A stretch of DNA of 64,000 bases from Desulfosudaceae bacterium (GTDB lineage Bacteria; Desulfobacterota; Desulfobacteria; Desulfobacterales; Desulfosudaceae): positions 672,001-736,000 of the forward strand of contig CAXXDV010000003.1 of NCBI GenBank assembly GCA_963674745.2, read 5' to 3'. The notes beneath the pieces were generated by a model that did no database searches, had not been told where the DNA came from, and saw nothing but the letters and a program-made list of their open reading frames with translations. Shown here piece by piece: positions 1 through 64,000 of the stretch. Positions within the stretch are counted from its first letter, which is position 1; the number at the start of each line of letters is the position of its first letter. The position numbers were made by a program, and so were the translations under genes.

Positions 1-250
1 AAATCAGTTCCGGTGTGGCTTCAAATAATTTGGCAGCGGATTCTTTCATGTCCATTCCGGAGCAAAACCCTTTTTCACCGCTGCCGGTGATGATCAATAC
101 CCGCACATTGTCATTATTCCGAAGATCGTCAAGCAGGGCATCCAGCTCTTCCACCATTTGCTGGTTCAGGGCATTGATGGTTTTGGGGCGGTTTAGTGTC
201 AGCAGGCCGATATGGTCTTTTTCCGTAAACAGAATTGATTGATCCGTCAT
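1..250 (-). CDS. Enoyl-CoA hydratase/isomerase (crotonase) family protein, N-terminal part (runs off window)
   Basis: Not in the ORF track. Manual translation from ATG at 250: MTDQSILFTEKDHIGLLTLNRPKTINALNQQM...VRVLIITGSGEKGFCSGMDM, with crotonase LNRP..NAL and FCSGxD motifs. Confidence 0.88.
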   Translation of the reverse strand, partial: MTDQSILFTEKDHIGLLTLNRPKTINALNQQMVEELDALLDDLRNNDNVRVLIITGSGEKGFCSGMDMKESAAKLFEATPELI

Positions 251-433
251 TTTATTTGTCCCCGATTCCTCCGAATATATTTTTGAAATTCTTCAACAAA
301 AGATGATAAGACAAAAGATAAAAATTTATTATGTTTTTCTGAGCCCTGGAAAAATGAAATTATATATTATAAAATATGACGGATATTCAGCCGGAATGCA
401 AGTTCCATGTTACTTTTTCGAGGGAGGGATCAC

Positions 434-895
434 ATGCCGCTTTTTCTGGTTCAGCACGGCAAAAGCTTACCAACCGAAACAGATCCCGAGAAGGGGCTTT
501 CCAGCGAAGGGTTTTCCGAGGTCGAGCGGATCGCGAAAGTCGCTCAAGGATACAATGTGAAGGTATCACGCATTGTCCACAGCGGTAAGAAACGGGCCTT
601 GCAGACGGCCGAAATCTTTGATTCCTTTTTGAAGCCCGCGGGAGGTGTTCACAAAGAAAGCGGGCTGTCCCCCATGGATGATGTGGCGGCCTGGGCGATC
701 AGGGTTGATCCCGCAGACGACCTGATGCTGGTCGGCCATCTCCCTTTTATGAGCAGGCTCACGTCTCTTCTTATTGCCGGATCCACGGATAATCCGGTAT
801 TCAAATTTCAGAACGGCGGTATCGTCTGCCTTGATATCGATCCGGACAGCCGTTCCTGGGTGATCCGCTGGACGCTTTGCCCGAATATTTCATGA
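434..895 (+). CDS. sixA: Phosphohistidine phosphatase SixA
   Basis: LVQHG (RHG-like), HSGKKRALQTAE and LVGHLP motifs; GGAGG SD before ATG 434. Confidence 0.85.
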   Translation: MPLFLVQHGKSLPTETDPEKGLSSEGFSEVERIAKVAQGYNVKVSRIVHSGKKRALQTAEIFDSFLKPAGGVHKESGLSPMDDVAAWAIRVDPADDLMLVGHLPFMSRLTSLLIAGSTDNPVFKFQNGGIVCLDIDPDSRSWVIRWTLCPNIS

Positions 896-1003
896 AATTT
901 TTCAACAACAGATAACGAGATGTTGCCAGTAAAAAAAGCTGTATTTCAAAAAACAAACGGCCATTTACTGTATTTATGGAATTTTTGCATTGTTTAAGGA
1001 GCA

Positions 1004-1837
1004 GTGGTGCGGGTTAATATCATTTGTTTTTCCCAGACCGGTAATACACGGAAAGTCGCGCGGGACATGGCCGGTGTCTTCAAGCAGGATGGACATGACG
1101 TCGGTTATATCTCATTCAGAAAGGCCGGTTACCGGCATTTCACGGAAGCCGATCTCATCGGGGTCGGCGCACCCTGTTTCGAAAGCCAGGCACCGGAACC
1201 GGTCAGAACGTTTTTAAAGCCCCTGCCTCATCTGGAGGGGAAAAAAGCGTTTGTGTTCGCTACTTCCGGAGGCGGCCCCGGCCGGGTATTATATGATCTG
1301 GCCAGGCCCCTTATGGATGCCGGGGCTGATGTGATCGGCGGATTTCTTTGTCGGGGCACCTGCTACTATCCGGTACCCTGCCTGGTCAACCGTTTTCCCG
1401 ATCGGCCGGACCAGGCGGACCTGGCGGACGCCCGGTTTTTCGCCCGGTCGGTTTTGGAACATGTGACTTCCGGGCGGGCGGGGCCATTGCCGGAAACCCG
1501 GCCGGATGCCTTGAAGCATGGATTCGGGTTTTATCATATGCTGGCCGTTTTGTTAAAAGATCCGCTGATTCGAGCCGTCATGCCGGAACCCGTCCTTGAT
1601 CCGGAAAAGTGCGATGAATGCCGGTGGTGCTTTCACGCCTGCCCCACCGGCAGTATTGTGCTAAGCCCTTTACCGCAAATAGGTTCGACCTGCATCAGAT
1701 GCTATCGCTGCATGAATGGCTGCCGACCACAGGCCCTGTCTGTAAAATGGGGCATTTCCAATTTTTTGACATGGACGCTTTACAACAAAACGTTTGAGCG
1801 CTGGCTGGGGGATATTCAGCCCGGTGAAAAGATTTAG
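1004..1837 (+). CDS. Flavodoxin-ferredoxin fusion (EFR1-like 'ferrodoxin')
   Basis: N-terminal FSQTGNT flavodoxin phosphate loop; C-terminal CDECRWCFHACP and CIRCYRCMNGC 2x[4Fe-4S] motifs. Confidence 0.85.
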   Translation: MVRVNIICFSQTGNTRKVARDMAGVFKQDGHDVGYISFRKAGYRHFTEADLIGVGAPCFESQAPEPVRTFLKPLPHLEGKKAFVFATSGGGPGRVLYDLARPLMDAGADVIGGFLCRGTCYYPVPCLVNRFPDRPDQADLADARFFARSVLEHVTSGRAGPLPETRPDALKHGFGFYHMLAVLLKDPLIRAVMPEPVLDPEKCDECRWCFHACPTGSIVLSPLPQIGSTCIRCYRCMNGCRPQALSVKWGISNFLTWTLYNKTFERWLGDIQPGEKI

Positions 1838-1943
1838 AGCGCCTCTAAAAATTGCCTTTTGGCCCGATGTCGGTGTTGTGTCCAAATTTTTAATCCTCAC
1901 GCCTTGACCTCGAACCAACATCCTGATTTCTAGAGATGCACTA
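1835..1943. repeat. MITE-like short element with imperfect terminal inverted repeats, TA at both ends
   Basis: TAGAGCGCCTCTAAAAAT (1835) versus reverse complement of ATTTCTAGAGATGCACTA (ends 1943): 14/18 match. Confidence 0.55.
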
Positions 1944-1969
1944 ATGCTTCAAATATGAGGAGGCGGATG

Positions 1970-2356
1970 ATGGAAAAGATCGCTTATTACAAAAATCTTT
2001 TTTTAATCGGTGCCACCTGGAACTGGCTGGCGACCCTGTCTTTCGCGCTGGGTTACAAATGGATTTTTGCTTTGTTTAGCATGAATTTGCCCGTGTTCCC
2101 GGTATTTTTTATTCTTTTTCTGGGCCTGGCTTTTGTTTTTGGTATCGGATATTACTGGGTGTCCAGGGATATCAACAAAAACCATGATATCGTCAAAATG
2201 GGTATCATCGGAAAAGTGTTCGTCTTTGTGGCCCTCCTGTGGGCTGGTATTTCCGGTCAAATCGCCTGGCCCTTGGCCGGCGCAGGAGTCGTAGATCTGC
2301 TTTTTGCGCTGCTTTTTATCGAATTTCTCATAACCTCGAGTAAACATTTGAATTGA
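1970..2356 (+). CDS. Small 4-TM membrane protein (paralog of 10325..10741)
   Basis: Four hydrophobic segments; AGGAGG SD; shares WN, FGxGY, D..KN, GIIxK, D..ALLF motifs with the paralog. Confidence 0.75.
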   Translation: MEKIAYYKNLFLIGATWNWLATLSFALGYKWIFALFSMNLPVFPVFFILFLGLAFVFGIGYYWVSRDINKNHDIVKMGIIGKVFVFVALLWAGISGQIAWPLAGAGVVDLLFALLFIEFLITSSKHLN

Positions 2357-2563
2357 TTTAGGCTGATATCGATTTTTCCCATCGGAGCACTTTTTTTGTT
2401 TTGGTATTAAGCTTTTGAAAATTATGATACCGTATTTTGAAAAACCGCTATCCTGTCTTTTCTTCTTCTCTAAGAAACGCAGGGTAAACTTTTTTTATTT
2501 GAATCAACGGTAGCCGCCTTGGCTGCTGCCTGTTACAGAGACATCCAAAAGAAAGGATCTAAA

Positions 2564-3052
2564 ATGAAAAAACTGATCGCTGCAATAACCCTTCTGGTTT
2601 TATTAATCCCTTTTTATGCCGTTGCTGACGAGAAAACTGATCTGGCGGAAAAGCTGATAACCCTGACCAATATGGACAAGATGATGGAACAGACAAAACA
2701 GCAGATCCTGCAGATGGAATCGCAGATGGTCGGCCAGTTTGATGTCCCCGAAGAAAAAAAAGCTGATGCGATGGCTTTTCAAAAAAAGCTGACGGAAAAA
2801 ACGTTTGAAATTATGAATTTCGACGATCTGCACAAAGATTATGCGGCCCTCTTTGCGGAGGTTTATTCTCTTGAAGAATTAAAGGGGCTGGTTGCTTTTT
2901 ATGAGTCTCCGGTTGGTCAGAGCATGATTGAAAAACAACCCGTCGTTATTCAAAAGGCCATGCAGATTTCACAAAAACGAATGGCCTCCTTGATTCCCGA
3001 AATCCAGAAAATGTCCGAAGCGTTTAAGGCATCACTGGAAAAAGCGGAATAG
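2564..3052 (+). CDS. Exported DUF2059-domain protein
   Basis: Signal peptide MKKLIAAITLLVLL; YSLEELKGLVAFYESPVGQ motif. Confidence 0.85.
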   Translation: MKKLIAAITLLVLLIPFYAVADEKTDLAEKLITLTNMDKMMEQTKQQILQMESQMVGQFDVPEEKKADAMAFQKKLTEKTFEIMNFDDLHKDYAALFAEVYSLEELKGLVAFYESPVGQSMIEKQPVVIQKAMQISQKRMASLIPEIQKMSEAFKASLEKAE

Positions 3053-3071
3053 CGAACAAAAAAGTTGAATG

Positions 3072-3104
3072 ATGGGCGGTGGAAAAGACCACCGCCCATT
3101 TTTT
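3072..3104 (+). terminator. Rho-independent terminator between convergent genes
   Basis: ATGGGCGGTGG-aaaaga-CCACCGCCCAT perfect 11-bp stem followed by a T run. Confidence 0.85.
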
Positions 3105-3110
3105 ATCGTA

Positions 3111-4592
3111 TTATCTTGCTGTTACTGCTTTTAGAAAGCACCCGCCGCCGCTGCCGCTGCCGCTGCTGTTTGGATTAACGGGGGCGGTATCGTCACCGCC
3201 ATTATCATCGGTATCAAACAAACCCGGTCCGGACGGATCATTAAAGATGCCGTTGGCCTCACCGTCCGCGTCACCGGGACCGCCGTCCTGGGCCATGATG
3301 GTCAATGACATGCGGTCTTCGCTGATGACCACATAATCTGAAAAATCATACCAGCCGACAGCCGGGTCGTATTTATACCAGACCGCGCCTTCGGGGATCG
3401 GTTCTGAGAAATAGAAGGTCAGTTCGACGGTGTCTCCCGGGTTTGCCATCAAGGCGCTGAAGTTGATCAGCCCCAGCGGTAGCTGGTCCGGCCGGTTGCT
3501 GGAATCGTCAATAGTTGATGGGTCGATCCACTCCAGAAGTTCAAGGCTGATCCCCGGAGGAACCACAACACCGATAAATAAATCACCGGCGGTGCCACCG
3601 GGCGTGACCCGCATGTCGTCCTGGTCACGGTCGGGAATGCCGTTGCCGTCCATGTCCAGGTCTTCGGGTATCCCATTGTCATCATCTGCATCCAGACAGT
3701 CCGGTATGCCGTTCTGATCATTGTCATCGTCTGTCACACCGCAACCGCAGGCGCCCGGATCGATTTTGTCCGGATCGTTGGGGCAAAGATCTCTGTCATC
3801 GGGTGTGCCGTCGCCATCACTGTCCAGTTTGTCAAAATTGGCTGTAACCGCTTTGTTCCTGTTCATAATGAGGGTACAATCGGTGGTGCCGGTGCAGGCA
3901 TCAGACCATCCGACAAAGGTGCTTCCTTCATCCGCAATGGCCGTCAGCGGGACAAATGCGCCGGGGGTATAATACTGCATGCAATCGTCGCCGCAATCAA
4001 TGCCCGGAAACTCGCTGACGACCGTGCCATCGCCTTCCCCGGCCTTGACCACGGTCAGCCTGTAACGTTGCGGTGGTTGCGGGCCCTCATTGGGTTCTTG
4101 TTCAGGTTGATAGACATAGGTTTGATCATAAACGACGTCGTTACCGCCATTGGGATCGTATGTCGACGAGGAAACAAACGCCTGGTTAAGCAGTATACCT
4201 TCTCCGAAGCTGTCGACAGTGACGACAAGGGTATATTGGCCGCTGCCGCCGGCCGCGATCGATCCCAGAAAGCAGGTCGGGCAGCCAGCGGGGTCTTCCG
4301 CACACCCGGTAGTTGACACAAACGTTACTTCAGGCGGCAGAATGTCGCTAACGGTCACACCATCAGCCGTATCTGGTCCATGGTTGGTGACGGTAATGGT
4401 ATAGGTCAGGGTATCGCCCAGATTGACGGGATTATTGTCACCGGATTTGATGATCGACAGATCCGCTTCCAGAGGCCCGACAGCAGCCCAGCCGGTTGAG
4501 AATAATAGCGGAACGGCAATAAAACAAACGGCTGCCAATAATGAAAAGACAGGCGACGGTTTCGTTAAAGGATTTTTTGATGATGATTTCAC
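3111..4592 (-). CDS. Secreted/surface protein: DUF11 + InlB B-repeat-like domain + Asp-rich TSP3-like repeats + choice-of-anchor-U-like domain, ending in GGGCF tail
   Basis: Signal peptide; ADLSIIK...YTITVTNHGPD (DUF11); FVGWSDAC; DSDGDGTPD repeats; WYKYDP...QDGGPGDADG...DPSG; C-terminus SGSGSGGGCFLKAVTAR. Confidence 0.78.
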   Translation of the reverse strand: MKSSSKNPLTKPSPVFSLLAAVCFIAVPLLFSTGWAAVGPLEADLSIIKSGDNNPVNLGDTLTYTITVTNHGPDTADGVTVSDILPPEVTFVSTTGCAEDPAGCPTCFLGSIAAGGSGQYTLVVTVDSFGEGILLNQAFVSSSTYDPNGGNDVVYDQTYVYQPEQEPNEGPQPPQRYRLTVVKAGEGDGTVVSEFPGIDCGDDCMQYYTPGAFVPLTAIADEGSTFVGWSDACTGTTDCTLIMNRNKAVTANFDKLDSDGDGTPDDRDLCPNDPDKIDPGACGCGVTDDDNDQNGIPDCLDADDDNGIPEDLDMDGNGIPDRDQDDMRVTPGGTAGDLFIGVVVPPGISLELLEWIDPSTIDDSSNRPDQLPLGLINFSALMANPGDTVELTFYFSEPIPEGAVWYKYDPAVGWYDFSDYVVISEDRMSLTIMAQDGGPGDADGEANGIFNDPSGPGLFDTDDNGGDDTAPVNPNSSGSGSGGGCFLKAVTAR

Positions 4593-4713
4593 TTGTAACC
4601 CCCATATTCTGATAATGATTCTGAAAAGTTAATCCCGCGTATGAATAATGTTATTTCCCCGTTTCACCTGAAGAATTTTAAATAGTCTATTTTTCGGTAT
4701 GATACAAGCTAAA

Positions 4714-5343
4714 TTACATCCAGCCAAGAATATTGACGAATACAATCCACAAAACGATATCTGCCGTCAGGAGGCTGAAAAACAGGGTGGCTTTGCCTTT
4801 TAATCCCAGGTTGTCATAAACCCAGACGACCAGAAAAAAAGGCGCGGTATAGGCAAGCAAAATAAATTCAATATGGGGCCAGGACCAGTATTTATATTCC
4901 CAGACAAGAATACCGAAATAGTTCAGCGCCACCTCGACCAGGATACAGAATATCCCCATGGCAACGGGAATAAAAATCCGGTTGGGGACGCCCAGGATGG
5001 TGATGTTTTTATCCATGGACAGGAGCTTGGCAAAAATAATGCCGGCCGTGCAGAACATCAGGCTGATTTCGATATTGACGCCGATCAGGATGACAAAGGC
5101 CGAGCTTTTCGGTGTCATCCACAAACCGGCGTAATTGGTAAAATGCAGAACAAGTCCATTGATAAATTCCGGCAGAAAAACGGCCACCGAAAATATCAGG
5201 CCCAGCAGGACGTTGTCCCAGGCTTTTCTTTCGATCTCAACCGTGTAAACATATAATAAAAATGGAATATAAAGAATAATGTAGGGCTGAAAATGGTCCG
5301 GGCTTCTGAGTATGCTCAGTGTCTGCAGGGTCGCTTCGGTCAT
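4714..5343 (-). CDS. Polytopic membrane protein of unknown function
   Basis: 209-aa ORF with about six hydrophobic segments; AGGAG SD. Confidence 0.75.
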   Translation of the reverse strand: MTEATLQTLSILRSPDHFQPYIILYIPFLLYVYTVEIERKAWDNVLLGLIFSVAVFLPEFINGLVLHFTNYAGLWMTPKSSAFVILIGVNIEISLMFCTAGIIFAKLLSMDKNITILGVPNRIFIPVAMGIFCILVEVALNYFGILVWEYKYWSWPHIEFILLAYTAPFFLVVWVYDNLGLKGKATLFFSLLTADIVLWIVFVNILGWM

Positions 5344-5388
5344 GGCTGGCTCCTGTCCTTGGTGGATCTTACGCTTTTTCCCGTTTGG

Positions 5389-6186
5389 TTATTTCAGAAT
5401 CATTTCAGGGGCGCAATCGGCCCTTTGTTCTTTCATTAATTGCAGCTTTTTCTTGTATCTCGATTGAACAATATCGGTCATCACCATGACAAAGATAATA
5501 AAATAAAAGGTGGCCTTGTTCATGGGGGTGATGGCATGACCTAATAACCGCAGATGCGCCAGGTGGCCGCCTTCGGAAAGAAGCATGACGCCGACCACAA
5601 AAAGAATAAACAGGCCAAGCACTTCATACATCCGGTTTTTTTGCAGGAAAGCCGCTACACGATCAGCCAGCCATATCATCAGAATCCCGCCCATGATAAT
5701 CGCCGCGGCCATTACCCAAAACACGTGGGTCAGGGCAATGGCGCTCAATATGGAGTCAAATGAGAAGACGGCATTCATGGAAACGATCAGAAAAACGATC
5801 ATGGCCACGGATTGCTGCTGCCGTATTTCATGGACAACATCTTCCATGCTCATCATATGAAGCACTTCCCGGGTTGCCGTGTACATAATAAACACGCCGC
5901 CCAGCAGGACAACCAGGCCGTGCAGATTTAATTCACTTTCGATCACACCGGTCATGTTGATACTCATAAAAGGCTCATGGAAATAGTCGATCAGCCTGAG
6001 CAGAATGAACAGTAAAAAAATCCGTAATAAAACGGCCAGACCGATTCCCAGCCGCCTGACAAAGGCCTGTCTGTGTTCCGGTGCCCGCCTGGATTCAATG
6101 GAGATGTAAAGCAGGTTGTCAAAACCCAGAACGGCCTGGAGCAGGGTCAATAAACCCAGTGTGATGAAGTTTTCAATGGTAAACAT
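5389..6186 (-). CDS. TerC family integral membrane protein
   Basis: VLGFDNLLYISI and NAVFSFDSILSA motifs; start at MFTIENF after GGAGG. Confidence 0.88.
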   Translation of the reverse strand: MFTIENFITLGLLTLLQAVLGFDNLLYISIESRRAPEHRQAFVRRLGIGLAVLLRIFLLFILLRLIDYFHEPFMSINMTGVIESELNLHGLVVLLGGVFIMYTATREVLHMMSMEDVVHEIRQQQSVAMIVFLIVSMNAVFSFDSILSAIALTHVFWVMAAAIIMGGILMIWLADRVAAFLQKNRMYEVLGLFILFVVGVMLLSEGGHLAHLRLLGHAITPMNKATFYFIIFVMVMTDIVQSRYKKKLQLMKEQRADCAPEMILK

Positions 6187-6259
6187 TTGCTTGTTTTTCC
6201 TCCCGCAAAATAGGCAATAAATCAAAGCGACTGAAATTGTCATTCTAGAATTTTTCGGG

Positions 6260-7057
6260 TCAGGCACCCGAGAATTTGGGTTTGCGTTTCTGAAGATAGG
6301 CTTCGACACCTTCTTTAAAATCTTCGGAAAGCAGGGTCAACACAAACTGATCGACATCCATATGCGTGGTTGATTTGTCCAGGGCGTTGGCGACGGCGTT
6401 TACGGTCTGCTTGGTCATCGCGGCCGACACAGGCGGCAGGCAAAGGACTTTATCCGCGATTGCCCGGGCTTCATCCATGGTTTTGTTGTCAGGGCAGACC
6501 CTTTGGGCAAACCCCCAGTCATAAGCGTCTTTGGCGTAAACCTTATCACCGAACAGAACAATTTCCTTGGTCCTGGGCGGGCCAACCAGATGAACCAGCC
6601 GGGGGATCGTGGCCCAGCTCATGTTCATGGCCAGCCCGATTTCCGGAACCCGCATAAAGGCCGATTCCGCCATGACACGGAAGTCGCAGGCGCAGGCCAG
6701 GGAAACACCGCCGCCCACGCAGAAGCCTTCTATGGCGCATATGGTTATCTGATCCAGTTCTTCCCACATCCGGCACATCCTGGGGCCATATGCCATTAAT
6801 TTGCGTTTTTCAGCCAGGGTGGCGGTAAGCACTTGCGCCAGAGCAGGGTCGGCAAGATCGACGCCGGCACTGAAGCAACCGCCCGCGCCGGTTAAAATGA
6901 TCGCAGACACATCGGAACGCTTTTGAAAGCTTGCGGCCACGTCACAGAGTTTGTCCAGTACGTCCACGGACATGGCATTTTTTTGCCCGGGCCGGTTGAT
7001 GGTCACAATCGCCAGGGCGCCGTCATGGGTTGTGGTAATGACATTTTCATGAGTCAT
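6260..7057 (-). CDS. Enoyl-CoA hydratase/isomerase family protein
   Basis: INRPGQKNAM, FSAGVDL, GFCVGGG, PEIGL, KRKPKF motifs. Confidence 0.92.
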   Translation of the reverse strand: MTHENVITTTHDGALAIVTINRPGQKNAMSVDVLDKLCDVAASFQKRSDVSAIILTGAGGCFSAGVDLADPALAQVLTATLAEKRKLMAYGPRMCRMWEELDQITICAIEGFCVGGGVSLACACDFRVMAESAFMRVPEIGLAMNMSWATIPRLVHLVGPPRTKEIVLFGDKVYAKDAYDWGFAQRVCPDNKTMDEARAIADKVLCLPPVSAAMTKQTVNAVANALDKSTTHMDVDQFVLTLLSEDFKEGVEAYLQKRKPKFSGA

Positions 7058-7094
7058 ACGAACACCTTGTTATTGATTGATTAATATTTTTGGT

Positions 7095-7143
7095 TCTTCT
7101 CCAATTTAGTGAGCACACAGGGTTCAAGGGGTCGAGGGGTCAA
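7095..7143. repeat. Dispersed intergenic repeat, copy 1 (see 27943..27999)
   Basis: TCTTCTCCAATTTA..TG.GCACA.AGGGTTCAAGG..GGTCGAGGG.TCAA shared with 27943. Confidence 0.8.
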
Positions 7144-7186
7144 ACACTTTTCTGGAATCGGCCGAAGCGATATCTTCAAAGATTTC

Positions 7187-7951
7187 TCAGCCGATAATCG
7201 AATCCAGCAATGAAGTGAGTTGACCCAGGGCCGGGCTGTCGTCCGGTATCTCCATCAGCGACCGGCCGGACAGATCAAAATCCGAAATCACCCGGTCCGG
7301 CTTGATACATCCGTAACACAGCATTTTTTGATCCGTGATCAGTTGAACCAGCTTGTTATCCGCTTCGTCAACACGGTTGAAAATGACGCCGGTTTTAATC
7401 GGGGCCATTTTAGGGATATCGTTGATAATCTCGTCGATCATGACTGCTGTTCTGACACTCCGCATGGAATTGTCGCAGACAATCACCGGGTAGTGAACTG
7501 TTTCGACCACCTTCCGGTTGACCTGTTCCAGGCCGGCTTCGGCGTCAATGATGATCACGTCATACTGGGATGAAATGGCAGCGATGGTTCCCCTGAGCAG
7601 TTCATTTAACGGACAGTAGCAGCCGATGTTATCGGTCCTGCCCATTACCAGGAGACTGAAATCGGGCGCTTCGTACAAGGCTTCGAGTATCAGATAATCG
7701 ATCATGTTGAAAAGGTCGGCCTTTTCTCCGGCGGCCTTTTTTTGCGCGGCTTTGCGGATAATTTTTTCCCGTGCCTGTCCGATTGTCTTCAAGTCTAAAA
7801 CGCCCAGCGAACCTTCAAGGCCCCTGGCCGGATCGGCGTCAACAAAAAGAACCCGTTTGCCCTGACCGGAGAAAATCTTGCCCGTGAGGGCGGACAGGAT
7901 TGTTTTCCCCACCCCGCCTTTGCCGGTAAACGCCATGATCAGGGGACTCAT
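7187..7951 (-). CDS. CooC/AcsF-type MinD-like ATPase (nickel insertase family)
   Basis: Deviant Walker A GKGGVGKT, DADP, Ni-binding GCYC motif, DAEAGLE. Confidence 0.88.
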   Translation of the reverse strand: MSPLIMAFTGKGGVGKTILSALTGKIFSGQGKRVLFVDADPARGLEGSLGVLDLKTIGQAREKIIRKAAQKKAAGEKADLFNMIDYLILEALYEAPDFSLLVMGRTDNIGCYCPLNELLRGTIAAISSQYDVIIIDAEAGLEQVNRKVVETVHYPVIVCDNSMRSVRTAVMIDEIINDIPKMAPIKTGVIFNRVDEADNKLVQLITDQKMLCYGCIKPDRVISDFDLSGRSLMEIPDDSPALGQLTSLLDSIIG

Positions 7952-7952
7952 A

Positions 7953-8723
7953 TCATGATCTCCTTTTTTTCCTTATCGCGGTTCTTATGGTGTCACAAAT
8001 CGGTTTGTCATCGCAGGCGCTGCAATCCAGGTCCGAACAACTGATGGTGCCGTCCGCTTCGAGTCTGAGCCGGGTGTGTTCCCCCCGGATGGCCGCCGCC
8101 CGTTTATGGATATCATCAATGGCGCTGATGACCTCCGGTATTTCCGCCACAATGATCACTTTGACATCTTTTATGTCGGGAAAAGCGTCCCTGTATGCAA
8201 AGATCAGGCACTGACCCAGAGCGGCCAGGGTGAACCCTTTTTTCATCAGGTCGTGGCTGATTCTGATCCAGAGCTTTCCGGGAATACTCCGGGTCATAAA
8301 ACCCGGAATTTTATTCGAGAGGTTTTTTGCGTTGTTAAAATCCGGCGACAGCGGATCAATATCCGGGCCCGGGTTGGTGATGACGGTTACGGCTATCGAT
8401 GCCGGCCCTTTTCCCATATCAGCCAATTCCGTTCCCAGTGTATAAACGGCATCCCGGCCGATATCCGATTCGCAGGTCCACAGAACGGCACTTGACGAAA
8501 TATGTGAGGGGGATCCGATTTCAAGAGCGGTATCACTTTCCGGGACGATAAAGGCGGTTTTCTTTCCGGATTTTTTTGAAACAAAACCAAGCCGTCCGGC
8601 TTCTTTGCCGTTATCAAAGGCGTAAGTCCTGAACGCGTTTTCATTTAGCATGTTCTCGATCAGATGGATCAGCGGCAGGTGGTCGCATACCGGCTGGTCT
8701 GTCCCGTTGCCCGTGTCAGTCAT
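7953..8723 (-). CDS. Truncated acetyl-CoA synthase (AcsB/CdhC) middle-domain-like protein with C-terminal Cys cluster
   Basis: LEIGSP; IPGFMTRS...LWIRISHDLMKKGFTLAALGQCL...AFPDIKDVKVII recalls the AcsB middle domain; C-terminal CSDLDCSACDDKPIC. Confidence 0.62.
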   Translation of the reverse strand: MTDTGNGTDQPVCDHLPLIHLIENMLNENAFRTYAFDNGKEAGRLGFVSKKSGKKTAFIVPESDTALEIGSPSHISSSAVLWTCESDIGRDAVYTLGTELADMGKGPASIAVTVITNPGPDIDPLSPDFNNAKNLSNKIPGFMTRSIPGKLWIRISHDLMKKGFTLAALGQCLIFAYRDAFPDIKDVKVIIVAEIPEVISAIDDIHKRAAAIRGEHTRLRLEADGTISCSDLDCSACDDKPICDTIRTAIRKKRRS

Positions 8724-9535
8724 TGGCGTTGCCTTTTGGGGGAAATGAAATTACCTCCGGCAATAACAGCGGCGCCGTAGGCCGCCATAAGTTGCGGATC
8801 AATATCCGAGTGTTTGACGGTTAGATTGGCCATTTTCTTCAACCGGGCCGTAAAAGCCGGCACCTTGGCCAGACCGCCTGACAGAATAATGTCGCTGTCG
8901 GTATCCGCACTGCTGAACATGGATGTCGTTTTGGAGGCGATGGAATCAATCACGCCGGCGATGACATCGTTTTTGTTTTTGCCGGCATTGACCTGGCTGA
9001 TGACACTGCTTTCGGCAAATACGGCGCAATTGCCGGCAATCATGAATTGCTCGGTGGCCTGTTCCGCGTAAGCTGAAATTTTTTCAAACGGAATCTGGAT
9101 GGCTTCGGCGACCATTTCCAGAAACTTACCGCTTCCGGCGGCACATCTTTCATTAACATAGTCCTGCTCGGCAAAGCCGCTATCGTCAATGGTAACGACT
9201 TTAATAAAAAAACCGCCGACATCAATAATGGTTCGGGCATTATTGTCAATCGAAAAGGCCCCGCGCGCAAGGCAGACGGGCTCGCTTAACCGGTAAGTCG
9301 CCTTGTTTACCAGCCTGGCACCGTATCCGGTTGCAACGGACTTTTTTACGGACCGGTTCCGTATTTTTTTCCCCCGGGCCGTGGCCGCCAGATCAAGCGC
9401 CTCGCGAAACGCGTGCCGGTACAATCTGTCAAACCGCCGGTCCATTTCGCGGCAGGCGTATCCGAGGAGCCTGGCATCTTCAACAAGGCAGATTTTCAGG
9501 AACCGTGTTCCGACGTCTATTCCGGCCGTTATCAT
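8720..9535 (-). CDS. ASKHA-family CoA-enzyme activase (HgdC/BcrA/BcrD-like), subunit 2
   Basis: GIDVGT, ATGYG, IDVGG, NERCAAGSG, NCAVFAES, LSGG, AYGAA motifs. Confidence 0.92.
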   Translation of the reverse strand: MITAGIDVGTRFLKICLVEDARLLGYACREMDRRFDRLYRHAFREALDLAATARGKKIRNRSVKKSVATGYGARLVNKATYRLSEPVCLARGAFSIDNNARTIIDVGGFFIKVVTIDDSGFAEQDYVNERCAAGSGKFLEMVAEAIQIPFEKISAYAEQATEQFMIAGNCAVFAESSVISQVNAGKNKNDVIAGVIDSIASKTTSMFSSADTDSDIILSGGLAKVPAFTARLKKMANLTVKHSDIDPQLMAAYGAAVIAGGNFISPKRQRQ

Positions 9536-10323
9536 GTTAAGCCTTTCATGGCGAAAACAGCCGCCCCCAGCGCCCCGGTTATTTGGGGGTCGATGTTCAG
9601 CCGGGTAAATTTCAGGCTCAGGTGCTTTTCAAGCTGCCGCACAACCCCCTGATTTTTTGATACGCCCCCGGTCAGACAGACATTTTTTTGAATTTCAATC
9701 ACCGTGGAAAGATCTGCGACCCTTTTGGCCACAGCATCAGAAAGCCCGGCGGCGATGTGTTTTAATTTCTTTTTTTCGTAAAGGGCTTCTAAAATTTCAA
9801 GTTCCATGAATATGCTGCATTTATTGGTAATATTTAATGGTTTGCGTGATTTTAACGTCAAGGGGCCTAAATCCTCAAGTTTTACCCCGATTGTTCTGGC
9901 CAGTATCTCCAGGGAGCGACCGGTGCCGGCCGCGCATTTATCGTTCATGGCGAAGTTTTTGATCAACCCCTTTTCATCGATTGAAATCACTTTGCAATCC
10001 TGGCCGCCGATATCGATGATCGTTCGAATGCTGTTATCGGCATAAAAAGCACCCATGCCATGGCAGGATATCTCGCTTAAATTCATATCCGCAAAAGGAA
10101 TACCGGTTCTTCCATATCCGGTACTGCAGCAGCGGGTAATATTGTCAAACGTCAGGCCGCTTGAGGAGAGTACCCGCTGCATGACGCAGGTCGCGGATTC
10201 TAAAACCGTCGGCTTTACCCTGATAATATCCGTGGCCAGGATCGATTGACCGTCCATGATCACGGCTTTTGCCGTAAGTGAACCCACATCACAACCGGCA
10301 AATATCTCTGTTTTCTGAATCAT
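9532..10323 (-). CDS. ASKHA-family CoA-enzyme activase (HgdC/BcrA/BcrD-like), subunit 1
   Basis: GCDVGSLTAK, STGYGR, IDIGGQD, NDKCAAGTGR, KCSIF, TGGV, GALGAA motifs. Confidence 0.93.
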   Translation of the reverse strand: MIQKTEIFAGCDVGSLTAKAVIMDGQSILATDIIRVKPTVLESATCVMQRVLSSSGLTFDNITRCCSTGYGRTGIPFADMNLSEISCHGMGAFYADNSIRTIIDIGGQDCKVISIDEKGLIKNFAMNDKCAAGTGRSLEILARTIGVKLEDLGPLTLKSRKPLNITNKCSIFMELEILEALYEKKKLKHIAAGLSDAVAKRVADLSTVIEIQKNVCLTGGVSKNQGVVRQLEKHLSLKFTRLNIDPQITGALGAAVFAMKGLT

Positions 10324-10324
10324 T

Positions 10325-10741
10325 TTATCCGATAAAATGGTTAACCGTCACGTTATCCCTGGTCAGCTGGAGAAAGCGGAAAAACAGTAGTGCCCATAAG
10401 AAATCTCCGAAAAGGGTTGAAAATGCCAGAAAGGTGGCCTGGCCGATGATAAAACACCAGGTAAATATCGCGAAAAGAATCAGTTTTGCGATGATTCCCA
10501 GCCAGATCACGACCCTGTTTTTCGTCAGGTCTGCGGCAACCGAGCAGTATCCGACACCGAAAATCACTACTGCCAGCATAAAAACCTTAAAAAACAGAAC
10601 CTGGTAAAAATTACCAGTCAGTGCCTGATCCCCCAGCAACAGCTTTGTCGCAAGAGTACCGAACGCCAGACCGAATACGCCCAATCCGATATTCCACAGC
10701 CCGCCCACAAAGAAAGCCTTCTTATAAAAATGGTAATTCAT
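10325..10741 (-). CDS. Small 4-TM membrane protein (paralog of 1970..2356), first gene of leftward operon
   Basis: Hydrophobic 138-aa ORF; GAGG SD; ends 1 nt before the activase start. Confidence 0.78.
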   Translation of the reverse strand: MNYHFYKKAFFVGGLWNIGLGVFGLAFGTLATKLLLGDQALTGNFYQVLFFKVFMLAVVIFGVGYCSVAADLTKNRVVIWLGIIAKLILFAIFTWCFIIGQATFLAFSTLFGDFLWALLFFRFLQLTRDNVTVNHFIG

Positions 10742-10797
10742 TTTTTTGCCTCATATTTATACGATTTTAAAAGCTTTTATTCGATATGATGGATGCC

Positions 10798-10812
10798 ATG
10801 ACAACAGGTCAT
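10798..10812. promoter_or_regulatory. Palindromic operator candidate ATGAC-N5-GTCAT
   Basis: ATGACAACAGGTCAT in the divergent intergenic region; same TGAC-N5-GTCA core as 15262..15274. Confidence 0.5.
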
Positions 10813-10837
10813 TTTTTTTGCACCCGTAGAATTTTAC

Positions 10838-10863
10838 TTGACACGGAATCTACCATTTGTCAA
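10838..10863. promoter_or_regulatory. TTGACA-N14-TGTCAA inverted repeat (divergent -35 boxes or operator)
   Basis: Perfect sigma70 -35 hexamer on both strands between divergent operons; -10 matches are weak. Confidence 0.45.
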
Positions 10864-10947
10864 TAATCAAAGCGTAGAACATTTAAGGTCGCCCCTTAAG
10901 AAATATTATGCTTTTTTATTCTTTAACGCTACGGTAGAGGTGCAGGT

Positions 10948-12132
10948 CTGTCAATCTTAGATGAAATAAAAAAAATCGCGGCAACAGATTACCATTCCCT
11001 CCTGGTGGATGAAAAAAAATCAGGCAGGAAAATTATCGGCTATTTTTGTTCTTATTTTCCGGAAGAAATCGTCCATGCGGCCGGTTTTGTGCCGTACAGG
11101 ATGAGAGCCGTCGGCAGTACCGGAACGACAAAAGGCGATATCTATTTTTCTTCGCTTAATTGCACATTTGTCAAACGGTGTTTTGATAAAGCCCTCCATG
11201 GTGACTTTGATTTTTTAGACGGGGTCGTCTTTTTGAACGGCTGTGACCATACCCGAAGAATGTATGACAACTGGCGGCATGCCGGGATTGATCCCGATTT
11301 TCGTTACATGTTTGTTGTGCCCCATAAGACCGGCAGGCTGGCGGAAAAAAGGTTTACGGCCGAGATGGAAACATTCAAGGCCGCCCTTGAAAAAGCCTTC
11401 AGCATCACCATATCTGAAGATTCGATCCGGGCCTCTATCCGTCTTTACAATCAGAAAAGATGTCTGCTGTCTGAATTGTACCGGCGACGGTATGAAAAAA
11501 AGGTCCCCATCAACGGCAGTGAAATCCTGAGTGTCATGCTTGCCATAACCGCCATACCGGTTGAACAGGCGATTGATCTCCTGGACAAGGTCCTGGCTGA
11601 AATATCCGGCAGGGATGTGGGCGCGGAAAACAAAATCAGGGTGTTTGTCAGCTCCGGGTGTATGGAAGAGGTTGACCATCTGCAGCTTATTGAAGAATGC
11701 GGTGGGATCGTGGTCGCTGATAACCTGTGTCTGGGGGCCCGTCATTTTGACGGTATGGTGGATGAAACGGCACCCGTATTTGAGGCCCTTTCCCGTCGAT
11801 ATCTTAACCACTTGTCCTGCCCGCGGATGGTCAATGATTTTGCCGGCCGGAACGCATTTCTGAAAAAGACGATTCAAGAATCAGGAGCCGAAGCTATCAT
11901 CGCCGAAAAACTGAAGTTTTGTGATATCTGGGGGGGCGAGCTGTATCTGATGCGGCAGGAAGCAGGAAAAAGCCATCTCCCCATACTCGCCCTTGAACGT
12001 GAGCTTTACGGCGGCGGCGAAGGACAGATCAGAACCAGGGTGCAGGCCTTTTTTGAACAGGTCAGAAACCGGGCGGTGGTTGATGCCGGTCTGCTGCCGA
12101 CTGCGGGCAGGGATTACCAGGCCAAACTGTGA
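10948..12132 (+). CDS. 2-hydroxyacyl-CoA dehydratase / class I benzoyl-CoA reductase (BcrC/BzdN-like) subunit with six conserved Cys; probable CTG start at 10948 (track start GTG 11005)
   Basis: GYFCSYFPEE, NCTFVK, NGCDHTRR, DNLCLG, SCPRM, KFCDIW, RTRVQAF motifs. Confidence 0.9.
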   Translation: MSILDEIKKIAATDYHSLLVDEKKSGRKIIGYFCSYFPEEIVHAAGFVPYRMRAVGSTGTTKGDIYFSSLNCTFVKRCFDKALHGDFDFLDGVVFLNGCDHTRRMYDNWRHAGIDPDFRYMFVVPHKTGRLAEKRFTAEMETFKAALEKAFSITISEDSIRASIRLYNQKRCLLSELYRRRYEKKVPINGSEILSVMLAITAIPVEQAIDLLDKVLAEISGRDVGAENKIRVFVSSGCMEEVDHLQLIEECGGIVVADNLCLGARHFDGMVDETAPVFEALSRRYLNHLSCPRMVNDFAGRNAFLKKTIQESGAEAIIAEKLKFCDIWGGELYLMRQEAGKSHLPILALERELYGGGEGQIRTRVQAFFEQVRNRAVVDAGLLPTAGRDYQAKL

Positions 12133-12158
12133 ACGAATGCATAAAGTATGGATGAAAA

Positions 12159-13511
12159 ATGACTGCACAGAAACATTATGAGTACATTGTCATCGGTACC
12201 GGCCCCGGGGGCGGGCCGGTGGCGCTGGAACTGGCCAAGGCCGGAAAAAGTGTCCTGGTCGTTGAAAGGGGCGCCTACCACAAACGGTTTCTCGGGTCAC
12301 CGCTGGGTGCCAGGCTTTCCGAACGGTTTTTCTGTTTCAACCGTTCAAAAGAAGGGGTCGTGCTTGAACGGGGGCTGACCGTGGGCGGATCATCCATGAT
12401 TTATCAGGGCAATGTTTTTGATCCGGCCAAACATCTTCTGAATGCCATGGGGCTTGATTTTTCTCCCGAGGCGGACGAGATCAAAAAAGAGATCGGTACC
12501 AATACCCTGCCGGACAGATTTTACAACCGGTTGACCAACGGTACGGCCAGGCTTCTGGAAGCCGCGGAAAAAATGGGCTGCCCGTTCGAGGAGCAGGAAA
12601 AGTTTGTGGAGCCGGACAAATGCCGGCTGGGTTGTGACTGGTGCATGATGGGATGCCCGTATGATGCCAAGTGGTCCACCAGGCGCCTGGTAGAAGAAGG
12701 TCTTGAAAAATATGGCGATAATTATGAGTTGCTGGTAAAAAGTCCGGTCGACAGGCTGCTCATGGATACCAATAAAAAAGTGACCGGGGTGAAGCTCAAA
12801 AACGGGCAACAGATTTTTGGAGACAATGTCATTCTGGCGGCCGGCGGTATCGGCTCGCCGGGTGTTATGCTCAGGTCCGGAGACAATCGGGTCGGCAAGC
12901 GGTTTTTTATGGACCCCATGCATATTCTTTACGGCATCAATAAACATAAAGACGGCGGCCTCTGGGGAGAACAGACGTTTACCCATGCCATTGAAACGTT
13001 CGCCCAAAGCGACGGTTTCATGATCGGCAACAGCTCGGCTTTCGGTACCTATGCGGTAATGAATATCGTCAGGCTCAAGGCTGCCATGAAAACATGGTAC
13101 AAGGCGCCGTTTGTCAAACAGGGTGTCGGTCTGTTCGTAAAGCTGGCTGAAGATGACAGGGGGGAGATTTTCCCCAATGAAAGAACCAGCAAGCCCATGA
13201 CCGAGAACGATAAAAAAAGAATGAAAAAAGGGACGGATATCGCCTCCGAACTGATGATAAAGGCCGGTGTCAAGCCGGATTCCATCGCCATGCTGGAGTG
13301 GGCCGGCGGGCACCCGGGCGGTACCATCGAAATGGGCAAGCTTGTTGACAGGACATTTCGGTCGGAATATCAGAACCTTTATGTTTGTGACGCCAGTGTA
13401 TTCCCGGTTTCACCGGGTTCACCGCCAAGCCTGTCGGTTATGGCCATGTCCAGGCTATTGTCAAAGTTCCTGTTGAAAAAAGTAAAGCCCGAAGACCGGT
13501 TTATCGATTAA
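12159..13511 (+). CDS. GMC-family FAD oxidoreductase with an Fe-S-type Cys motif
   Basis: IGTGPGG, VERG, VGGSS, LAAGGIGSP, HPGGT, NLYVCDASVFP motifs; CRLGCDWCMMGCP. Confidence 0.9.
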   Translation: MTAQKHYEYIVIGTGPGGGPVALELAKAGKSVLVVERGAYHKRFLGSPLGARLSERFFCFNRSKEGVVLERGLTVGGSSMIYQGNVFDPAKHLLNAMGLDFSPEADEIKKEIGTNTLPDRFYNRLTNGTARLLEAAEKMGCPFEEQEKFVEPDKCRLGCDWCMMGCPYDAKWSTRRLVEEGLEKYGDNYELLVKSPVDRLLMDTNKKVTGVKLKNGQQIFGDNVILAAGGIGSPGVMLRSGDNRVGKRFFMDPMHILYGINKHKDGGLWGEQTFTHAIETFAQSDGFMIGNSSAFGTYAVMNIVRLKAAMKTWYKAPFVKQGVGLFVKLAEDDRGEIFPNERTSKPMTENDKKRMKKGTDIASELMIKAGVKPDSIAMLEWAGGHPGGTIEMGKLVDRTFRSEYQNLYVCDASVFPVSPGSPPSLSVMAMSRLLSKFLLKKVKPEDRFID

Positions 13512-13530
13512 CTTAAATTGCAGGTCACCA

Positions 13531-14934
13531 ATGGCGCCAAATTTAGAAAAACTGAAACCCTATGAGTTGTTAAGGAAAAACGCGGGCGGGAATGTGCGAA
13601 AAGTTTTTTTCTCATTAAGTTCCCCGTACGTTGTAAAAGCTCTTTTATATCTTCTCAGACCGCTTTATATGAAAAAGGAAACCTGGTTCAACAGATCGTT
13701 CCGGTATTATGCGCTTTCACTGGGGGCGGGCAGCATGGCGCCTGAAGATATCAAGGCCATGCTTTTTTCTATCAGAGCAGTAGCCGCAAATTTTTTGAAA
13801 GCCATTGACGCCGCTGAAAACAATCAACCCGTTGTCTGGGTGGAGTGGATACTTCAGGGGGAAATCGGGGAGGCCTTTGACCTGACGACGATTAATCCTG
13901 AAGCGTTGAATGTTTACGGCAATTCCTTGAGTGGCGAGTATCCGCCGCTTTTGATTGAAGCCGCCGAAAAGCAGGGCACGCCGATTGAAAACTGCTCGGC
14001 CCAGAAACTGGCCATCGGCGCCTACATTTCAAAGCAGACACCGCCGCCGTCTTTAATTATCGGCGGATCCCATCCCTGCGATACCAGTGTTTCGGTTTAC
14101 CAGACACTTGAATATCTGACCGGTGCGCCTGCATTTATCCTCGACGTGCCATACTGGAAAGACGAAGGCGCTTATAAATATTTTGAAGATAATATTTGGG
14201 AACTGATCGCTTTTCTTGAAAAACATACCGGCAAACCGGCTGACTGGGATAAATTAAGAACCGTCCTGGAACGGGTCAATCAGATTAATTACTATCTGCG
14301 GGAAGTCTGTGAGATGGCGCGGGCCATTCCCTGTCCGTCTTCAATCAATACGCTTCTTTTTGCCTGGGCAACCCGTGAGATTGATGTGCGGTCGCCCCAT
14401 ATGCTTGATATGGCCAAGGCCCTTTATGAGAATTCAAAGAAGCGTTTCGATAAAGGGCAGGGCGTTATTAAAAACGAAAAAGTCCGCATCATCATGTGGT
14501 TTCCGCCCATCGCATTCTATCTTTATTTTTTTACATGGCTGGAAAAGGAGTTCGGTGCTGTTGTGGTCGCCGATTTTATCGGTCATATTTCAACGATTCA
14601 GGTAGACACCTCTTCAAAAGAATCCATGGTCGAAGGCCTGGCTAAAGCCCAGATGCACCTTGCCATGGGCCGGCAATGTCACGGTCCCATGGACTTTTTT
14701 ACCGATGAACTGAATAAAATGATAGATGACTATTCGCCGGACTGCATTTTCTTTATGGGCCACAACGGATGTAAGCACGGCTGGGCCGGTCTGAAGATTG
14801 TCCAGGACACCATTAAGCAAAGAGGGCTGCCGGCGCTTTATTTAAATATCGATATTATGGACAAACGCCATACGTCCGAGACCGAAATCAAGAAACAGAT
14901 TACAGATTTTATGGTTAGCCACGGTTGGGGATAG
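13531..14934 (+). CDS. 2-hydroxyacyl-CoA dehydratase / benzoyl-CoA reductase (BcrB/BzdO-like) subunit with N-terminal extension
   Basis: NPE, ENCSAQK, HPCDTS, LDVP, HNGCKHG, DIMDKR motifs. Confidence 0.88.
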   Translation: MAPNLEKLKPYELLRKNAGGNVRKVFFSLSSPYVVKALLYLLRPLYMKKETWFNRSFRYYALSLGAGSMAPEDIKAMLFSIRAVAANFLKAIDAAENNQPVVWVEWILQGEIGEAFDLTTINPEALNVYGNSLSGEYPPLLIEAAEKQGTPIENCSAQKLAIGAYISKQTPPPSLIIGGSHPCDTSVSVYQTLEYLTGAPAFILDVPYWKDEGAYKYFEDNIWELIAFLEKHTGKPADWDKLRTVLERVNQINYYLREVCEMARAIPCPSSINTLLFAWATREIDVRSPHMLDMAKALYENSKKRFDKGQGVIKNEKVRIIMWFPPIAFYLYFFTWLEKEFGAVVVADFIGHISTIQVDTSSKESMVEGLAKAQMHLAMGRQCHGPMDFFTDELNKMIDDYSPDCIFFMGHNGCKHGWAGLKIVQDTIKQRGLPALYLNIDIMDKRHTSETEIKKQITDFMVSHGWG

Positions 14935-15010
14935 CCCGGATATATCAAGAATTGATTCGACCCCGCGCACCTGACACATTCTGCGATACGCCACTCCGCC
15001 CGCTGATATT

Positions 15011-15069
15011 GTAGGGGCGGCCCCCTGTGGCCGCCCTGCACAAGGGCAACCACAGGGGGTTGCCCCTAC
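15011..15069. repeat. GTAG-type REP doublet (REPIN/BIME-like)
   Basis: GTAGGGGCGGCCCCCTGTGGCCGCCCT ... AGGGCAACCACAGGGGGTTGCCCCTAC: two hairpins in inverted orientation with GTAG/CTAC ends. Confidence 0.85.
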
Positions 15070-15106
15070 ATGGTTATCCGATAAAAGGGCAACCCCATAG
15101 GGGGGG

Positions 15107-15146
15107 GACGTGATTCACAATCGGGCACGGCACGCCGTGCCCCTAC
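15107..15146. repeat. GTAG-type REP with extended tail; inverted copy of 21595..21634
   Basis: GACGTGATTCACAATCGGGCACGGCACGCCGTGCCCCTAC, 39/40 identical to the reverse complement of 21595..21634. Confidence 0.88.
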
Positions 15147-15227
15147 GTGAGTCTGCGGCCTGCGCCTTGCGGGTGCCGCCAGACAGCGTCCAACGCGGCC
15201 CCGTTATTTTTCCGGGTATAAAATGTC

Positions 15228-15274
15228 TTGACATTGGCATGAGAAATCCCTATTTTTTAAATGACCAGCGGTCA
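15228..15274 (+). promoter_or_regulatory. Sigma70 promoter with adjacent TetR-type operator
   Basis: TTGACA (15228)-17 nt-TATTTT (15251), then palindrome TGACC-AGC-GGTCA (15262-15274) at the expected +1. Confidence 0.72.
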
Positions 15275-15288
15275 GTTAAGCGCAGGGG

Positions 15289-15981
15289 GTGATTGTTGAA
15301 CCTATATCAATTTCAACGGGGAAGATGAAACGAGCCAGACAATCAGACCAGAAGACGGCCCGGCGTCAGGACATTTTAACGGCTGCCTGGGATTTGTTTT
15401 TAGAGTCATCCGGAGAATTGCCGACCGTAACACGCGTGGCGCGGCGGGTCGGTCTGTCAAAGGGAACCCTTTATCTCTATTTTTCTTCCAAAGAAGAATT
15501 ATTTTTTTCTGTTTTTGAAAGCCGGGTAGAGGAATGGGTGCGGTCAATTGAAACCGTCCTGGGAGAGAGGATGGCGGATATCGGTATAATAGACTTATCC
15601 CGTGCACTGACCGGGTATGCGGCTGAAAATCCCCTGGTGATCAAACTAGGCACCATCACCAAGAGTTTTATTCAAAACAACATCGATGCCAACATTATTT
15701 ATGATTGCGATAAGCGCATCGTGACCCTTGTCGATATGGCGGCCGGGGTAATCTCGGAACGATTTTCCTTTATCACCCGCAAGCAGGCCTCGCAGATGCT
15801 GGCACGGGGTTATGCCCTGACGCTCGGGCTTTGGCAGGTACTGGATCGGCCACCGGCGGTCAGCAGCCGGTTACTGGATGAGGGAATCGATATGTTTATG
15901 CCGGAATTTGAGAAAAATATTGTTGAGACAACGGAAATATTTTTAAACGGCTATTTGCGTTACCTGAAAGAAACCGGATGA
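15289..15981 (+). CDS. TetR/AcrR family transcriptional regulator
   Basis: VTRVARRVGLSKGTLYLYFSSKEELF HTH; start may be ATG 15325. Confidence 0.93.
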   Translation: MIVEPISISTGKMKRARQSDQKTARRQDILTAAWDLFLESSGELPTVTRVARRVGLSKGTLYLYFSSKEELFFSVFESRVEEWVRSIETVLGERMADIGIIDLSRALTGYAAENPLVIKLGTITKSFIQNNIDANIIYDCDKRIVTLVDMAAGVISERFSFITRKQASQMLARGYALTLGLWQVLDRPPAVSSRLLDEGIDMFMPEFEKNIVETTEIFLNGYLRYLKETG

Positions 15982-16003
15982 TACATCGGGTTGGGAACCG
16001 GAT

Positions 16004-17377
16004 ATGAAAAGAATTTTCTTGTTTTTGTTGATTGTCGTAATGCCGGTCAGTGGCCGGGCATTGACGTTGCAGGAGGCGGTGTCCGTCGGGTTAAAAAAGA
16101 ACCTGGAATTGTCGGCCGCGGAAAAGCAGCAGGACGCGGCCCGGGCCGAGGCGTCCGGACAAATGCGCGATTTCTTCCCCAAACTTCTGGCGGAAGGTAA
16201 ATACATGGATTTGACGGATCAGGGAAGCATGGAAATCCCTCAAGGGGCATATAATATGGGTGTTCCCATGACGCCCATACCCGCTTATGATGTGGCGACA
16301 TACTTAAACGACAAGACCATGCATGACTATTCCTTCACCCTGGCCCAGCCGATTCTGGGGCTTTATAAAATCAACAAAGCCTGGCGTTTAAAAAAGAAAA
16401 TAGCCGCCATTGCCGGGGCCGATGTCGGGGTCTTGAAGCATAAAGTCACCATGGACGTGATCGAAGCCTTCTGTCATGTCAAGATGGTGGAAAAAAAGAT
16501 TGATCTGGCAAAAACCAATATCACGGAACTTACCGCTCACCTGGCGCGAATCCAAAGCCTCCACCGGGTGGGGCATGTGCTGGACCGGGACCTTTTCCAG
16601 GTCCAGCTGGGGCTGGACAATGCCCGGCTGGAACTGGAAATAGCCGAGCGTGAACGATTGCTGGCCATTGAAAAACTGTTCTGGGTGATGGGCGGGGAGG
16701 TTGAGCCACCGGTTTTTGACGAGCCGGTGGTAGAATTGCCCATGGATGTCGGTGTCAATGACGTTGACGCGGCCCGTTTTGTTAAAAGCGGTCTTCAAAA
16801 TCGCTGGGAAATGAAGAAAGCCGTTGAAGCGGTCAAGGCCGCCGGACTCCAGGTGGGACTGGCGGTCAGTGAATATCTGCCGGAGTTGAACGTATTTGCC
16901 CGATACACGGAGCAGGACGGCGACCATTCTTTGCCGGACAAAAACACGATTGTCGGAGTAGAGGTGACGGCCACACTTTTTGAATGGGGAAAGACCGGTA
17001 AACAGAAGACCGCGGCGGGCATGCGCCTGGACAGCGCCCGAAAGAACCTTGAAAATGCCAAAGAAATGATCCGCCTTGATGTGCTGCTGGCACTGAAGAC
17101 CTTTGAAGACAGCCGCTCCAGGCACCGGCTGGCCGATCAGAGCTTAACGCTGGCCGAAGAATCCCTGCGCATCACCCAGAAGCAGTATGAAGCGGGCCGG
17201 GCCACCATAACCGACCTTTTGAATGACCAGACGGTTTTTCACCAGGCCCGAACAGACCTTGCCCTGGTCGCGGACCAGATGATTATCGATTATGCCGCGG
17301 TGCGGACGGCAGCCGGAATGCCGCCGCTTCCCGACATGGATATCAACGAATCTCGTTATACAGGTGACACATATTAA
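16004..17377 (+). CDS. TolC family outer-membrane efflux protein
   Basis: Signal peptide, LTLQEAV, DFFPKL, EYLPEL, LFEWG, YEAGRAT. Confidence 0.92.
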   Translation: MKRIFLFLLIVVMPVSGRALTLQEAVSVGLKKNLELSAAEKQQDAARAEASGQMRDFFPKLLAEGKYMDLTDQGSMEIPQGAYNMGVPMTPIPAYDVATYLNDKTMHDYSFTLAQPILGLYKINKAWRLKKKIAAIAGADVGVLKHKVTMDVIEAFCHVKMVEKKIDLAKTNITELTAHLARIQSLHRVGHVLDRDLFQVQLGLDNARLELEIAERERLLAIEKLFWVMGGEVEPPVFDEPVVELPMDVGVNDVDAARFVKSGLQNRWEMKKAVEAVKAAGLQVGLAVSEYLPELNVFARYTEQDGDHSLPDKNTIVGVEVTATLFEWGKTGKQKTAAGMRLDSARKNLENAKEMIRLDVLLALKTFEDSRSRHRLADQSLTLAEESLRITQKQYEAGRATITDLLNDQTVFHQARTDLALVADQMIIDYAAVRTAAGMPPLPDMDINESRYTGDTY

Positions 17378-17388
17378 AGAGGCGCCTT

Positions 17389-18435
17389 ATGAAGAAAGTT
17401 TTTTTGTTGCTGCTCGTTTTTTCGTTGCTGTGCTACGGGTGTAAGGAAAGCGAAAAAGAAGATGCGCAGGTCCTGCCCATCCCCGTCAAGGTGCGCAAGA
17501 TCGAAACAAGTGTTCTGACAAACACCATCCGTCTGACAGGTACCATCCGTCCCCGGGAGAAAGCGGGGCTGTCATTCAAGGTGCCGGGCCGGATTGCGGA
17601 TATACTGGTCGATGAAGGCGACCGGATCGGCAAAGGCGATGTGGTGGCCCTGCTGGAAGCTAATGATTACGAGCTGAACGTCAAAATGGCGGAAGCGCAA
17701 GTTAAAGCCCTGGCCCCGGAATACCAGCGGCAGCGGTCCCTGCTCAAGGATAAAGCCATTACCCAGGCCGAGTTCGAGCAGTTTGAAGCCCAGTACAAGG
17801 TGGCCACCTATAAATTGAACCTGGCCAGAAACAACCTGAAGGACTGCCAATTAAAAGCGCCTTTCGACGGCGAGATCGCCCGGCGCCAGGCCGATTCCGG
17901 TGAACTGGCTGCGCCTGACCGGGTCATCGTTCTATTAATGGATATGAGCGGGGTGGAGGCGGAGATCGGCGTGCCCGACCTTGATATCAACCGGTTTAAA
18001 CTGGGTGAGGAAGTGGCTTTTACCATGAGCGCGTTTCCGGAAAAAAAGTTTACCGGCAAAGTCGTACTCATCGGTTCCATGCCGGATCCGGTTTCCAGAA
18101 CCTATCGGGTCCGGGTCAGCCTGCCCAATCCGGGCGGCCTGCTCAAGGCCGGCATGATCGTGACCATGAATTTTAAGATCAAAAACGGGGGGAAGAAACT
18201 GGCCGGCGCACCGCTTTCCGCCATTCTTCATTCGGTTGACGCCGGTCCGTACGTATTTGTGGTCAAAGACGGTAAGGCCGTCAAAAAGGATATTGTCCTC
18301 GGTCCCATGTTTCAGAAGCTGGTGGGAGTGGAAAGCGGTCTGGAAGATGGTGACATGCTGATCGTCGAGGGACAGCATTACGTCCGGCCCGGACAGCAAA
18401 TCAAGATTATGAACCAGACGACCCAGGCAGGTTGA
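17389..18435 (+). CDS. RND efflux periplasmic adaptor (MFP), lipoprotein
   Basis: Lipobox-like CYGC; FKVPGRI, LKAPFDG, DPVSRTY, LKAGM, SGLEDGD. Confidence 0.92.
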   Translation: MKKVFLLLLVFSLLCYGCKESEKEDAQVLPIPVKVRKIETSVLTNTIRLTGTIRPREKAGLSFKVPGRIADILVDEGDRIGKGDVVALLEANDYELNVKMAEAQVKALAPEYQRQRSLLKDKAITQAEFEQFEAQYKVATYKLNLARNNLKDCQLKAPFDGEIARRQADSGELAAPDRVIVLLMDMSGVEAEIGVPDLDINRFKLGEEVAFTMSAFPEKKFTGKVVLIGSMPDPVSRTYRVRVSLPNPGGLLKAGMIVTMNFKIKNGGKKLAGAPLSAILHSVDAGPYVFVVKDGKAVKKDIVLGPMFQKLVGVESGLEDGDMLIVEGQHYVRPGQQIKIMNQTTQAG

Positions 18436-18436
18436 T

Positions 18437-21400
18437 ATGAACATCCCCAAAGCGTCCATTCAAAGAGGGCCGGCCCTGATCGTGGCCGTTGTCCTGATCG
18501 TCATCTGGGGTATTTTCGGGTACCGGGATATCCCCAAAAGAGAATACCCGGAAGTTGATTTCCCGGCCTGCAACATCATAACGATCTGGCCGGGTGCTTC
18601 ACCTGAAAAGGTGGAACAGCTTATCAGCGAGAAAATAGAGGACGCGGCCGGCAAGGCGGAAAATATCGAAAAAACCGTTTCCTGGAGCCGGACGGGTATC
18701 AGTATTGTTTTTGCCTATGTCGACACCGACAAATTGTTTCTGGACAAGCAGAAGATCTGGGACGAAGTCAAGGAAGAGGTGGACCGGGTCCGGGATGAGA
18801 TGCCCGAGGGAATTTATTTCGGGCCTTTTGTGAACGACCGCTTTTCCGAAGTAAAATCCATGCTCATTTCACTGTCTTCGGACGAAAGGTCTTATCCGGA
18901 GCTGATCGATTACGCCGAAAGTCTGTCCGATGAATTAACCTATCTTGATACCGTAAACCGGTCGGAAATTTCCGGAAATACCCGGGAAGTGATTTATCTT
19001 GTTTCAACCGAGCGTTTTAATGAATACGGTGTCCATCTTCTGGATGTCATGCGCGCCCTTTCCGCGCGAAACATCACCATGAGCGGCGGAATCCTGAGCC
19101 TTTCCGGCAATGAAATGATTATCGAGCCTTCGGGTGAGTTCAACAGCCTGTCTGAAATCGGTGACGTGGTTATCAATGTCAGCCCGGAAACCGGCCATGC
19201 CGTGTACCTGAGGGACCTGTTTACCATCAGGCGGGGACTGGAAGACCCGCCCGACCAGATGGCCCATGTCAACGGCAAACGGGCGATCCTGGTGGATGTG
19301 GAGCTGAAAAAAGGGGAGAACGTCATCCGCATGGGCGAGCAGGTGGAAGAAATGCTCGAGCGGGCGAAAAAGACGTTTCCTTCGGACGTAAATATCAATG
19401 TGGTGGTCAGCCAGGCTGAGGTTGTGTCTGAAAAACTGAGTGAATTTTCCAGGAACCTCTATCAGGGCATTATCCTTGTTTTGGCGGTGGCCCTTTTATC
19501 CATCGGCATCAGGCCGGCCGTTATCATGGCTGTGGCCATTCCCCTGTCTCTTTTATTTACCTTTGGTGTTCTGCCCGTCATGGGACGTGACATGGAAAAC
19601 ATGGTCATCACCGGACTGATCGTGGCCCTGGGGATGATCGTGGACAATGCCGTGGTGATTACCGAAAATATCGACCGTTATATGCAAATGGGGTATGACA
19701 AAGTTCGTGCCGCCTGGACCGGAACCGGCGAGGTGGCCATCCCCATGCTCAGCGCCACGGCCACGACCATCGCGGCTTTCGGACCGCTGGCCTTTATCCC
19801 CGGAACCGTGGGCGAGTTCATCGTCTCCATTCCCCTGGTGGTGATCATTGCCTTGAGTGCTTCTTACGCCATTGCCATTACCATTACCCCCTGGATGTGT
19901 TCCCGTATCCTTGTCGCCAGAGAGGTCGAGCAGAAACCGGAGAAATCAGCCATAAACGAACAACTGCCCGGTTTTTGGGGCAGAATCGGTCGCGTTTACA
20001 ATACTGTGATCGGCGTTTCATTAAAGCGGCCGAAACTGGTGATCATGGCGGCCCTGCTTGTTTTTATTGTCTCCCTGATGTTGATTCCCAGGCTGGGGAT
20101 GCAGTTTTTTCCCCTGGCGCAGAAAGACCTTTTTTTAATCGAAGTCTGGGCGCCGGAGGGTACCAATGTCGATAAAACCAGAGAAATCGCCGCGCAGGCA
20201 GAGGATATTTTAAAGGAAGAAAAGAAGATTAAATCCTTTGTAACCTATACCGGTATCGGTTCACCCCGGATTGAACTCGGTGTCATACAGCAGAACCTGA
20301 CGCCCAATTATGCCATGATCTGGGTGAAAACGCACGACTGGCATGAAACCAACGACCTGGTGCCGGAGATAAGAGAGAAAATAAGAAGAAACGTGGTCGG
20401 TGCCCGGGTGGAAACAAAACTTCTGGAAACCGGCCCGCCGGTCGGGGCACCGGTGTCCATAGAGATCCAGGGGGAAGATATCGATATTTTGAGAGGCCTC
20501 TCCGAACAGGTCCAGCAGTTGATTGCCGGACAGAAAGGGGTTTTTGCCATTCATGACGATTTCGGGACCAACGCCTACAAGATCAGCGGTGATTTTGACG
20601 AGGACGAAATAAAAAGGATCGGCCTGACCAACCAGGAAATCGCCCTGTCGCTGATGGCCAATTTTTCCGGGCTGCATGTCACCAATTTCAGAGAGGACGA
20701 CAAGACCATTCCGATCAAGCTGAAAGCCGCCGATTACCTGATTGATGACTTTAATGACCTGGCCGAAACCCGGGTGCGTTCGTCTCTTACCCAAAAAGAA
20801 ATTGCCATAAAGCAGGTGGCAAAAATTACGGCCCGGCCCTATGTGCCGGTGATCCGCCACAAAAACGGCAAAAGAACCTTAAAAGTCAACGCCTTTGTGG
20901 AAGAAGGGGTTCTGGCCGATACTATTCTTAAGAATATCTGGCCGGACATCGAGAAGCTGGAAATACCGGAAGGTTATCATCTGAAAAAGGCCGGTGAGTT
21001 TGAAGAGCGCGAAAAGGCTTTCGGCCGTATTTCCCGGGCTTTCATGAATGCGATCCTGCTCATGCTGCTGGTGCTGATGATCAATTTCAACTCCGTTAAA
21101 AAGACCCTGATTATTTTTTCCACCATACCCCTTTCCCTGGTCGGTTCGGTAACCGGGTTGTTTGTCACGGGTTACCCTTTCGGTTTCATGGCGTTTCTGG
21201 GGGTGGTGGCCTTAAGCGGGATTGTGGTCAATAACGCCATTATCCTGATTGATTTTATCGATAAAAGAATAAAGGATGGTGAAAAGCCGTCGTCTGCCAT
21301 CCGGAACGCAGGGCGGTTAAGAATGCGGCCGATTTTTGTGACAACCGCCACCACCATGGGCGGCATGCTGCCCCTGGGCCTGGCCGGCGGGCCGCTTTTC

Positions 21401-21523
21401 GCGCCCATGGCCTGGGTGATTATTTTCGGTTTGGCCGCTTCCACGGTACTGACCCTGATCGTGGTGCCTAATTTATATTATGTGCTGATCGGTAAGAAAC
21501 TCGAAAGTGCCATGGCGGTTTAG
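18437..21523 (+). CDS. RND efflux transporter permease (AcrB family)
   Basis: 1028 aa; PGASPEKVE, LGMIVDNAVV, GIVVNNAIIL, RMRPIFVT motifs. Confidence 0.95.
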   Translation: MNIPKASIQRGPALIVAVVLIVIWGIFGYRDIPKREYPEVDFPACNIITIWPGASPEKVEQLISEKIEDAAGKAENIEKTVSWSRTGISIVFAYVDTDKLFLDKQKIWDEVKEEVDRVRDEMPEGIYFGPFVNDRFSEVKSMLISLSSDERSYPELIDYAESLSDELTYLDTVNRSEISGNTREVIYLVSTERFNEYGVHLLDVMRALSARNITMSGGILSLSGNEMIIEPSGEFNSLSEIGDVVINVSPETGHAVYLRDLFTIRRGLEDPPDQMAHVNGKRAILVDVELKKGENVIRMGEQVEEMLERAKKTFPSDVNINVVVSQAEVVSEKLSEFSRNLYQGIILVLAVALLSIGIRPAVIMAVAIPLSLLFTFGVLPVMGRDMENMVITGLIVALGMIVDNAVVITENIDRYMQMGYDKVRAAWTGTGEVAIPMLSATATTIAAFGPLAFIPGTVGEFIVSIPLVVIIALSASYAIAITITPWMCSRILVAREVEQKPEKSAINEQLPGFWGRIGRVYNTVIGVSLKRPKLVIMAALLVFIVSLMLIPRLGMQFFPLAQKDLFLIEVWAPEGTNVDKTREIAAQAEDILKEEKKIKSFVTYTGIGSPRIELGVIQQNLTPNYAMIWVKTHDWHETNDLVPEIREKIRRNVVGARVETKLLETGPPVGAPVSIEIQGEDIDILRGLSEQVQQLIAGQKGVFAIHDDFGTNAYKISGDFDEDEIKRIGLTNQEIALSLMANFSGLHVTNFREDDKTIPIKLKAADYLIDDFNDLAETRVRSSLTQKEIAIKQVAKITARPYVPVIRHKNGKRTLKVNAFVEEGVLADTILKNIWPDIEKLEIPEGYHLKKAGEFEEREKAFGRISRAFMNAILLMLLVLMINFNSVKKTLIIFSTIPLSLVGSVTGLFVTGYPFGFMAFLGVVALSGIVVNNAIILIDFIDKRIKDGEKPSSAIRNAGRLRMRPIFVTTATTMGGMLPLGLAGGPLFAPMAWVIIFGLAASTVLTLIVVPNLYYVLIGKKLESAMAV

Positions 21524-21594
21524 CCGGATATGTCACGAGTTGATTCGGACCCGATCTCCCGGTTCTTTCAGCAAGTCGTGGTACGCGAATTTCT

Positions 21595-21634
21595 GTAGGG
21601 GCACGGCGTGCCGTGCCCGATTGTGAATTACGTC
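21595..21634. repeat. GTAG-type REP with extended tail
   Basis: GTAGGGGCACGGCGTGCCGTGCCCGATTGTGAATTACGTC. Confidence 0.88.
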
Positions 21635-21904
21635 ACAGTTACTTCCCAGTCTGGTTTTATGCATTTGTTGTCAGGCGTTGTCACTGCCCGATTAAATTCA
21701 TGTTTTTGATTCAACCGGCTGCTTTTCATTGCATATTCCTTTTAATATTAAAAATATACAGTAGTACAAAAGTTGCAGCCGTCCGCCAGAATAAAAATTT
21801 TACCTGTGGTGTATAGGCGCATTTATTACTTGACTGGTCGGTCTATTCGTGCCAGATTGATTATCAGTAATTCACTTTGGTTTGTATGTTATACAGGGGG
21901 GGAA

Positions 21905-22258
21905 ATGGAAAAAAAAGTTGAATGGATCCGTCACAAAGACAAACGTATTCTGTGCACCAATTATTCCGGTTTAAATGATGACGAGTATTGCCGGACTGCG
22001 GATGAAGCCCGACGGATTCTGGAAAAAGAGCCGGAAAATTCCGTATTGTGCATGGCCATTGTTGACTCCGGAAAGGTGAACGAGCGGATCCGTCAGAAAG
22101 CCAAAGAGCAGAGAGAGGCCACAAGGAAATACTTAAAAGCGTTGGCCGCCGTGGGCATGAAGGGGCCGGCCAAGATCCTGGCCCAATTGATCTATCGGGA
22201 CGTCAATTTCTTCAATAATACTGAAGAAGCAATGGACTGGCTGGCGGCTCAGGAATGA
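21905..22258 (+). CDS. Small cytoplasmic protein, possibly STAS/SEC14 (SpoIIAA-like) fold
   Basis: G-rich SD then MEKKVEWIRHK; C-terminal FFNNTEEAMDWL is typical of this fold group. Confidence 0.6.
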   Translation: MEKKVEWIRHKDKRILCTNYSGLNDDEYCRTADEARRILEKEPENSVLCMAIVDSGKVNERIRQKAKEQREATRKYLKALAAVGMKGPAKILAQLIYRDVNFFNNTEEAMDWLAAQE

Positions 22259-22354
22259 GGTCTTGTGTCGTTTCCGCCGGTTGCGCTCTAATCTCTCACG
22301 GACTGCTATCGTAGCGCCAGGCTTTTGCCGTCTGCCGGAACCTTTTCTCTTCAG

Positions 22355-22570
22355 CTAAACGCCTTGTTCATCAAGAAACCCGACCAGTGTACGATGCCAG
22401 TGATCGGTCTGCTCCAGATAGCAGGGGTGAGGTGCGTCCTTCAGAAACACCGGTGATGTGATCCCCTCCTGTTTGAGTAATTCATAAACCAGGTCAACCG
22501 GCGAAGCCGGGCAGGATGGCGAGCGGCCGAATCCCGGCATATCCAGGGCATGTACCCGGTAACCGGGCCA
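22355..22570 (-). pseudogene. Alpha/beta-hydrolase remnant with N-terminal loss and internal deletion
   Basis: GYRVHALDMPGFGRS joined after about 25 aa to FLKDAPHPCYLEQTDHWH..L.FL; nucleophile Ser and acid regions absent. Confidence 0.7.
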
Positions 22571-22721
22571 GTTGTTAAACTGCCGTTCGGTAGGCGCCGG
22601 CACTGCGTTCAAGGGAGGGAATGTAAACGTATTTTGTATTGACAGACAGAGACCGCCTATGCGATAGATAGTCGCCATATAAGCACTCCGCTTATATGGC
22701 TCCTGCCCGGATATTTTCCAT

Positions 22722-24146
22722 ATGAATGATATGACATCGTCAAAAGCGAAAGAGATGCTTTTGTCCGTCAGCCAGGGCGCTGTCGGCCTTTTTGTCAGCA
22801 TTGTCAGCCTGGTTATCATAGAGCGGACGTATGGCGAAAAAGGTCTGGGCACTTTCTCTTTTCTGATTTCCCTTTACATTCTTTCGGGATTTATCACCGA
22901 ATTCGGTATGGCCGGTCTGGTTGAACGGGAAACGGCCATCAACAGCGGCAGAAAAGAGATCCTTTTGCGGGAAGCCTACTGCGCCCTTTTCTGGTGGGGC
23001 TTTTTGTTTACTGTTCTGTTTGTCCTGACAGCCGTCTACGATGCCTCCTGGACAAAAGTTGATGAAAAACGTATGGCTTATCTGATCATTGCCTTAACCT
23101 TCCCCATCAGAAACCTCAACAAACTCAGGCTGGCCGTTCTAGACGGCAGTAAACATCACGACCAGGCGGCCATGTTGCGGCTGCAAAAGCATCTGATATT
23201 TATTTTTGCGGTTTTCTGGCTGGCACTGATTGAAATTCCCGTCTCCTTTCTGACCCTGGGGTTTCTGGCTGCTGAGATCGGACAGGCCGGTTTTGCAAAA
23301 AAACACCTTCGGCTGCCGCCGCTGTCAAACCTGTGGCGTCCGTTTGGGGCCATACCCCGGACGCTGAAACAGGGATATCAATATATTTTTACTGACGAAG
23401 CACTGGATGTGGTTCTGTACATGGACTTTTTTATCCTTGGCTTTTTTGTTTCGTCGTGGAATCTGGGGATTTATGCCGAAGCCTCGGTGCTGGTGAAGAT
23501 TTTTTTGCTGATCCCCATGTGTTTGAAGCCCATTTACCGGGAGAGCTATTGCGAGCAGGCCGCCCTGGAATGTCATGAAGATCTGGCCGCCCGGGTGCGA
23601 CGGACATCGACCTGGATTTTTTTTCTTCACGCCCTCGTCGGGCTGTATATGCTGATATATTATCCCAGGGTGATCAACTGTCTGTTTGATTTTCACGGAC
23701 AGCGGGAAATCTCTTTCCGGTTGTTTGCCACCCTGCTGCCCGGTCTGCTCTATTTTTCTGCTGTTATTGTCAGGGAACCGGTTTATGAGGCCGTGGGCCG
23801 ATCCGGGGCACTTCAGCAGATCATTATTTTAATCGCCGTTGTGAATGCGGTTCTTAATTTTTATTTTATTCCCTTTGCCGGTCATTTTGGGGCCGCTTTT
23901 TCAACCGCCACGGCCCTGCTGGTTTATTTCTTTGTTTTTGATTACGATCTCGATCCGGTATATAAAACCGATCGAATGCTATATATTGTCGCCGGTGCCG
24001 CCATTTACCTGATTTATATGTTGTTTTCACATGTCAAGGTGAAGCCCGCCATCAGTTTCTGGTTGATTCCGGCGGTGTTGTTTGTGTTGCTGGTGTTGAC
24101 CGGGTTCTTTACGACTGGAAACAAAGAAGAGGGAAAAAACCCTTGA
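22722..24146 (+). CDS. Wzx/MOP-superfamily oligosaccharide flippase-like protein
   Basis: Many TM segments; RTYGEKGLGTF, MDFFILG..LGIY, NAVLNFYFIP.AGHFGAA motifs. Confidence 0.8.
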   Translation: MNDMTSSKAKEMLLSVSQGAVGLFVSIVSLVIIERTYGEKGLGTFSFLISLYILSGFITEFGMAGLVERETAINSGRKEILLREAYCALFWWGFLFTVLFVLTAVYDASWTKVDEKRMAYLIIALTFPIRNLNKLRLAVLDGSKHHDQAAMLRLQKHLIFIFAVFWLALIEIPVSFLTLGFLAAEIGQAGFAKKHLRLPPLSNLWRPFGAIPRTLKQGYQYIFTDEALDVVLYMDFFILGFFVSSWNLGIYAEASVLVKIFLLIPMCLKPIYRESYCEQAALECHEDLAARVRRTSTWIFFLHALVGLYMLIYYPRVINCLFDFHGQREISFRLFATLLPGLLYFSAVIVREPVYEAVGRSGALQQIIILIAVVNAVLNFYFIPFAGHFGAAFSTATALLVYFFVFDYDLDPVYKTDRMLYIVAGAAIYLIYMLFSHVKVKPAISFWLIPAVLFVLLVLTGFFTTGNKEEGKNP

Positions 24147-24177
24147 GCTTAAAAATCTATAGACAAGGAGCCAAACC

Positions 24178-25269
24178 ATGGAAGATCAAGAGGTCATTAA
24201 AAGGGTGCCTGAAATACCCCGGAATTTTAAAAGAATTAAAATCCCGAAGATCAGGATTTCGGGCAAGCTGGGATTGATTATCCTCTTTCTGGCGGTCATT
24301 GTCGTTCTTTACAATTCTTTTCTGGTTTATGTCGGTCCCAATGAGTACGGGATCAAACAGGTGAAAATCGGTACAAACCGGGGCATCCAGAAAAAGACTT
24401 TTACGCCGGGACTTCATATTATCATTCCGGTGTTTCAACGCATGCATTATCTGCCGAAAGATGCCCAGGTGTTGGAGCTGACCAATTATCCCGCTACCGC
24501 CTCCCGCTATGCGCGAAGGGAACGGGCGGCCCACATCCAGACATCGGACGGATTTTTTGTGGATGTCGATGTTTCCATCCTTTATCACATTGCAGATCCT
24601 TACAAGGTGTTCACCATGATCGGCCCGGGCACCCTGTTTGAAGACAACGGCATTATCCCCAAAACCGAACCGGCCTTAAAAGACACCCTTGGTAAGTTGA
24701 CCACCGAGGAGTTTTACAACAGCCCCCTGCGGGTCGAACGGGCTCTGGCGGCCAAGGAGAAACTGAACCAGGAGTTAAACGAAAAAGGCATTGCCGTTGA
24801 CCAGGTTCTGGTCCGGTATTTCAAATACAGTGATGAAATTCAGAAAAATATCGAAGAGAAAAAGTTAAAAGACCAGCTGGTGTTTAAGAATCAGGCCGAA
24901 GCCCGGGCGGCGACTGAAGAAGCCACGCTCAAAAAGATCGAGCAGGAAGGAAAAGTCAACGTATCAGTGGAGATGGAAAAAGGCAGCGCCTATGTTACCA
25001 GAAAGCGGGCGGAAAAAGACCTTTATGCCCGAAGTAAACGGGCGGAAGCCGATTTGCTGGTCAAACTGGCCGAAGCCGAGAAAGTCCGGCTTAAAAACGA
25101 GGCCCTTAAAGGCGCCGGCGCCGAGCGGATGGTCGGTCTTAAAATGGCTGAAGTGTATCAGGGCCTGGAACTGATCATCCTGCCCAGCGACGGCCCGTCC
25201 GGCGTCAACCCCCTGGATCTGGATAATGCCCTCAATCTGTTTGATGTCCGCAAAGGAGGTGCCAAATGA
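24178..25269 (+). CDS. SPFH (band 7/prohibitin) domain protein with N-terminal TM
   Basis: PGLH, QTSDGFFVDVDVSILY, coiled-coil C-terminus. Confidence 0.88.
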   Translation: MEDQEVIKRVPEIPRNFKRIKIPKIRISGKLGLIILFLAVIVVLYNSFLVYVGPNEYGIKQVKIGTNRGIQKKTFTPGLHIIIPVFQRMHYLPKDAQVLELTNYPATASRYARRERAAHIQTSDGFFVDVDVSILYHIADPYKVFTMIGPGTLFEDNGIIPKTEPALKDTLGKLTTEEFYNSPLRVERALAAKEKLNQELNEKGIAVDQVLVRYFKYSDEIQKNIEEKKLKDQLVFKNQAEARAATEEATLKKIEQEGKVNVSVEMEKGSAYVTRKRAEKDLYARSKRAEADLLVKLAEAEKVRLKNEALKGAGAERMVGLKMAEVYQGLELIILPSDGPSGVNPLDLDNALNLFDVRKGGAK

Positions 25270-26300
25270 GAAAAATGATGATTACCATAATGCTGTTGAT
25301 GATATTGCCATTAACGCAGGCCTGTGTCCCCCATACCACCGGTGAAACCGAAGTCGGGGTCCAGGTCAAGAAACTGGCTTTGTGGGGTGAAAAAGGCGTG
25401 TCCGACAGGATATTCTCTCCAGGTTCAACCTTCTTTTTTCTCCCCTTTATAAATGACTGGTACACCTTCGACACCAAACTGCAGAACATGGAAATGACCT
25501 TTCAGCGAACACGGGGCGACCGGCCCACCCAGGACGACCTGTTATTTAAAACCATCGACGGTAATGATATCGGTCTGGACGTGATTATCGCCTATCGCAT
25601 CATGCCGGAAAAGGCGCCCTATATTCTGCAGTATGTGGCTGAAAACGATGATACCCTGAGGGATAAAATCGTCAGGACCATTGCCCGCAGCAAACCCAGG
25701 GATATTTTCGGCGAACTGAAAACCGAAGATTTTTATATTGCCAAAAATCGTGAAGCCCAGGCTCAGGAAGTCAAGAAACAACTACAGGCCATGTTTGACC
25801 CCATGGGTGTTATCATTGAAAGGGTTTTGACTAAGGATTACCGGTTTAACCCGGCCTATCAGAAGGCCATTGAAGACAAGAAAGTGGCCGATCAGATGGT
25901 GGAAAAAAACCGCTCCGCCCAGCACGCCACGCAAGAGGAGTACCTGCGCAAATTGGAACAGGCCAAAGGCGAGGTCAATAAAATGGTGGCCGATATTGAC
26001 GGTGAATACCTGAAAGCCAAAATCGAAGTGGATGCCTACTATGAGAAGCAGAAGCTCATCGCCCAGGCTATAAAAGCCGAAGGTATTGCCGAGGCCCAGG
26101 GCATTCAGGAAATGAACACCGCCATGGCCAGCGCCGGCGGAGAGGCCTTTGTCAAACTGAGAATCGCCGAGTCCCTGCAGGGCAAGGAAATTTTTCTGCT
26201 GCCGGTTTCTGAAGGCGGAATGAACCTGAAAACCACCGACATCAATGACCTGATCAACACCATGGGGATTAAAAAACTGTCGGACAAAAGCAGGAAATGA
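25266..26300 (+). CDS. SPFH domain protein, probable lipoprotein
   Basis: Signal with LTQAC; KTIDGNDIGLDVIIAY; YQKAIEDK; ATGA overlap with the upstream gene. Confidence 0.88.
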   Translation: MRKMMITIMLLMILPLTQACVPHTTGETEVGVQVKKLALWGEKGVSDRIFSPGSTFFFLPFINDWYTFDTKLQNMEMTFQRTRGDRPTQDDLLFKTIDGNDIGLDVIIAYRIMPEKAPYILQYVAENDDTLRDKIVRTIARSKPRDIFGELKTEDFYIAKNREAQAQEVKKQLQAMFDPMGVIIERVLTKDYRFNPAYQKAIEDKKVADQMVEKNRSAQHATQEEYLRKLEQAKGEVNKMVADIDGEYLKAKIEVDAYYEKQKLIAQAIKAEGIAEAQGIQEMNTAMASAGGEAFVKLRIAESLQGKEIFLLPVSEGGMNLKTTDINDLINTMGIKKLSDKSRK

Positions 26301-26380
26301 TTGGATCGAACCGGTACCTCAAGGCGTGATGGTTGTAAACAATCTTCGGGTCCGTCAACCGGCTGTGCCCGGATTCGGCA

Positions 26381-26438
26381 GTAGGGGCACCCCCCTGTGG
26401 GTGCCCTTGCATCGTACGGCCACAGGGGCCGCCCCTGC
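26381..26438. repeat. GTAG-type REP doublet (second half degenerate) between convergent genes
   Basis: GTAGGGGCACCCCCCTGTGGGTGCCCTT...GGCCACAGGGGCCGCCCCTGC. Confidence 0.82.
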
Positions 26439-26478
26439 AATATCTAAGGTGACTCCTTCGCAGGGTGAAGTATTCGGT

Positions 26479-26934
26479 CTAACCGGGTGTGCCGGGATCC
26501 AGCAGTTTAAAGCCCAGGTCGGGTTCAAGACGTCTTATCGCGGTTGTGTCCAGTAATTCAAAAATAATGATTTCCAGGATCTGCCAGGTAATGACACCGC
26601 TTCGGATGCAGCCGGTGGTGGTTTGGCCTTCACGGCCGCAGGCCATGTGCATGTGCAGCATGGGAAGTCCTTCCTCGTCCGGGAACAATGTCCCCACGCC
26701 GGCGATTTCGTGAACATTATCCAGTAACCGTTGCATGGGGATGACCGGAGTGGCGCGCCCGTCTTCCGGGCCGACCACCAGTGCGCTGTACTGGTCAGCG
26801 CCGCCTACGGCGACCAGCGCTGCTGCGGTTATTCCCTTGTCCCGGGCAAAAGACTCAATCACCTGGTGAACGATTTCGCCGTCCTCCAAACGCAGGATAA
26901 AAATACGGCCCTGCCGGGCTTCTGAATATTTCAT
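26479..26934 (-). CDS. PPC-domain (DUF296) protein
   Basis: LRLEDGE, HEIAGVGT, LHMHMACG motifs. Confidence 0.88.
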   Translation of the reverse strand: MKYSEARQGRIFILRLEDGEIVHQVIESFARDKGITAAALVAVGGADQYSALVVGPEDGRATPVIPMQRLLDNVHEIAGVGTLFPDEEGLPMLHMHMACGREGQTTTGCIRSGVITWQILEIIIFELLDTTAIRRLEPDLGFKLLDPGTPG

Positions 26935-27098
26935 GGCGGACTCCTTATTACGTTCAATTGTTTTGAGACATTTTTATCATGAAACCGTATCGTTTTCCAG
27001 AGACATGTGTTGAAAAACAGGCGGTGGTATTCTATTATCAGTCCGTATCAAGAGGGGGACTTAGGTTATCCGGTAATAAAATGCAAGAAGGAGCAGCA

Positions 27099-27935
27099 AT
27101 GAAATGGAGACAGTTTTTCACGCCTGTTAAATCCATGGACAGCGCACAAGCCCGGGAGATGATTGAGAACACGCCCCGGGAAGATATTTCTATTATTGAT
27201 GTGCGTCAGCCCGGTGAGTATAAGTCCGGTCATATTCCCGGCGCCCGTTTGATCCCGGTGGGTGAACTGGGTAACCGGCTGAACGAAATACCGGCTGATA
27301 AACCGGCTGTGGTTTATTGTGCTGTCGGCGGCCGCAGCCGGGTAGCGGCCCAGATGATGGCCGCCAAAGGGTTTTCCGATGTCATTAACCTGGCCGGAGG
27401 TTTCAAGGCCTGGAAGGGTAATGCGGCTGTCGGACCGGTGGACCAGGGCCTGGATTTTTTTTCAGGTCAGGAAACCATCGACCAGATACTGGCGGTGGCT
27501 TATTCCATTGAAGATGGTTTAAGGGATTTTTATCTCATCATGGCCGAAAAGGTCCGAAACGCTGAAGCCGCCGACCTGTTTGCAAAACTGGCGGAAATAG
27601 AAGTCAAACACCAGGATCGCGTCTACGGGATTTATAAAGCCCTGGCCGACCAGCCTATGCCAAGGGAGGCTTTTGTCACCGACCGGGTCGGTAATGTGAT
27701 TGAAGGCGGCCTGACGACCGAAGCCTATATCGCCATGTTCAAACCCGATATGGAATCGGTTGTCGATATTATCAGCCTGGCCATGTCCATCGAAGCCCAG
27801 GCCCTGGATCTTTATTCCCGGGCGGCTGAAGCGGTTACCCCTCCTGAGGGGCAGAAGGCGCTGGCACAGCTGGCCGATGAGGAACGGACGCATATCAGGC
27901 GGCTGGGAGAATTGATTGATGGGCTGTCTGAATAA
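27099..27935 (+). CDS. Rhodanese domain + ferritin-like (rubrerythrin) domain fusion
   Basis: IDVRQPGEY..GHIPGA, YCAVGGRS, NLAGGFKAW; then two E..FY/LY...LAxxExxH half-domains. Confidence 0.88.
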   Translation: MKWRQFFTPVKSMDSAQAREMIENTPREDISIIDVRQPGEYKSGHIPGARLIPVGELGNRLNEIPADKPAVVYCAVGGRSRVAAQMMAAKGFSDVINLAGGFKAWKGNAAVGPVDQGLDFFSGQETIDQILAVAYSIEDGLRDFYLIMAEKVRNAEAADLFAKLAEIEVKHQDRVYGIYKALADQPMPREAFVTDRVGNVIEGGLTTEAYIAMFKPDMESVVDIISLAMSIEAQALDLYSRAAEAVTPPEGQKALAQLADEERTHIRRLGELIDGLSE

Positions 27936-27942
27936 TACAGGC

Positions 27943-27999
27943 TCTTCTCCAATTTAATGTGCACAAAGGGTTCAAGGATTCAAGGGGTCGAGGGCTCAA
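27943..27999. repeat. Dispersed intergenic repeat, copy 2
   Basis: Matches 7095..7143 with one extra 8-nt unit (ATTCAAGG). Confidence 0.8.
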
Positions 28000-28054
28000 G
28001 TGTTTGTCATTGAAAGTTTTATGAATGCTAAACACATAATTTTTACAAAAGTTC

Positions 28055-29194
28055 ATGAAAGGTCCGGATATGGGGCATCTAGTATTAGCTGGCGGCGGTC
28101 ATGCCCACATGGTAACGCTGGAACATATTGATGATTTTGTCGGTCGCGGACACCGGGTCACGGTTATCGGCCCTTCGCCATATCATTATTATTCGGGTAT
28201 GGGGCCGGGCATGCTGGGTGGTTTTTATTCTCCGGACGATATCCGTTTTGCTACCCGACTGGTTACTGAAAAAAAAGGCGGGACGTTCGTGCATGACAGG
28301 GTTGAGCGTATCGACCCTGCAGAGAAAAGAGTCCACCTGGCATCCGGTGACACCATTGATTATGACGTTCTCTCCTGTAACCTGGGCAGTCAGGTGCCTG
28401 GGGATCTGATTACAAACGATTATGGTGACATCTACGCGGTCAAACCCATCGAAAAACTGCTTGAAGCACGGCAGCGGGCCATCGAAATCATGTCCGACAA
28501 TCAGGCTTCTATCGCTGTTGCCGGCGGTGGGCCGGCGGCATCCGAGATCGCGGGTAATATTTATCACCTGGCCAAAACCACGGGCAAGGCCATGCCTACC
28601 ATATACATGTGTGCCGGAAAAGGGTTTATGGGCCGGTTTCCTGAATCGGTCCGCAGCCGTGTTTATCACTCGCTGACCGAACGGGGTATTATTGTTGATG
28701 AATCCGGTTACGTTAAATCCATCGAAACCGGTGCCGTCACACTTGAGTCGGCTAAGATTATCGCCGCGGACCTGATTTTTGTGGCCCTGGGGGTGAAGCC
28801 ATCGCCGGTTTTCGCCGCTTCCGGTCTGCCGCTCGGTCCTGACGGCGGCCTGCTGGTCAACCAATTCCTGCAATCGCCGAAATATCCCGAAATTTTCGGC
28901 GGCGGTGACTGTATCTATTTTGAACCCCGTCCACTTGACAAGGTCGGTGTTTTTGCGGTCCGGCAGAATCCTGTTCTGTGTCATAATTTGATGGCAACCC
29001 TTGAAGACCAATCGTTGAAACCGTTTGACCCGGGCGGAGATTACCTGCTGATTTTCAACCTGGGCGATCGCCGGGGCGTGCTCAAAAAGAAATGGCTGAC
29101 CTTCAGCGGCCGGTCGGCATTCATGCTCAAGGATTATATCGACCGCCGGTTCATGAAAAAATTCCAGCGCATGGAGAAAAGTCAAAAGGCTTAA
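28055..29194 (+). CDS. FAD/NAD(P)-dependent pyridine nucleotide-disulfide-type oxidoreductase (resembles the N-terminal domain of SelD fusions)
   Basis: LAGGGHAH, YSGMGPG, VKPIE, GGGPAASE, GGGDC, KVGVFAVRQ, LKDYIDRRFM. Confidence 0.85.
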   Translation: MKGPDMGHLVLAGGGHAHMVTLEHIDDFVGRGHRVTVIGPSPYHYYSGMGPGMLGGFYSPDDIRFATRLVTEKKGGTFVHDRVERIDPAEKRVHLASGDTIDYDVLSCNLGSQVPGDLITNDYGDIYAVKPIEKLLEARQRAIEIMSDNQASIAVAGGGPAASEIAGNIYHLAKTTGKAMPTIYMCAGKGFMGRFPESVRSRVYHSLTERGIIVDESGYVKSIETGAVTLESAKIIAADLIFVALGVKPSPVFAASGLPLGPDGGLLVNQFLQSPKYPEIFGGGDCIYFEPRPLDKVGVFAVRQNPVLCHNLMATLEDQSLKPFDPGGDYLLIFNLGDRRGVLKKKWLTFSGRSAFMLKDYIDRRFMKKFQRMEKSQKA

Positions 29195-29253
29195 ACGCCG
29201 CAAAGAAAAAGTTTTTAACGATAAAAAAGTAAATGGAAAACAGGGTATCCCGG

Positions 29254-29940
29254 TCAGGGGTAGTATTTTTTCAGTTTTTCCGGATGAACACCGGCGTAGA
29301 ACAGGGTGGATAATATCCAGTTACGCAGGGTGGTATAAATCAGGCCTTCTTTTTTCCAGCGCCGGGCGGAAGTCGTCACCGGCTCGGGGATCAACCGGAT
29401 GCGATAACCGCGTTTCTTGATTCGCCGCATGAGGTCGATATCTTCCATGAGCGGCATCTCTGTAAACCCGCCCAGTTCCCTGAAACAGCCGGCTTTTATG
29501 AATATGGCCTGATCACCGTAAGGGATATGTGTGAGGCGGGAGCGAATCGAGGCGGCCTTTTCGATGATTCGAAAAGCCGGTCCGGGCGCATCTATGGCAA
29601 GGTCAAAGGCCCCGCCCACGGTCCCTGAATCGCGACAAACGTCCAGGATCGACCTGACAGCGGTTTCGGGCAGAATCGTGTCAGCATGAAGAAACAGCAG
29701 GATCTCTCCGGCGGCTTTTTCCGCGCCGGCGTTCATCTGGACGCTTCGGCCTGATGAGGCCTTTGTTTTGGTGACATCCGGGTCGGCAATCGCCCGCAGG
29801 GTGGTCTCCGACGGGTCTCCATCCACCACGATGATTTCCGTATCGGCATTTTTGTCCGTTGTCTTTATTTGAACAATTGTCCGATTGATCCGGTCAGCCT
29901 CGTCAAGCGCGGGGATAATTATGGATATCATCGGTTTCAT
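29254..29940 (-). CDS. TIGR04283-type GT2 glycosyltransferase (rSAM/selenodomain-associated, 'arsenosugar' family)
   Basis: SIIIPAL.E, GRSVQMNAGA, LFLHADT, PYGDQAIF, LMED, TSARRW. Confidence 0.92.
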   Translation of the reverse strand: MKPMISIIIPALDEADRINRTIVQIKTTDKNADTEIIVVDGDPSETTLRAIADPDVTKTKASSGRSVQMNAGAEKAAGEILLFLHADTILPETAVRSILDVCRDSGTVGGAFDLAIDAPGPAFRIIEKAASIRSRLTHIPYGDQAIFIKAGCFRELGGFTEMPLMEDIDLMRRIKKRGYRIRLIPEPVTTSARRWKKEGLIYTTLRNWILSTLFYAGVHPEKLKKYYP

Positions 29941-29966
29941 AAGCCGGTAGAACGGTTCGGAATCGG

Positions 29967-30770
29967 TCAGGGCTGGTCAGCGTTCGTGCCTGATTTGAAA
30001 ATGATATCGCCGTAAAAGGCGGTTGTTGCCTCGCCGGTGTTGTCTGAATCGGTCATGATGGCCACCCCGGAAATCATGGGGGGCGGCTGACCGAAACTGT
30101 CCACATAATCCTGATAGATATTTCTTTCTTCATTGACCCAGGTACCGGCCTTGTCCGGTCCGCTTTCCACGACAATCATCATGACCCGGTCGGTATAGGG
30201 GTTGGTTACCCGGGTGCCTTTTGCCGTCCGGCTTTCCCAGATATAATTGATGGCTCCGATGGGGGGATACTCGCCGTAAAGAATCCGGACTGTCTCAAAT
30301 TTTGCCTTTTCCAGAAACCCCACCCGATCGGCGTCATACTCAAAAGCAATATATATCCGGACCGGATAGTCATCACCGCTTTTTTTGGTAACATCTCCGT
30401 TTTCATATACACCGGTGATTTTCCAGTTCCACTGGATGACGGGATATTCCCGCGGGTCAATCCGCATTTTACGGATCAGCCCGGAAGCCGAAGCCTTGCT
30501 TTTGGCCCGGATGACGGTTTTCCCGTCTTCAACAACCGCTTCATACAGGGTATGATTGTCGATTTTTTTGAACGTCAACGGCTCCCAGTTTTCCGGAAGC
30601 CGGTCGGCCGCAGCGACAGCATTGGAAAAATCGCCCACCTTCAACACCTCTTCAGCTTTGATCCATCCGGGCTGAAAAAGTGCCATCAGGATAACCGCCA
30701 GTCCGCATAATGATATATTCTTTATATCGTTCATTTGTTGTAACCCCGTTGGTTGTATTACAGTCATCAC
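29967..30770 (-). CDS. DUF3047 domain exported protein
   Basis: SKASASGL, WNWK, DDYPVRIY, INYIW, AIMTDSDNTG motifs; start uncertain (30770 GTG or 30734 ATG). Confidence 0.87.
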   Translation of the reverse strand: MMTVIQPTGLQQMNDIKNISLCGLAVILMALFQPGWIKAEEVLKVGDFSNAVAAADRLPENWEPLTFKKIDNHTLYEAVVEDGKTVIRAKSKASASGLIRKMRIDPREYPVIQWNWKITGVYENGDVTKKSGDDYPVRIYIAFEYDADRVGFLEKAKFETVRILYGEYPPIGAINYIWESRTAKGTRVTNPYTDRVMMIVVESGPDKAGTWVNEERNIYQDYVDSFGQPPPMISGVAIMTDSDNTGEATTAFYGDIIFKSGTNADQP

Positions 30771-31459
30771 TTGATCTTTGCCTGTTGCAGGTAAGCCCGG
30801 GTGTGTTTGGCCAGCCCGGGGACTTCTTTCAGCGTCAGTGACAGGTTGTCAAGGTCTACGATGGTGTCAATATCCCGCCAGACCGGCAATATTATGGGCA
30901 CGATACCATTATCCCGGAACCGCTTCAGGGTGTTACTCAAAACCGTATCCGTTCCCCAGGAAATGTTGTCAAAAATTTCCGGTAGAAAACCGTCTGCCGT
31001 AAATCCGATCAGGTAATATCCGCCGTCCCGGCTGGGCCCGATGACGGCCGAGTTTTCCTTTAAACGATCAAAGGCTTCATCGATAATTTCCGGCAAAAGA
31101 TCGGGTAAATCAGAACCGATGATAATGGCCCGTTTAAAGCCCGCAAAAAATGTTTCAGCCAGGGCGTTTTTCATTTTTTCGCCCAGATTGTCGCCAGTTT
31201 GCGGGAAAATATCAAACCCGTCGCCCAGCCAGGACCGGATTTGATCGCCGGCCCGGGCCGGATAATAATAGACGCTGATATTCAAGCCGGTGGATTGAGC
31301 CATGGTCAGGACATCCGCAACAAAGCATCGATAGAGTTCCAGGGCGGCCGCATCACCGATTGATTCGGCCAGACGGGTTTTGACCGCGCCTTTTATTGGT
31401 GCCTTGAGAAAAAGAATAATGCGGAAGTCTTCTGATGTTTCATTTTGTTGTGTTGTCAT
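30767..31459 (-). CDS. TIGR04282-type (DUF2064) transferase (rSAM/selenodomain-associated, 'arsenosugar' family)
   Basis: KAP..GAVKTRL, QTGDNLGEKM, IIGSDLP, GPSRDGGYYLIG, WGT, DIDT..DL. Confidence 0.92.
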   Translation of the reverse strand: MTTQQNETSEDFRIILFLKAPIKGAVKTRLAESIGDAAALELYRCFVADVLTMAQSTGLNISVYYYPARAGDQIRSWLGDGFDIFPQTGDNLGEKMKNALAETFFAGFKRAIIIGSDLPDLLPEIIDEAFDRLKENSAVIGPSRDGGYYLIGFTADGFLPEIFDNISWGTDTVLSNTLKRFRDNGIVPIILPVWRDIDTIVDLDNLSLTLKEVPGLAKHTRAYLQQAKIK

Positions 31460-31464
31460 AAGGC

Positions 31465-32988
31465 TTACTTGACGAATTCAAAGCTCTGATCAAAAAGGTC
31501 AGGGTCTGAAAAATAGGCTTTGCCGACCAGTTTCAATGCATGATGGCTGCGCTGGCGCATGCTGCCGACCTTGGGAATCCCCATGGAAAAAAGCAATAGC
31601 GGCTCTATGCGTTTTGAATTTTTGGCGATGCCGTGCCGGTTGAACATGCTTGCAAAGGTGCCGTCGGACGCGGGCAGCATCTCAAGAGACTTATAAGGGA
31701 CAAGCCGGTAGGGGATGTCCTTTGCCGGGGGCGGTTCGTAAGACAGACCGACCACCTGGTGCCAGTCGGCGTTGACATGGACATTGAGCGGGGTCCCGGA
31801 GAAGGATTCCGGCAGTCCGGCTGGCGCAAAGGCGTCTATGGTCAGGGACTGCGGTCTGACGGCCTTGACGGACCCGTCGGCCGGGACAAAAAAATGGTAA
31901 CAGCCGCAGTTGTTCATGATATCCACCATCACCGGCCGTCCGTCCTGCCCCAGGCTGATGCGGAAGGTCAGCCCGTCCAGCGTTCCTCTTTCAATCGATG
32001 GCGCGCCGGGTCCTGTCCGGGCCGGATACCACACCACATAGTTGATTTGAAGAACCGGTTGTCCGTTATAAAAGGCATTGGTGAAATAATAGTACATGGT
32101 CGGCCGGTCACCGGCCACGATGATATTATGCTCCTGCCATTTGATGGCACCGATACGGTCGTCATCACCACGGATATCCTGGGTCAGAACCGGCGCGAAG
32201 GCTGTGGCCAGCACCTGTTGGGTGTTTTCATTGGGTCGGGGGACGGACAGGGCATTGTTTGATGCTTTGAGTATCATCCGTTTGATCTCCTCGGTCGAAA
32301 GATCATAGCGCTGGTCCGGTATATAGGAAATCCAAGTCCCCCCGGGCAAAATGTTGTCAGTTTTCCTGTTGAGCCAGCGCGTCATCCGTTTATGGGCTTT
32401 TTTGGTCAGAAAAGCGACCGGCAGGGCGGCCAGGGGATAGACCCCGGCCACACGCATGGTGGTTTTATATTCACTCGGGCATTGGACCGCCTCTGACAAG
32501 GATTCATAAAATCCAGGCAGACTTCGATGTGCGGACAGCAGGCTGGCGGCACACGTTTCGGCATGGGTGGATAATGCCGCGATCGTGGGTGATAAACCCG
32601 CCCTGTCTGCCAGTTCTTGTCGTGCCTGTTTTGGCAGGCAGGCAATCTCGGTGTATCTGGCCCTGGTGTCCCGGGCTCGCATCCAGTCGACCCATACATC
32701 TTTTTCCGCCTGATTGGCAACACGGTTTTTCAGTCCGCATAAAAAACGGTCGGTTCTAAGATACGGAAAACCTTCCAGCCGGAACACGGCGGCATTGTTG
32801 ACACCCGCCTCGGCCACTGCTTTATCCAGGTCCATAAGAAAAGCCGCGCTGGCGGCTGTATCATCGCCAGCCGGAAAAACAGAGGGTTTTACACCCGGCG
32901 CGCAGGCACTTAAAGACAGTGCGCCTATGATGATAATGAACAGAATTTGAAACCGTTGTTTAAACTGTTTCGTGCTTAAAAATCTCAT
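31465..32988 (-). CDS. Uncharacterised lipoprotein
   Basis: Lipobox LSAC; motifs FPYLR, QINYVVWYP.R, NNCGCYHFF, MRQ..HHA. Confidence 0.8.
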   Translation of the reverse strand: MRFLSTKQFKQRFQILFIIIIGALSLSACAPGVKPSVFPAGDDTAASAAFLMDLDKAVAEAGVNNAAVFRLEGFPYLRTDRFLCGLKNRVANQAEKDVWVDWMRARDTRARYTEIACLPKQARQELADRAGLSPTIAALSTHAETCAASLLSAHRSLPGFYESLSEAVQCPSEYKTTMRVAGVYPLAALPVAFLTKKAHKRMTRWLNRKTDNILPGGTWISYIPDQRYDLSTEEIKRMILKASNNALSVPRPNENTQQVLATAFAPVLTQDIRGDDDRIGAIKWQEHNIIVAGDRPTMYYYFTNAFYNGQPVLQINYVVWYPARTGPGAPSIERGTLDGLTFRISLGQDGRPVMVDIMNNCGCYHFFVPADGSVKAVRPQSLTIDAFAPAGLPESFSGTPLNVHVNADWHQVVGLSYEPPPAKDIPYRLVPYKSLEMLPASDGTFASMFNRHGIAKNSKRIEPLLLFSMGIPKVGSMRQRSHHALKLVGKAYFSDPDLFDQSFEFVK

Positions 32989-33238
32989 CTGTCTTTAGTC
33001 CTTTCGGAATTTTAGACCTTTTTAAATACCCTCCTAACTGATCATCAGATGTTTTTGACCGGTATTTTAATTTTATATAAGGTCTGTTGCCATCATTCGG
33101 ATGAAATCCGGTTTGGAGGTGTTCTCTTTCAAAGTTTTTTAGTTCTCTGAACGAGCCGTTGTTCTCGACGTAAACATATGGGTAAGGTATTTGTAGAGCC
33201 TCTTCTGGTGAAACAATTGCGCGAGAAAGTTTGTTCAT
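32960..33238 (-). CDS. Small AT-rich hypothetical protein
   Basis: 92-aa ORF, visibly more AT-rich than neighbours; overlaps the lipoprotein start by 29 nt. Confidence 0.6.
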   Translation of the reverse strand: MNKLSRAIVSPEEALQIPYPYVYVENNGSFRELKNFEREHLQTGFHPNDGNRPYIKLKYRSKTSDDQLGGYLKRSKIPKGLKTDEIFKHETV

Positions 33239-33354
33239 ATCTCTTTTAATTTGTGTTGTCCGCAGTGTGTTATTTTATTATCCCCTCATAATTGATTCTG
33301 CCTGATTTTTTGCGAAATTCAAGAGATTTATCCATAATTGTTTCCGCCCGTTAG

Positions 33355-33382
33355 AAGGGCACCCACAGGGGGGTGCCCCTAC
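33355..33382. repeat. GTAG-type REP (exact inverted copy of 26381..26408)
   Basis: AAGGGCACCCACAGGGGGGTGCCCCTAC. Confidence 0.85.
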
Positions 33383-33423
33383 AGTTTTACGGTTTGCGTT
33401 TTGCAGAATGAATCAAGAGCCCG

Positions 33424-33480
33424 GGGCATATTTTACAGGTGGCTTAAACCGCCGGCTATATGCCCACATCCCTTCGGGAT
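33424..33480. repeat. Double-hairpin extragenic palindrome
   Basis: GGGCATAT...ATATGCCC stem enclosing GGTGG-cttaaa-CCGCC, then ATCCC-ttc-GGGAT. Confidence 0.6.
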
Positions 33481-33496
33481 AAATTTGTACCGCCAA

Positions 33497-36400
33497 TTAA
33501 ATTTTAAAATAGGGGCAATCCTTCTGGATACACTCCCTGTTCCTGCCCTGCTGGCGGCACTGAACATCTCCGTCGGCCTTTAATGGCAGGGGCAGGTAGG
33601 TCTCGGATAATTCAGCCGCCGCCTTTAAAGCCGTCCAGACCTCACGCTGACAGCAGCGGGCGGCTTCCGTCCGGTTCAATCGGCTGATAATGGCTTCGGA
33701 AACCTTTTGAATGATCTGGCGGGGGCCGGGTGCGAGCGGGTTGCTTTTTAAAATAATGCCAAAGGCGATACCCACGCCCACGGCCGCGCCGCAGGTACCC
33801 CAGAATCCGCAGGCCCCGCCGGGTACGGCGCGTCCCCGTTCAATGGCGGTAACAATATCCTTTTCGGTCAGGTCGCCCCCCAGGTTTTTGTAAGTCGCGG
33901 TAATTACCCCCGGTACCGCAAAATGGTGCTCGGGACCGTGAACGGAAAAAGCCGGGTGCCGTCTGAGTTGATTGATCAGGTCGATCATGTCCACTAAGTC
34001 GGTATGGGTACAGACATGTTTGACAATATCGACCATGTCGCTGCCATGGCAACTGTCACAGACAAAGTGACCGTCTTCGCAGGCCGCGTTGGCCATGAGT
34101 TTATTCCCGCAGAAAACGCAGGTTTCCTGCCGGTCTTCGGAAAAATAGATCAGTGGCTTACCGCACAGCATGCAATCCCGACTGTGTTTTGGATCATTGT
34201 TCATAAAAAGAGCTGTAACGGGGGCCGGTTTGTCCCCGGCCGATCGACTGTCCTCAGGCGGAACGGAACAGTCACAACTCACAGCACCTTCAGGTGGTAT
34301 GCCACAGCTGCAGGCATTGGCTGCTTCTATGTTGTCGACATTGCCCATGGCATCGAGTTTGAAAATCGCTGAATCACCCTGGGCGTCATAGGGCCAGTTA
34401 ATTTCCGATACCTGTCCCCGCAGCAATAACTCTCCATCGTCGGTTACCACGGCCGCGTAAGGACCGGGATACATGGCCGGGGATTTTTCTTCCGGCATGG
34501 GCCGAAAGGCCGTATAGGTGACCGAATAAAAGTGGTGCCCCAGGACTTCTTTGTAGAAAAAACGTTTGACGATGCGGATATGGCAGAACCCGGCCGATTC
34601 CAGGATGGCGATCAGATGGGGCTGGACCAGGGCGCCGGCAATGCATTCTCCGCGCAGTTTGGCATCATTCTGAATGGCCGGCGGGCAGGGGGTGTCGGTG
34701 ACGACGTCGGAAATGAAGATCCGTCCCCCGGGCGTAAGAACTCGGAATATCTCGGAAAATGTCCGGCGCTTATCTTCGGAAAGGTTGATCACACAGTTGG
34801 ATATGACCACGTCAACCGTTTTGTCGCTTACGGGAAGCTGCTCGAGAAAGCCCTTTTTAAATTCGACGTTCCGGTATCCCAGGTTATCGGCCACTTCATC
34901 CATGGGGCGCCGGGCCAGGGCCAGCATATTGTCCAGCATATCGATGCCTGTCACCGAACCTTTCGGTCCGACCTTGCGGGCGGCAATGTAACATTCGACC
35001 CCGGCGCCCGAACCCAGGTCAACAACTGTTTCACCGGGTTTAATGGCGGCATCCAGCACCGGGCTGCCGCATCCGTATGAGCGGATCCGGGCTGCGGGCG
35101 GGATGTGCGGCATCTCGGCATCGGGATAACAGACCGGGTTGGTGATGTCTGTGTTCTCATCTTCTGCGGCGGTGGAATAAAATTCGCCGACAACCCCGCG
35201 GGTGCCGGAGAAAGTCAGTACGCAGTTGGAATGGGTCAGGGCAACACCTTCCCCTTCCTGAATGCAGTGCAGCAGTTTTTCCCCCATTTTTCGCCGGATC
35301 TGGGGCCAGGGCCGTTCTTCGACAATTTGGGCGGATTGAACCATCAGCCACAATGCCAGACGATTATAGAGCGGTACATAAGGATCATGACCGACATAGG
35401 CACCACCGGCATAATAGCTGTGGTCAATGTCGCCACCGCCGATGATATATTTCAGGGGGTTGGCATTGTAGTTGGTATCGCTCACGATGGATAATTCCCG
35501 AAGGGACGCCAGCGCCGGACTGTTTCGCCAGACGTTTTCCAGGTTTTCGGAAATGTGACCGCAGACCGTGTCTTTGCGGCCGATCAAGGCGGGGGTGGGG
35601 TAAACACTGCCGTTCGGGCCGATGGCCAGCGACTCCCAGCCGGCATTGCCAAGATCGTATCTGGTCCCCGGCGTGGAAAACACCTGGGCTGACAGGTTGG
35701 AGATATTATCGATGGTCACATTGTTTTTTTTCGCCAGGGCATGAGATTGAACCAGGTCGGAAAACAGTGCGTCGGCCGGCACATACGACAGGCCGGATGC
35801 CCGTCCGGTGTTCAGCAGCCACATGTAGTGGACGCTGTTGATGTTGTGCCGTGCGGCCAGTGACACCATGTCCGTCATCTGGTGCCGGTTATCGGGCGTA
35901 ACCGCCATGGAAAGGGTCGTCTGGAGGCCCAGCCCGTCAAGGGCCGTCAGCCCGTTTACGATTTTTGCAAATGATCCCTTGCCTCGCAGGTCGTCGTTGA
36001 CATCTTCAAGTCCGTCCAGGCTGACCTGGAGAAAAAGCCGGTCGGATGGCAGCGACTGTAAAAAGGACCGTTGTTCCGGTAGTAAAATGCCGTTGGTCAG
36101 GATGGCCAGCATGGTATCGGGAAAATCAAACAGAACCAGACGGCATATCTGTTGAAAGTCCGGATGAACAAGGGGCTCTCCACCGGTCAGGTAAAAGACG
36201 CGGGTGCCCAGGCCGTATGCATCAGAAACAACCGTCTTGATCGATTCCAGGGAAAGCGTCGTCTGTGTCTTTGCCGAGCATGAAAACAGGCAATGACGGC
36301 AGGACAGGTTGCATTGATCGGTAATATGCAGCCAGCATTCTTTCAAGTGGTTCAGTTGCAGAGCGCCGGCACGTCCGTCATAATCTTCGATTTCCGGAGA

Positions 36401-36640
36401 CGTCAGCAGGGAAAGAAACTGGGTTACACGCATGATGTCCGCAAAATCGGTTCCGCCGGATGCTTTGGCATGATATCGGCGATCGCCGATAATCGCCATC
36501 TCACCATATTCGATTACATTCTGCAGCAAGCGGTCTCCGGTTGAACTGGGGACCATCCAGTCCGGCGTATCAGGCCGGATAAATACCGGTGTATTATCAA
36601 GTTCAAATCTTACCCAGTCCTCGAAACGGTTTTTCTTCAC
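33497..36640 (-). CDS. Radical SAM + degenerate SPASM-like + ArsM-like methyltransferase + Cys-rich (DUF5714-like) fusion protein
   Basis: CNLSCRHC, TGGEP, LTNG, SLDG; YGCGSP, DLGSGAG, SNCVINL, GECIAGA; CMLCG..CVFCG..CEDGHFVCDSCH, HGPEHH, GGACGFWGTCGAA, RCCQR. Confidence 0.9.
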   Translation of the reverse strand: MKKNRFEDWVRFELDNTPVFIRPDTPDWMVPSSTGDRLLQNVIEYGEMAIIGDRRYHAKASGGTDFADIMRVTQFLSLLTSPEIEDYDGRAGALQLNHLKECWLHITDQCNLSCRHCLFSCSAKTQTTLSLESIKTVVSDAYGLGTRVFYLTGGEPLVHPDFQQICRLVLFDFPDTMLAILTNGILLPEQRSFLQSLPSDRLFLQVSLDGLEDVNDDLRGKGSFAKIVNGLTALDGLGLQTTLSMAVTPDNRHQMTDMVSLAARHNINSVHYMWLLNTGRASGLSYVPADALFSDLVQSHALAKKNNVTIDNISNLSAQVFSTPGTRYDLGNAGWESLAIGPNGSVYPTPALIGRKDTVCGHISENLENVWRNSPALASLRELSIVSDTNYNANPLKYIIGGGDIDHSYYAGGAYVGHDPYVPLYNRLALWLMVQSAQIVEERPWPQIRRKMGEKLLHCIQEGEGVALTHSNCVLTFSGTRGVVGEFYSTAAEDENTDITNPVCYPDAEMPHIPPAARIRSYGCGSPVLDAAIKPGETVVDLGSGAGVECYIAARKVGPKGSVTGIDMLDNMLALARRPMDEVADNLGYRNVEFKKGFLEQLPVSDKTVDVVISNCVINLSEDKRRTFSEIFRVLTPGGRIFISDVVTDTPCPPAIQNDAKLRGECIAGALVQPHLIAILESAGFCHIRIVKRFFYKEVLGHHFYSVTYTAFRPMPEEKSPAMYPGPYAAVVTDDGELLLRGQVSEINWPYDAQGDSAIFKLDAMGNVDNIEAANACSCGIPPEGAVSCDCSVPPEDSRSAGDKPAPVTALFMNNDPKHSRDCMLCGKPLIYFSEDRQETCVFCGNKLMANAACEDGHFVCDSCHGSDMVDIVKHVCTHTDLVDMIDLINQLRRHPAFSVHGPEHHFAVPGVITATYKNLGGDLTEKDIVTAIERGRAVPGGACGFWGTCGAAVGVGIAFGIILKSNPLAPGPRQIIQKVSEAIISRLNRTEAARCCQREVWTALKAAAELSETYLPLPLKADGDVQCRQQGRNRECIQKDCPYFKI

Positions 36641-36664
36641 ATCAATCCTCTATAAAAATTCGGG

Positions 36665-38806
36665 TTATCCGCGTCGCCAGGCCAGGTAGCGTTGGACCAG
36701 GCCAAGGGCCTTTTCCGGCACCCGGGCTTTTTTCCACTCACCGGCCGCGAAACGGTTGGCCTCCGTCAGCGTGGGATAAATATGTATGGTGCCGAGCATT
36801 TTATTTAACCCGATATTGTGCTTCATGGCCAGGACAAATTCGGCGATCAGGTCGTCGGCCTGAGAACCGACGATGGTGACGCCAAGGATTGTATCTTTAC
36901 CCGGCCGGGTCAATACCTTGACAAACCCTCTGGCTTCCGAGTCGGTAATGGCCCGGTCAAGATCGTCAATATGATAACGGGTGATTTCATAGTCGATGTC
37001 GGCCGCTTGGGCTTCGGTTTCATTCAGGCCCACCCGGGCCACTTCCGGATCGGTAAACGTCGCCCATGGAATGACCCGGTAATCGATTTTGAATTTTTTG
37101 ATGCCGCCGAACAAGGCGTTTACAGCCGCGAACCAGGCCTGGTAAGCGGCCACGTGGGTGAACTGAAAGGGGCCGACCACGTCACCGGCGGCGTAAATAT
37201 TGGGCAGGGCGGTCTGCAACCGGTCATTGGTTTTGACGGTGCCGTTGGGATTGACCGCGACACCGATTTCTTCCAGGCCGAAGCCCCGGGTGTTGGCCCG
37301 GCGTCCCACAGCTACCAGCAGGGCGTCGAATTCAATGGTGACATCCCGGTCATCATGAAGGCAGACCAGTATTTTTTTGTCCTGTTCAACCCGGACTTCT
37401 TTGGCCTGGTGACGGGTCAGAACGGTTATGCCTTCTTCAATAAAGGTGTTTTTAATGAAATCCGCGACATCCTTGTCTTCACGGCCCATGATCTGGTGTG
37501 CCATCTCGACCTGTGTGACCCGGGAACCAAGACGCGCAAATGCCTGGCTAAGCTCGCAGCCGATGGGCCCGCCTCCCAGGACGACCAAGCGGTCGGGACG
37601 TTCCTTTAACGACCAGATCGTGTCGGATGTCAGGTAGTCGATCTGATCAAGGCCGGGAATAGGGGGTATCAATGGGCCGGCGCCGGTCGCTACCACGATG
37701 CTCCGGGTGGTGATGATCCTGTCGTTGACTTCGATTTCATAGGGGGAGGTAATCCGGGCCTGCCCGGAGATGCAGTCAACACCCAGATCGGTATACCGTT
37801 CGACGGAATCATGGGGTTCTATTTTTTTGATGATGTCTGTCACCCGCTGCATGACATCGGCAAACTCAAAATCCACCCGCGTCTGACGAAAACCGAATTC
37901 AGAGGCCCGGCGGGCGAAGTTCAGCATTCTGGCACTGCGGATCAGGGCTTTGCTGGGCACGCAACCGGTGTTCAGGCAGTCCCCGCCCATTTTGTCTTTT
38001 TCAATTAATGCCACGCCGGCCTTGACCGTGGCCGCGATATAAGCGGTCACCAGTCCGGCTGAGCCGGCCCCGATAACGACCAGGTTGTAGTCGAACCGGG
38101 ACGGTCGCCGGAAACGTGCCATCGCCCGCCTGTTCTTTACAAAATTCGTAAAGGCCCTGGCAACCCATGGAAACACGCCCAGCAGGGCAAACGAGGCGAT
38201 CAGTGCCGGTGAAAGAATGTCGCCCGGGGATTGGACCCGGGACAGCTGGGTACCGGCATTGATAAACACCAGTGTTCCGGGCAGCATGCCCACCTGGCTG
38301 ACGATATAGAACATGCCGGTCCGGATGGGGGTCAGTCCCATAACGACATTGATCACAAAAAACGGGAATATCGGCACCAGACGGAGGGTGAATAGGTAAA
38401 AGGGACCGTCTTTTTGAATGCCCTCATTGATCTTTTTCAACCGGTCGGCAAAACGGGTCTGGATATAATTTCTTAACAGAAAACGTGCCATCAGGAAGGC
38501 CAGGGTGGCACCGATGGTACTGGCAAAAGAGACAACGATCAGGCCGGTCAGCAGGCCGAACAACGCTCCTCCGGCCAGGGTCATAACAGCTGCTCCGGGA
38601 AGTGACAGGGCGGCCATGATGATGTAGGTGCCGGCATAGACGGCGATGGTCAGCAGGGTATGGTCGGTATAAAAAGCTTCCAGATCGGCCTGTCTGGCCT
38701 TGAGGTTGTCAAAGGTAATATGGTGGTGAAGCCCGGAGGCGAAAAACAGGGTAATCCCCAGGACAATCAGCACAAGCACAAGCAGTTTATAAAATCTACG
38801 GTTCAT
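36665..38806 (-). CDS. TVP38/DedA membrane domain fused to a flavoprotein disulfide reductase (Lpd/MerA-like)
   Basis: LSLPGA, LRLVPIFPF, GMLPGT (VTT/DedA); GAGSAG, GGDCLNTGCVP, GGGPIGCE, AAGDV, HIYPT..E. Confidence 0.92.
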   Translation of the reverse strand: MNRRFYKLLVLVLIVLGITLFFASGLHHHITFDNLKARQADLEAFYTDHTLLTIAVYAGTYIIMAALSLPGAAVMTLAGGALFGLLTGLIVVSFASTIGATLAFLMARFLLRNYIQTRFADRLKKINEGIQKDGPFYLFTLRLVPIFPFFVINVVMGLTPIRTGMFYIVSQVGMLPGTLVFINAGTQLSRVQSPGDILSPALIASFALLGVFPWVARAFTNFVKNRRAMARFRRPSRFDYNLVVIGAGSAGLVTAYIAATVKAGVALIEKDKMGGDCLNTGCVPSKALIRSARMLNFARRASEFGFRQTRVDFEFADVMQRVTDIIKKIEPHDSVERYTDLGVDCISGQARITSPYEIEVNDRIITTRSIVVATGAGPLIPPIPGLDQIDYLTSDTIWSLKERPDRLVVLGGGPIGCELSQAFARLGSRVTQVEMAHQIMGREDKDVADFIKNTFIEEGITVLTRHQAKEVRVEQDKKILVCLHDDRDVTIEFDALLVAVGRRANTRGFGLEEIGVAVNPNGTVKTNDRLQTALPNIYAAGDVVGPFQFTHVAAYQAWFAAVNALFGGIKKFKIDYRVIPWATFTDPEVARVGLNETEAQAADIDYEITRYHIDDLDRAITDSEARGFVKVLTRPGKDTILGVTIVGSQADDLIAEFVLAMKHNIGLNKMLGTIHIYPTLTEANRFAAGEWKKARVPEKALGLVQRYLAWRRG

Positions 38807-38836
38807 TTGAGGCTGATCTCCCGGGTTGTCTGATGA

Positions 38837-39172
38837 TTAGAGTTTTTCTTTATCCAGCCGTTCAAGATAGGCGTCCCATTCCACCGGTACCAGCCGGTTC
38901 TTTTCGGTGTTGCAGGTCTTGCAGGCCGGAACCACGTTGCCTTTTGTGGTTTTACCGCCCCGTGAAAGGGGCACGACATGATCCATTGTCATCTCCGCCG
39001 GCAAAAAGGACCGGCCGCAGTAATGGCAGACACCCCGGGCGATCTGCCTTTTCCACCACTGGGTCTTCCGCATTTCCCGGGCCTTGTTTTTTTCCCGCTT
39101 TATCCCGCTGTCACTGATCAGATTGTCACTGAAACGTGTTGTCCGGCGGTTTCTTTTTGGTCGATCAGCCAC
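38837..39172 (-). CDS. Small HNH endonuclease
   Basis: CHYCG...TMDHVVPLSRGG...NVVPACKTCN. Confidence 0.88.
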   Translation of the reverse strand: MADRPKRNRRTTRFSDNLISDSGIKREKNKAREMRKTQWWKRQIARGVCHYCGRSFLPAEMTMDHVVPLSRGGKTTKGNVVPACKTCNTEKNRLVPVEWDAYLERLDKEKL

Positions 39173-39981
39173 TGTTGTACCGCTTGTGTCAGTAATTGAT
39201 AATATTGCCGGGTCCCACCCAGGCCGCGCCGTCCAAAATAATAGTTGATCTCCAGGAAGAACGGCCGTTCGTTTTTTTCTGTTGATGAAAAAATCAGGTC
39301 AAAACCGGCCAGGTTGATGCCGGTTTGATCGCAGAATTTGCTTACCGCCCGGATGCCTTTTTCCCTGAGGTCCGGCCGCGTGTTTTTATCAATGGCGGCG
39401 CCACGGGCGGCGTTGACGCGGAAGTCGTCAGGATTCCGGCTGACCCGCCAGTAAGCGATAATGGTTTTGTATATAACACATACTCTCAGCACCCGGCCAC
39501 CGGTTTCAATGTAATCCTGGACAAGAAAGCCCGGGTCTCCTGTTTTTTCGGTTTTTGCCGCCAGGTCCAGAAACGGGGGAATGCCTTCGGCGGTTTTGAC
39601 CAGAAAGACACCACGGCCTTCGTCCGTTCCGTTCAGTTTCAGTACCACCGGAAAATCAAAGCCCGGATCCCCGGGGTGATTGACGCGGTTGTAAAAATCA
39701 ACGGTGTCAGAGAATATCACGGTTTCCGGGTGGGGTGTGCCGGTTTTCCGGAACAGCCGTATCTGGCCGGTTTTTCCCGGGTAGGCGAATTTGCTGTCAA
39801 AATTCGGAAACACGCTACGGCAATGGGCGCCGGCTGCTTCATACAGTTCTTTTTTGCAGGCCTGGGGCAGAATGACGGCCGAAGCCTGACTGATGGCCGC
39901 GATGTCTTCAGTCGTCAGATTTCTGCCGCCGCAATTGATGAACCGATCACCGGAAAAGCAGGGGTGAAACGAAAGGATCAT
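39118..39981 (-). CDS. RimK-like ATP-grasp protein
   Basis: FPVVLK, EGRGVFLV, LVQDYI, AGFDL, LEINY; ATG 39981 overlaps the era stop (ATGA). Confidence 0.82.
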   Translation of the reverse strand: MILSFHPCFSGDRFINCGGRNLTTEDIAAISQASAVILPQACKKELYEAAGAHCRSVFPNFDSKFAYPGKTGQIRLFRKTGTPHPETVIFSDTVDFYNRVNHPGDPGFDFPVVLKLNGTDEGRGVFLVKTAEGIPPFLDLAAKTEKTGDPGFLVQDYIETGGRVLRVCVIYKTIIAYWRVSRNPDDFRVNAARGAAIDKNTRPDLREKGIRAVSKFCDQTGINLAGFDLIFSSTEKNERPFFLEINYYFGRRGLGGTRQYYQLLTQAVQQWLIDQKETAGQHVSVTI

Positions 39982-40901
39982 GAGTAGCCGAACTCCGTCA
40001 AGTTGGCGTCGCTGGAGCGCCATTTGTCCTGGACCCGCACAAAAAGCTCCAGGTATACTCTGGCGCCGGTCATGCGCTGAATATCCAGGCGGCTTTTTTC
40101 ACCGATCTCTTTCAGCTGTTGTCCTTTTTTGCCGATGATAATGCCTTTTTGTGAGGACCTTTCCACATGAATAGTGGCCTGGATATGGATTACCGCGCCG
40201 CCCTTTTTTTCTTTGAATGAATCAATGCTGACAGCCGTTGAATATGGGATCTCCTGGTTGGTCAGGCGAAAAATCTTTTCCCTGATCATTTCCGCGGCAA
40301 TAAACCGTTCCGGCATATCGGTTACCATGTCATCCGGAAACAGGGGGGCACCGGAAGGAAGAAGCGTTTCCAGCACCCGGACCAGTTCGTCGGCCTGGTC
40401 ACCATGTTTGGCGGATACCGGAACAATATCGGAAAAGGCGTAGATGGTTCGCCATTGATCAATGTGCGCCAGAATGTCTGGCTTTTTGATCAGGTCGATT
40501 TTGTTCAGGGCCAGGACGACCGGCGTATTTATCCTTTCCAACTGGCGGACGATCAGCCTTGAATCGTTCATGCGGGGTCGGCCGGAAACGTCAATCATCA
40601 TCAGTATAAGGTCGACATCAGCCAGGGCGGATATGGCCGTATTGACGATCCGGGTATTGAGTTTGCCGGTGGCTTTGAAAATACCGGGCGTATCGATAAA
40701 GACCAGTTGCGATTTCTCCCGGCTGACAATACCCAGAATCCGGTTCCGGGTCGTCTGCGGTTTGTTTGACGTAATGGAGATTTTTTCGCCGGTCAGCCGG
40801 TTGAGCAGGGTCGATTTGCCGGCATTGGGCGGTCCGCAGATGGCGATAAATCCGGATCGGAAATCATTCTCCGGGTGGTTGTTTTGTGTCTTGCTCGTCA
40901 T
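39978..40901 (-). CDS. era: GTPase Era
   Basis: GPPNAGKSTL, KPQTTR, DTPG, NKID, EIPYS, KH-domain GIIIGKKG. Confidence 0.97.
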   Translation of the reverse strand: MTSKTQNNHPENDFRSGFIAICGPPNAGKSTLLNRLTGEKISITSNKPQTTRNRILGIVSREKSQLVFIDTPGIFKATGKLNTRIVNTAISALADVDLILMMIDVSGRPRMNDSRLIVRQLERINTPVVLALNKIDLIKKPDILAHIDQWRTIYAFSDIVPVSAKHGDQADELVRVLETLLPSGAPLFPDDMVTDMPERFIAAEMIREKIFRLTNQEIPYSTAVSIDSFKEKKGGAVIHIQATIHVERSSQKGIIIGKKGQQLKEIGEKSRLDIQRMTGARVYLELFVRVQDKWRSSDANLTEFGYS

Positions 40902-41481
40902 ATCCCGTCATGTCCTCAATGGCGGTCAGAACCGCCTCTTTACCCAACCGGGTTTTGGTTGAAAAACGGATGAGATTACGCTCATCCAGCCCGAATGCCG
41001 CCGCAATAGCCTGGTGTTGTTTTTGTTGGGCTGTTTTTTTTAATTTATCGGCCTTGGTCAGGATAATAATAAATGGAATTCCGTGGCGTGTAAACAGGTC
41101 CAGGAGGATGAACTCATCTTCCCGGGGCTCGCGCCGCAGGTCGACCAGCAGGGCCGCGCCTTTTAATGCCGACCTGTCGGTCAGGTAGGTATCGATCATC
41201 GGCCCCCAGGCTTTCTGCTCCCGGCGGGATACCTTGGCATAACCATAACCGGGAAGGTCTACGAAAATCAACCGGTTGTTGATATCAAAAAAATTGACCA
41301 AACGGGTTTTTCCCGGCGTGGAACTGGTCTTGACCAGGTTACGGCGGTTTACCAGGCAGTTGATCAGAGAGGATTTGCCCACGTTGGAACGGCCGGCAAA
41401 GGCGATTTCCGGCAACCCTTCGTCAGGGTACTGGTCCGGTTTGACCGCGCTGGTGATAAATTCTGCGGATTTAATGATCAT
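40864..41481 (-). CDS. engB: Ribosome biogenesis GTPase EngB/YihA/YsxC
   Basis: GRSNVGKSSL, PGKT, DLPGYGYA, TKADK. Confidence 0.96.
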   Translation of the reverse strand: MIIKSAEFITSAVKPDQYPDEGLPEIAFAGRSNVGKSSLINCLVNRRNLVKTSSTPGKTRLVNFFDINNRLIFVDLPGYGYAKVSRREQKAWGPMIDTYLTDRSALKGAALLVDLRREPREDEFILLDLFTRHGIPFIIILTKADKLKKTAQQKQHQAIAAAFGLDERNLIRFSTKTRLGKEAVLTAIEDMTGYDEQDTKQPPGE

Positions 41482-41636
41482 GATTACTGCCCCGGATATT
41501 CCATGACGTATATGGACACCCATATCTTTTAGACGATTAAGACGAACTTCAATACACCGTCGTTTATTGATTACCGGCAGGCAGATCTGCCGAAAGTCAT
41601 GAAATTATCCGATCGGGCCGGTTGCCCACGAAAAGT

Positions 41637-42512
41637 TTACAGTACCTTGTTTAACGGATATTCGATAATACCTTCGGCACCGTTGGCCATCAGTTCCGGG
41701 ATCAGGTCCCGTACGGCGTTGGCCGCTACAACGGTTTCAACGGCAAACCATTCCGACTGGTATAAAGGGGATACGGTCGGGGCGTTCAGGCTGGGCAAAA
41801 GGGCCATAATTTTTTCCAGCCGGTCACCCGGAGCGTTCATCTTCAGACCGACCATTTTTTCGGCCTGCAGGGCACCGGTCAGCAGCAGCGCGATCTGTTC
41901 CAGCTTTTTCCGTTTGAAAGAATCCTTCCAGGCCTCGTGATTGGCAATGAGCTGGGTATGGGTCTGCATCAGCTCATGGATGATTCTCAAGTTGTGAGCC
42001 CGGATGGTGCTCTCGGTTTCGGTGATTTCCACAATGGCATCGGCCAGACCGTTTACAACTTTTGCTTCGGTGGCACCCCAGGAAAACTCGATATTGACAT
42101 TGATCTTTTTTTCCGCAAAAAAGCGCCGGGTAAAGTTGACCAGCTCGGTGGAAATGGTTTTGCCTTCCAGGTCTTCCAGTGAGTTGACAGGAGAATCCTT
42201 GGCCACGGCCAGTACCCAGCGGGCGGGACGGGCGCTGACCTTGGAGTAAATCAGGTCCGTCACCACATGAACGTCGGATTTGTTCTCAGCCGTCCAGTCC
42301 AGACCGGTCAGCCCGGCATCCAGGGTGCCGTGTTCCACGTTTATGGACATTTCCTGAGCCCGGCACAGGGCACAAGATATGTCATCATCATTAATCTCCG
42401 GAAAATAACTCCGGTCATTGACGTTGATTTTCCAGCCGGACCGTTTGAAAAGGTCGAAAGTCGCGTTCTGCAGGCTTCCCTTGGGAATTCCCAGTTTCAG
42501 CACCTGTGTCAT
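41637..42512 (-). CDS. hisG: ATP phosphoribosyltransferase (long form)
   Basis: [30 protein letters not shown]-terminal regulatory domain. Confidence 0.96.
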
Positions 42513-42886
42513 TTTGAATATACCTCCGCGGGGTCAAATACACGTTCTTCGGTGATGATCGCTTCCCCGTCATTTTTAATTTGCGTATAAAAACAGGTCC
42601 GATACCCTTTGTGGCAGGCGGCACCGGCCTGATCCACCCGGAACAGCACGGTATCCAGGTCACAATCGATTCGGATCTCTTTGATTTTCTGGACGTGTCC
42701 GGAGGTTTCGCCTTTGACCCAGAGGGCTTTCCGGGAGCGGCTGTAGTAGGTGGCGTTTCCCGAAGCCAGGGTGGCTTCCCAGGCGTCCTTGTTGATATAA
42801 GCCAGCATCAGGACATCACCCGTTTCGTGGTCCTGGACAATGGCGGGAATCAGCCCGCCGGTTTTGTCAAAATCAGGATTGATCAT
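42509..42886 (-). CDS. hisI: Phosphoribosyl-AMP cyclohydrolase
   Basis: [34 protein letters not shown]. Confidence 0.96.
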
Positions 42887-43026
42887 TTTTCTGCTTTTTC
42901 TTTTGTTGTTCAGCCGATGTCGTTAAAACGACGCTTCTGCCGTTATTTTTGCTTTTAAGTATCGTTAATCCACTGTGTTGTCAATATCCTTTATCGATAA
43001 ATATGGGAGAGAAGATATGGTAATGT

Positions 43027-43056
43027 TTGACGGAACTGCATGCAGTGGGGTATAAT
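43027..43056 (+). promoter_or_regulatory. Sigma70-like promoter for subtilase 1
   Basis: TTGACG-18 nt-TATAAT. Confidence 0.6.
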
Positions 43057-43249
43057 AACAAAAATTGTAAGTATCGGTTGAATATTATTAATCCCGTAAA
43101 ACCACATCTCCCCTCAAAGGATTTTTTCTGGATTGGAGAAAGACGTTTTTGGTTTTAAAGGCAATTCCGGCGGCGATGAATCCGGAATCCGCTGTTCTGG
43201 ATGCTTTCGGCCGGCAATGGTGTGCCGGCAACGGAGAAAATCGAAAATT

Positions 43250-46200
43250 ATGAGATCCCGAGTTTTTGCTATAAGAAACAACCCCTTGCCCTTCCTTTTT
43301 TCATGCTTTATCTGGGTTTCAATATCCCTTTTGATCGGTCAGGCATTTATTGTTCCAGATGCCGGCGCCCAATGCGTTTCGTGCGCCAGGGAACAATCCT
43401 TTGACAATCTTTTTCAAAAGCTCGAGCAGGCGGAATCAATCAGGGTCATTGTCTGGCTGGATGTGGACGGCATAAAAGATCTGACGGCCGCTTCCAATGG
43501 CTTTTCGGTGGTTGCACCGGGCAGATCATTTCCCCAATCCGGAAAAGACGCGGACCGCAGATTGAAAGCGGCCATTGATGGTGTGGCCGATGGGGTCGTC
43601 AACGCCCTGAAGGGAACGGCTTTTAGAGTAAGTTCAAGGTTTTCGACGCTTCCATTGATTGCCATGGAGGTTTCGGCCGACGCTCTGGCGACCCTGGAAA
43701 CACTGCCCCGGGTGGTTAATTGCGTGCCGGATCGACCGGTTAAACTCATCCAGCCCATCGAGGGAAGGGTACCGGCGGGCAAATCCGGCAAGACTGTATC
43801 GGGCAGGGGCGCTGCCGACTTGAGTAAACCGTTTTTAAACAATACCACCGGCATTATCGGGGCGGAAGACGCCTGGGCCATGGGGTACACCGGTTCGGGC
43901 TGGTATGTGGCCGTCCTGGATACCGGGATTCGAAGCTCGCACGCGTTTTTTGCCGGAAAAACCATCGTGGAAAAGTGCTATTCAGCAAACAATGACTGCC
44001 CGGATGGTACCGACGAGGACGAGGGTTCCGGGGCGGCCGCGCATTATGCGTCAAGTTATCAGGGCTATGATCATGGCACCCACGTGACCGGGATCGCCGT
44101 CGGCAACAACGGTACCCTGTTCGGGGTGGCCAAAGATGCCGATATCATTGCCGTTCAGGTGTTCTCCAGATTCCCGGCGACTAGGCCTGAATGCGGCGGC
44201 TCTCCCTGCGTCATGAGTTATGACAGTGATTCGCTCAAGGGGCTTGAATATGTCTACGGGTTACGGTCGACCTACAGTATTGCTTCGGTCAATATGAGCC
44301 TGGGCGGCGGTGCCTATTCAGACTTTTGTGATGATGAAGACGCCGACCGGAAAACGGCCATCGACAACCTGCGCGCGGTGGGCATTGCCACCGTCATTGC
44401 CACCGGCAATGAATACCTTTGCGGCCAGGTCAGTTCCCCGGCCTGTGTTTCAACATGTATATCCGTGGGCGCGTCGAATGATAGTGACGTCCAGGCCTCG
44501 TTCAGCAACTGGCATCCGGTCATGCAGCGGTTTTTTGCGCCCGGTGTGTCGATAAATTCTTCAACCGGCGTTTCGGACACCAGTTATGCGTCATGGGGCG
44601 GCACGTCCATGGCCACGCCCCATGTGGCCGGCGCCTGGGCCATTTTACGCCAGGCCGATCCCGCGGCCTCGGTAACGGATATTTACGATGATCTGACCGC
44701 AACCGGGACCCTGATAACCACCACCTGTGCGGGCGGCGGCAGTGTGCCCCGGATCAACATCGACCGTGCCATTTCCTGTGATCCTAATGCTTTAGCGGTT
44801 GACGCGTTCTTGCCGCAGGCATCGGCGGTCTTGATGCCCGGCAGCCAGGTGACGCTGAATGCCCGGGTGTCCGGTGATTGCGGCGGCCTGGTGGACGGCG
44901 TGACAGTATCGGCCACGTTTTCAAATGGCGATGGTGCAGTACAAATGTATGACGACGGCCTGCATGACGACGGGGCTGCTGACGACGGTCTTTATGGCAA
45001 CTGGTGGATACCGGTTAATGAACAGGACCCGACCACCATTACCTATACCGCTTCAAAAACCGGTTACACTTCAGGTTCGGACCAGGTTGATGTTACGGTG
45101 GTCATGGATTATTGTCCTGCCGGAGCAGGTGACAGTTCATATGAACATATCGCTAACGTGACCTTTGCCGGTATCGATAATGATTCGACCTATTCGGGCG
45201 GGTATGCGGATTATACCGCCGGTACACCGGCAAATGTGACAGCCGGGACAGACGTCAATCTCTCGGTAACCATCAGCCCGGACTCCGGGGATTATTTATC
45301 GGTATTTATCGACTGGAACCGGAACTTAATTTTTGATGATCCGGCTGAAAGATACGACCTGGCGGCTGCGACAGATCAATCCGGTCCGTTTACCACCCTG
45401 GTATCCGTTCCCGAGGACGCGGCCCTGGGTGATACGCGCATGCGGGTTGTGTTGAAATGGGGGGAACGTCCGGATCCGTGTGGCGGTTTTAACTATGGTG
45501 AAGTGGAAGACTATACGGTTAATATCGCCTGTTCTCCGATCATACTGGTAGTTGACGCCCTGTCACCCACGGCCGGTGCGTTTATAGTCCCGGGCGTTGC
45601 CACGCTCCTTCAGGCCGGTTTGGCCGATCAGTGCGGAGACCCGGTCAGCGGTGCGACCGTGGAGGCAACCTTTTCAAACGGCGACAGCCCGGTTCAATTG
45701 TATGACGACGGTCTTCATGATGACGGTGCCGCCGATGACGCTCTTTTCGCCGACTGGTGGACACCGGTTAACGAGCAGGACCCGACCACTATTACATTTA
45801 CGGCCTCAAAAACCGGTTACACATCGGGCACGGACCTGGTCGATGTGGCGGTTGTGTCCGATTATTGCGATGCCGGCGGGCTTGACAGCATAATGGAATA
45901 TATTACCAACGTGACCTTTGCCGGTATTGATAATGATTCTACCCAGGCGGGCGGATATGCGGATTATACGGCCGGTACCCCCGGGAATGTGACGGCCGGG
46001 ACAGACGTCAACCTGTCGGTTACCATCAATCCGGATGCTGATGATAATGTGTCGGTATTTATCGACTGGAACCGGAACCTGGTGTTTGACGATCCCGACG
46101 AGCGATATGACCTGGTGAGCGCGACGGATCAGCCCGGTCCGTTTTCTACGCTGGTGTCGGTTCCTGCGGATGCCGTTTTGGGCGACACGTGTCTGCGGGT

Positions 46201-47113
46201 GGTGTTAACCCGCGACACCACGCCGGTGCCATGCGGAACCTTTGATTATGGCGAGGTCGAAGACTACACCGTTAATGTGGCTTGCAATTCGAGTCTTTTG
46301 TCGGTTGATATAATTTCTCCGTTGCCCTTTGCGACCGTCACCCTGGGAAATCAGGTGACGATTCAGGCGCAGGTTTCAGATCAATGCGGTGTTTTTGTGG
46401 ACGACATTACCGTGGAAACGACCTTTTCCAATGGCGATAATCCGGTATTGTTGTACGACGACGGTCTTCACGGTGACGGTGCCGCCGATGACGGCCTTTA
46501 TGGCAACTGGTGGATACCGGTCAATGAACAGGATCCGACCACGATTACCTGTACGGCCTCAAAAACCGGTTTTGTGTCAGCCACGGACCAGGTCGATGTC
46601 TATTTTATAGTGGTTGCAACCCGATTCCTGCCCTTGATCGGGGGCTGGAACCTGATATCCCTGCCGCTTTCGCCGCTGGACAAGGCCATTGAAACCGTTT
46701 TGTCCTCCATTGCGGGTAAGTATATCAGCGTCTGGTCTTTTTCTTCGGGCGCCTGGAAATTTTATGACCCGGCCAGTCCCGGTTTCAATGATCTGTTCGA
46801 GATGGATGCCGGCATCGGCTACTGGGTCAACATGTCCGAAACTGCGACACTTACACTTCTGGGGACCGTGCCACAGAACAGTATCGCCATTTTAAACGGG
46901 TGGAACCTGGTGGGCTATAATTCCTTCTCGGTTCAGGATCCGGCAACGGCTTTGGCCTCAATCGCGGGCCACTATGTTCTTGTGTGGGCATATGTTAATA
47001 ATGCCTGGCTGATGTACGATCCGGCCAATCCGGGCTTAAACAATCTGCCGACCATGGAATCCGGTTTAGGGTACTGGATAAACGCAAGCGGGGATTGTAC
47101 CTGGACAATGTGA
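43250..47113 (+). CDS. Secreted modular subtilase (S8) 1: prodomain, S8, three YDDG (choice-of-anchor-X-like) and two GEVED domains, duplicated GWNL C-terminal repeat
   Basis: Triad LDTG / HGTHV / GTSMATPHV; repeats YDDGLHDDGAADDG and GEVEDY; start may be as far upstream as 43133. Confidence 0.92.
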   Translation: MRSRVFAIRNNPLPFLFSCFIWVSISLLIGQAFIVPDAGAQCVSCAREQSFDNLFQKLEQAESIRVIVWLDVDGIKDLTAASNGFSVVAPGRSFPQSGKDADRRLKAAIDGVADGVVNALKGTAFRVSSRFSTLPLIAMEVSADALATLETLPRVVNCVPDRPVKLIQPIEGRVPAGKSGKTVSGRGAADLSKPFLNNTTGIIGAEDAWAMGYTGSGWYVAVLDTGIRSSHAFFAGKTIVEKCYSANNDCPDGTDEDEGSGAAAHYASSYQGYDHGTHVTGIAVGNNGTLFGVAKDADIIAVQVFSRFPATRPECGGSPCVMSYDSDSLKGLEYVYGLRSTYSIASVNMSLGGGAYSDFCDDEDADRKTAIDNLRAVGIATVIATGNEYLCGQVSSPACVSTCISVGASNDSDVQASFSNWHPVMQRFFAPGVSINSSTGVSDTSYASWGGTSMATPHVAGAWAILRQADPAASVTDIYDDLTATGTLITTTCAGGGSVPRINIDRAISCDPNALAVDAFLPQASAVLMPGSQVTLNARVSGDCGGLVDGVTVSATFSNGDGAVQMYDDGLHDDGAADDGLYGNWWIPVNEQDPTTITYTASKTGYTSGSDQVDVTVVMDYCPAGAGDSSYEHIANVTFAGIDNDSTYSGGYADYTAGTPANVTAGTDVNLSVTISPDSGDYLSVFIDWNRNLIFDDPAERYDLAAATDQSGPFTTLVSVPEDAALGDTRMRVVLKWGERPDPCGGFNYGEVEDYTVNIACSPIILVVDALSPTAGAFIVPGVATLLQAGLADQCGDPVSGATVEATFSNGDSPVQLYDDGLHDDGAADDALFADWWTPVNEQDPTTITFTASKTGYTSGTDLVDVAVVSDYCDAGGLDSIMEYITNVTFAGIDNDSTQAGGYADYTAGTPGNVTAGTDVNLSVTINPDADDNVSVFIDWNRNLVFDDPDERYDLVSATDQPGPFSTLVSVPADAVLGDTCLRVVLTRDTTPVPCGTFDYGEVEDYTVNVACNSSLLSVDIISPLPFATVTLGNQVTIQAQVSDQCGVFVDDITVETTFSNGDNPVLLYDDGLHGDGAADDGLYGNWWIPVNEQDPTTITCTASKTGFVSATDQVDVYFIVVATRFLPLIGGWNLISLPLSPLDKAIETVLSSIAGKYISVWSFSSGAWKFYDPASPGFNDLFEMDAGIGYWVNMSETATLTLLGTVPQNSIAILNGWNLVGYNSFSVQDPATALASIAGHYVLVWAYVNNAWLMYDPANPGLNNLPTMESGLGYWINASGDCTWTM

Positions 47114-47189
47114 TGATTAACGGTGATACCCGAAGTGCTTTTTTAATGGGCTGGTATTATATTAATATGCGCCGTTTTTATCTGACCGT

Positions 47190-47219
47190 TTGACTGGACG
47201 GAAAGACATCCTGTATAAT
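47190..47219 (+). promoter_or_regulatory. Sigma70-like promoter for subtilase 2
   Basis: TTGACT-18 nt-TATAAT. Confidence 0.6.
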
Positions 47220-47361
47220 ATTAAATATTTTTAAATATTGGTTTTTTATTAAAAAATCACCTTCCCAGGGACAGCGCCAATAATTTAAAATGCATTTTTG
47301 ATCAGTGTTTTGTTTTTTCACTGGCCGTCTGTTTTTTAATTTATTCAGGATGGAAAAACTG

Positions 47362-50300
47362 ATGAAAGAAAAAAACGAAAACCTGAGGCAGACGCAGCCG
47401 GCTTTATTATCGGTTGCCGTGGCCTGGCTGGTGGTCATAATTCTGGCCGGTCAGTTTGCGGCAGTCAGAATGGCAGGTGCGCAATGCACCAATTGTTCAC
47501 GCGAAGCATCTTTTGATCAACTGTTTGAGGAAGCCGCGCAAAAGGGCTCTGTGATGATCATTGTGCGGTTGAACATTGCCAGGCTGCAGGAGTTGACGGC
47601 CGCTTCCAATGCCTACTCCGTGATGCAGCCCGGCAGATCATTCCCTCAATCCGGAAAAGACGCGGATCTTGCCTTGAAAGCCGCCATAGACGGAGTGGCG
47701 GACGCCGTCGTCAACACCTTGAAAGGCACGGCTTTTACTGTGACAAGGCAATTCTCAACCCTGCCCCTGATCGCCATGAGAGTGTCGCCTGATGCCCTGG
47801 CGGTTCTGGAAACGCTGCCCCAGGTGGCCAATTGTGTGCCTGATCGACCCGTCAGGCTTGAGCCCCCGATTGAAGGGCTGTCAACAAGGAGCAAGCCTGA
47901 AGATTTTACATGGGAAAAGGGTGTTCTTGACCTGAACAAACCGCTTTTGAACGATACCACCGGCATCATCGGCGCGGAAGACGCCTGGGCCATGGGGTAT
48001 ACCGGTTCGGGCTGGTATGTGGCGGTGCTGGATTCCGGGATTTTAAACACCCACGAGTTTTTTGCCGGAAAAACCATCGTGGAAAAATGTTATTCCCTGA
48101 GAAGCAACTGCCCCAATGGTACCGACGAGGATGTCGGACCGGGGTCGGCAGCCCATTATTCCTCAATCTATCAGAGTTATGACCATGGAACGCATGTGGC
48201 CGGGATCGCCACCGGCAATAACGGCACCCTGTTCGGGGTGGCCAAAGACGCTGATATCATTGCCGTTCAGGTGTTCTCACGGTTTACGCCCACAGAATGC
48301 TGCGGTGACCCTGACGGTACTCCCTGTGTCATGAGCTATACCAGTGATCAGCTTAAAGGGCTTGAATATGTCTACGGGTTACGGTCAACCTACAGTATTG
48401 CTTCGGTCAACATGAGCCTGGGGGGCGGTGAATATTCGGACTTTTGTGACGATGCACAAGTTGAGCGGAAAGCGGCCATCGACAACCTGCGCGCGGTGGG
48501 TATTGCCACGGTCATTGCCACCGGCAATGACGGCTACTGCGGCGCGGTCAGTGCCCCGGCCTGTATTTCCTCCGCCATATCCGTGGGCGCGTCGTATGAT
48601 AATGACACCGAAGCGCCGTTTAACAACTGGCACCCGGTTCTGCAGCGGTTCTTCGCGCCCGGTGTGTCGATTTATTCTTCAACCGCTGATACCAATACCA
48701 GCTATGAGTACTGGAACGGCACGTCCATGGCCACGCCCCATGTGGCCGGTGCCTGGGCTATTTTACGCCAGGCCGATCCCGCGGCCTCGGTAACGGATAT
48801 TTACGATGACCTGGTGGCGACCGGTACCCCGGTATCAACCGCATGCACTACCGGCGGCAGTGTGCCCAGGATTAATATTGACTCGGCCATTTATTGTGAC
48901 CCCGCTGTATTGCTGATCGATGCCCTTTTACCCGAATCAGCAGCAGGTTTGAAGCCCGGTGTCCAGGCAACACTTAAGGCGCGGGCCTCTAATGATTGTA
49001 ACCGCTATGTTTACGGGGTAGCCGTGGAGGTTATTTTTTCCAATGGTGACAGCCCCATACAATTATATGACGACGGTCTCCATAGTGACGGCGCCGCCTA
49101 TGACGGCATTTTTGGCAACTGGTGGATACCGATAAACGAACAGGACCCGACCACCATTACGTATACGGCGACAAAAACCGGTTATACGTCGGGTATGGAC
49201 CAGGTTGATGTAACCGTTGTTGCCGAGTATTGCGATGCCGGAGGGACTGATGCTGCAGATGTATATATATCCAATGTCACCTTTGCGGGTATCGATAATG
49301 ATTCAATTGAAGTGAGCGGTTATTCGGATTACACCTCGGGTACGGCAGCCAGTGTGTCTCCCGGTACGGATGAAGTTCTGTCTGTTACCATCAGCACGAT
49401 GGGTTATCAATTTTTAACCGTATTTATTGACTGGAATCATAATTTCAGCTTTAACGATGCGGGCGAACGATACGATCTGGCCAGTTCAACAAGTCTACCC
49501 GGCCCCTATACCACTACAATTTCAGTGCCCGCGGACGCTGCACCGGGTGACACACGTATGCGGGTGGTACTGAATTTTATGGCCGGTGCTGAGTCGTGCG
49601 GGATTTTCAAGTTTGGTGAGGTAGAGGACTATACCGTCAGTGTTGTTTGTGATCCCAACATATTGATGGTTGACGCCCTGTCGCCCGATGACGCGGCGAA
49701 TGTTGCTTCCGGCGTCGCTACCCTCCTTCAGGCCGATGTGGCCGATCAGTGCGGTGACCCGGTCAGCGGTGTGACCGTAGAAGCGACTTTTTCCAATGGC
49801 GACAGTGCGGTACCGCTTTACGACGACGGCCTTCATGATGACGGCGTTGCCGATGACGGCCTTTTTGCCGACTGGTGGACGCCGGTCACCGAGCAGGATC
49901 CGACCACCATTACCTTTACGGCTTCAAACACCGGTTACACCTCGGGCACAGACCAGGTTGATGTGGCGGTTGTGTCCGATTATTGCGCTGCCGGCGGGCT
50001 TGATAGCGCTTCCGACTATATCACCAATCTCACGTTTGCCGGAATTGATAATAATTCGACCCAGGCGGGCGGGTATGCGGATTATACGGCGGGTATACCG
50101 GCAAATGTGGTCAGCGGAACAAATTTAAATCTATGGGTTACCATTTCGCCCGACACCAATGATTACCTGTCGGTTTTTATCGACTGGAACCAGGATATGG
50201 TGTTCGACGATCCGGATGAGCGATATGATCTGGCCGGTCCGACGGATCAGCCCGGTCCGTTTACTTCGTTGATATCCGTTCCCGCTGATGCGGTTTTAGG

Positions 50301-51657
50301 CGATACGTGTCTGCGGGTAGTGATGACGCGCGACACCGTATCTTTACCCTGCGGATCATTCGACTACGGTGAAGTGGAAGATTATACCGTCAATGTCGCC
50401 TGTAATACCGGCTTGTTGACGGTTGAGGCGCTTTCCCCGGCGCCGGCGGCCGTTCTCGCCCTGGGAAGTCAAACAATTCTGCAGGCACGGGTCTCAGGTC
50501 AATGCGGCGCGTTAACAGGTGGTGCCGCGGTGGAAACGACTTTTTCCAATGGCGATAGCCCGATTCAGTTGTATGACGACGGCCTGCATGATGACGGCGT
50601 TGCGGATGACGGTATATTCGGCAACTGGTGGATGCCGGTCAACCAGCAGGATCCCACCACCATAACTTATACGGCTTCAGCAACCGGCTATCCGCCGTCC
50701 ACGGACCGGGTCGATGTCACCGTGGGAACGGAGTATTGCAGTGCTGCCGGAGCGGAGTCCACAATTTCTTATATCTCCAATGTCACCTTTGCCGGCATCG
50801 ACAATGATTCGACCCAGGAAGGCGGTTATTCTGATTTCACCGCGGGTACGCCGGCAACTGTTACGCCCGGCACGGATGAAATCCTGTCGGTTACCATCTT
50901 CCCCCGCATATTTGAAAATGTGTCTGTGTTTATCGACTGGAATCAGAATGCGGTTTTTGACGATCCCGGCGAAAGCTATGTCATCGTGGCCGATGCTGGT
51001 GGTGTGGCCGGACCATTTACAGTATTGATCCCGGTGCCCGTGGATGCCCCTGCCGGGGATACCCGGATGCGGGTGATCATGACCCTCATTTTTTCTCCTG
51101 TCCCATGCGGTACATTTATATACGGAGAGGTGGAAGATTACACCGTCCATGTTAATCCCCTGACCGCGTCGTTGGATCTTTTTGCCGGCTGGAACCTGAT
51201 ATCCCTGCCGCTTTCGCCGCTGGATGGGGCCATTGAAACCGTTTTAAACCCCATAGCCGGAAAATATATCAGTGTCTGGTCGTTTTCTGCGGGTGCCTGG
51301 AAACTTTATGACCCGGCCAGTCCGGGTTTCAGCGATTTGTTTGAGATGGATGCCGGCATTGGATACTGGATCAATATGACTGAAGCGGCAACCCTTGATC
51401 TTACCGGGGTGACGCCGCCGGGATTTATACCTGTATCAAATGGATGGAATTTGGTGGGGTATAATTCTTCCTCAATCCAGGATCCGGCCACGACCATGGC
51501 ATCAATTGCGGGTCAATATGTGTCTGTATGGGCATACATCAACAATGTCTGGCTGATGTACGATCCGGCCAATCCCGGTTTCAGTGATCTGCCGACCATG
51601 GAACCCGGTTTCGGCTACTGGATAAACGCCACATCGAGCTGCACCTGGACGATGTGA
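47362..51657 (+). CDS. Secreted modular subtilase (S8) 2: paralog with three YDDG and three GEVED domains
   Basis: LDSG / HGTHV / GTSMATPHV; same repeat types; identical CTWTM terminus. Confidence 0.92.
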   Translation: MKEKNENLRQTQPALLSVAVAWLVVIILAGQFAAVRMAGAQCTNCSREASFDQLFEEAAQKGSVMIIVRLNIARLQELTAASNAYSVMQPGRSFPQSGKDADLALKAAIDGVADAVVNTLKGTAFTVTRQFSTLPLIAMRVSPDALAVLETLPQVANCVPDRPVRLEPPIEGLSTRSKPEDFTWEKGVLDLNKPLLNDTTGIIGAEDAWAMGYTGSGWYVAVLDSGILNTHEFFAGKTIVEKCYSLRSNCPNGTDEDVGPGSAAHYSSIYQSYDHGTHVAGIATGNNGTLFGVAKDADIIAVQVFSRFTPTECCGDPDGTPCVMSYTSDQLKGLEYVYGLRSTYSIASVNMSLGGGEYSDFCDDAQVERKAAIDNLRAVGIATVIATGNDGYCGAVSAPACISSAISVGASYDNDTEAPFNNWHPVLQRFFAPGVSIYSSTADTNTSYEYWNGTSMATPHVAGAWAILRQADPAASVTDIYDDLVATGTPVSTACTTGGSVPRINIDSAIYCDPAVLLIDALLPESAAGLKPGVQATLKARASNDCNRYVYGVAVEVIFSNGDSPIQLYDDGLHSDGAAYDGIFGNWWIPINEQDPTTITYTATKTGYTSGMDQVDVTVVAEYCDAGGTDAADVYISNVTFAGIDNDSIEVSGYSDYTSGTAASVSPGTDEVLSVTISTMGYQFLTVFIDWNHNFSFNDAGERYDLASSTSLPGPYTTTISVPADAAPGDTRMRVVLNFMAGAESCGIFKFGEVEDYTVSVVCDPNILMVDALSPDDAANVASGVATLLQADVADQCGDPVSGVTVEATFSNGDSAVPLYDDGLHDDGVADDGLFADWWTPVTEQDPTTITFTASNTGYTSGTDQVDVAVVSDYCAAGGLDSASDYITNLTFAGIDNNSTQAGGYADYTAGIPANVVSGTNLNLWVTISPDTNDYLSVFIDWNQDMVFDDPDERYDLAGPTDQPGPFTSLISVPADAVLGDTCLRVVMTRDTVSLPCGSFDYGEVEDYTVNVACNTGLLTVEALSPAPAAVLALGSQTILQARVSGQCGALTGGAAVETTFSNGDSPIQLYDDGLHDDGVADDGIFGNWWMPVNQQDPTTITYTASATGYPPSTDRVDVTVGTEYCSAAGAESTISYISNVTFAGIDNDSTQEGGYSDFTAGTPATVTPGTDEILSVTIFPRIFENVSVFIDWNQNAVFDDPGESYVIVADAGGVAGPFTVLIPVPVDAPAGDTRMRVIMTLIFSPVPCGTFIYGEVEDYTVHVNPLTASLDLFAGWNLISLPLSPLDGAIETVLNPIAGKYISVWSFSAGAWKLYDPASPGFSDLFEMDAGIGYWINMTEAATLDLTGVTPPGFIPVSNGWNLVGYNSSSIQDPATTMASIAGQYVSVWAYINNVWLMYDPANPGFSDLPTMEPGFGYWINATSSCTWTM

Positions 51658-51747
51658 AGCCGGTCGATATGGATTTTCCCGGTTCCGGCCGGTCAGCAGA
51701 GCGCCGTTTGCCATGCGGCTTGAGTGGTTCGGAAGCAAGGTGCGGAT

Positions 51748-52248
51748 ATGAGTAAAATGAAAATATTTTTTATAAAAGTTGTTTGTTTGTGCATCATGAC
51801 CACTGGCTGCTGCTATACGGCTGTCGGGGCGGACAACGCTGCTGCAAAATCCGGTACCTATGATTTTGACAACATAACCGAAGCGGAGGCTTTACGGACC
51901 ATCAGCCAGGATACCGGTATCGTTATTAAAGCCCCTTTTGATCTTTTGCAGAAAAAAGTCCAAAAAAATTATATGCAGGTCTCTGTCGATGAAATCGTGA
52001 CGGATTTGTTGCGAAGGCGGAATTATGCCATTGTCTGGTATTATGATGATAAACAGCTTGTTACCATTGATATCCGGATTGATGATCAGAATGGACAGGC
52101 CGGTGACCTGCCGCCCGCTCTTGCCCCCGGAAATCGCGGGCGGGCTGTTTCCGGCAACGTCTCAAGCAGGAAACGGCCATTGCCGCCGGCAATCGGCCCG
52201 GGAAGGTATCGCGGGGTTGAACGTCCGCCCATGCCGCCGGGTATCTAA
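51748..52248 (+). CDS. Small exported protein, possibly secretin/STN N-domain-like, with Pro/Arg-rich tail
   Basis: Signal peptide; FDNITEAEALRTISQDTGIVI...VSVDEIVTDLL pattern recalls STN/N0 domains (weak). Confidence 0.55.
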   Translation: MSKMKIFFIKVVCLCIMTTGCCYTAVGADNAAAKSGTYDFDNITEAEALRTISQDTGIVIKAPFDLLQKKVQKNYMQVSVDEIVTDLLRRRNYAIVWYYDDKQLVTIDIRIDDQNGQAGDLPPALAPGNRGRAVSGNVSSRKRPLPPAIGPGRYRGVERPPMPPGI

Positions 52249-52309
52249 TTTCAGGGAGAATATTTTTTTCAGGCTAAGTCATTAATATTTAAAATATGGA
52301 GATGGTGCA

Positions 52310-54271
52310 GTGATGGCGATTAAAAAATTAATCAGAAGCGTTTTAACGGCGGGTTTGGTTTTGTTGTTTGTACCGATAACCAGCCATGCCGTAATACCAA
52401 TGCCTTACAGGGTCGGCGGTACCGTTACCGTCAACGGGGTTCAACTTACCCAGGCCACTGCCGCCGGCTACAGCTTTATGATAACAAATGCCGGAGGAAG
52501 TCTTTTTACCGGATCGGGTGGCACCGCTTCGGTTGACAGTGACGGTTTGAACGCGTCCGACTGGTATGTGATCGATATTCCCATGTACGATGCCACCGAT
52601 CAACCCAATGGTGCGCAACCCGTAGATTCCGCTTTTATTCGTGTCTATAAGGGCGGTGTGGCCCAAACCGTCACATCACCGGCCAATGGCCAGTTTTTTG
52701 TCGGCAGCTCCGGTGGCAGCAGTACCATCAATGTTGTTGTATCCGTCAATACGGCACCGACAGCCGATGCCGGTGGCAGCCAGGTGGTGAATGAAACCGC
52801 ATCCCTTGTCACGCTGGACGGCAGCGGCTCTTCCGACCCTGAAGGCCCTGTCGCCGGTTATGCCTGGATCCAGACAGGCGGCCCGGGCGTTACACTTTTA
52901 AATGCCAGTTCCGTCAGCCCGACATTTGTGCCCCCGAATGTGGGGCCGGCCGGTGCAATATTGACCTTCAGCCTGACGGTAACCGATTCCGGCGGATTGA
53001 CGGATTCGGATGACTGTTCGGTGACGGTCAACTGGGTGGATGCGCCGCCGGTAGCCAGTGCCGGCCTGGATCAGACCGTGGGCGAGGGCGGGGTGCAGGT
53101 TACCCTGGACGGCAGCGGTTCTTATGATGACGACGGGATTGTCTCCTATTATTGGATTCAGCTCAGCGGTACCAATGTCACGCTTTCAAACAGCAGCGCC
53201 GCCAAACCGACATTTACGGCACCGGCGGTTGCCCCCGATATGATGACCTTTGAATTGACGGTTACGGATACGGCCGCTTACACGGATACGGATACCTGTA
53301 CGGTTACGGTCTCCGACGCGCCGCTGAACCCACCGGTTGCCGATGCCGGGCCTGATCAGATCATCGAGGACGGTGGTATCGAGGTCACCCTGGACGGCAG
53401 TGACTCTGCTGATTCGGACGGTACTATTGTCGCCTACCTGTGGCAACAAACCGATGGCCCTGATGTCACGCTTTCTGATGATACCGCGGTCAGCCCGACC
53501 TTTACGGCGCCGGACGAAGATGGGCCCGTCTCTTTGACTTTCGAGTTAACGGTTACGGATAACGACGGTCTGACGGATACGGACACCTGCACGGTCATTG
53601 TCGGCGAGGAAACGTTTGAAATCAGAACCAGTTTGTTTTTCCCTTATTTTGCATCCGGTTCAAGCTACTGGCGGGGTATTGCCATTTTTAATCCCGGCGC
53701 AACCAATGGTGTTTTAAACCTGATTTTACACGACATGGACGGCAGAACATCCTCCGCAACGCTGGCCCTGAATGCCAATGCCACCTTTGTTGATATGCTG
53801 GACAACATCAACTGGGTGGGTGATGCCGATATTGACGGCCGTTGTTATATTACCGGTACCATGAGTTTTTCCGGTGGGCGGGGCTTTGCCATGTTCGGGA
53901 ATAATAAAGGCGATTCCATGGGATATGTGGTGGAAAATTTTGTCGCTGCCACGACCCCTGCCGATCTGTACTTTCCTTATTTCCCGTCGAGCAGTACCTT
54001 CTGGAGGGGAATCGTTCTTGTGAATTCCAGCACGTCCAACGGCACTGTCAATCTGACCCTGCACGATACGACCGGAAGAGCGGCTACCGCCAGTATTTTT
54101 CTGAAAGCCGGAGAGGTATACGTCGACATGGTGGAAAATATTAACTGGAACGGCCCTGCTGATGTCACCGGCCGCTGTAATATTATCGCATCCATGAATT
54201 TCACCGGTGGACGGGGATTTGCCATGTTCAGTGATAATAACGGCAATTCACTGGGATACGTGGCCAGGTAA
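52310..54271 (+). CDS. Secreted surface protein with three PKD-like domains and two C-terminal repeats
   Basis: Three P.A.AG..Q...VTLDGS.S.D...W.Q..G....L....PTF..P...F.LTVTD repeats; two L.FPYF.S...WRGI...GGRGFAMF.NN.G.S.GYV repeats. Confidence 0.85.
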   Translation: MMAIKKLIRSVLTAGLVLLFVPITSHAVIPMPYRVGGTVTVNGVQLTQATAAGYSFMITNAGGSLFTGSGGTASVDSDGLNASDWYVIDIPMYDATDQPNGAQPVDSAFIRVYKGGVAQTVTSPANGQFFVGSSGGSSTINVVVSVNTAPTADAGGSQVVNETASLVTLDGSGSSDPEGPVAGYAWIQTGGPGVTLLNASSVSPTFVPPNVGPAGAILTFSLTVTDSGGLTDSDDCSVTVNWVDAPPVASAGLDQTVGEGGVQVTLDGSGSYDDDGIVSYYWIQLSGTNVTLSNSSAAKPTFTAPAVAPDMMTFELTVTDTAAYTDTDTCTVTVSDAPLNPPVADAGPDQIIEDGGIEVTLDGSDSADSDGTIVAYLWQQTDGPDVTLSDDTAVSPTFTAPDEDGPVSLTFELTVTDNDGLTDTDTCTVIVGEETFEIRTSLFFPYFASGSSYWRGIAIFNPGATNGVLNLILHDMDGRTSSATLALNANATFVDMLDNINWVGDADIDGRCYITGTMSFSGGRGFAMFGNNKGDSMGYVVENFVAATTPADLYFPYFPSSSTFWRGIVLVNSSTSNGTVNLTLHDTTGRAATASIFLKAGEVYVDMVENINWNGPADVTGRCNIIASMNFTGGRGFAMFSDNNGNSLGYVAR

Positions 54272-54300
54272 CGATGCCGTCGAGCGTGCTTACGGGTGTT

Positions 54301-54372
54301 GTAGGGGCACGGCACGCCGTGCCCTGAATAAAAAAAAGATTCCCAATCGGGCACGGCACGCCGTGCCCCTTC
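54301..54372. repeat. GTAG-type REP doublet between convergent genes
   Basis: GTAGGGGCACGGCACGCCGTGCCCT ... CGGGCACGGCACGCCGTGCCCCTTC. Confidence 0.85.
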
Positions 54373-54443
54373 GAGTGAACTTCTGAGAGATGCAGCACAA
54401 CGCCGCCGGCCGTTTTGCGGCAATTGCCCAAATTACGCTGCCG

Positions 54444-55394
54444 TCAGGCGTGGTTGCGCAGCTTAAGCTCACTGGGGTGGGGATGCAGGTAAACCTGTTT
54501 TTTTAAATAGGGCTCATCGAATTTACGGACATAATGGCGCAGCAGGATAATCGGCACGATCAGGGGGATAAGCCCCTGGTGGTACTGCGCGATGACCTCC
54601 TTTAACTCTATTTTTTCATCAGCGGTCAGTTGTTTCTTAAAATACCCCATGATGTGATCCAGGGTGTTGGTGTTTTTCCGGACCGAGGCTTTGAGCTTAA
54701 GGGCGGACATAAGCAGTTCCAGGTACTCGGCCTGAAGACGGTTCCTGTCGGCCCGGCGCCCCTGCGCCACCAGATTGCCCATGGGTTTAAGGTCCTTGGT
54801 GCTGTGTGCCATGATCAGTAGTTTATGCCGGGTGTGAAAGTCCACCAGGCCGGCCGGGCTGCCATCGGTTTCCATGTATGTCAGCCAGCGGTGCATGACG
54901 TATATGCGTTCGATAAAATTTTCTCTCAAGCCGGCGTCGTTCAACCGGCCGTCATCCTCGACCGGCAGCAGGGGGAACCTTTCCATAAAGGCTTTGGCAA
55001 ACAGTCCGGACCCCTGGCGGGACGGCATCCCCTGTTCAGTGTATATCTTGACGCCCTGCATGCCGGAACTGGGGGATTTGCTTTTGAACACAAAACCGCG
55101 TAAATTCTCTTTTTCCAGTTGAGACAGCTTTTTTTTGATCCAGTTCAGCATTTTTTCTGTATGATCTATTTTGGTGCGGGTGGTAACCAGACGGGGCGCC
55201 TCCGGTGTCCCGATCAGCCGCATGGTTTCCCGGGGAACCGGCAAACCGCATTCTACTTCCGGGCAGACCGGCACCCATTCCACGTATTGGCCGAGCTGTT
55301 CTGTAAGAAACCGGTCGAGCTGGTGCTGGCCGTTGTAACGTACCAGGTTGCCCAGCAGGCAGGATGAGATGCCCAGTTTGATTTTATCGCTCAT
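54444..55394 (-). CDS. DUF523 + DUF1722 (YbgA-like) protein
   Basis: GISSCLLG..VRYNG, CPEVECGL.VPRE, KSPSSG, FH..HKLLIMAH, HIMGYFK, YL.PHP.EL. Confidence 0.92.
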   Translation of the reverse strand: MSDKIKLGISSCLLGNLVRYNGQHQLDRFLTEQLGQYVEWVPVCPEVECGLPVPRETMRLIGTPEAPRLVTTRTKIDHTEKMLNWIKKKLSQLEKENLRGFVFKSKSPSSGMQGVKIYTEQGMPSRQGSGLFAKAFMERFPLLPVEDDGRLNDAGLRENFIERIYVMHRWLTYMETDGSPAGLVDFHTRHKLLIMAHSTKDLKPMGNLVAQGRRADRNRLQAEYLELLMSALKLKASVRKNTNTLDHIMGYFKKQLTADEKIELKEVIAQYHQGLIPLIVPIILLRHYVRKFDEPYLKKQVYLHPHPSELKLRNHA

Positions 55395-55504
55395 GATTTT
55401 CCCCTTTAATGTTCTGACAGTATCCCCGAATTCGAATAATGATGGTTATTATAGAACAATCGGGGGCGCGAACGATAGAAAATTTTAAAAATGAAATATA
55501 CGGG

Positions 55505-56257
55505 CTATTTGCGATACAGGATATCCAGGACATTGCGTGTGTACTGCTCGTCGGACTGTCCCTCGACGGCTTCCTGGGGAAAAACCACCAGGGTCCGGAA
55601 ATGTTCGGCAATCCGGTTAAAAAGGGAAACCCGGTCAGCCGGATTAAGTTGATTCCGTCTTAACAGCGCCTGCAGGACAACTCCGGCTTCGTCCGGTGTG
55701 GTCTGCTGGCGCAGGCGGGCCGCCAGATGAGGATAAACACGCAAAGAATTGTACTTGTCGGCCAGGACGCTGTCCAGATCGGGTTCGGGTATCGACTGCT
55801 TCCAGACGACAATGGTATTGGCCGCGAAATCGCCGATCCGTTGAGCGTTTGAAGACAGCAGGCAGGCCGCCCCTCCGACCAGGTATAACCCCGGCAGGCT
55901 GTCCAGAAAACGGAACAGGTTGCGCACCACGATCTGGCTGAACTGCAGGTTCAATCCCTGGGCATCCATCACATAGAGTTGAAAAATGCGTTTACCCACG
56001 GTCTGCCCGTCCCAGAACCATTCGAGAACGATCCGGTACGCGATGGAAATGATAAAGTAGATCAAAATGGACAATGCCACAGCAAAATCGGAGTTCAGGG
56101 CGCCGATGGCCTTGAACAGTCCTTCCAGCATGGTAAAGACCGCTATAACGGAGGCGGCATCGATTACCCAGGCCAGAAACCGGGTCACCGGGCCGGCCAG
56201 ACGCAGCGAAAAATCGATTCCTTCAGGCGTTATAATATTAAGCGTGTTGGTCCGCAT
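55505..56257 (-). CDS. RDD family membrane protein
   Basis: TPEGI, RFLAWVID, GQTVGKR, RNLFR, QRIGD.AANTIV. Confidence 0.92.
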   Translation of the reverse strand: MRTNTLNIITPEGIDFSLRLAGPVTRFLAWVIDAASVIAVFTMLEGLFKAIGALNSDFAVALSILIYFIISIAYRIVLEWFWDGQTVGKRIFQLYVMDAQGLNLQFSQIVVRNLFRFLDSLPGLYLVGGAACLLSSNAQRIGDFAANTIVVWKQSIPEPDLDSVLADKYNSLRVYPHLAARLRQQTTPDEAGVVLQALLRRNQLNPADRVSLFNRIAEHFRTLVVFPQEAVEGQSDEQYTRNVLDILYRK

Positions 56258-57245
56258 GTGTTTTCCTGCCCGACTTCCATAGGAAAAGAGTTAACAGTAA
56301 CAATTCGAATACGCCTAATGTAATTTTCAGTTCATAGCTGATAACCGGCTGGTGATATTGTGACAGATAAGACTCGACCAGACCGGCCCAGATCAGTAGC
56401 ACGGCGACACCGGCAATCAATGTTAAGATGTCCCTGGAGACGTCACGGAAACGCTGTCTCACGGACACGGGTTCACCTCGACCGACGAGTGTTCCGGCAA
56501 TCACCAGGCCGGCCTGACCGGCAATGAGAATGGCGGGGATTTCAATCGAACCGTGGGGCAGAAGCCAGCCCGCCAGAAAGCGAAGCTGGCCGTCCATTAT
56601 ATAATCAACAGCGATCGCTCCCAGGATGACGCCGTTATAAAACAGCATGATGATGGTGCCGATACCCCAGGAAATGCCCAGTACCATGATGAAAATAGAG
56701 ACCCGGGTGTTATGGGTCATCAGGTAGGAGGAAAACCGGGCCTTGTGGCCTTTCATGGTGTCCTTGTCCATGCTTTCCTCCATGGCCACACGTTCGGATG
56801 GTGTTTTCTGAAGATGCTCAAACGGTATCAAGACCGGTTTTGCCTGAGTGTCGAGGCCCACCGCCGCGCCGCCGAACACGCAACCGGTGACAGTGATCAG
56901 GGCGCTGATCAGAAATGCCTGTATATGCTTTCGGAAGGTTTGCGGAAAGGTGTTGAAAAACCAGTTCAGCAGAGCGATTTTACGCGGCCGCCGACCGGTT
57001 TCATGTATGTATCCGAATGCCCGGCCGACAAGGGACTCTAAATACTGGCGCAGATTCTTTTCCGATGAAAAGGTTTTGATCCTGGCGGTATCGGCCGAGG
57101 CCCGCTGGTAAAGATAGTGGAACCGCTTGATCTGGCCCAGATCCATGCGAAAAGACGGGTCCTTTTCCAGCTTGTCCAGAAAACCCTCCAGTTCCGTCCA
57201 ATATTCTCTTTCCTCGTTGATGAATCGGGAAATATCGATGATCAA
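56238..57245 (-). CDS. SpoIIM-like (DUF95) membrane protein
   Basis: W.ELE, YQRASAD, HNTRV, NGVILG, PHGSIE, AGLVES; TTG start overlaps the upstream stop. Confidence 0.88.
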   Translation of the reverse strand: MIIDISRFINEEREYWTELEGFLDKLEKDPSFRMDLGQIKRFHYLYQRASADTARIKTFSSEKNLRQYLESLVGRAFGYIHETGRRPRKIALLNWFFNTFPQTFRKHIQAFLISALITVTGCVFGGAAVGLDTQAKPVLIPFEHLQKTPSERVAMEESMDKDTMKGHKARFSSYLMTHNTRVSIFIMVLGISWGIGTIIMLFYNGVILGAIAVDYIMDGQLRFLAGWLLPHGSIEIPAILIAGQAGLVIAGTLVGRGEPVSVRQRFRDVSRDILTLIAGVAVLLIWAGLVESYLSQYHQPVISYELKITLGVFELLLLTLFLWKSGRKTHADQHA

Positions 57246-58627
57246 AGCAATTGACTCCGTTTGACCGCCAGGTATTGACGGGTTAATTGCAGGGACAGCT
57301 TGTCCCCCTCAACCATTGAAAAGTCGATGCCCATCCGTTTTAAACGGTTTTTTGTTCCGATGATGTTTTCCCATTCCAGGTGACCGCTGAGCGCGGTATA
57401 AAGATCTTTCGGGGTGGTCAAGGGAGAAGATGAAAAAATCGGGGCCACCCCCTCAGGATTGATCATGTTGACCAGAATGACATGGCGGTTTGAAATCATT
57501 TGCGCGTTTTTGACAAAACCATCAGCCAGGACCGGATCGTCCAGGCTGGTCAAAAAAATGAGCATGGCGCGTTTTCTCAGGCTGTTGCCGATAAAGGAAA
57601 ACAACTCATTAAAATCCGGTGACACCCGTTTGGGATAGAGGTTGTAAAGCATATCCCGACAGGTGTCATAGTGGGCTTTCCCGTTTCTGGCTTTGACAAA
57701 ACCACGGATACGGTCATCAAACGAAAGCAGGCCGAAAAGGTCACCCTGCCGTTCGATGGCCAGGCCGGACATGAGAACGGTCGCAATAAAATGATCAAGA
57801 AACGAACGGGTCCCTTGTAGCCGGTTCGGTTTTCCATCTGCCGGGTTCACACGCCTTTCGCCATCTGGAAATGGCGTGTGAACCCGGCGGCCGCTTAATC
57901 GTGAAGCGTCAATGACCATATACACTTCCTGGGTGCGTTCGATCTGGTATGTCTTGGTTACGGGAAATCCCCGCCGGGCGGTTGCTTTCCAGTGAATATC
58001 CTCATAACTGTCTCCCGGCAGATATTCCCGGAGTTGTTCGAAATCCCGGCCTTTTCCGATCTGCCGCAGGGCGTGGACGCCGCTCTGGCGTCCGGCCAGC
58101 AGCCAGGCCAGATATTTTTTTTCCGGAGACAGGTCGGGATAAACACGCAGCTGCGTGTTTATGCTCACTTCTCTGCGTTTTGACCATAAATTCAGAAAGG
58201 ATTCAGTCTCAACCCGGCATCGGTTGATGTAAAATTCACCCCGCATGCCGGGCGTGCAGTTCCAGGAAATATTGGATTGGGATGCTTCCGGCAAAAGGGC
58301 GACTGACATGTCGCGGGCGCTGCTGATATGTTCCGGTAGCCCCAGTCCGAGACGCAGGCGTTGTGCTGACTGGCTCCGGTTTAAGGCCTGAAAGGGGATC
58401 ACGGTTTCCCGGTTTTCGATCATGCGTACGACCAACGGAAATTCCAGAAAGAAGGTGTCTTTTTGCCTGCCGGTTATAACGGCATCGATCAGCGCCGCCA
58501 GAAACAGTATCAATACCGGCAGATAGCTGATGGCAGGTGTGCCCGGAATTCCTGCCCTGATAATGGAAGCCGGCAGAAGTGTCAATGCCGTCCAGAGAAT
58601 CAGTCTGTTTGTGGGAACAATCGTCAT
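57242..58627 (-). CDS. DUF58 (vWA-like) protein with N-terminal TM
   Basis: RGEF, VYPD, DFEQLREYLPGD...IHWKATARRG, IDASR. Confidence 0.92.
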   Translation of the reverse strand: MTIVPTNRLILWTALTLLPASIIRAGIPGTPAISYLPVLILFLAALIDAVITGRQKDTFFLEFPLVVRMIENRETVIPFQALNRSQSAQRLRLGLGLPEHISSARDMSVALLPEASQSNISWNCTPGMRGEFYINRCRVETESFLNLWSKRREVSINTQLRVYPDLSPEKKYLAWLLAGRQSGVHALRQIGKGRDFEQLREYLPGDSYEDIHWKATARRGFPVTKTYQIERTQEVYMVIDASRLSGRRVHTPFPDGERRVNPADGKPNRLQGTRSFLDHFIATVLMSGLAIERQGDLFGLLSFDDRIRGFVKARNGKAHYDTCRDMLYNLYPKRVSPDFNELFSFIGNSLRKRAMLIFLTSLDDPVLADGFVKNAQMISNRHVILVNMINPEGVAPIFSSSPLTTPKDLYTALSGHLEWENIIGTKNRLKRMGIDFSMVEGDKLSLQLTRQYLAVKRSQLL

Positions 58628-58636
58628 GTCAGCCTG

Positions 58637-59638
58637 TCACCGCGGCACGGCTATGCCGGCCAGAATTTCTTCAATTACTTCAGCGGTCGTCAGTCGTTCA
58701 ATCTCGTATTCCGGTCGCAGTACCAGGCGATGCTCCAGGACCGGTCGGGCCATGTATTTGATGTCATCGGGAATGACAAAATCGCGGCCTTCAACAGCCG
58801 CCAGGGCCCGGCTGGACAAAAGCAGCGCCTGTGTGGCCCGGGGGCCGGCCCCGACCAGGACACTCTGGTGAGTGCGGGTGGCCCGGACGATGGTAACGAT
58901 ATATTCAACCAGTTCATCCTTGACCATGACGTCGAGTAGGGTCTCACGGAACACGCTGAGCGTTTCGGGTTTAAGCACAGGTCGAACCGCTCCGGCAGCC
59001 AGAACGGCTTCCGGTGAATCCTTGCCACGGGTTCGATGGGCCAGTTGAACTTCTTCTTCATGGCCGGGCGGTTCCATGGTGATTTTGAGGAAAAACCGGT
59101 CCTTCTGGGCCTCCGGAAGGGGATAAGTACCTTCGTATTCAATCGGGTTCTGGGTGGCAAAGACCGTAAAGTCCGGCGACAGCAGGTGGGTCTTACGATC
59201 GATGGTGACGGTGCGTTCCTGCATGGCCTGCAGCAGGGCGGACTGGGTTTTGGCCGGCGCCCGGTTGATTTCATCGGCGAGCAAAAAGGTGGTAAACACA
59301 GGTCCCTTGACCAGGGAAAAGGCATTTTTCTGTAAATTGAAAACATGGGTGCCGGTAATGTCGGCCGGCATCAAATCCGGGGTGAATTGAATCCGTGAAA
59401 ACTCACAGCTCAGCACATGCGCCAGGGTCCTGACCAGCAGGGTCTTGGCAATGCCGGGCACCCCTTCGATGAGAACATGATGATTGGTGAAGATGGCGAT
59501 CAGGGCTTTGTTGATCACGTCCTCCTGGCCGATAATGACCTTGCCCACCTCCTGCCTGGCATCGGCCAGAATGGTTCTCAACGCCTCCGTATTGGCGCGG
59601 GATTCCGGTGCTGCTTCCTGTTGGTGTTCGTCGTTCAT
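58637..59638 (-). CDS. MoxR family AAA+ ATPase
   Basis: IEGVPGIAKT, RIQFTPDLMPAD, DEINRAPAKTQSALL, ATQNPIE.EGTYPLPEAQ.DRF. Confidence 0.96.
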   Translation of the reverse strand: MNDEHQQEAAPESRANTEALRTILADARQEVGKVIIGQEDVINKALIAIFTNHHVLIEGVPGIAKTLLVRTLAHVLSCEFSRIQFTPDLMPADITGTHVFNLQKNAFSLVKGPVFTTFLLADEINRAPAKTQSALLQAMQERTVTIDRKTHLLSPDFTVFATQNPIEYEGTYPLPEAQKDRFFLKITMEPPGHEEEVQLAHRTRGKDSPEAVLAAGAVRPVLKPETLSVFRETLLDVMVKDELVEYIVTIVRATRTHQSVLVGAGPRATQALLLSSRALAAVEGRDFVIPDDIKYMARPVLEHRLVLRPEYEIERLTTAEVIEEILAGIAVPR

Positions 59639-59649
59639 GGTGCTCCCTC

Positions 59650-60894
59650 TTATTCGGATAATATTTTCAAGATGGTGTTATATTGCTTTATGGGATCATT
59701 TTTTCGTTTTGATTTGTTGCCGCCGGCTGTTATGACGGCCCGGGCCTGTTCGAGCTTTCGGGTGGTGGCGGGATATTTTATTTTGGCCCTGTTGGCCGGC
59801 GAGTTCTCCCATTCCACAACCGCCAGCCGGACAATGTCGGCGGGAGAATAGCGGCGTTTGAGCATGTTGGTCAGGCCGGCCAGGTTGCCCTTTCCGGTTC
59901 TTATTGTTTCCGAACCGTCTGTCCCCGTGGTTTCGTGTATCGGCACCAGAACGGCCGTCTGTTTCCAGATAAACAGCACCGCTATTATCACTAATGTGCC
60001 GAGTAATCCGAAAAGATTATATTTTCTGATCAATGAGGCGATGCCCGGCGATTTTTGAATTCCCAGGTGGGACTCGTCGAATACAATACGATCTGAATCG
60101 CCGACGAGCCAGGCCAGCAAGGCTGCCGGTGATTCTTTTTTCAGGGCCTCATTGCTGAAAAGATAACTGTCGGTCAGTAGGATGATGCTGCCTTTTCCCC
60201 ATTTTTTTTCAATGATCACCGGCCGGTCGTTTTTTGTATAGATAACCCGCCAGTCTTCGGCCGTTTGTTTGAAATAGCGCGTGGTCGGCCAGAACACCAT
60301 CGGCATGGTACTCCGGAGGGGGCTGTCAAATGCGGCTGTGGCAAACATGTCTTCCGGTTTTTCGGTTTCAGCGGCGATGGAGAACTCCCAGCGTTCAGAG
60401 ATAGATTGAAAAGTTTCTTCTTTTTCCGGCTGCTCATCCCCGGGTTCATCCTCGTCCGTTGGGCACGGGCATGGGTCATTCTTTTTTTCGGTCTCCGAAT
60501 CGGTTTTGGTTGCATTCTCCAGGGTGGTCCGGGGGAGGCAGGAAACAACCACCCGGCCGCCCACAGCAGCCGTATGTTCAAAATAAGCAAATGTTTTTTC
60601 GTCAAACAGGCTATGTTCAAAGCCAGCTGTTCCCAGATAAAAGAAAGCCCGTTTTTCATTGTCATGAGGAATACGGTTGATCTGCTTCAGGTTTCGGGTC
60701 ACCGTCAACGACGGCAGGGTCATCAGGCTTTCGTAGAACACCTTGCTGCCCAGGGGGTCGCTTCTGAACGAGGAGTAAGGCGGGTAAATATCACCGGCCT
60801 GGAAACGGAGATCGAACAATTTGAACACACCGCCCAGAAAAAGGATGATCAGGCAGACGAAAAGAATTTGTATGAGTTTATTGCCCGTAGACAA
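59650..60894 (-). CDS. DUF4350-type membrane-anchored protein
   Basis: TM then YSSFRSDPLGSKV; GKGSIILL...SNE; FDESHLG; second TM. Start uncertain (TTG 60894; ORF open to 60939). Confidence 0.75.
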   Translation of the reverse strand: MSTGNKLIQILFVCLIILFLGGVFKLFDLRFQAGDIYPPYSSFRSDPLGSKVFYESLMTLPSLTVTRNLKQINRIPHDNEKRAFFYLGTAGFEHSLFDEKTFAYFEHTAAVGGRVVVSCLPRTTLENATKTDSETEKKNDPCPCPTDEDEPGDEQPEKEETFQSISERWEFSIAAETEKPEDMFATAAFDSPLRSTMPMVFWPTTRYFKQTAEDWRVIYTKNDRPVIIEKKWGKGSIILLTDSYLFSNEALKKESPAALLAWLVGDSDRIVFDESHLGIQKSPGIASLIRKYNLFGLLGTLVIIAVLFIWKQTAVLVPIHETTGTDGSETIRTGKGNLAGLTNMLKRRYSPADIVRLAVVEWENSPANRAKIKYPATTRKLEQARAVITAGGNKSKRKNDPIKQYNTILKILSE

Positions 60895-62554
60895 GATTGA
60901 CGATCCTTTTGTGGTTGTCTGTAAACAATTCGACATCATTCCGGCTTACGCCATACAGGCCGTACCAGGTCCTGTCAAACAAGGTGACGTTAGCTGAAAA
61001 CAGGTCCTGGGCGTCTTTGTTTTCATGTAGACGACGGCGCAGTTCCGTGGCGTAATCCCGATTGGATTTATGTCTGGCGATCTGAATCACCCCTATTTCC
61101 GCCAGATAGGCCAGGGTGGCCAGGTAAACGGCACGCAATCCCTGTCGCAGTTCTCCTTTGGCGACCAGATCATTGGCCAGGGAGAGCCACTGGTCGACAT
61201 TCAACTCTTTTGCGTCGACATTTTCATCATTCAGGTCCGGCACAACAGGCTCATCTTCCTCAAGGTTGTCTTGAACCCGTTTTTTCCGCGCGGCCCACAC
61301 TCTTTTGGCATAAACACCCAACATGGCGCCAAAAACGCATAAAAGAAGGAACAATAATATTTTAATCCATCCTATCCAATTGATATTGCTTGACTTTATT
61401 TTGCCTGGAGGCGCTGACCGGGCGCTTTCCCGAAACCAGTCAACCAGCTTTTTTGCCAGCGGTTTGAGTATGTCGATCACCGGAGATGCAGCTGTTTTGA
61501 GAATCGGTTTTACCCATTTGAAGAAAGCTGCCAGGGGATTGAACAGCTCCCTGCTTGCATGATCGTTTCTTTCTCTTGGCAGGCGCCATGAAAATTCCGG
61601 ACGCTCAAGTACCGTCCGGATAGCAACATTCAGGTCCGCAGCGGCGACAGACTCGGCAACCGGCTGATCAACCGTCTGTTCGGCTGCGGCATGGCCACAC
61701 AGGAAGGTTACCATCAGCAAAATCGACAGAACGACAGGGATGGTTTTTCTTACAGCGGCCAGGCGACGTAACGCTACATTGAGGTCTTCACCGGTCTGGA
61801 TCGATTCATCATAAAAAGAGCGTAATGTGTATACGGTCTTAACCAGGGGGTCGACGCAAAGGTAGCACAGGCCCATAGAAACAGCCAGGTAAGTGGTGTT
61901 GAGAAATGAGCGCCAGGTCAGTGTGAAAATTGTTTCAAACCCGAATAGTGTTTTTAAAAGGTAGGGCAGAGCGAACAGCCCGATCAGGATATTAAAGAAG
62001 ACGACCGTACCGAATGCGGACAGGATGAGGAAAAGCACATGGTTCTGTTTCGGCCACGACCGGCACTGGCGAACGGCCCGGCCGACAGCCTCGCCAAGAC
62101 TTTCCGGGTGGGTATTGTCCATCAGGGACAGATGCTGATAAAAGGCGAATATCCAGGCAAAGGGAATCGTAAAAACCATGGCCAGGGGCAGGAGAACCCA
62201 TCCCGTCGGCTGGATGACCGATTGGACAAAAGCAATCCGCGAAAGGCTTTTCAGTGTTCCGGGGCGGTGGGGCATAAGGCTCAGCAAAGATCTGACCCGA
62301 TCCATAAACAGGGATTGCCAGATTTTCATCCAGGCAAAAAGAAGCGCCAGCCCTAAAGCTGCGGCGGCACAATGCTCGGCGGCAAAGGCACTACGGCTCA
62401 TGTCTCCCCAGAAGAAGAGAAAACCCATAATAAAAGGAAGGCTGCCGATATAGTATATCGGCAGTAGTGTCAGGGCATTTCCCCGCAGGAGATGGGTTGC
62501 CTCATCGATAATTTCAAGCGCGCTTTTTTCCTGTATTTTTTTCATCTTTTTCAT
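60878..62554 (-). CDS. Polytopic membrane protein with C-terminal DUF4129-like domain
   Basis: Multiple TMs; GEDL; R..YLATL...KSNRDY..EL...FDRTWYG. Confidence 0.8.
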   Translation of the reverse strand: MKKMKKIQEKSALEIIDEATHLLRGNALTLLPIYYIGSLPFIMGFLFFWGDMSRSAFAAEHCAAAALGLALLFAWMKIWQSLFMDRVRSLLSLMPHRPGTLKSLSRIAFVQSVIQPTGWVLLPLAMVFTIPFAWIFAFYQHLSLMDNTHPESLGEAVGRAVRQCRSWPKQNHVLFLILSAFGTVVFFNILIGLFALPYLLKTLFGFETIFTLTWRSFLNTTYLAVSMGLCYLCVDPLVKTVYTLRSFYDESIQTGEDLNVALRRLAAVRKTIPVVLSILLMVTFLCGHAAAEQTVDQPVAESVAAADLNVAIRTVLERPEFSWRLPRERNDHASRELFNPLAAFFKWVKPILKTAASPVIDILKPLAKKLVDWFRESARSAPPGKIKSSNINWIGWIKILLFLLLCVFGAMLGVYAKRVWAARKKRVQDNLEEDEPVVPDLNDENVDAKELNVDQWLSLANDLVAKGELRQGLRAVYLATLAYLAEIGVIQIARHKSNRDYATELRRRLHENKDAQDLFSANVTLFDRTWYGLYGVSRNDVELFTDNHKRIVNLVYGQ

Positions 62555-62874
62555 AAATTATGCCACCAGCCCGTCTGCCAGAGTGTGCCGTCATGAAAAG
62601 CAGTAGGCAACATGATCAGCAGCCGGCCGATATAGTAAAAAACGCACCATGACAGGAAAAATCCGGCAGCTGCCAGCAAGGCCTGGAGAATCCACGCAAA
62701 CCGTTTGGCGGATAAGGGTTTTTCTGATGATAGCGACCTGATGCAGGACGCACACAGCATCCGTCCGTCATGTTCGGTGACGCATTCCCGGCAGAAAAAC
62801 CGGCCGCAGACCGGACAACGTGCTGCGGCTTCGCGGGATTGATGATTGGCGCATCGCTTCCGGTGGATATCCAT
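62551..62874 (-). CDS. B-box-like zinc-finger protein with C-terminal TM
   Basis: CANH...AAARCPVCGRFFCRECV...LCASC followed by a hydrophobic helix. Confidence 0.82.
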   Translation of the reverse strand: MDIHRKRCANHQSREAAARCPVCGRFFCRECVTEHDGRMLCASCIRSLSSEKPLSAKRFAWILQALLAAAGFFLSWCVFYYIGRLLIMLPTAFHDGTLWQTGWWHNL

Positions 62875-63878
62875 CAGGCTTGATTCAATCGTCGATGTCT
62901 GAGTATAAAAACAAAACCCGTTATGCCAAGCAACAGGTCGGCGACAATAAAAAACAGGTAGCTGCTCAGCAGGACAGGATCATTCCGGACGGATACCGCG
63001 GACAAAGCCGCCATCAAAGTCCACTGGTCCTGCATGGCTTGATTCGAAAATCCCAGATGTTTTATCATGATATAGATGATCAGAAAGTAGCTTGCCACGA
63101 AGGTGATGATCGCGTATCCGAGATTAACCCACGTCAACCGACGCAGGGGCGCAAACAGATTACTGTTCTGCTGCCGCACCAGAGAGACGATAACGGTGAT
63201 CAGAAAACAGAAAAACAGGAGCGTTCCCAGGGACATGAAAAAGCTGTTATGAAAATCAATGCTGATACTGGTAACCAGGGCGTTGATCAGAATCAGGCAG
63301 ATCATGGCGGTGTGCCAGCGCCCCCTGAGCCTTTTTTGCGGCTCTGACAGACCCACGGACGACCTCACGCCTCCGGTTCCTTTATCCGGCAGGAAGATGG
63401 CGTCGGCCTGAAGCGACTCCGCGGAGATGGCCCCCTGGGCTTCCTCGATCAGGGGCTTTAACCGACGAATCACCTTTTTCGCCGTACGCAGTCGATATAA
63501 TGACGGTAGTTTTTCCATCTGGACCGCGGTGATCAGATGGCATTCACTGCTGGTCCCGTAAAGCAGTTGCTGTATGAAGAGCCCTGTGAGCGGAACGCAC
63601 ATGACGCCGAAGAAGATGGTCCAGCCGCCGGAAAGAAGGAGCGCCAGCCCAAGAAAAAGGGCGCTGAAAAAGCCTGACACGGCGATGGTGATTTTCCAGC
63701 TTTCAACTTTTCGAAGCACGATGGCTTTGATGTCCCGAAAGTAGAAGCGCTTGTATTCTTCGACAAACACCCGGGTGGTAAGTGACAGCAGGTGATCCCT
63801 GCCCAGCAGAAGCTGCTGCCTGGTGAAAGAATACCGTTTGATGCCGGGCAGTTTTTTATATTCTTTTTTTCGGGCCAT
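62874..63878 (-). CDS. Membrane protein of unknown function (MoxR operon)
   Basis: LLLGRDHLL...EEYKRFYFRDIKAI; several TM segments; coupled to the next gene. Confidence 0.8.
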   Translation of the reverse strand: MARKKEYKKLPGIKRYSFTRQQLLLGRDHLLSLTTRVFVEEYKRFYFRDIKAIVLRKVESWKITIAVSGFFSALFLGLALLLSGGWTIFFGVMCVPLTGLFIQQLLYGTSSECHLITAVQMEKLPSLYRLRTAKKVIRRLKPLIEEAQGAISAESLQADAIFLPDKGTGGVRSSVGLSEPQKRLRGRWHTAMICLILINALVTSISIDFHNSFFMSLGTLLFFCFLITVIVSLVRQQNSNLFAPLRRLTWVNLGYAIITFVASYFLIIYIMIKHLGFSNQAMQDQWTLMAALSAVSVRNDPVLLSSYLFFIVADLLLGITGFVFILRHRRLNQA

Positions 63879-63895
63879 AATTTTTTGTCAATTTT

Positions 63896-64000
63896 TCATG
63901 TCAGCCGGATCAAGGCATAAACGCCCCAGGACCAGGCCGCGATCTGCAGGCCCGCAATCAGGAAAGCGGCCATAAACCGGATTTTTGTTCTGGGCATAAT
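63896..64000 (-). CDS. C-terminal end of a membrane protein (begins outside window)
   Basis: Open frame IMPRTKIRFMAAFLIAGLQIAAWSWGVYALIRLT*, same strand as the operon. Confidence 0.6.
   Translation of the reverse strand: MMPRTKIRFMAAFLIAGLQIAAWSWGVYALIRLT

Follow-up and report, generated by a model that had tools for sequence, protein, structure and literature searches.

An offshoot of the acetyl-CoA synthase middle domain and a CooC-type ATPase in a gene cluster of the benzoyl-CoA-reductase/double-cubane family

Gene content of the locus

Two neighboring genes on the minus strand of the window, the whole 64-kb stretch of DNA that was analyzed, encode a 256-aa protein, here termed mini-ACS, and a 254-aa CooC/AcsF-type ATPase (Table 1). 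Both genes are real, and the sequence strings quoted for them in the initial annotation (GFMTRS, LWIRISHDLMKKGFTLAALGQCL, AFPDIKDVKVII and CSDLDCSACDDKPIC) were all found, the last of them spanning residues 229-243 of the mini-ACS. The 1-nt spacer that had been reported between the mini-ACS and a CooC-type ATPase with GCYC was confirmed by inspection of the junction, which reads TCA TGA T ATG with AAGGAG immediately 5' of it, and GCYC occupies residues 110-113 of the ATPase. On the other side, a 4-nt overlap, ATGA, holds both the start of the mini-ACS gene and the stop of the BcrAD gene that precedes it. The operon has the order BcrAD–BcrAD–miniACS–CooC, with the mini-ACS/CooC pair as its 3' end and the mini-ACS in third place among its four translationally coupled genes, and it faces a group of BzdN-like, flavoprotein and BzdO-like genes.

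Table 1. Features of the mini-ACS locus and their coordinates in the window
Feature	Position	Strand	Basis
Enoyl-CoA hydratase, downstream, same strand as mini-ACS/CooC	6260..7057	minus	Pfam ECH_1 1.3e-43
CooC/AcsF-family P-loop ATPase, 254 aa	7187..7951	minus	Best PDB match CooC1 3kje
Codons of C111-Y-C113, predicted metal-binding motif of the ATPase	7613..7621	minus	Aligned to CYC of CooC1
Mini-ACS, 256 aa: stand-alone homologue of the ACS A2 (CoA-binding) domain, C-terminal four-Cys knot, basic tail	7953..8723	minus	ORF, Pfam CdhC
Codons of the Cys knot C229-x4-C234-x2-C237-x5-C243	7995..8039	minus	Conservation, hmmsearch
BcrAD-type ATPase 2, 271 aa	8720..9535	minus	Pfam BcrAD_BadFG 1.3e-30; NCBIfam acyl-CoA dehydratase activase domain above cut-off
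BcrAD-type ATPase 1, 263 aa	9532..10323	minus	Pfam 6.5e-51; PDB HadI 4eht 4.8e-58, MbdQ 9gai_D 1.8e-53
138-aa hydrophobic protein, operon head, membership uncertain	10325..10741	minus	No Pfam match
BzdN-like HGD-D subunit, 375 aa	11005..12132	plus	Pfam HGD-D 1.1e-82; BzdN 8s02_B 7.9e-32
GMC-type FAD protein, 450 aa, inserted C-x3-C-x2-C-x3-C-P motif	12159..13511	plus	Pfam GMC_oxred_N and GMC_oxred_C
BzdO/HadB-like HGD-D subunit, 467 aa	13531..14934	plus	Pfam HGD-D 7.3e-55; PDB DCCP 7.9e-12, BzdO 2.6e-9

The two BcrAD-type ATPases, the HGD-D pair and the double-cubane ligands in the BzdN-like subunit place the cluster in the class I BCR/HAD/DCCP radical-enzyme family. The ligands of the BzdN [8Fe-9S] double cubane are Cys36/73/100/263/293/327, according to PMC11971306, and residue alignment to 8s02_B showed that the BzdN-like subunit of the window keeps all six. 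The same six Cys are kept in 78 of the 80 BzdN-like subunits of the related loci, a count confined to BzdN-like subunits. The cluster falls outside benzoyl-CoA reductase proper (Bcr/Bzd), with every NCBIfam equivalog score far below its cut-off (e.g., BzdN, 121.5 versus 453.8; BzdQ, 188.2 versus 380.2).

Several of the other neighbors also recur. Homologues of the 138-aa hydrophobic protein lie 3-6 kb from the mini-ACS gene in four related loci, the GMC-type FAD protein gene is recurrent in such loci, and enoyl-CoA hydratase genes occur in several of them. The enoyl-CoA hydratase gene downstream of the pair points to an acyl-CoA substrate. The initial annotation had noted the absence of CODH, corrinoid protein and methyltransferase genes from the operon, and we found no CODH, corrinoid protein or Wood-Ljungdahl methyltransferase within the entire 64-kb window. 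The mini-ACS locus therefore lacks the set of CODH, corrinoid Fe-S protein and methyltransferase that defines an ACS operon; a Wood-Ljungdahl operon is present elsewhere in the same genome.

Relationship of the mini-ACS to acetyl-CoA synthase

The 256-aa protein is genuinely homologous to the middle (A2, CoA-binding) domain of acetyl-CoA synthase (ACS). Pfam CdhC (PF03598), the model of the ACS middle domain, matched residues 62-194 with 31.5 bits against a gathering cut-off of 24, and a mini-ACS paralogue scored 43.9 bits with the same model. NCBIfam ACS models aligned residues 63-204 with ACS positions 313-457 of 705. By hmmsearch, the mini-ACS family profile matched ACS of solved structure in the PDB with an E value of 2.2e-23 (profile 34-233 versus ACS 317-517), and hhalign of mini-ACS against ACS gave Prob 99.3 and E 2.2e-20. 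The AF2 model of the mini-ACS had a pLDDT of 92.1, and the 23 Foldseek matches at E<=0.001 were ACS chains, with E values down to 1.7e-10; the match listed after them had an E value of 0.6. An unbiased VIA scan of 48,161 PDB representatives gave Z scores of 20.0 and 19.6 for ACS chains only, with the next fold at 4.2. The match to the AcsB middle domain proposed in the initial annotation was therefore upheld by sequence, profile and fold comparisons.

The similarity stops short of a complete ACS. The best NCBIfam equivalog/subfamily score was 45.9 bits against a cut-off of 372, which places the protein outside the AcsB/CdhC enzymes. The ACS A3 domain carries four cubane Cys (C-x2-C-x8-C-x9-C) and a Cys-Gly-Cys for two nickels, a set that the mini-ACS does not have, and the A3-domain model (Pfam PF19436) gave no match in the mini-ACS at E<=0.01. 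As had been described, the protein ends before a Cys-Gly-Cys; it contains no C-G-C anywhere and stops 13 residues past C243.

We then compared the C-terminal Cys knot of the mini-ACS with the A-cluster ligands. Among 125 full-length homologues, C234, C237 and C243 show no variation and C229 is retained in at least 90%; the lack of Cys conservation in homologues, which the initial annotation had named as evidence against its own proposal, was not observed. The hmmsearch alignment paired C229, C234 and C243 with the first three cubane Cys of C. hydrogenoformans ACS (C505/C508/C517 in 7zkj numbering), and an x8 spacing between two cubane ligands is common to the mini-ACS and ACS. The genuine ACS alignment has C514, C517, C526, C536 and C603-G-C605. 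The hhalign alignment halts at residue 215, short of the motif, so the Cys equivalence with the A-cluster depends on one low-confidence alignment tail. The earlier placement of the Cys cluster at the start of the A-cluster ligands thus stands in the hmmsearch pairing and the spacing and is left unsupported by hhalign.

Residues of the CoA site were compared in the same manner. The invariant W152 pairs with the Trp of ACS 'WVRISKEA' in the family-profile alignment and corresponds, by offset arithmetic, to Trp405 of C. autoethanogenum ACS. In a preprint on that enzyme (10.1101/2024.08.05.606187), Trp405 stacks on the adenine of acetyl-CoA, and Arg383 and His386 are proposed for acetyl transfer. 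By offset arithmetic, Arg383 and His386 pair with N131 and K133 of the mini-ACS, which are non-invariant columns of the family. The conservation of W152 and R154 may have fold reasons alone.

Distribution of the mini-ACS and its ATPase

The ATPase of the window has a SIMIBI P-loop with the signature Lys (GKGGVGKT Walker A) and a Cys-x-Cys metal site (GCYC). Its closest PDB match is CooC1 (3kje), at E 5e-11 and over the full length (residues 6-234 versus 3-233) with the CxC aligned, in agreement with the earlier assignment of the partner as a CooC-type ATPase. The CxC lies at the same position in all 76 CooC-like ORFs collected. AcsF is the nickel-insertion ATPase that matures ACS. Outside their own group, the CooC-like genes are most closely related to those adjoining genuine ACS operons.

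Related loci were sought with a six-sequence alignment. The mini-ACS family numbers 408 cluster representatives with a threshold of E<=0.001 and 213 with E<=1e-10; almost all of them are ~250 aa long, and a search for longer fused forms found none, which is weak evidence. The window mini-ACS and its CooC belong to the same six-locus clade in both trees (support of 100 and 99), and the ACS A2 domains group in a single clade of their own, set apart by a long branch (support of 100), with the mini-ACS sequences outside it. A truncated version of a larger enzyme could be a decaying, functionless ACS gene remnant. This possibility was rejected as contradicted by the conservation data: the number and uniform length of the representatives, the conserved Cys, the synteny kept across phyla and the separate clade of ACS A2 domains all count against it and make it extremely improbable.

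We examined the gene neighborhoods of 56 mini-ACS loci. BcrAD and/or HGD-D genes were present in 51, and a CooC-like gene was present in cis in 37 and missing from 19, so that the link to BcrAD/HGD-D genes is stronger than the link to CooC. The full gene set was found in all six Spirochaetota loci, and linkage to BcrAD/HGD-D recurs in at least four phyla, of which Thermodesulfobacteriota and Spirochaetota were taken from genome samples and the others from record labels. An orphan subfamily of three loci has no BcrAD/HGD-D neighbors, yet it still adjoins an acyl-CoA dehydrogenase and a CoA-transferase gene. In a 401-genome sample, every one of the 34 mini-ACS genomes had a CooC-like gene (32 at E<=1e-35, the other 2 adjacent by phmmer), an association that is overstated because the counted genomes are kin. 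Among genomes with a BzdN-like gene and without a mini-ACS, only 24/81 had a CooC-like gene. The co-occurrence with CooC expected in the initial annotation was therefore borne out, both in cis and at the genome level.

The CooC-like gene also occurs on its own. Twenty of the 75 CooC-like rows lie in BcrAD/HGD-D clusters without a mini-ACS, also by profile search, indicating that the mini-ACS and the ATPase are separable and that the ATPase may serve the reductase, not the mini-ACS. In one family, the CooC-like genes are unlinked and there are several mini-ACS clusters per genome. Five loci with unlinked CooC-like genes showed no common partner among their neighbors.

These distributions bear on the original proposal of an autonomous reduced (Ni)Fe-S enzyme, derived from ACS and equipped with a private CooC Ni-insertase, that works alone outside the Wood-Ljungdahl pathway. 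Such an enzyme would fit the homology to A2, the location of the Cys knot where the A-cluster ligands begin in ACS, the kinship of the CooC-like genes with ACS-linked AcsF-type genes, the presence of a CooC-like gene in all the mini-ACS genomes and the lack of BcrAD/HGD-D neighbors in the orphan subfamily. However, nearly all mini-ACS loci lie within BcrAD/HGD-D clusters, the window gene is translationally coupled to a BcrAD gene, the Cys-Gly-Cys is missing and the acetyl-transfer Arg and His are not conserved. A stand-alone enzyme is contradicted by the position of the mini-ACS as the third gene of a coupled operon in a class I BCR/DCCP-family cluster, and a private insertase is contradicted by the CooC-like genes in clusters without a mini-ACS. 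We consider the autonomous enzyme improbable.

The mini-ACS could alternatively be no more than a [4Fe-4S] electron carrier dedicated to the bridging cluster of the BcrAD ATPases, standing in for a ferredoxin, with the CooC-like ATPase serving something else in the gene cluster. Class I BCRs require a low-potential donor, as stated in PMC11971306, and the conserved four-Cys motif and the separability of the CooC-like gene from the mini-ACS are in line with this role. Few small ORFs with a ferredoxin motif were seen in any of the three locus classes (3/31, 1/20 and 0/16). Their scarcity in loci with a mini-ACS would suit a ferredoxin substitute, but they are equally rare in clusters without it, giving no complementary pattern. 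Moreover, a simple carrier would not explain why a CoA-binding fold of 150 residues has been kept along with its adenine-stacking Trp, nor would it account for the genome-level tie to the CooC-like gene. An electron carrier is thus conceivable, albeit unlikely.

Another possibility is that the pair forms an assembly line for the BzdN-like [8Fe-9S] double cubane, in which the mini-ACS would act as scaffold or carrier and the CooC-like ATPase would drive insertion or fusion. NifH, an ATPase related to the CooC-like ATPase, has a role in P-cluster formation, which offers a parallel. The near-complete retention of the six ligand Cys in the BzdN-like subunits of these loci, the presence of a CooC-like gene in such clusters even without a mini-ACS, and the family with unlinked CooC-like genes and several mini-ACS clusters per genome, which fits a trans-acting factor, all agree with it. 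Against it, neither gene was found in 57/114 genomes with BzdN-like genes, suggesting that the pair is dispensable for this enzyme family in general; canonical BCR operons are not known to contain either the mini-ACS or the CooC-like gene, and DCCP produced in a heterologous host reportedly contained its cluster. An assembly line therefore appears quite unlikely.

Proposed role and comparison with known systems

On balance, we think it somewhat probable that the mini-ACS/CooC pair is an accessory to a reductase of the class I benzoyl-CoA-reductase/double-cubane family, an ATP-driven iron-sulfur enzyme acting on an acyl-CoA, and not a free-standing miniature ACS. As such an accessory, the mini-ACS would hold a [4Fe-4S]-type cluster in its Cys knot, and a CooC-like dimer would mature this site using ATP and its CxC, as AcsF does for ACS. 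The matured mini-ACS might then hold the CoA end of the substrate or dock on the reductase, and act as a partner to the BcrAD/HGD-D enzyme in redox chemistry or substrate handling. The CooC-like ATPase would also have one or more other clients or roles, given that it is found in such clusters without a mini-ACS. Points against this reading are the non-conserved acetyl-transfer residues, the 19 mini-ACS loci with no CooC-like gene in cis, the CooC-like genes in clusters without a mini-ACS and the 57/114 genomes with BzdN-like genes and neither gene of the pair. Complex prediction for BcrAD-1, BcrAD-2 and the mini-ACS, run without controls, returned 'no answer' with a score of 0.00, which counts neither for nor against binding.

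A more specific and clearly less likely idea is that the knot forms a stripped-down A-cluster, a [4Fe-4S] cubane with C234 as the bridge to one further metal atom, nickel or another, that would act on the acyl-CoA thioester end on the A2 surface after AcsF-like maturation. If true, the knot would hold a new nickel-iron-sulfur cofactor and carry out a reaction of a new type, linked to an ATP-driven double-cubane reductase, and the mini-ACS would be a side branch in the evolution of one of the most ancient enzymes.

The Wood-Ljungdahl pathway is commonly recognized by ACS and its nickel chaperones. The mini-ACS is a widespread, conserved offshoot that has retained nothing beyond the CoA-binding domain and the start of the metal site. 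An AcsF-like ATPase accompanies it, and in several phyla it is integrated with ATP-driven benzoyl-CoA-reductase/double-cubane enzymes. Should the site be a new Fe-S or Ni-Fe-S center, it would provide these poorly understood low-potential reductases with an extra cofactor and partner, and the 256-aa protein would be a tractable model of A-cluster construction. For genome annotation, a ~250-aa protein automatically labeled 'CO dehydrogenase/acetyl-CoA synthase beta subunit' in such a context does not mean carbon fixation.

The main texts of openly accessible papers, as far as they could be searched, contained nothing on a mini-ACS/CooC pair with benzoyl-CoA reductase, 2-hydroxyacyl-CoA dehydratase or activase, nor was a CdhC-like, AcsB-like or truncated ACS of this family found there. 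The available part of a 2026 ACS phylogeny preprint (PMC13370988) describes A2-A3 and A1-A3 variants and no A2-only form. Keyword searches of two papers, among them PMC11971306, returned no mention of a mini-ACS, CooC-like ATPase or GMC-type flavoprotein.

Compared with ACS (AcsB, A1-A3; archaeal CdhC, A2-A3; PDB 7zkj, 1oao, 3git and 9c0s), the mini-ACS shares the A2 fold and sequence, including the 'W-x-R-I-S' strand with the adenine-stacking Trp, carries a Cys motif at the A2/A3 boundary and has a CooC/AcsF-type ATPase as neighbor. Unlike ACS, it lacks the A1 domain, nearly all of the A3 domain, the fourth cubane Cys, the Cys-Gly-Cys nickel site and the conserved acetyl-transfer Arg/His, carries C237 as an extra Cys, and is surrounded by BcrAD/HGD-D genes instead of CODH, CoFeSP or methyltransferase genes.

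The window ATPase shares full-length similarity, a deviant Walker A and the dimer-interface CxC with the CooC1/AcsF nickel-insertion ATPases (3kje), and is 31-37% identical to genes adjoining genuine ACS/CODH operons of the same phylum. It differs from them in lying in a BCR/DCCP-type cluster, and in a quick tree, whose sample was biased by the way it was drawn, the ACS-linked genes group as a single clade within the spread of BCR-linked and mini-ACS-linked genes.

With BzdNOPQ/MbdONQP and with DCCP and its ATPase (PDB 8s02, 9gai, 6eno and 7yyl), the cluster has in common two BcrAD ATPases, two HGD-D subunits and, in the BzdN-like subunit, the same six [8Fe-9S] ligand Cys, whereas the mini-ACS, the CooC-like ATPase and the GMC-type flavoprotein are extra components of the window cluster.

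Homology of the mini-ACS to acetyl-CoA synthase

The 256-aa mini-ACS is an acetyl-CoA synthase (ACS) A2 domain; its proposed match to the ACS middle domain was borne out by Pfam, profile, hhalign, Foldseek and PDB-wide structure comparisons. Pfam CdhC scored 31.5 bits (cut-off, 24), and the NCBIfam ACS models placed residues 63-204 on positions 313-457 of a 705-residue model, with scores far under the full-length cut-offs. Searching the PDB by phmmer returned ACS chains only (best E, 0.0014). A 125-member family profile aligned with the C. hydrogenoformans ACS (E 2.2e-23; profile 34-233 on residues 317-517), and hhalign against seven genuine same-phylum ACSs covered residues 52-215 (Prob 99.3, E 2.2e-20). 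An AlphaFold2 model built from a six-sequence alignment (pLDDT 79) gave 23 Foldseek matches at E<=0.001, all of them ACS chains with a best E of 1.7e-10; the match listed after these had an E value of 0.6. Comparison of a second model (125 sequences; pLDDT 92.1, pTM 0.88) with 48,161 PDB representatives yielded Z scores of 20.0 for 3git_A (rmsd 2.5 Å, 178 residues) and 19.6 for 7nyp_A, and the best structure after ACS reached only 4.2.

HMMER over 1.84 billion representatives detected 408 proteins at E<=0.001, of which 213 reached E<=1e-10 and 59 reached E<=1e-30. Almost all are ~250 aa long, and their public names are 'hypothetical protein' or the automatically assigned 'CO dehydrogenase/acetyl-CoA synthase beta subunit'. 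Atlas clusters (239-280 aa) include Myxococcota, Thermodesulfobacteriota and Bacillota. A mini-ACS-type match (E<=1e-38) was present in 34 of 401 genomes of the window's phylum, Thermodesulfobacteriota, where genuine ACS genes reached just 1e-9 to 1e-30 and were matched in the A2 part alone; among Spirochaetota, 5 of 201 genomes contained a mini-ACS. Tree building placed eight ACS A2 domains in one long-branch clade (support 100), separate from 50 mini-ACS sequences.

Operon layout and reductase neighborhood

All strings quoted in the initial annotation were found in the gene pair, and the spacing of 1 nt between the two genes was confirmed (TCA TGA T ATG), with AAGGAG immediately 5' of the junction. 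The mini-ACS start codon overlaps the preceding stop codon as ATGA, and that preceding gene (BcrAD, 271 aa) overlaps its own predecessor by 4 nt. From the minus-strand ORFs and their junctions, the operon order is therefore a 138-aa hydrophobic protein (a tentative member), BcrAD (263 aa), BcrAD (271 aa), mini-ACS and CooC-like ATPase; an enoyl-CoA hydratase gene lies downstream of these. Two HGD-D subunits (375 and 467 aa), with a GMC-type flavoprotein (450 aa) encoded between them, are transcribed divergently from this operon.

The mini-ACS had been described as stand-alone, which did not hold: BcrAD and/or HGD-D genes, which belong to the class I benzoyl-CoA reductase (BCR)/double-cubane protein (DCCP) family, occurred in 51 of 56 distinct mini-ACS loci (the window, L004, 10 from a pattern scan, 40 from the 401-genome sample, two of which duplicate earlier loci, and 6 from Spirochaetota). 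The exceptions were L060 and L065 (gene at a contig end in both), L067 (5.7-kb contig), and L071 and L080 (both of one orphan subfamily). The GMC-type flavoprotein was recurrent near the mini-ACS, including at all six Spirochaetota loci.

The 375-aa subunit matched BzdN, HadC and DCCP about equally, and the NCBIfam equivalog scores of the cluster's genes were all under the cut-offs, so, as judged from sequence, its enzyme belongs to the class I BCR/DCCP family as an uncharacterised member. The available text of PMC11971306 gives Cys36/73/100/263/293/327 as the ligands of the BzdN [8Fe-9S] double cubane; residue alignment placed all six of these in the 375-aa subunit, and the set was complete in 78 of 80 BzdN-like subunits across loci.

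The GMC-type flavoprotein contains an inserted C-x3-C-x2-C-x3-C-P (~residues 154-167) and therefore probably carries an Fe-S centre as well as FAD. The protein recurs in these clusters and sometimes stands alone beside a CooC-like gene (loci L101, L103, L106 and L107). In trees, the clade of the L004 mini-ACS matches that of the unlinked CooC-like gene of L091, in the same genome.

Features of the window and of compared loci
Feature	Location	Strand	Remarks
Mini-ACS	window 8723..7953	minus	ORF, 256 aa
CooC-like ATPase	window 7951..7187	minus	ORF, 254 aa
Small hydrophobic protein	window 10325-10741	minus	no Pfam family; homologues a few kb from mini-ACS in four other loci
Small hydrophobic protein	window 1955-2356	plus	no Pfam family; size similar to the preceding
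Flavodoxin-like domain fused to 4Fe-4S ferredoxin motif	window 1004-1837	plus	277 aa; 5 kb from operon; possible electron donor
GMC-type flavoprotein	window 12159-13511	plus	
Radical SAM, class I methyltransferase domain and DUF5714 fusion	window 33497-36640	minus	1047 aa
Giant S8 subtilases, tandem	window 43133-47113; 47305-51657	plus	1326 and 1450 aa; GEVED domains
Second mini-ACS of the genome with its neighbours, L004	5760-14181 (G000:C1, ~1.30 Mb)		246 aa; flanked by two HGD-D pairs and three BcrAD genes; CooC-like gene not found nearby
HGD-D pair, CooC-like ATPase and GMC flavoprotein, L091	7891-12845 (G000:C3, ~0.81 Mb)		BcrAD gene and mini-ACS not found within 9 kb; its BzdN-like subunit (YCCSHC) is the only one that clearly fails the six-Cys test
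Genuine ACS of the genome, L005	8263-9993; 9887-10474 (G000:C1:2388262-2390473)		split within A3 into two overlapping frames (PF19436 positions 1-44 and 50-245), by either frameshift or sequencing error; remaining CODH/ACS operon looks intact
Orphan mini-ACS subfamily (one genus)	L071 2024-2827; L080 9311-10114; L067		267 aa; no BcrAD/HGD-D neighbours; acyl-CoA dehydrogenase adjoins in L071 and L080, family III CoA-transferase also in L080
ORF with BcrAD domain near mini-ACS cluster, L012	1779-5981 (contig shared with L049)		1400 aa; may be a fused activase-dehydratase form

Distribution of the CooC-like ATPase

The closest solved relative of the window's CooC-like ATPase is CooC1, matched over its full length with the CxC aligned. 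This CxC was kept in all 76 CooC-like ORFs collected from all loci, including 40 places picked by similarity to the window's ATPase alone. The suggested co-occurrence of the mini-ACS with CooC was borne out: a CooC-like gene was present in cis at 37 of the 56 mini-ACS loci, though not at the other 19. That the ATPase is a private insertase of the mini-ACS was contradicted: 31 of 75 non-identical CooC-like rows adjoin a mini-ACS, but 20 lie in BcrAD/HGD-D clusters in which none was detected, profile search included. The other rows adjoin genuine ACS/CODH operons (8), a GMC flavoprotein only (4) or none of these (12).

In a quick tree, drawn from a sample chosen by similarity to the query ATPase and not to be over-read in its branching order, the ACS-linked CooC-like genes formed one clade (support 99) within a larger group, the sister of which was a clade of 21 rows, all of them BCR-only or GMC-only; mini-ACS-linked genes were paraphyletic around those clades. 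The window's CooC-like clade (six loci, support 99) comprised the same loci as its mini-ACS clade (support 100), the pattern expected of linked co-inheritance of both genes.

Across the 401 genomes, a BzdN-like gene was found in 114, a CooC-like gene (E<=1e-35) in 72 and a mini-ACS in 34. Thirty-two of these 34 contained a CooC-like gene at the same threshold, and in the remaining two (G181 and G288) phmmer located one adjoining the mini-ACS. Because all 34 carried the ATPase, the mini-ACS never occurred without it in this sample; the ATPase also occurred without the mini-ACS. The BzdN-like reductase family was often without both: among 81 BzdN-like genomes lacking a mini-ACS, a CooC-like gene was present in 24 and absent in 57. 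This asymmetry, seen in related genomes at thresholds that we set, would be expected of a client and its chaperone if the chaperone also served a second client.

Proposed function and comparison with ACS

Beyond the homology, conserved cysteines, operon structure and linkage demonstrated here, we propose that the cysteine knot of the mini-ACS would bind a [4Fe-4S]-type cluster; other cluster proteins are known to have a C-x2-C-x5-C core. AcsF matures the ACS site using ATP, and on this model a CooC-like dimer with ATP would mature the cysteine site of the mini-ACS. Together with the BcrAD/HGD-D reductase, the mature protein might then act on an acyl-CoA, either as redox partner or as substrate holder. 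The pair is very probably an accessory of the reductase cluster; the chances that the ATPase acts on the mini-ACS are about even, and the involvement of nickel is doubtful.

No description of the pair was found in the literature searched, CooC did not come up in a keyword search of the available text of two papers on double-cubane enzymes, and an A2-only form is absent from the accessible portion of a 2026 survey of ACS variants (PMC13370988). New here are the findings that the mini-ACS and CooC-like genes are separable, that their distribution across genomes is asymmetric and that the neighbouring subunit has the double-cubane ligands, together with the mapping of mini-ACS residues onto ACS.

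According to the available text of a preprint describing the ACS of C. autoethanogenum (10.1101/2024.08.05.606187), acetyl-CoA binds mainly A2, Trp405 stacks on adenine, and Arg383 and His386 are positioned for acetyl transfer. By offset arithmetic on the profile/ACS alignment, Trp405 corresponds to W152 of the mini-ACS, which is invariant, and Arg383 and His386 to N131 and K133, neither of which is conserved. This would fit a mini-ACS that keeps CoA binding without ACS catalysis.

All four knot cysteines are invariant in six close homologues. Across 125 full-length members, C234, C237 and C243 do not vary, and conservation of C229 is at least 90%; more distant members retain just C-x2-C-x5-C. 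The cluster had been placed where the A-cluster ligands begin, and hmmsearch agreed, setting C229, C234 and C243 opposite ACS C505, C508 and C517 (7zkj numbering), but hhalign ended at residue 215, before the motif. Because of this early end, the equivalence of the knot cysteines with the ACS cubane cysteines is suggestive, not secure. C505, C508 and C517 are the first three cysteines of the C-x2-C-x8-C-x9-C motif conserved in the genuine ACS alignment, and we take them to be cubane ligands. The mini-ACS ends, as initially noted, without the Cys-Gly-Cys that this alignment shows, and also lacks the fourth cubane cysteine; it has C237 as an additional cysteine, and its C234-C243 spacing (x8) is the same as in ACS.

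Follow-up and report, generated by a model that had tools for sequence, protein, structure and literature searches.

The region between positions 7187 and 14934 of the window (the whole 64,000-nucleotide stretch of Desulfosudaceae bacterium DNA that was analysed) most likely encodes a new benzoyl-CoA reductase (BCR)-type reductase acting on a lipophilic acyl-CoA. We put at roughly 55% the probability that the locus represents a new subfamily of the class I aryl-CoA-reductase/2-hydroxyacyl-CoA-dehydratase radical-enzyme family, working by the steps proposed below; a literature search found no published description of the combined system. Nine genes were counted in two divergent operons, and those named are five on the minus strand (membrane protein, two different activase ATPases, mini-ACS and CooC-type ATPase) and three on the plus strand (HGD-D beta, GMC flavoprotein and HGD-D alpha). 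Gene calls and domains were obtained from the ORF list and from Pfam and NCBIfam profile searches, which returned all genes listed in the first-pass annotation at the same positions (Table 1). The divergent-operon arrangement described there is real and is not due to chance, since independent genomes and metagenomes share this set of genes.

Table 1. Features of the locus and its flanks (positions in the window)
Feature	Position	Strand	Evidence and remarks
Enoyl-CoA hydratase, 265 aa	6260..7057	-	Pfam ECH_1 1.3e-43; 129 nt 3' of the CooC gene
CooC-type P-loop ATPase, 254 aa	7187..7951	-	Pfam AAA_31 + CbiA; deviant Walker A GKGGVGKT; CxC (C111, C113)
Mini-ACS, 256 aa	7953..8723	-	Pfam CdhC 1.9e-7, 31.5 bits (cut-off 24)
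Activase B (ActB), BcrAD/BadFG ASKHA ATPase, 271 aa	8720..9535	-	Pfam 1.3e-30
Activase A (ActA), second and different ATPase subunit, 263 aa	9532..10323	-	Pfam 6.5e-51
Small membrane protein, 138 aa	10325..10741	-	No known family; four hydrophobic stretches (by inspection)
Promoter-like site TTGACA-18-AATAAT	10838..10867	+	11/12 matches; divergent intergenic region; consensus match only
HGD-D beta (BzdN/BcrC-like), 394 aa from CTG or 375 aa from GTG at 11005	10948..12132	+	Pfam HGD-D 1.1e-82
GMC-family FAD protein, 450 aa	12159..13511	+	Pfam GMC_oxred_N + GMC_oxred_C
HGD-D alpha (BzdO/HadB-like), 467 aa	13531..14934	+	Pfam HGD-D 7.3e-55; predicted substrate-binding subunit
Inverted repeat, 28-nt, GC-rich	15010..15070	+	86% complementary, 5-nt loop; 76 nt 3' of the alpha stop codon
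TetR-family regulator	15289..15981	+	Pfam TetR_N + TetR_C_34; weak match to Bacillus-type FadR

In the minus-strand operon, the ActA/ActB and ActB/mini-ACS junctions each overlap by 4 nt, and the membrane protein/ActA and mini-ACS/CooC junctions are each spaced by 1 nt; the plus-strand intergenic gaps measure 26 and 19 nt. Promoter-like sites in the divergent intergenic region numbered 8, against 10.2 expected from shuffles, and the plus-strand operon probably ends at the inverted repeat. The beta gene was placed at 11005-12132 by the ORF caller; its real start is most likely the CTG at 10948, 57 nt 5' of the first canonical start codon, judging from the upstream frame, which aligns with the N-termini of orthologues, and from a GAGGTG 5 nt before this CTG. 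The enoyl-CoA hydratase may be a member of the pathway but is not co-conserved: tblastn found no such gene near the mini-ACS homologues of 10 genome loci (0/10), and only distant ones (27-39% identity), several kb off, occur in L028/L029, L071 and L076. The TetR gene is flanked by the alpha gene and by an RND efflux operon (16004-21523) and may regulate the HGD-D operon, the efflux operon, or both; in L027, L033 and L073, HGD-D beta has a TetR gene (37-42% identity) on its upstream side.

The two different dehydratase-family subunits noticed in the first-pass annotation correspond to HGD-D beta and alpha, which carry different Cys patterns. In beta, C15, C53, C80, C242, C272 and C306 (375-aa numbering) are conserved in 32-35 of 35 sequences and match Cys positions of BzdN and DCCP in the alignment; this six-Cys set is predicted to be the [8Fe-9S] double-cubane pattern of these two proteins, the cluster of BzdN being described as bound by six Cys in a passage of PMC11971306. 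In alpha, C155, C183 and C414 (kept in 31-33 of 33 sequences) align with C95, C128 and C380 of BzdO, which the same passage gives, with water, as ligands of a [4Fe-4S] cluster, and the cluster predicted here is a [4Fe-4S] in which one iron site is open. The equivalent of BzdO Glu65 is retained in the alignment, whereas the catalytic His131 of BzdO is replaced by Ser186; proton delivery must therefore differ from that of BCR.

Family profile searches gave as nearest solved relatives BzdN (7e-63), HadC (1e-58), MbdN (2e-54) and DCCP (2e-52) for beta, and BzdO (1.5e-54), HadB (7e-44), MbdO (6e-35) and DCCP (1e-30) for alpha. Scores against the NCBIfam equivalogs (bits/cut-off) were 191/350 for double_cubane, 135/700 for HadC, 122/421 for BcrC and 122/454 for BzdN with beta, and 74, 57, 45 and 35 bits against cut-offs of 350-750 with alpha (double_cubane being best at 74, and BzdO reaching 45 against 449). 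Both subunits thus fall outside the characterised BCR, Had and DCCP clades, membership of which would have spoken against novelty, and a profile search of the genome found no paralogue passing the BzdN or DCCP cut-off. These scores bear on two other readings. An ordinary class I BCR serving benzoate degradation would share the heterodimeric ATPase, the heterodimeric Fe-S core and the nearest solved structures (BzdN, BzdO), and is nevertheless highly improbable: all four subunits score far under the Bzd/Bcr equivalog cut-offs, alpha does not conserve His131, and neither Oah (best 103 against 464 bits) nor dienoyl-CoA hydratase (86 against 292.5) passes its cut-off in this 99.96%-complete genome. 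It is very unlikely that the CoA genes are coincidental neighbours and that the locus encodes a double-cubane reductase of the DCCP type, acting on a small molecule that is not a CoA ester and resembles acetylene, azide or hydrazine. The double_cubane family is the best NCBIfam match of both subunits, beta has the six-Cys motif, and part of PMC7317905 presents the physiological substrate of DCCP itself as unknown; however, both scores are far under the 350-bit cut-off, the protein is a heterodimer whose alpha subunit is without the double-cubane Cys and is similar to the CoA-binding BzdO and HadB, and ligase, thiolase and acyl-CoA dehydrogenase genes are syntenic with the cluster in several lineages and lie together at a second locus of this genome.

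The two activases are about 32% identical. Activase B scores 166.6 bits with TIGR00241, above the cut-off of 125.4, and falls below the cut-offs of BzdQ, BcrD and BcrA; activase A scores 232.7 bits with TIGR00241, and 188 against a cut-off of 380 with BzdQ. The claim that they are different proteins, each with both Fe-S Cys, was confirmed by the conservation of C131 (12/13) and C170 (13/13) in ActB and of C130 and C169 (both in 42/42) in ActA. Orthologues of ActA and of ActB are both conserved in L001, L002, L004, L015-L023, L070 and L080.

Between the HGD-D genes, in the order beta-GMC-alpha, the Fe-S GMC flavoprotein of the first-pass annotation was found as described, with a motif C155-x3-C159-x2-C162-x3-C166 kept in 12-13 of 13 homologues. 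Its active-site His385 is kept in 12/13, and the second catalytic residue of GMC oxidases is apparently deleted (in a single alignment). The top 9 Foldseek matches of the AF2 model (pLDDT 80) are all to the large subunit of Gluconobacter fructose dehydrogenase or the alpha subunit of B. cepacia FAD-GDH; a portion of PMC6719666 reports a 3Fe-4S cluster in the catalytic subunit of FAD-GDH, and iron-sulfur GMC dehydrogenases as such are an already known kind.

Membership of the HGD-D family also suits a 2-hydroxyacyl-CoA-dehydratase type of enzyme, in which a single ATP-driven electron injection is recycled, water or another group is eliminated from an acyl-CoA in a redox-neutral manner, and the GMC protein makes or consumes the hydroxy or oxo substrate. 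HadC and HadB are the second-best solved relatives, the alpha three-Cys site is common to HadB (the BzdO His131 being absent in both), GMC enzymes typically oxidise CH-OH and His385 is retained, and the more distant mini-ACS clusters have one activase for each alpha/beta pair, which is also the arrangement in dehydratases. We regard this reading as possible but unlikely, on five grounds: beta has six conserved Cys like BzdN and DCCP, whereas HadC has one [4Fe-4S] bound by three Cys according to part of a review; two different activases are conserved, in the fashion of BCR; the alpha profile favours BzdO over HadB by ten orders of magnitude; the clusters have an AMP-forming ligase instead of an amino-acid-fermentation-type CoA-transferase or 2-hydroxyacid dehydrogenase; and the GMC protein has the apparent deletion mentioned above. 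The earlier comparison with BCR rather than with dehydratases is thus supported by the six-Cys beta, the two activase lines and the best profile matches to BzdN and BzdO.

The cluster-conservation search proposed in the first-pass annotation found the accessory genes co-conserved in genome and metagenome loci. Around the mini-ACS homologues of 10 genome loci, activase genes were present in 10, the HGD-D pair in 8, CooC in 8 and GMC in 6; the corresponding counts in 20 metagenome loci were 17, 12, 15 and 4, most misses being on contigs under 6 kb. All 8 extended genome loci have activase and HGD-D genes, and 7 have CooC. Across 30 related loci, mini-ACS adjoins activase or HGD-D genes wherever the DNA suffices, with one exception (L014), where mini-ACS and CooC have neither gene within 6-7 kb. 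Close orthologous clusters add genes for an acyl-CoA ligase, an SCP-x-type thiolase, acyl-CoA dehydrogenases, and a nitroreductase with a ferredoxin, and the order ActA-ActB-miniACS-CooC-thiolase-ligase-Memb-nitroreductase-Fd-alpha-beta-GMC is found in L016, L019, L020 and L070. Homologues of the membrane protein (39-46% identity) occur in the orthologous clusters L002, L004, L016, L019, L020, L022/23 and L070; it has no Pfam or NCBIfam match, and an Atlas search gave only unnamed clusters. In the window's genome, a thiolase (66% identity), a nitroreductase (57%) and a ferredoxin-ligase fusion (56%) are encoded at a second locus (C1:2045027-2049314), next to the gene of a START-domain protein and three or four genes for acyl-CoA dehydrogenases. 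The AMP-forming ligase of the clusters is generic and gives no clue to the substrate; the proposal of a lipophilic acyl- or aryl-CoA is supported by neighbouring genes for ligase, thiolase, acyl-CoA dehydrogenase, START and SCP2-like proteins. The combination of partners was upheld, with a qualification: they are co-conserved with the core, but a sister cluster in G366 and G040, from the same order as the window's genome, contains GMC, beta, alpha, ActB and ActA, with two acyl-CoA dehydrogenases, ligase, thiolase, nitroreductase and ferredoxin, and lacks mini-ACS, CooC and the membrane protein. Mini-ACS and CooC are therefore considered an accessory module, not part of the core.

The mini-ACS of the first-pass annotation is not a small whole enzyme, and consists of the ACS middle domain (A2, CoA-binding) and a C-terminal C229-x4-C234-x2-C237-x5-C243 only. 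Alignment to ACS revealed no A1 domain, no nickel-binding A3 domain and no Cys-Gly-Cys nickel site, and in phmmer only residues 135-228 align, to ACS 409-500. Among the Foldseek matches listed for its AF2 model (pLDDT 91.4), all those with E <= 2e-6 are ACS/CdhC chains (TMq about 0.55). In 124 full-length family members, C234, C237, C243, R154 and G70 are invariant (100%), W152 is kept in 97% and C229 in 94%. W152 and R154 align with the 'W-V-R' motif of ACS, in which, according to sections of bioRxiv 10.1101/2024.08.05.606187, acetyl-CoA lies mainly on A2 and its adenine stacks on a Trp beside a Lys/Arg patch. The best solved relative of the CooC-type ATPase is CooC1 (3kje; E 5e-11, full length), with C-Y-C aligned to C-Y-C, and C111 and C113 are kept in 23/23 homologues. 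A paralogue at C3:812896-817781 is grouped with GMC and alpha/beta genes without mini-ACS; mini-ACS may thus not be what CooC serves.

Complex prediction, performed with alpha 64-467 (its first 63 residues left out), beta 1-350 and mini-ACS 16-256, gave a median docking score of 0.60 (runs 0.64, 0.49 and 0.60), against 0.00 for the best of 3 controls and 0.00 when alpha was swapped for an unrelated protein; contact agreement between runs was at least 59% and partner pLDDT at least 70. The pass mark is met by 116/157 solved complexes and 2/215 mismatched pairs. This is considered a weak pass, because passing scores at or under 0.60 comprise both mismatches and only 18 of the 157 complexes, and the model lends weak support to docking of mini-ACS on alpha/beta. 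Such docking would also suit a new Ni-Fe-S enzyme, different from a plain reductase, in which mini-ACS and CooC build a catalytic nickel or heterometal site for the formation or cleavage of a C-C or C-S (thioester) bond in a radical intermediate delivered by alpha/beta. A CooC-type ATPase with CxC lies beside mini-ACS in 8/10, 15/20 and 7/8 loci, and mini-ACS retains the CoA-binding domain of ACS together with an invariant Cys motif. We consider this doubtful: nickel can be suggested by analogy only, because the Cys-Gly-Cys site is absent, as is the A3 domain; the sister cluster does without the pair; four Cys in 15 residues are more simply a [4Fe-4S] or zinc site; and no conserved CooT-like or His-rich small ORF was found within 4 kb of mini-ACS/CooC in 48 sequences (the window and 47 loci). 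The sole His-rich ORF match, in L076, is not conserved.

In the preferred reading, that of a new BCR-type reductase, the alpha/beta heterodimer would be the catalytic core, the [8Fe-9S] double cubane of beta acting as electron relay and the [4Fe-4S] of alpha facing the thioester of the CoA-bound substrate with its open iron site. ActA and ActB would form a heterodimer with a bridging [4Fe-4S], and ATP hydrolysis would drive a low-potential electron to beta and then to alpha, a direction and stoichiometry that we infer. A ketyl-type radical would be formed on the acyl-CoA, followed by reduction or loss of a substituent. The GMC protein may perform a second flavin-dependent redox step or pass electrons through its cluster, and mini-ACS, as a CoA-binding ACS domain that gained a four-Cys metal site, would dock on the core, its metal centre being loaded or matured by the CooC-type ATPase. 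The acid would be activated by the acyl-CoA ligase, electrons would be supplied by the nitroreductase-like flavoprotein and ferredoxin, and acyl-CoA dehydrogenases, hydratase and SCP-x-type thiolase would complete the degradation. For the organism, the pathway would thus be one for the catabolism, without oxygen, of a lipophilic carboxylic acid, either fatty or ring-bearing.

ORF listing and family scans confirmed the two divergent operons proposed in the first-pass annotation. On the minus strand each junction is either a 4-nt overlap or a 1-nt spacing; on the plus strand the intergenic gaps are 26 nt (beta/GMC) and 19 nt (GMC/alpha).

Features of the locus and its flanks (window coordinates)
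Feature	Position	Strand	Evidence or remark
Enoyl-CoA hydratase (ECH)	6260-7057	-	Flank
CooC-type ATPase	7187-7951	-	ORF and family scans
Mini-ACS (ACS-middle-domain protein), 256 aa	7953-8723	-	ORF and family scans
Activase B (ActB)	8720-9535	-	BcrAD_BadFG, Pfam 1.3e-30
Activase A (ActA)	9532-10323	-	BcrAD_BadFG, Pfam 6.5e-51
Membrane protein, 138 aa, without family match	10325-10741	-	ORF and family scans
Promoter-like site TTGACA-18-AATAAT	10838-10867		Divergent intergenic region
HGD-D subunit beta	starts 10948 (CTG) or 11005 (GTG, ORF caller)	+	HGD-D, Pfam 1.1e-82
GMC flavoprotein, 450 aa	12159-13511	+	GMC N- and C-terminal Pfam domains
HGD-D subunit alpha	13531-14934	+	HGD-D, Pfam 7.3e-55
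GC-rich 28-nt hairpin	15010-15070		After alpha gene
TetR regulator	15289-15981	+	Flank
RND efflux operon	16004-21523		Flank

The start of the beta gene was placed at 10948 on the basis of three observations: no stop interrupts the reading frame from 10927 on and the encoded residues match the N-termini of 394-aa orthologues one by one, the motif GAGGTG lies 5 nt before the CTG, and starting at 11005, the first ATG/GTG/TTG, loses 19 orthologue-aligned residues. The gene thus appears to begin at a non-canonical CTG codon. Promoter-like sites in the divergent region were not commoner than in shuffles.

Flanking genes include that of a TerC protein. The neighbouring ECH was considered as a pathway member and rejected as a part of the core, as it is not co-conserved across the compared loci (designated by L numbers). 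TetR genes 37-42% identical to that of the window immediately precede HGD-D beta in three distant mini-ACS clusters (L027, L033, L073), and for this reason the window TetR may control the enzyme operon, with or instead of the RND pump. The divergent promoter region and the stretch upstream of TetR have no palindrome in common. The remainder of the 64-kb window is unrelated to the locus. On the minus strand (33497-36640) it encodes a 1047-aa protein in which radical SAM, class I methyltransferase and DUF5714 domains are fused, and whose operon also carries genes for DUF2064 and DUF3047 proteins, for a GT2 glycosyltransferase and for a disulfide oxidoreductase with a VTT domain. On the plus strand (43133-51657) lie two adjacent giant subtilases (1326 and 1450 aa) that carry GEVED domains, and after them a PKD-repeat protein.

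In residue-level alignments to solved structures, C15, C53, C80, C242, C272 and C306 of beta (375-aa numbering), conserved in 32-35 of 35 homologues, fall on Cys residues both in BzdN and in the double-cubane cluster protein (DCCP); C155, C183 and C414 of alpha, conserved in 31-33 of 33, fall on the three Cys ligands of BzdO. Of these benzoyl-CoA reductase (BCR) subunits, BzdN holds an [8Fe-9S] double cubane by six Cys, and BzdO a [4Fe-4S] cluster by Cys95, Cys128, Cys380 and water (PMC11971306). Beta would accordingly be expected to carry an [8Fe-9S] cofactor and alpha an open-site [4Fe-4S] cofactor. Both activases carry both bridging-cluster Cys, as first annotated, and exceed the cut-off of the generic activase model TIGR00241, with a mutual identity of only ~32%. 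A six-Cys subunit, a three-Cys subunit and two different ATPases make up the predicted ligand set of a BCR-type enzyme, and the heterodimeric HGD-D core with two different BcrAD-type ATPases is like that of BzdNOPQ/MbdONQP (PDB 8S02, 9G87; PMC11971306). The catalytic Glu is kept, as a Glu in alpha matches Glu65 of BzdO. The Glu65/His131 pair of BzdO is incomplete, however, the His131 position being occupied by Ser186 in alpha and by Ser in the family consensus. Alpha further differs from BzdO by an invariant Asp184 directly after its second Cys ligand and by ~60 extra N-terminal residues.

Profile searches against the PDB ranked BzdN first for the beta family (7e-63, followed by HadC at 1e-58, then MbdN and DCCP) and BzdO first for the alpha family (1.5e-54, followed by HadB at 7e-44, then MbdO and DCCP), which makes these two proteins the nearest solved relatives by family profile, although identity to the Bzd/Mbd-type enzymes is at most ~25-30%. 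The likeness to BCR rather than to the dehydratases, first proposed for the locus, is supported by these best matches, by the six-Cys beta and by the presence of two activases. A BCR-type ATP-coupled reductase of a lipophilic acyl-CoA, with the Fe-S GMC protein as redox partner and the mini-ACS and CooC as an accessory module, is the reading that we favour, at a probability of roughly 0.55.

A dehydratase-type reaction is a less probable alternative. The core shares with 2-hydroxyisocaproyl-CoA dehydratase and its activator (HadBC/HadI, PDB 3O3M) the fold family, the three-Cys open-site cluster of alpha and an ATP-dependent archerase activator. HadC, however, has three Cys and one cubane (PMC7317905), whereas beta has six Cys, and two activases are found here in place of the HadI homodimer. 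The HadC and HadB models gave 135.3 and 57.3 bits, far under their NCBIfam cut-offs of 700 and 750, which places the subunits outside HadBC.

Distance from characterised families was judged by cut-off scores together with the profile-versus-PDB ranks. All HGD-D and BcrAD_BadFG domains exceed the Pfam gathering scores and thus belong to the BCR/dehydratase superfamily. Every equivalog cut-off (NCBIfam) was missed by a wide margin: beta scored 121.5 bits with BzdN (cut-off 453.8) and 121.8 with BcrC (421.2), alpha 45.1 with BzdO (448.6) and 34.7 with BcrB (486.6), ActA 188.2 with BzdQ (380.2) and 163.5 with BcrA (578), and ActB 112.7 with BzdQ and 86.9 with BcrD (312.9). The double_cubane model NF040772 was the best NCBIfam model for alpha and beta alike, with 191.3 bits for beta and 73.5 for alpha against a cut-off of 350, so that neither is a member of DCCP. 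The six [8Fe-9S] Cys ligands of beta and the ATP-dependent reductase partner are like those of DCCP/DCCP-R (PDB 6ENO, 7YYL; PMC7317905), but both subunits of the DCCP homodimer hold a cluster, whereas here an alpha/beta heterodimer has one predicted double-cubane subunit, alpha being without three of the six Cys of DCCP. A search of the whole genome, paralogues included, gave no match over the BzdN cut-off and none over that of DCCP. The subunits thus fall outside the characterised clades: as judged from sequence, the core resembles BCR, yet belongs to no characterised family. In the genome, which is 99.96% complete, the best match of dienoyl-CoA hydratase (Dch) reached 85.9 bits against a cut-off of 292.5, and that of the ring hydrolase Oah 102.8 bits against 464.45. 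Unlike the BCR of benzoate degraders, the core thus stands in a genome without the benzoyl-CoA lower pathway, and is not a standard benzoate-pathway BCR.

For the GMC flavoprotein, the Fe-S assignment of the first-pass annotation held, the motif Cx3Cx2Cx3C being present in 12-13 of 13 homologues. With a GMC fold, a GxGxxG FAD motif and this Cys motif in its N-terminal half, it is a predicted Fe-S GMC dehydrogenase. The top nine Foldseek matches of its AF2 model (pLDDT 80) were the large subunit of Gluconobacter fructose dehydrogenase (FDH) and the alpha subunit of B. cepacia FAD-dependent glucose dehydrogenase (FAD-GDH), with TMq of 0.72-0.75 (PDB 6A2U, 7W2J) and, as in these enzymes, FAD and a predicted Cys-bound Fe-S cluster. 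Its identity to them is only ~15%, and it differs from them by its length (450 versus ~540 aa), by the spacing of its four Cys, by its cytoplasmic location and by the lack of cytochrome or hitchhiker subunit genes; it would be partnered with a radical enzyme system of the Fe-S type. The FAD-GDH catalytic subunit has a surface 3Fe-4S cluster that relays electrons from FAD to the partner subunit (PMC6719666), so that an Fe-S GMC protein is a known design. Its pairing with a BCR-type enzyme is not known to be one.

The A-cluster ligands of the ACS A3 domain include a Cys-Gly-Cys nickel site. In the mini-ACS, alignment with ACS is limited to residues 135-228 (ACS 409-500), and the NCBIfam cdhC models gave 35-46 bits against cut-offs of 356-372. 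Its AlphaFold2 model, built with 64 family members, had a pLDDT of 91.4 and a pTM of 0.85. Foldseek returned 23 matches at E <= 0.001 and, among the matches listed, all those down to 2e-6 were ACS/CdhC chains (~170-190 aligned columns, TMq ~0.55), from which the protein was identified as the ACS middle (A2) domain. In ACS of C. autoethanogenum, acetyl-CoA is held mainly by A2 and its adenine stacks on Trp405 beside a Lys/Arg patch (bioRxiv 10.1101/2024.08.05.606187). The mini-ACS residues W152-I-R154 align with the 'W-V-R' motif of this CoA-binding region, and W152 would, by position arithmetic only, be the equivalent of Trp405. Conservation in 124 full-length family members is 97% for W152, 100% for R154 and 94-100% for a C-terminal C229-x4-C234-x2-C237-x5-C243 motif, which does not align with ACS and sits in a loop between two long helices of the model. 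The chain stops 13 residues after this motif, and so lacks the part of ACS that binds nickel. An exhaustive HMM search gave 408 representatives at E <= 0.001, of which 213 at E <= 1e-10; lengths range from 95 to 319 aa among the best 150, which makes the mini-ACS a stand-alone family.

The best solved match of the CooC-type ATPase was CooC1 (3kje), over the full length and with the CxC aligned. This metal motif is found in 23 of 23 homologues and, with the deviant Walker A motif, marks a putative CooC/AcsF ATPase. The A2 fold, the Trp/Arg motif and the adjacent CxC ATPase are thus like AcsB/CdhC with AcsF/CooC; unlike ACS, the mini-ACS lacks A1 and the A3 nickel domain and is only 256 aa long, and, unlike in ACS systems, the cluster has no CODH and no corrinoid protein. 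Among the compared loci, no CooT or His-rich nickel-chaperone neighbour was conserved.

A quite unlikely reading is that the mini-ACS, loaded with metal by CooC, is a catalytic subunit docked on alpha, with the BCR-type part as its radical generator, which would make a new Ni-Fe-S class. If so, ATP-driven radical formation would be coupled to thioester or C-C chemistry at an ACS-derived CoA site, for example (de)carbonylation or the CoA capture of a radical intermediate from an unreactive lipophilic compound. Docking of the mini-ACS on the alpha/beta core, which the favoured reading assumes as well, gained weak support from a complex prediction. Run with alpha 64-467, beta 1-350 and mini-ACS 16-256, it had a median score of 0.60 (runs of 0.64, 0.49 and 0.60), at least 59% contact agreement between runs and a partner pLDDT of at least 70; the best of three controls scored 0.00, as did an unrelated protein in the place of alpha. 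The pass mark is reached by 116 of 157 solved complexes and by 2 of 215 mismatched pairs, passes at 0.60 or below comprising only 18 of the 157 solved complexes and both passing mismatches. The odds that the mini-ACS may be a subunit-like partner of alpha/beta are raised only modestly by this prediction.

The accessory genes proved to be co-conserved: the gene set recurs around mini-ACS homologues elsewhere. A single-protein mini-ACS query matched nothing; genome loci were found with an alignment query, and metagenome loci with a 20-sequence mini-ACS alignment. All 10 genome loci (tblastn) have an activase; the HGD-D pair and CooC are each present in 8 and GMC in 6, and both loci without HGD-D lie on contigs that end next to the activase. 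The 20 metagenome loci have an activase in 17 cases, HGD-D in 12, CooC in 15 and GMC in 4, with misses mostly on contigs of 1.5-6 kb; a true exception is L014, with mini-ACS and CooC alone within 14.7 kb. Eight longer genome stretches all carry alpha/beta and an activase, and seven of them CooC. The closest group has a 12-gene cluster in the order ActA-ActB-mini-ACS-CooC-thiolase-ligase-membrane protein-nitroreductase-ferredoxin-alpha-beta-GMC, complete in L016, L019, L020 and L070 and partial in L001, L002, L004 and L022/23. Distant groups have a single activase per alpha/beta pair, at times with two or three pairs. Source names on proteins and loci include Smithella, Syntrophaceae, Desulfatibacillum, Spirochaetota and Ignavibacteriales MAGs, and beta orthologues at 52-76% identity form at least 120 clusters (90% identity).

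A conserved protein of ~225 aa with a hydrophobic C-terminal stretch lies between mini-ACS and CooC in loci of the distant groups (L026, L028, L029, L010 and L074), and may stand there in place of the 138-aa membrane protein found in the group of the window. Pfam SCP2 was reached by one of three tested sequences (E 2e-4), and this assignment is therefore considered as a lead only.

Of 401 genomes sampled across the phylum, 7 have close beta orthologues (E <= 1e-90), and the full cluster is present in G082. The sister clusters of G366 and G040, two genomes of the same order as that of the window, speak against a tight link of the core with mini-ACS and CooC: both of these genes are missing there, as is that of the membrane protein. 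These clusters hold GMC, beta, alpha, ActB, ActA, two acyl-CoA dehydrogenases, a ligase, a thiolase, a GntR regulator, a nitroreductase and a ferredoxin, while the mini-ACS and CooC of the same genomes are located in a separate HGD-D cluster (L071). In a 39-sequence beta tree, the window and mini-ACS-bearing clusters form a 9-row clade with 100/100 support, both G366 copies included, and mini-ACS-linked betas are also found in two other well-supported clades. Short-ORF mini-ACS occurs in ~34 of the 401 genomes, the other ~94 matching genomes being reached only via true ACS/CdhC. Since sister clusters lack the pair and the mini-ACS accompanies several beta clades, mini-ACS and CooC are an accessory module that joins several lineages of the enzyme family.

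We know of no counterparts of the mini-ACS, CooC, Fe-S GMC protein and membrane protein in known BCR operons. The combination of a BCR-like core with these partners was not described in the literature searched, nor in the available parts of PMC12016498, PMC6849830 and PMC7317905, and the Atlas yielded only generic GMC clusters for the flavoprotein and only unnamed clusters for the membrane protein. The 'Magic' methanogenic benzene-activation cluster of ORM2, which is GlcDEF-like (PMC13101534), was compared and set aside as unrelated.

The window's own genome (G000) has the cluster split over two places: a second region, on contig C1 (2045027-2049314), groups a thiolase (66% identity to that of L016), a nitroreductase (57%) and a ferredoxin-ligase fusion (56%), next to three or four acyl-CoA dehydrogenase genes, a cupin and a START-domain protein. 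The fusion (C1:2044958-2047084, L078:8958-11084, minus strand; 708 aa) joins an N-terminal 2x[4Fe-4S] ferredoxin to an AMP-forming acyl-CoA ligase, whereas orthologous clusters have the two as separate genes; the ligase is generic. There are nine beta-like loci in the genome, along with eight GMC paralogues, four genes like CooC and a second mini-ACS, and its nine alpha/beta pairs make it a natural test organism. The second mini-ACS (246 aa; L034, C1:1296001-1316000) stands with two alpha/beta pairs, three activases, a GntR regulator and a 508-aa helical protein, and its cluster adjoins a DUF1302-DUF1329-BNR-MMPL set, of a type discussed as a hydrophobic-substrate uptake system in PMC13101534. 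The split cluster genes, the paralogues and these neighbours point to CoA-ester catabolism of hydrophobic compounds as the context.

Mostly helical proteins of 430-510 aa, without Pfam match and with ~23-24% mutual identity, lie directly upstream of beta in three paralogous clusters (L034:16173-17699, L036:11831-13132 and L037:12740-14083, all minus strand); the window cluster has none. The beta gene of the closest paralogous cluster (51% identity; L035, C1:1336931-1338014) matches in two pieces in different frames, which may reflect a frameshift close to the 3' end of the gene.

The most reducing chemistry known in biology is that of the ATP-driven 'archerase' enzymes. To our knowledge, only arene reduction and 2-hydroxyacyl-CoA dehydration have assigned substrates among them, and DCCP has none. 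The locus marks a widespread branch of this class, with an ACS relic, a nickel-chaperone-type ATPase and an Fe-S GMC protein that were not linked with it in the literature searched. The identity of the substrate could expose a novel pathway by which a recalcitrant lipophilic acid is degraded anaerobically, and the task of the mini-ACS and CooC could reveal either that the CoA-binding domain of ACS has been put to another use or that metal clusters mature through a step not yet described.

Follow-up and report, generated by a model that had tools for sequence, protein, structure and literature searches.

A radical SAM–ArsM–DUF5714 fusion as a candidate replacement for ArsS in an arsenosugar-type gene cluster of a Desulfosudaceae bacterium

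The window, meaning the whole stretch of 64,000 nucleotides analyzed here from a Desulfosudaceae genome (completeness 99.96%), contains seven ORFs at 29254..38806, all on the − strand, as the earlier note had placed them (Table 1). They form a same-strand run, which a 258-bp gap with a REP-like hairpin interrupts. Its first gene lies 30 bp past an HNH gene that closes a series of housekeeping genes, and a dedicated promoter or regulator was rejected, as a promoter/terminator scan (22 vs. 14.1 ± 3.7 and 34 vs. 21.8 ± 5.6 sites) showed no site peculiar to the start of the cluster. The cluster is nevertheless beyond chance, because two genomes of the same family (loci L242 and L243) retain the DedA–reductase, fusion, TIGR04282, and TIGR04283 genes in one run. 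Nor is the fusion an assembly artifact, because 115 of its 120 best relatives (44–100% identical, the best 120 of 1126 matches) align over 98% or more of the query. Cultured bacteria among the carriers of the fusion are Desulfobacter hydrogenophilus, Desulfoluna, and Desulfosarcina ovata.

Table 1. Coordinates of the cluster genes, the parts of the fusion protein, and the hairpin within the window.
Feature	Position	Strand	Remarks
TIGR04283 GT2-family glycosyltransferase	29254..29940	-	250 bits, cut-off 182
DUF3047 exported protein	29967..30770	-	271 bits; optional accessory of both cluster types
TIGR04282 (DUF2064, CofC-like nucleotidyltransferase fold)	30767..31459	-	195 bits, cut-off 134
Lipoprotein, 507 aa, widespread unnamed family	31465..32988	-	no family match; lipobox-like LSAC at 26-29
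Small ORF, 92 aa, low GC (37%), foreign	32960..33238	-	no family; 4 homologs, ~50% identity
REP-like hairpin	33344..33384	.	~240 genomic copies; outside the system
Fusion protein, 1047 aa	33497..36640	-	RRE + radical SAM + Cys-less SPASM + Cys tail + ArsM + DUF5714
Fusion: Zn-ribbon-like part + DUF5714	33500..34189	-	Cys/His-rich, weakly C_GCAxxG_C_C-like
Fusion: ArsM domain	34343..35194	-	C524, C616, C666 = CmArsM 72/174/224
Fusion: Cys tail C459...H470-S/C471-x-C473	35216..35287	-	equals C-terminus of stand-alone relatives
Fusion: radical SAM core + SPASM-fold domain	35321..36358	-	C110/C114/C117
Fusion: RRE/PqqD-like N-terminal domain	36401..36622	-	residues ~7-80; three strands, three helices in model
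DedA/VTT membrane domain fused to class I pyridine nucleotide-disulfide reductase, 713 aa	36665..38806	-	CLNTGC redox disulfide

Profile searches match the fusion to Radical_SAM (residues 106–261), an ArsM-like domain (485–710), and DUF5714 (873–1045). The RRE domain is supported by PqqD Pfam matches among relatives and by alignment of residues 7–440 with CteB (5wgg; Z 30.1, rmsd 3.9, 406 residues, 17% identity), and the CxxxCxxC motif of the core is present in every aligned row covering its three positions. The description of this part as a SPASM-type radical SAM enzyme holds for the fold but fails for the cluster ligands: the auxiliary Fe–S cysteines are replaced (G331, A339, T349, Y391, N394, I400, D404, V422), and C360, their sole survivor, is the single Cys within residues 322–440, in a region where basal relatives keep 5–7 in the second-cluster stretch. 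D404, H407, and D419 are invariant residues of the family's own. Beyond the SPASM fold lies the Cys tail, conserved at C459 in 55/59 relatives and at H470 and C473 in 59/59, and missing from generic RRE-rSAMs; it is a candidate arm for presenting As(III) as a thiolate. That the radical SAM part is not ArsS, as previously noted, is borne out by a TIGR04167 score of 50.1 bits against a cut-off of 300, over model positions 3–151 only, and the profile match of the fusion to an ArsS stops at about residue 233. Methyltransferase and radical SAM became paired with either one in front (P0303, P0304, P0311), and some relatives have a TusA sulfur carrier fused in place of ArsM. A single origin of stand-alone and fused forms is not borne out by a quick tree, which keeps the two apart without settling its deepest splits; this counts against the exchanged-engine reading set out below. 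The literature searches that we ran returned no paper on this fused radical SAM enzyme.

An RRE-rSAM-SPASM architecture with CteB as best fold match would also suit a RiPP maturase whose precursor is encoded elsewhere, in which case the link to the transferases would reflect common ancestry or habitat. We consider this very improbable, because the exclusion of ArsS and the occupancy of the arsS slot (described below) would go unexplained. The SPASM cluster ligands, moreover, are lost, and no conserved precursor peptide is co-encoded among 979 candidate small ORFs at 76 loci, where pairs occur between close relatives only; a distant precursor could still exist. The small ORF of the present cluster was likewise rejected as a precursor peptide, as 0/63 fusion loci contain it, and is regarded as a passenger.

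The methyltransferase part has its best fold matches in ArsM/AS3MT, including the C-terminal domain (4fr0, Z 27.2; model residues 503–766 on chain residues 49–346), and its ArsM score is far above that for other methyltransferases. Scored as a domain inside the fusion, it reaches 234 bits against 263 for PRK11873 and 118 against 400 for AsSugarArsM. The SAM-binding motif is present, as are the three arsenic-binding cysteines C524 (59/59), C616 (59/59), and C666 (58/59) (aligned to 5evj and 4kw7); the accessible part of one study takes at least three of four Cys as the mark of ArsM (PMC5552862). The N-terminal CC motif of the domain is replaced by ITNP, and the fourth Cys is absent: in the CmArsM 44 region, the equivalence of which is taken from the structurally aligned range, CC occurs at 500–501 in 16/59 relatives and T-N is found here, with C504 being variable. 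For DUF5714 (model pLDDT 95), the best fold matches, CyuA (Z 6.0) and split-Soret cytochrome c (Z 5.6), are within the range of common arrangements, and so neither the novelty of the fold nor what the domain does can be read from them. This domain is a candidate redox module that would take the place of the AhpD-like protein TIGR04169, which is over cut-off in 1/33 fusion genomes, the one genome also carrying arsS.

According to the earlier note, separate arsS and arsM genes are both missing here. For arsS this is true genome-wide (no TIGR04167 match above the fusion's own, no DUF3641 [PF12345], for which the control search gave a match in Synechococcus, and no TIGR04169), and nothing of that kind elsewhere accounts for the transferases; for arsM it is true of the window but not of the genome, where arsR-arsM-arsF-arsG-acr3 lies at G000:C3:59676-63435 (ArsM 308 bits, cut-off 263). 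An arsenosugar-type cassette in an anaerobe, presented as something undescribed, is in fact common, with ArsS found in 147 of 401 genomes sampled from the phylum. Among the 210 of these genomes that are TIGR04282-positive, 135 have ArsS only, 36 the present radical SAM family only, 3 both (vs. 25.6 expected), and 36 neither, and the swap recurs inside five families (f17, f52, f55, f58, f63) and inside one genus (g60). The suggested co-conservation of fusion and transferases is confirmed: TIGR04282 is present in 39/40 genomes with the radical SAM family (vs. 210/401 overall), and in the remaining one TIGR04283 adjoins the gene. A contig profile search yielded at least 75 loci; 45 of these had an ordinary ArsM but no radical SAM part, and 30 were used. 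Of another 30 genomes, found by way of fusion loci and in several cases belonging to other phyla, 28 have TIGR04282 (26 over cut-off) and 4 have ArsS. Five stand-alone relatives occupy arsS's own slot, with a TIGR04169-like gene directly upstream in 5/5 (100–114 bits, cut-off 120); each also has a transferase no more than ~3 kb away, as in the order TIGR04282, ahpD-like, rSAM, TIGR04283 (L237); arsS has a TIGR04169-like neighbor in 23/40 loci. The genomic survey thus shows the displacement of ArsS itself.

The best explanation, to which we give a probability of roughly 0.58, is that of a TIGR04282/TIGR04283 cassette of arsenosugar type with its radical engine exchanged: an RRE-rSAM-SPASM enzyme would have displaced ArsS non-orthologously and would adenosylate methylated As(III) for the same transferases, the fusion probably standing in for both ArsS and ArsM. 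Starting from As(III) or MAs(III), the ArsM domain would produce DMAs(III) by methylation; because this domain is without the N-terminal CC, the separate ArsM of the ars operon may supply MAs(III). The Cys tail (C459/C473, H470) would present the methylarsenic thiolate to the radical SAM site, where the 5′-deoxyadenosyl radical would add to arsenic, giving 5′-deoxy-5′-dimethylarsinoyl-adenosine or a close analogue, as with ArsS. According to the accessible part of a report on ArsS, DMAs(III) is adenosylated without net reductant (PMC13598754), and a redox-neutral reaction of this kind would explain why the enzyme could do without its auxiliary clusters. Arsenic and thiols would be held reduced by DUF5714 together with the DedA-fused flavin reductase, a task that in ArsS cassettes presumably falls to the AhpD-like protein TIGR04169. 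The arsenoribose would then be activated by TIGR04282 and passed by TIGR04283 to an alcohol or lipid, and DedA and DUF3047 would take care of the product at the membrane. Neither the lipoprotein nor the small ORF has a part in this scheme. Several observations count against this reading: it leaves the conserved RRE domain unexplained; some relatives have TusA where the fusion has ArsM; neither engine was found in some near-complete genomes whose two transferases both exceed their cut-offs (G037, G198, G253, and G374, among the 36 noted above); and a genome of the same genus (G402) has TIGR04282 but neither the fusion nor arsS.

Both transferases are over their cut-offs in the HMM comparison (Table 1). 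The TIGR04282 protein has structural matches to 3cgx (E 1e-43) and to the FbiD/CofC-type guanylyltransferase 7p97 (E 0.016). Their role in arsenosugar synthesis, called established in the earlier note, was overstated: the literature found assigns the initial steps to ArsM and ArsS and names neither transferase as a catalyst, our search found no paper assaying either one, and the arsenosugar role derives from NCBI model names. ArsM adjoins arsS in only 3/40 loci examined. The transferases lie within ~10 kb of the fusion in only 17/63 (TIGR04282) and 15/63 (TIGR04283) fusion loci, a further point against the exchanged-engine reading, although many contigs are short. In FastTree trees, members from fusion loci and arsS loci interleave (7–9 label changes), although the starred branches force only 1–2 changes, which counts against the exchanged-engine reading. 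The displacement pattern offers a way to probe this pair: with two unrelated engines feeding it, one expects the pair to act on the product that both engines share.

The same slot could also be filled by an enzyme that forms a C–As bond in another arsenical, such as a monomethyl or thio analogue, an ArsL-like aminocarboxypropyl adduct, or a protein-tethered arsenical held by the RRE, from which the transferases would build a new organoarsenic glycoside or lipid. The scaffold, unrelated to ArsS past the first half of the barrel, the family's own invariant residues, the missing fourth Cys in the ArsM of three-domain forms, and a second GT2/GT-C/rhodanese/DedA module beside the fusion at 3–4 of 71 loci would all fit such a product. 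We nonetheless judge it unlikely, as the partner transferases make no separate subfamily and the AhpD-like neighbor of the stand-alone forms is the same as that of ArsS.

The DedA–reductase is probably a partner that re-reduces thiols or As(V), common to ArsS-type and fusion-type clusters. MerA was considered and rejected for it (412 bits, TIGR02053 cut-off 454): a C-terminal CC pair is the MerA motif, and because this pair is missing (no Cys past residue 482), the protein is not MerA. DedA, reductase, and DUF3047 genes adjoin the fusion at 19, 18, and 5 of 63 loci, and arsS at 16, 13, and 3 of 40; because they accompany ordinary arsS too, the proposal that envelope components mark a new pathway mostly fails. 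For DUF3047, neither a relative of solved structure nor a usable Atlas match turned up. A DUF547 search of the genome gave no match, but its controls gave none either, so that it says nothing about the presence of this family. A PiT phosphate transporter adjoins 8/71 fusion loci, in favor of the exchanged-engine reading. The lipoprotein, another of the envelope components invoked, was rejected as a pathway step: it occurs at 0/63 fusion and 0/40 arsS loci, a cassette gene is found at only 2/59 of the loci where it does occur, and it is missing between the fusion and TIGR04282 in L242 and L243. Its Atlas matches are to unnamed clusters only, and it is regarded as a passenger in this genus.

Of the ars resistance genes, acr3, arsF, and arsG lie beside 0/71 fusion loci and arsR beside one, which counts against the exchanged-engine reading; none lies beside 40 arsS loci either. 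The cassette might instead act on Se, S, or Sb, or anaerobic cassettes, including those of ArsS type, might make a non-arsenic metabolite, the ArsM-like domain being a thiol or selenol methyltransferase. The scarcity of ars resistance genes nearby, TusA fusions in the radical SAM family, the rhodaneses, YedE, and Se/S carrier adjoining the genome's second TIGR04283-like gene, and a 133-bit match of DUF5714 to the selenoprotein MbdU model (cut-off 600) point that way, as does a SelD-N-terminus-like gene adjoining the cluster here, in L243, and in L250; the last, however, is found in 0/63 wider fusion loci. The methyltransferase, moreover, shows both the cysteines and the C-terminal domain of ArsM, which it matches with a far higher score than it does other methyltransferases, and ArsS, which the fusion family excludes, is a proven arsenic enzyme. 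We therefore regard this alternative as rather improbable, somewhat more so than that of a different arsenical.

Carbon–arsenic radical chemistry may have evolved twice in nature; the literature found holds two radical SAM families that form C–As bonds, ArsS and ArsL. A bolder proposal, which we put forward tentatively and at somewhat less than even odds, is that a third such family arose independently from a peptide-maturase scaffold, by stepwise loss of auxiliary clusters, gain of an arsenic-binding Cys tail, fusion to ArsM in both orders, and repeated displacement of ArsS (Desulfobacterota, Nitrospirota, Acidobacteriota, Gemmatimonadota, Planctomycetota), with DMAs(III) channelled within one polypeptide and an undescribed, possibly thiolated, arsenosugar or arsenolipid as the possible result. 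Such a family would clearly exemplify convergence among enzymes, besides offering a single-chain organoarsenical biocatalyst. Together with ArsS, ~45% of the sampled phylum genomes would then make such compounds, sediment anaerobes would be widespread makers of arsenosugars and arsenolipids, for which algae and cyanobacteria usually get credit, and an unrecognized arm of the sediment arsenic cycle would exist.

Among known systems, the ArsM + ArsS start of arsenosugar synthesis (Synechocystis PCC 6803; NCBI-named cassette TIGR04169/TIGR04282/TIGR04283) shares with the present cluster the two transferases, a CxxxCxxC radical SAM enzyme paired with an As(III) methyltransferase, and an accessory set of DedA, flavin disulfide reductase, DUF3047, DUF547, and PiT. 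Unlike ArsS, the radical enzyme here is ~440 aa with an RRE + SPASM fold, lacks DUF3641, and is fused to ArsM and DUF5714, and the AhpD-like partner is gone. ArsL + ArsM (arsinothricin) likewise combine a radical SAM enzyme having extra C-terminal Cys with ArsM, the two acting on trivalent arsenic, and the accessible part of one report states that ArsL binds arsenic through C-terminal cysteines (10.64898/2026.04.29.721666); the tail of the present family is C...H-S/C-x-C (here C...HSNC) rather than RCCLKC, the neighbors are glycosyltransferases rather than the ArsQ exporter, and no ArsL model is among the best 25 models listed for the fusion. The RRE-rSAM-SPASM maturases (CteB 5wgg, TigE 8vpo, SkfB 6efn, PqqE 6c8v) share the fold over residues 7–440, whereas the fusion has lost the auxiliary-cluster Cys and added a Cys tail and a methyltransferase. 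With ArsM/AS3MT (CmArsM 4fr0, CrArsM 5evj, human 8xt7), the fusion shares the fold including the C-terminal domain, the SAM motif, and equivalents of Cys 72/174/224; it differs in that the CC of the Cys44 region is replaced in the three-domain forms, and in that the methyltransferase is part of a larger enzyme encoded outside an ars resistance operon.

The seven genes of the cluster all lie on the minus strand, as the earlier note had described. Both transferases score above their family cut-offs, and no canonical arsS was found elsewhere in the genome (99.96% complete), in which the best score against TIGR04167 (ArsS) is 50, far below the cut-off of 300, and neither DUF3641 nor TIGR04169 (AhpD-like) was found. 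Of the statement that no separate arsS or arsM is present, the first half thus extends to the whole genome; the second half holds for the window only, as a separate arsM (308 bits, cut-off 263) lies ~640 kb from the cluster in an arsR-arsM-arsF-arsG-acr3 operon. The ArsM of this operon retains an N-terminal CC, which is missing from the ArsM domain of the fusion. Close homologs with names belong to Desulfobacter and Desulfobacterales, which makes Desulfobacterota the probable phylum. Loci in two genomes of the same family (L242 and L243) have the order DedA-reductase, fusion, TIGR04282, (DUF3047), TIGR04283, with fusion and TIGR04282 uninterrupted. Genes for a rhodanese-rubrerythrin fusion and for an oxidoreductase resembling the SelD N-terminus (TIGR03169, 257 bits, cut-off 310) converge on the cluster; the oxidoreductase gene also flanks it in L243 (at the other end), in L250 of a same-genus genome, and at two arsS loci, and is present at 0 of 63 wider fusion loci.

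Features of the cluster, its genome, and related loci
Feature	Location	Strand	Size or score	Basis
DedA/VTT + flavin disulfide reductase		-	713 aa	family scan
Fusion: radical SAM + ArsM-like methyltransferase + DUF5714	window 33497-36640	-	1047 aa	family scan
Small protein, family-less		-	92 aa	family scan
Lipoprotein, family-less	window 31465-32988	-	507 aa	family scan
TIGR04282		-	195 bits, cut-off 134	family scan
DUF3047		-		family scan
TIGR04283		-	250 bits, cut-off 182	family scan
REP-like hairpin	window 33344-33384
Tandem array of the hairpin	G000:C3:1812999-1813361
Rhodanese-rubrerythrin fusion + SelD-N-terminus-like oxidoreductase	window 26979-29194	+
Flippase-like membrane protein, then two tandem SPFH/Band 7 proteins	window 22722-26300	+
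ars operon (L006)	G000:C3:59676-63435
Locus of the second TIGR04283-like gene (L007)	G000:C3:1802997-1817339		162 bits, below cut-off
Stand-alone radical SAM loci, C-terminus GYCICF-A/S	L237:1323-4674; L253:977-3582; L234; L235; L236
Divergent DUF5714 gene	L113:11580-12269
Same-genus locus (L250)	G402:C26:1910-6009

In part of the phylum, ArsS has been displaced by the radical SAM family to which the fusion belongs. Among 401 genomes evenly drawn from the phylum (at least 85% complete, window's genome included), 210 matched TIGR04282, 147 ArsS, and 34 the window's radical SAM domain; a profile of that domain, partly built from the sampled genomes' own sequences, matched 45 of the 401 at E <= 1e-46. 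The new family was defined as the 40 genomes scoring at least 199 bits; five at <=171 bits were dropped (G032, G126, G157, G173, and G276), three of which carry arsS, and the one inspected (G032, locus L238) lacks both the Cys tail and transferase neighbours. TIGR04282-positive genomes carry ArsS only (135), the new family only (36), both (3, with 25.6 expected), or neither (36), and the 191 genomes without TIGR04282 include nine with ArsS and one with the new family. The fusion is therefore co-conserved with the transferases: 39 of the 40 new-family genomes are TIGR04282-positive, and in the fortieth a TIGR04283 gene (185 bits) adjoins the radical SAM gene on a 4-kb contig. The mutual exclusion of the two engines gives a Fisher p of 5e-17, which is overstated because kin are counted as independent. 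Both states occur within families f17, f52, f55, f58, and f63 and within genus g60, and in FastTree phylogenies the transferases of fusion and arsS loci interleave, with 7-9 label changes, of which starred branches force only 1-2. Thirty further genomes, reached via the fusion loci listed and including Nitrospirota, Acidobacteriota, Gemmatimonadota, and Planctomycetota, comprise 28 that match TIGR04282 (26 over cut-off) and four that carry ArsS. The TIGR04282-positive genomes with neither engine count against the preferred reading; four near-complete ones that were checked (G037, G198, G253, and G374) have both transferases over cut-off, and these and the 32 others may use a third engine or reflect a salvage role. 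A single in-frame TGA, marking the selenocysteine form, is present in many of the phylum's ArsS genes, and the fusion has none. PMC13188914 contains selenoprotein tables.

Five of the 40 new-family members lack ArsM and consist of the radical SAM part alone, with a length of about 518 aa (516-519). These stand-alone forms occupy the slot of arsS itself: in every case the gene immediately upstream is ahpD-like (TIGR04169, 100-114 bits, slightly short of the 120-bit cut-off), and a transferase gene lies within ~3 kb. L237 has the order TIGR04282, ahpD-like, radical SAM, TIGR04283. An AhpD neighbour is found at 23 of 40 arsS loci vs. 0 of 71 fusion loci, and TIGR04169 is over cut-off in only 1 of 33 fusion genomes, the same genome carrying arsS; therefore, DUF5714 may take over the role of AhpD. 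A common origin of stand-alone forms and fusions was not recovered in the quick tree, which counts against the preferred reading.

The interpretation in the earlier note holds for a different engine operating without ArsS, and not for the envelope components as a mark of a new pathway. DedA, reductase, and DUF3047 are not specific to the fusion-type variant: they occur at 19, 18, and 5 of 63 fusion loci, and at 16, 13, and 3 of 40 ordinary arsS loci hand-picked from the 147 arsS genomes with longer contigs favoured, as do TIGR04282 (17 and 26, respectively) and TIGR04283 (15 and 25). DUF547 adjoins 6 of 71 fusion loci and 3 of 40 arsS loci, and PiT adjoins 8 and 2. Counting against the preferred reading, none of acr3, arsF, or arsG was found beside the 71 fusion or 40 arsS loci. 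At L113, a separate DUF5714 gene lies upstream of a fusion already containing this domain.

The 92-aa ORF and the 507-aa lipoprotein are passengers. The ORF (GC 37%) lies downstream of the REP-like hairpin (~240 BLAST-detectable genomic copies), has four homologs, and is present in 0 of 63 fusion loci. The lipoprotein is ruled out as a pathway member, as it occurs in 0 of 63 fusion and 0 of 40 arsS loci and does not separate fusion and TIGR04282 in L242 or L243; among 59 loci around its homologs, one has TIGR04283 and DUF3047 and one has arsS, and in same-genus G402 it adjoins TIGR04282. Its family (521 matches, without Pfam) has invariant-looking cysteines (DIMNNCGCYH), and a MalY-like aminotransferase (label by eye) is adjacent in 34 of the 59 loci. 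L250 in G402 retains lipoprotein, TIGR04282, and DUF3047; this genome lacks the fusion, arsS, and a TIGR04283 over cut-off, and the locus is possibly a decaying cassette.

Besides the second TIGR04283-like gene, L007 has genes for a GT2, a membrane protein resembling GT-C (label by eye), an Fe-S/CCG-DedA fusion, two rhodaneses, a Se/S carrier, and YedE. Its GT2, GT-C-like, and rhodanese genes also border the fusion at L095, L098, and L115, so L007 may be a second downstream module. The rhodanese, YedE, and Se/S-carrier surroundings of the TIGR04283-like gene, together with the presence of genes of this locus beside 3-4 of 71 fusion loci, count against the preferred reading.

The domain architecture and conserved cysteines of the fusion are clear. 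In its model (pLDDT 84.5), residues 7-440 fit the CteB structure (Z 30.1) and residues 503-766 that of CmArsM (Z 27.2); thus, the radical part is modelled as RRE, radical SAM, and SPASM fold. The SPASM region (322-440) has lost its ligand cysteines, C360 alone remaining, and among 59 aligned relatives D404 and D419 are invariant and H407 is kept in 56; the loss is graded, since basal relatives retain 5-7 Cys in the second-cluster stretch. The Cys tail that follows, C459...H470-S/C471-x-C473 (C459 in 55/59, H470 and C473 in 59/59), is part of the radical enzyme, because it ends the stand-alone and ArsM-first forms and is absent from generic RRE-radical SAMs. The ArsM domain retains equivalents of Cys 72/174/224; 16 of 59 relatives still have the N-terminal CC, and three-domain forms, the window's fusion among them, carry other residues in its place. 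Three-Cys ArsMs can prefer MAs(III). DUF5714 has a weak C_GCAxxG_C_C match in 24 of 49 members, and its fold had no clear match among solved structures. Within the same radical SAM family, proteins P0303, P0304, and P0311 have the methyltransferase first, P0306 and P0309 are fused to TusA-like domains, and the five stand-alone forms are the simplest constructs for work on the family.

In the proposed pathway, the ArsM domain would generate DMAs(III), which the Cys tail would present for addition of the 5'-deoxyadenosyl radical to arsenic, the reduced state being maintained by DUF5714 and the flavin reductase. The TIGR04282 protein, which is nucleotidyltransferase-like (matching 3cgx and, weakly, CofC/FbiD), would activate the arsenoribose, the TIGR04283 protein, a GT2, would transfer it, and DedA and DUF3047 would act at the envelope. 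Against this, the proposal leaves the RRE domain without an explanation, and some relatives have TusA domains in place of ArsM. A comparison of 979 small ORFs from 76 loci turned up no conserved precursor peptide.

Neither a publication on an ArsM-radical SAM-SPASM fusion nor an assay of TIGR04282 or TIGR04283 was found in the literature searched, mostly outside subscription journals. The primary ArsS papers are reportedly those of Xue et al. in 2019 and Cheng et al. in 2021. Precedents for the proposed mechanism are that the Synechocystis pathway begins with ArsS and ArsM (PMC8552651, PMC12159101), that adenosylation of DMAs(III) by ArsS is redox-neutral (PMC13598754), and that ArsL binds As(III) via C-terminal cysteines not used as cluster ligands (10.64898/2026.04.29.721666, 10.1101/2024.02.01.577332). 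Related literature comprises PMC5552862, PMC10456119, and 10.1101/2023.11.02.563126. The resemblance of the fusion to ArsS stops at about residue 233, and ArsS forms a long separate branch in a tree with the new family. The cassette is common; its engine here is uncharacterised and unrelated to ArsS.
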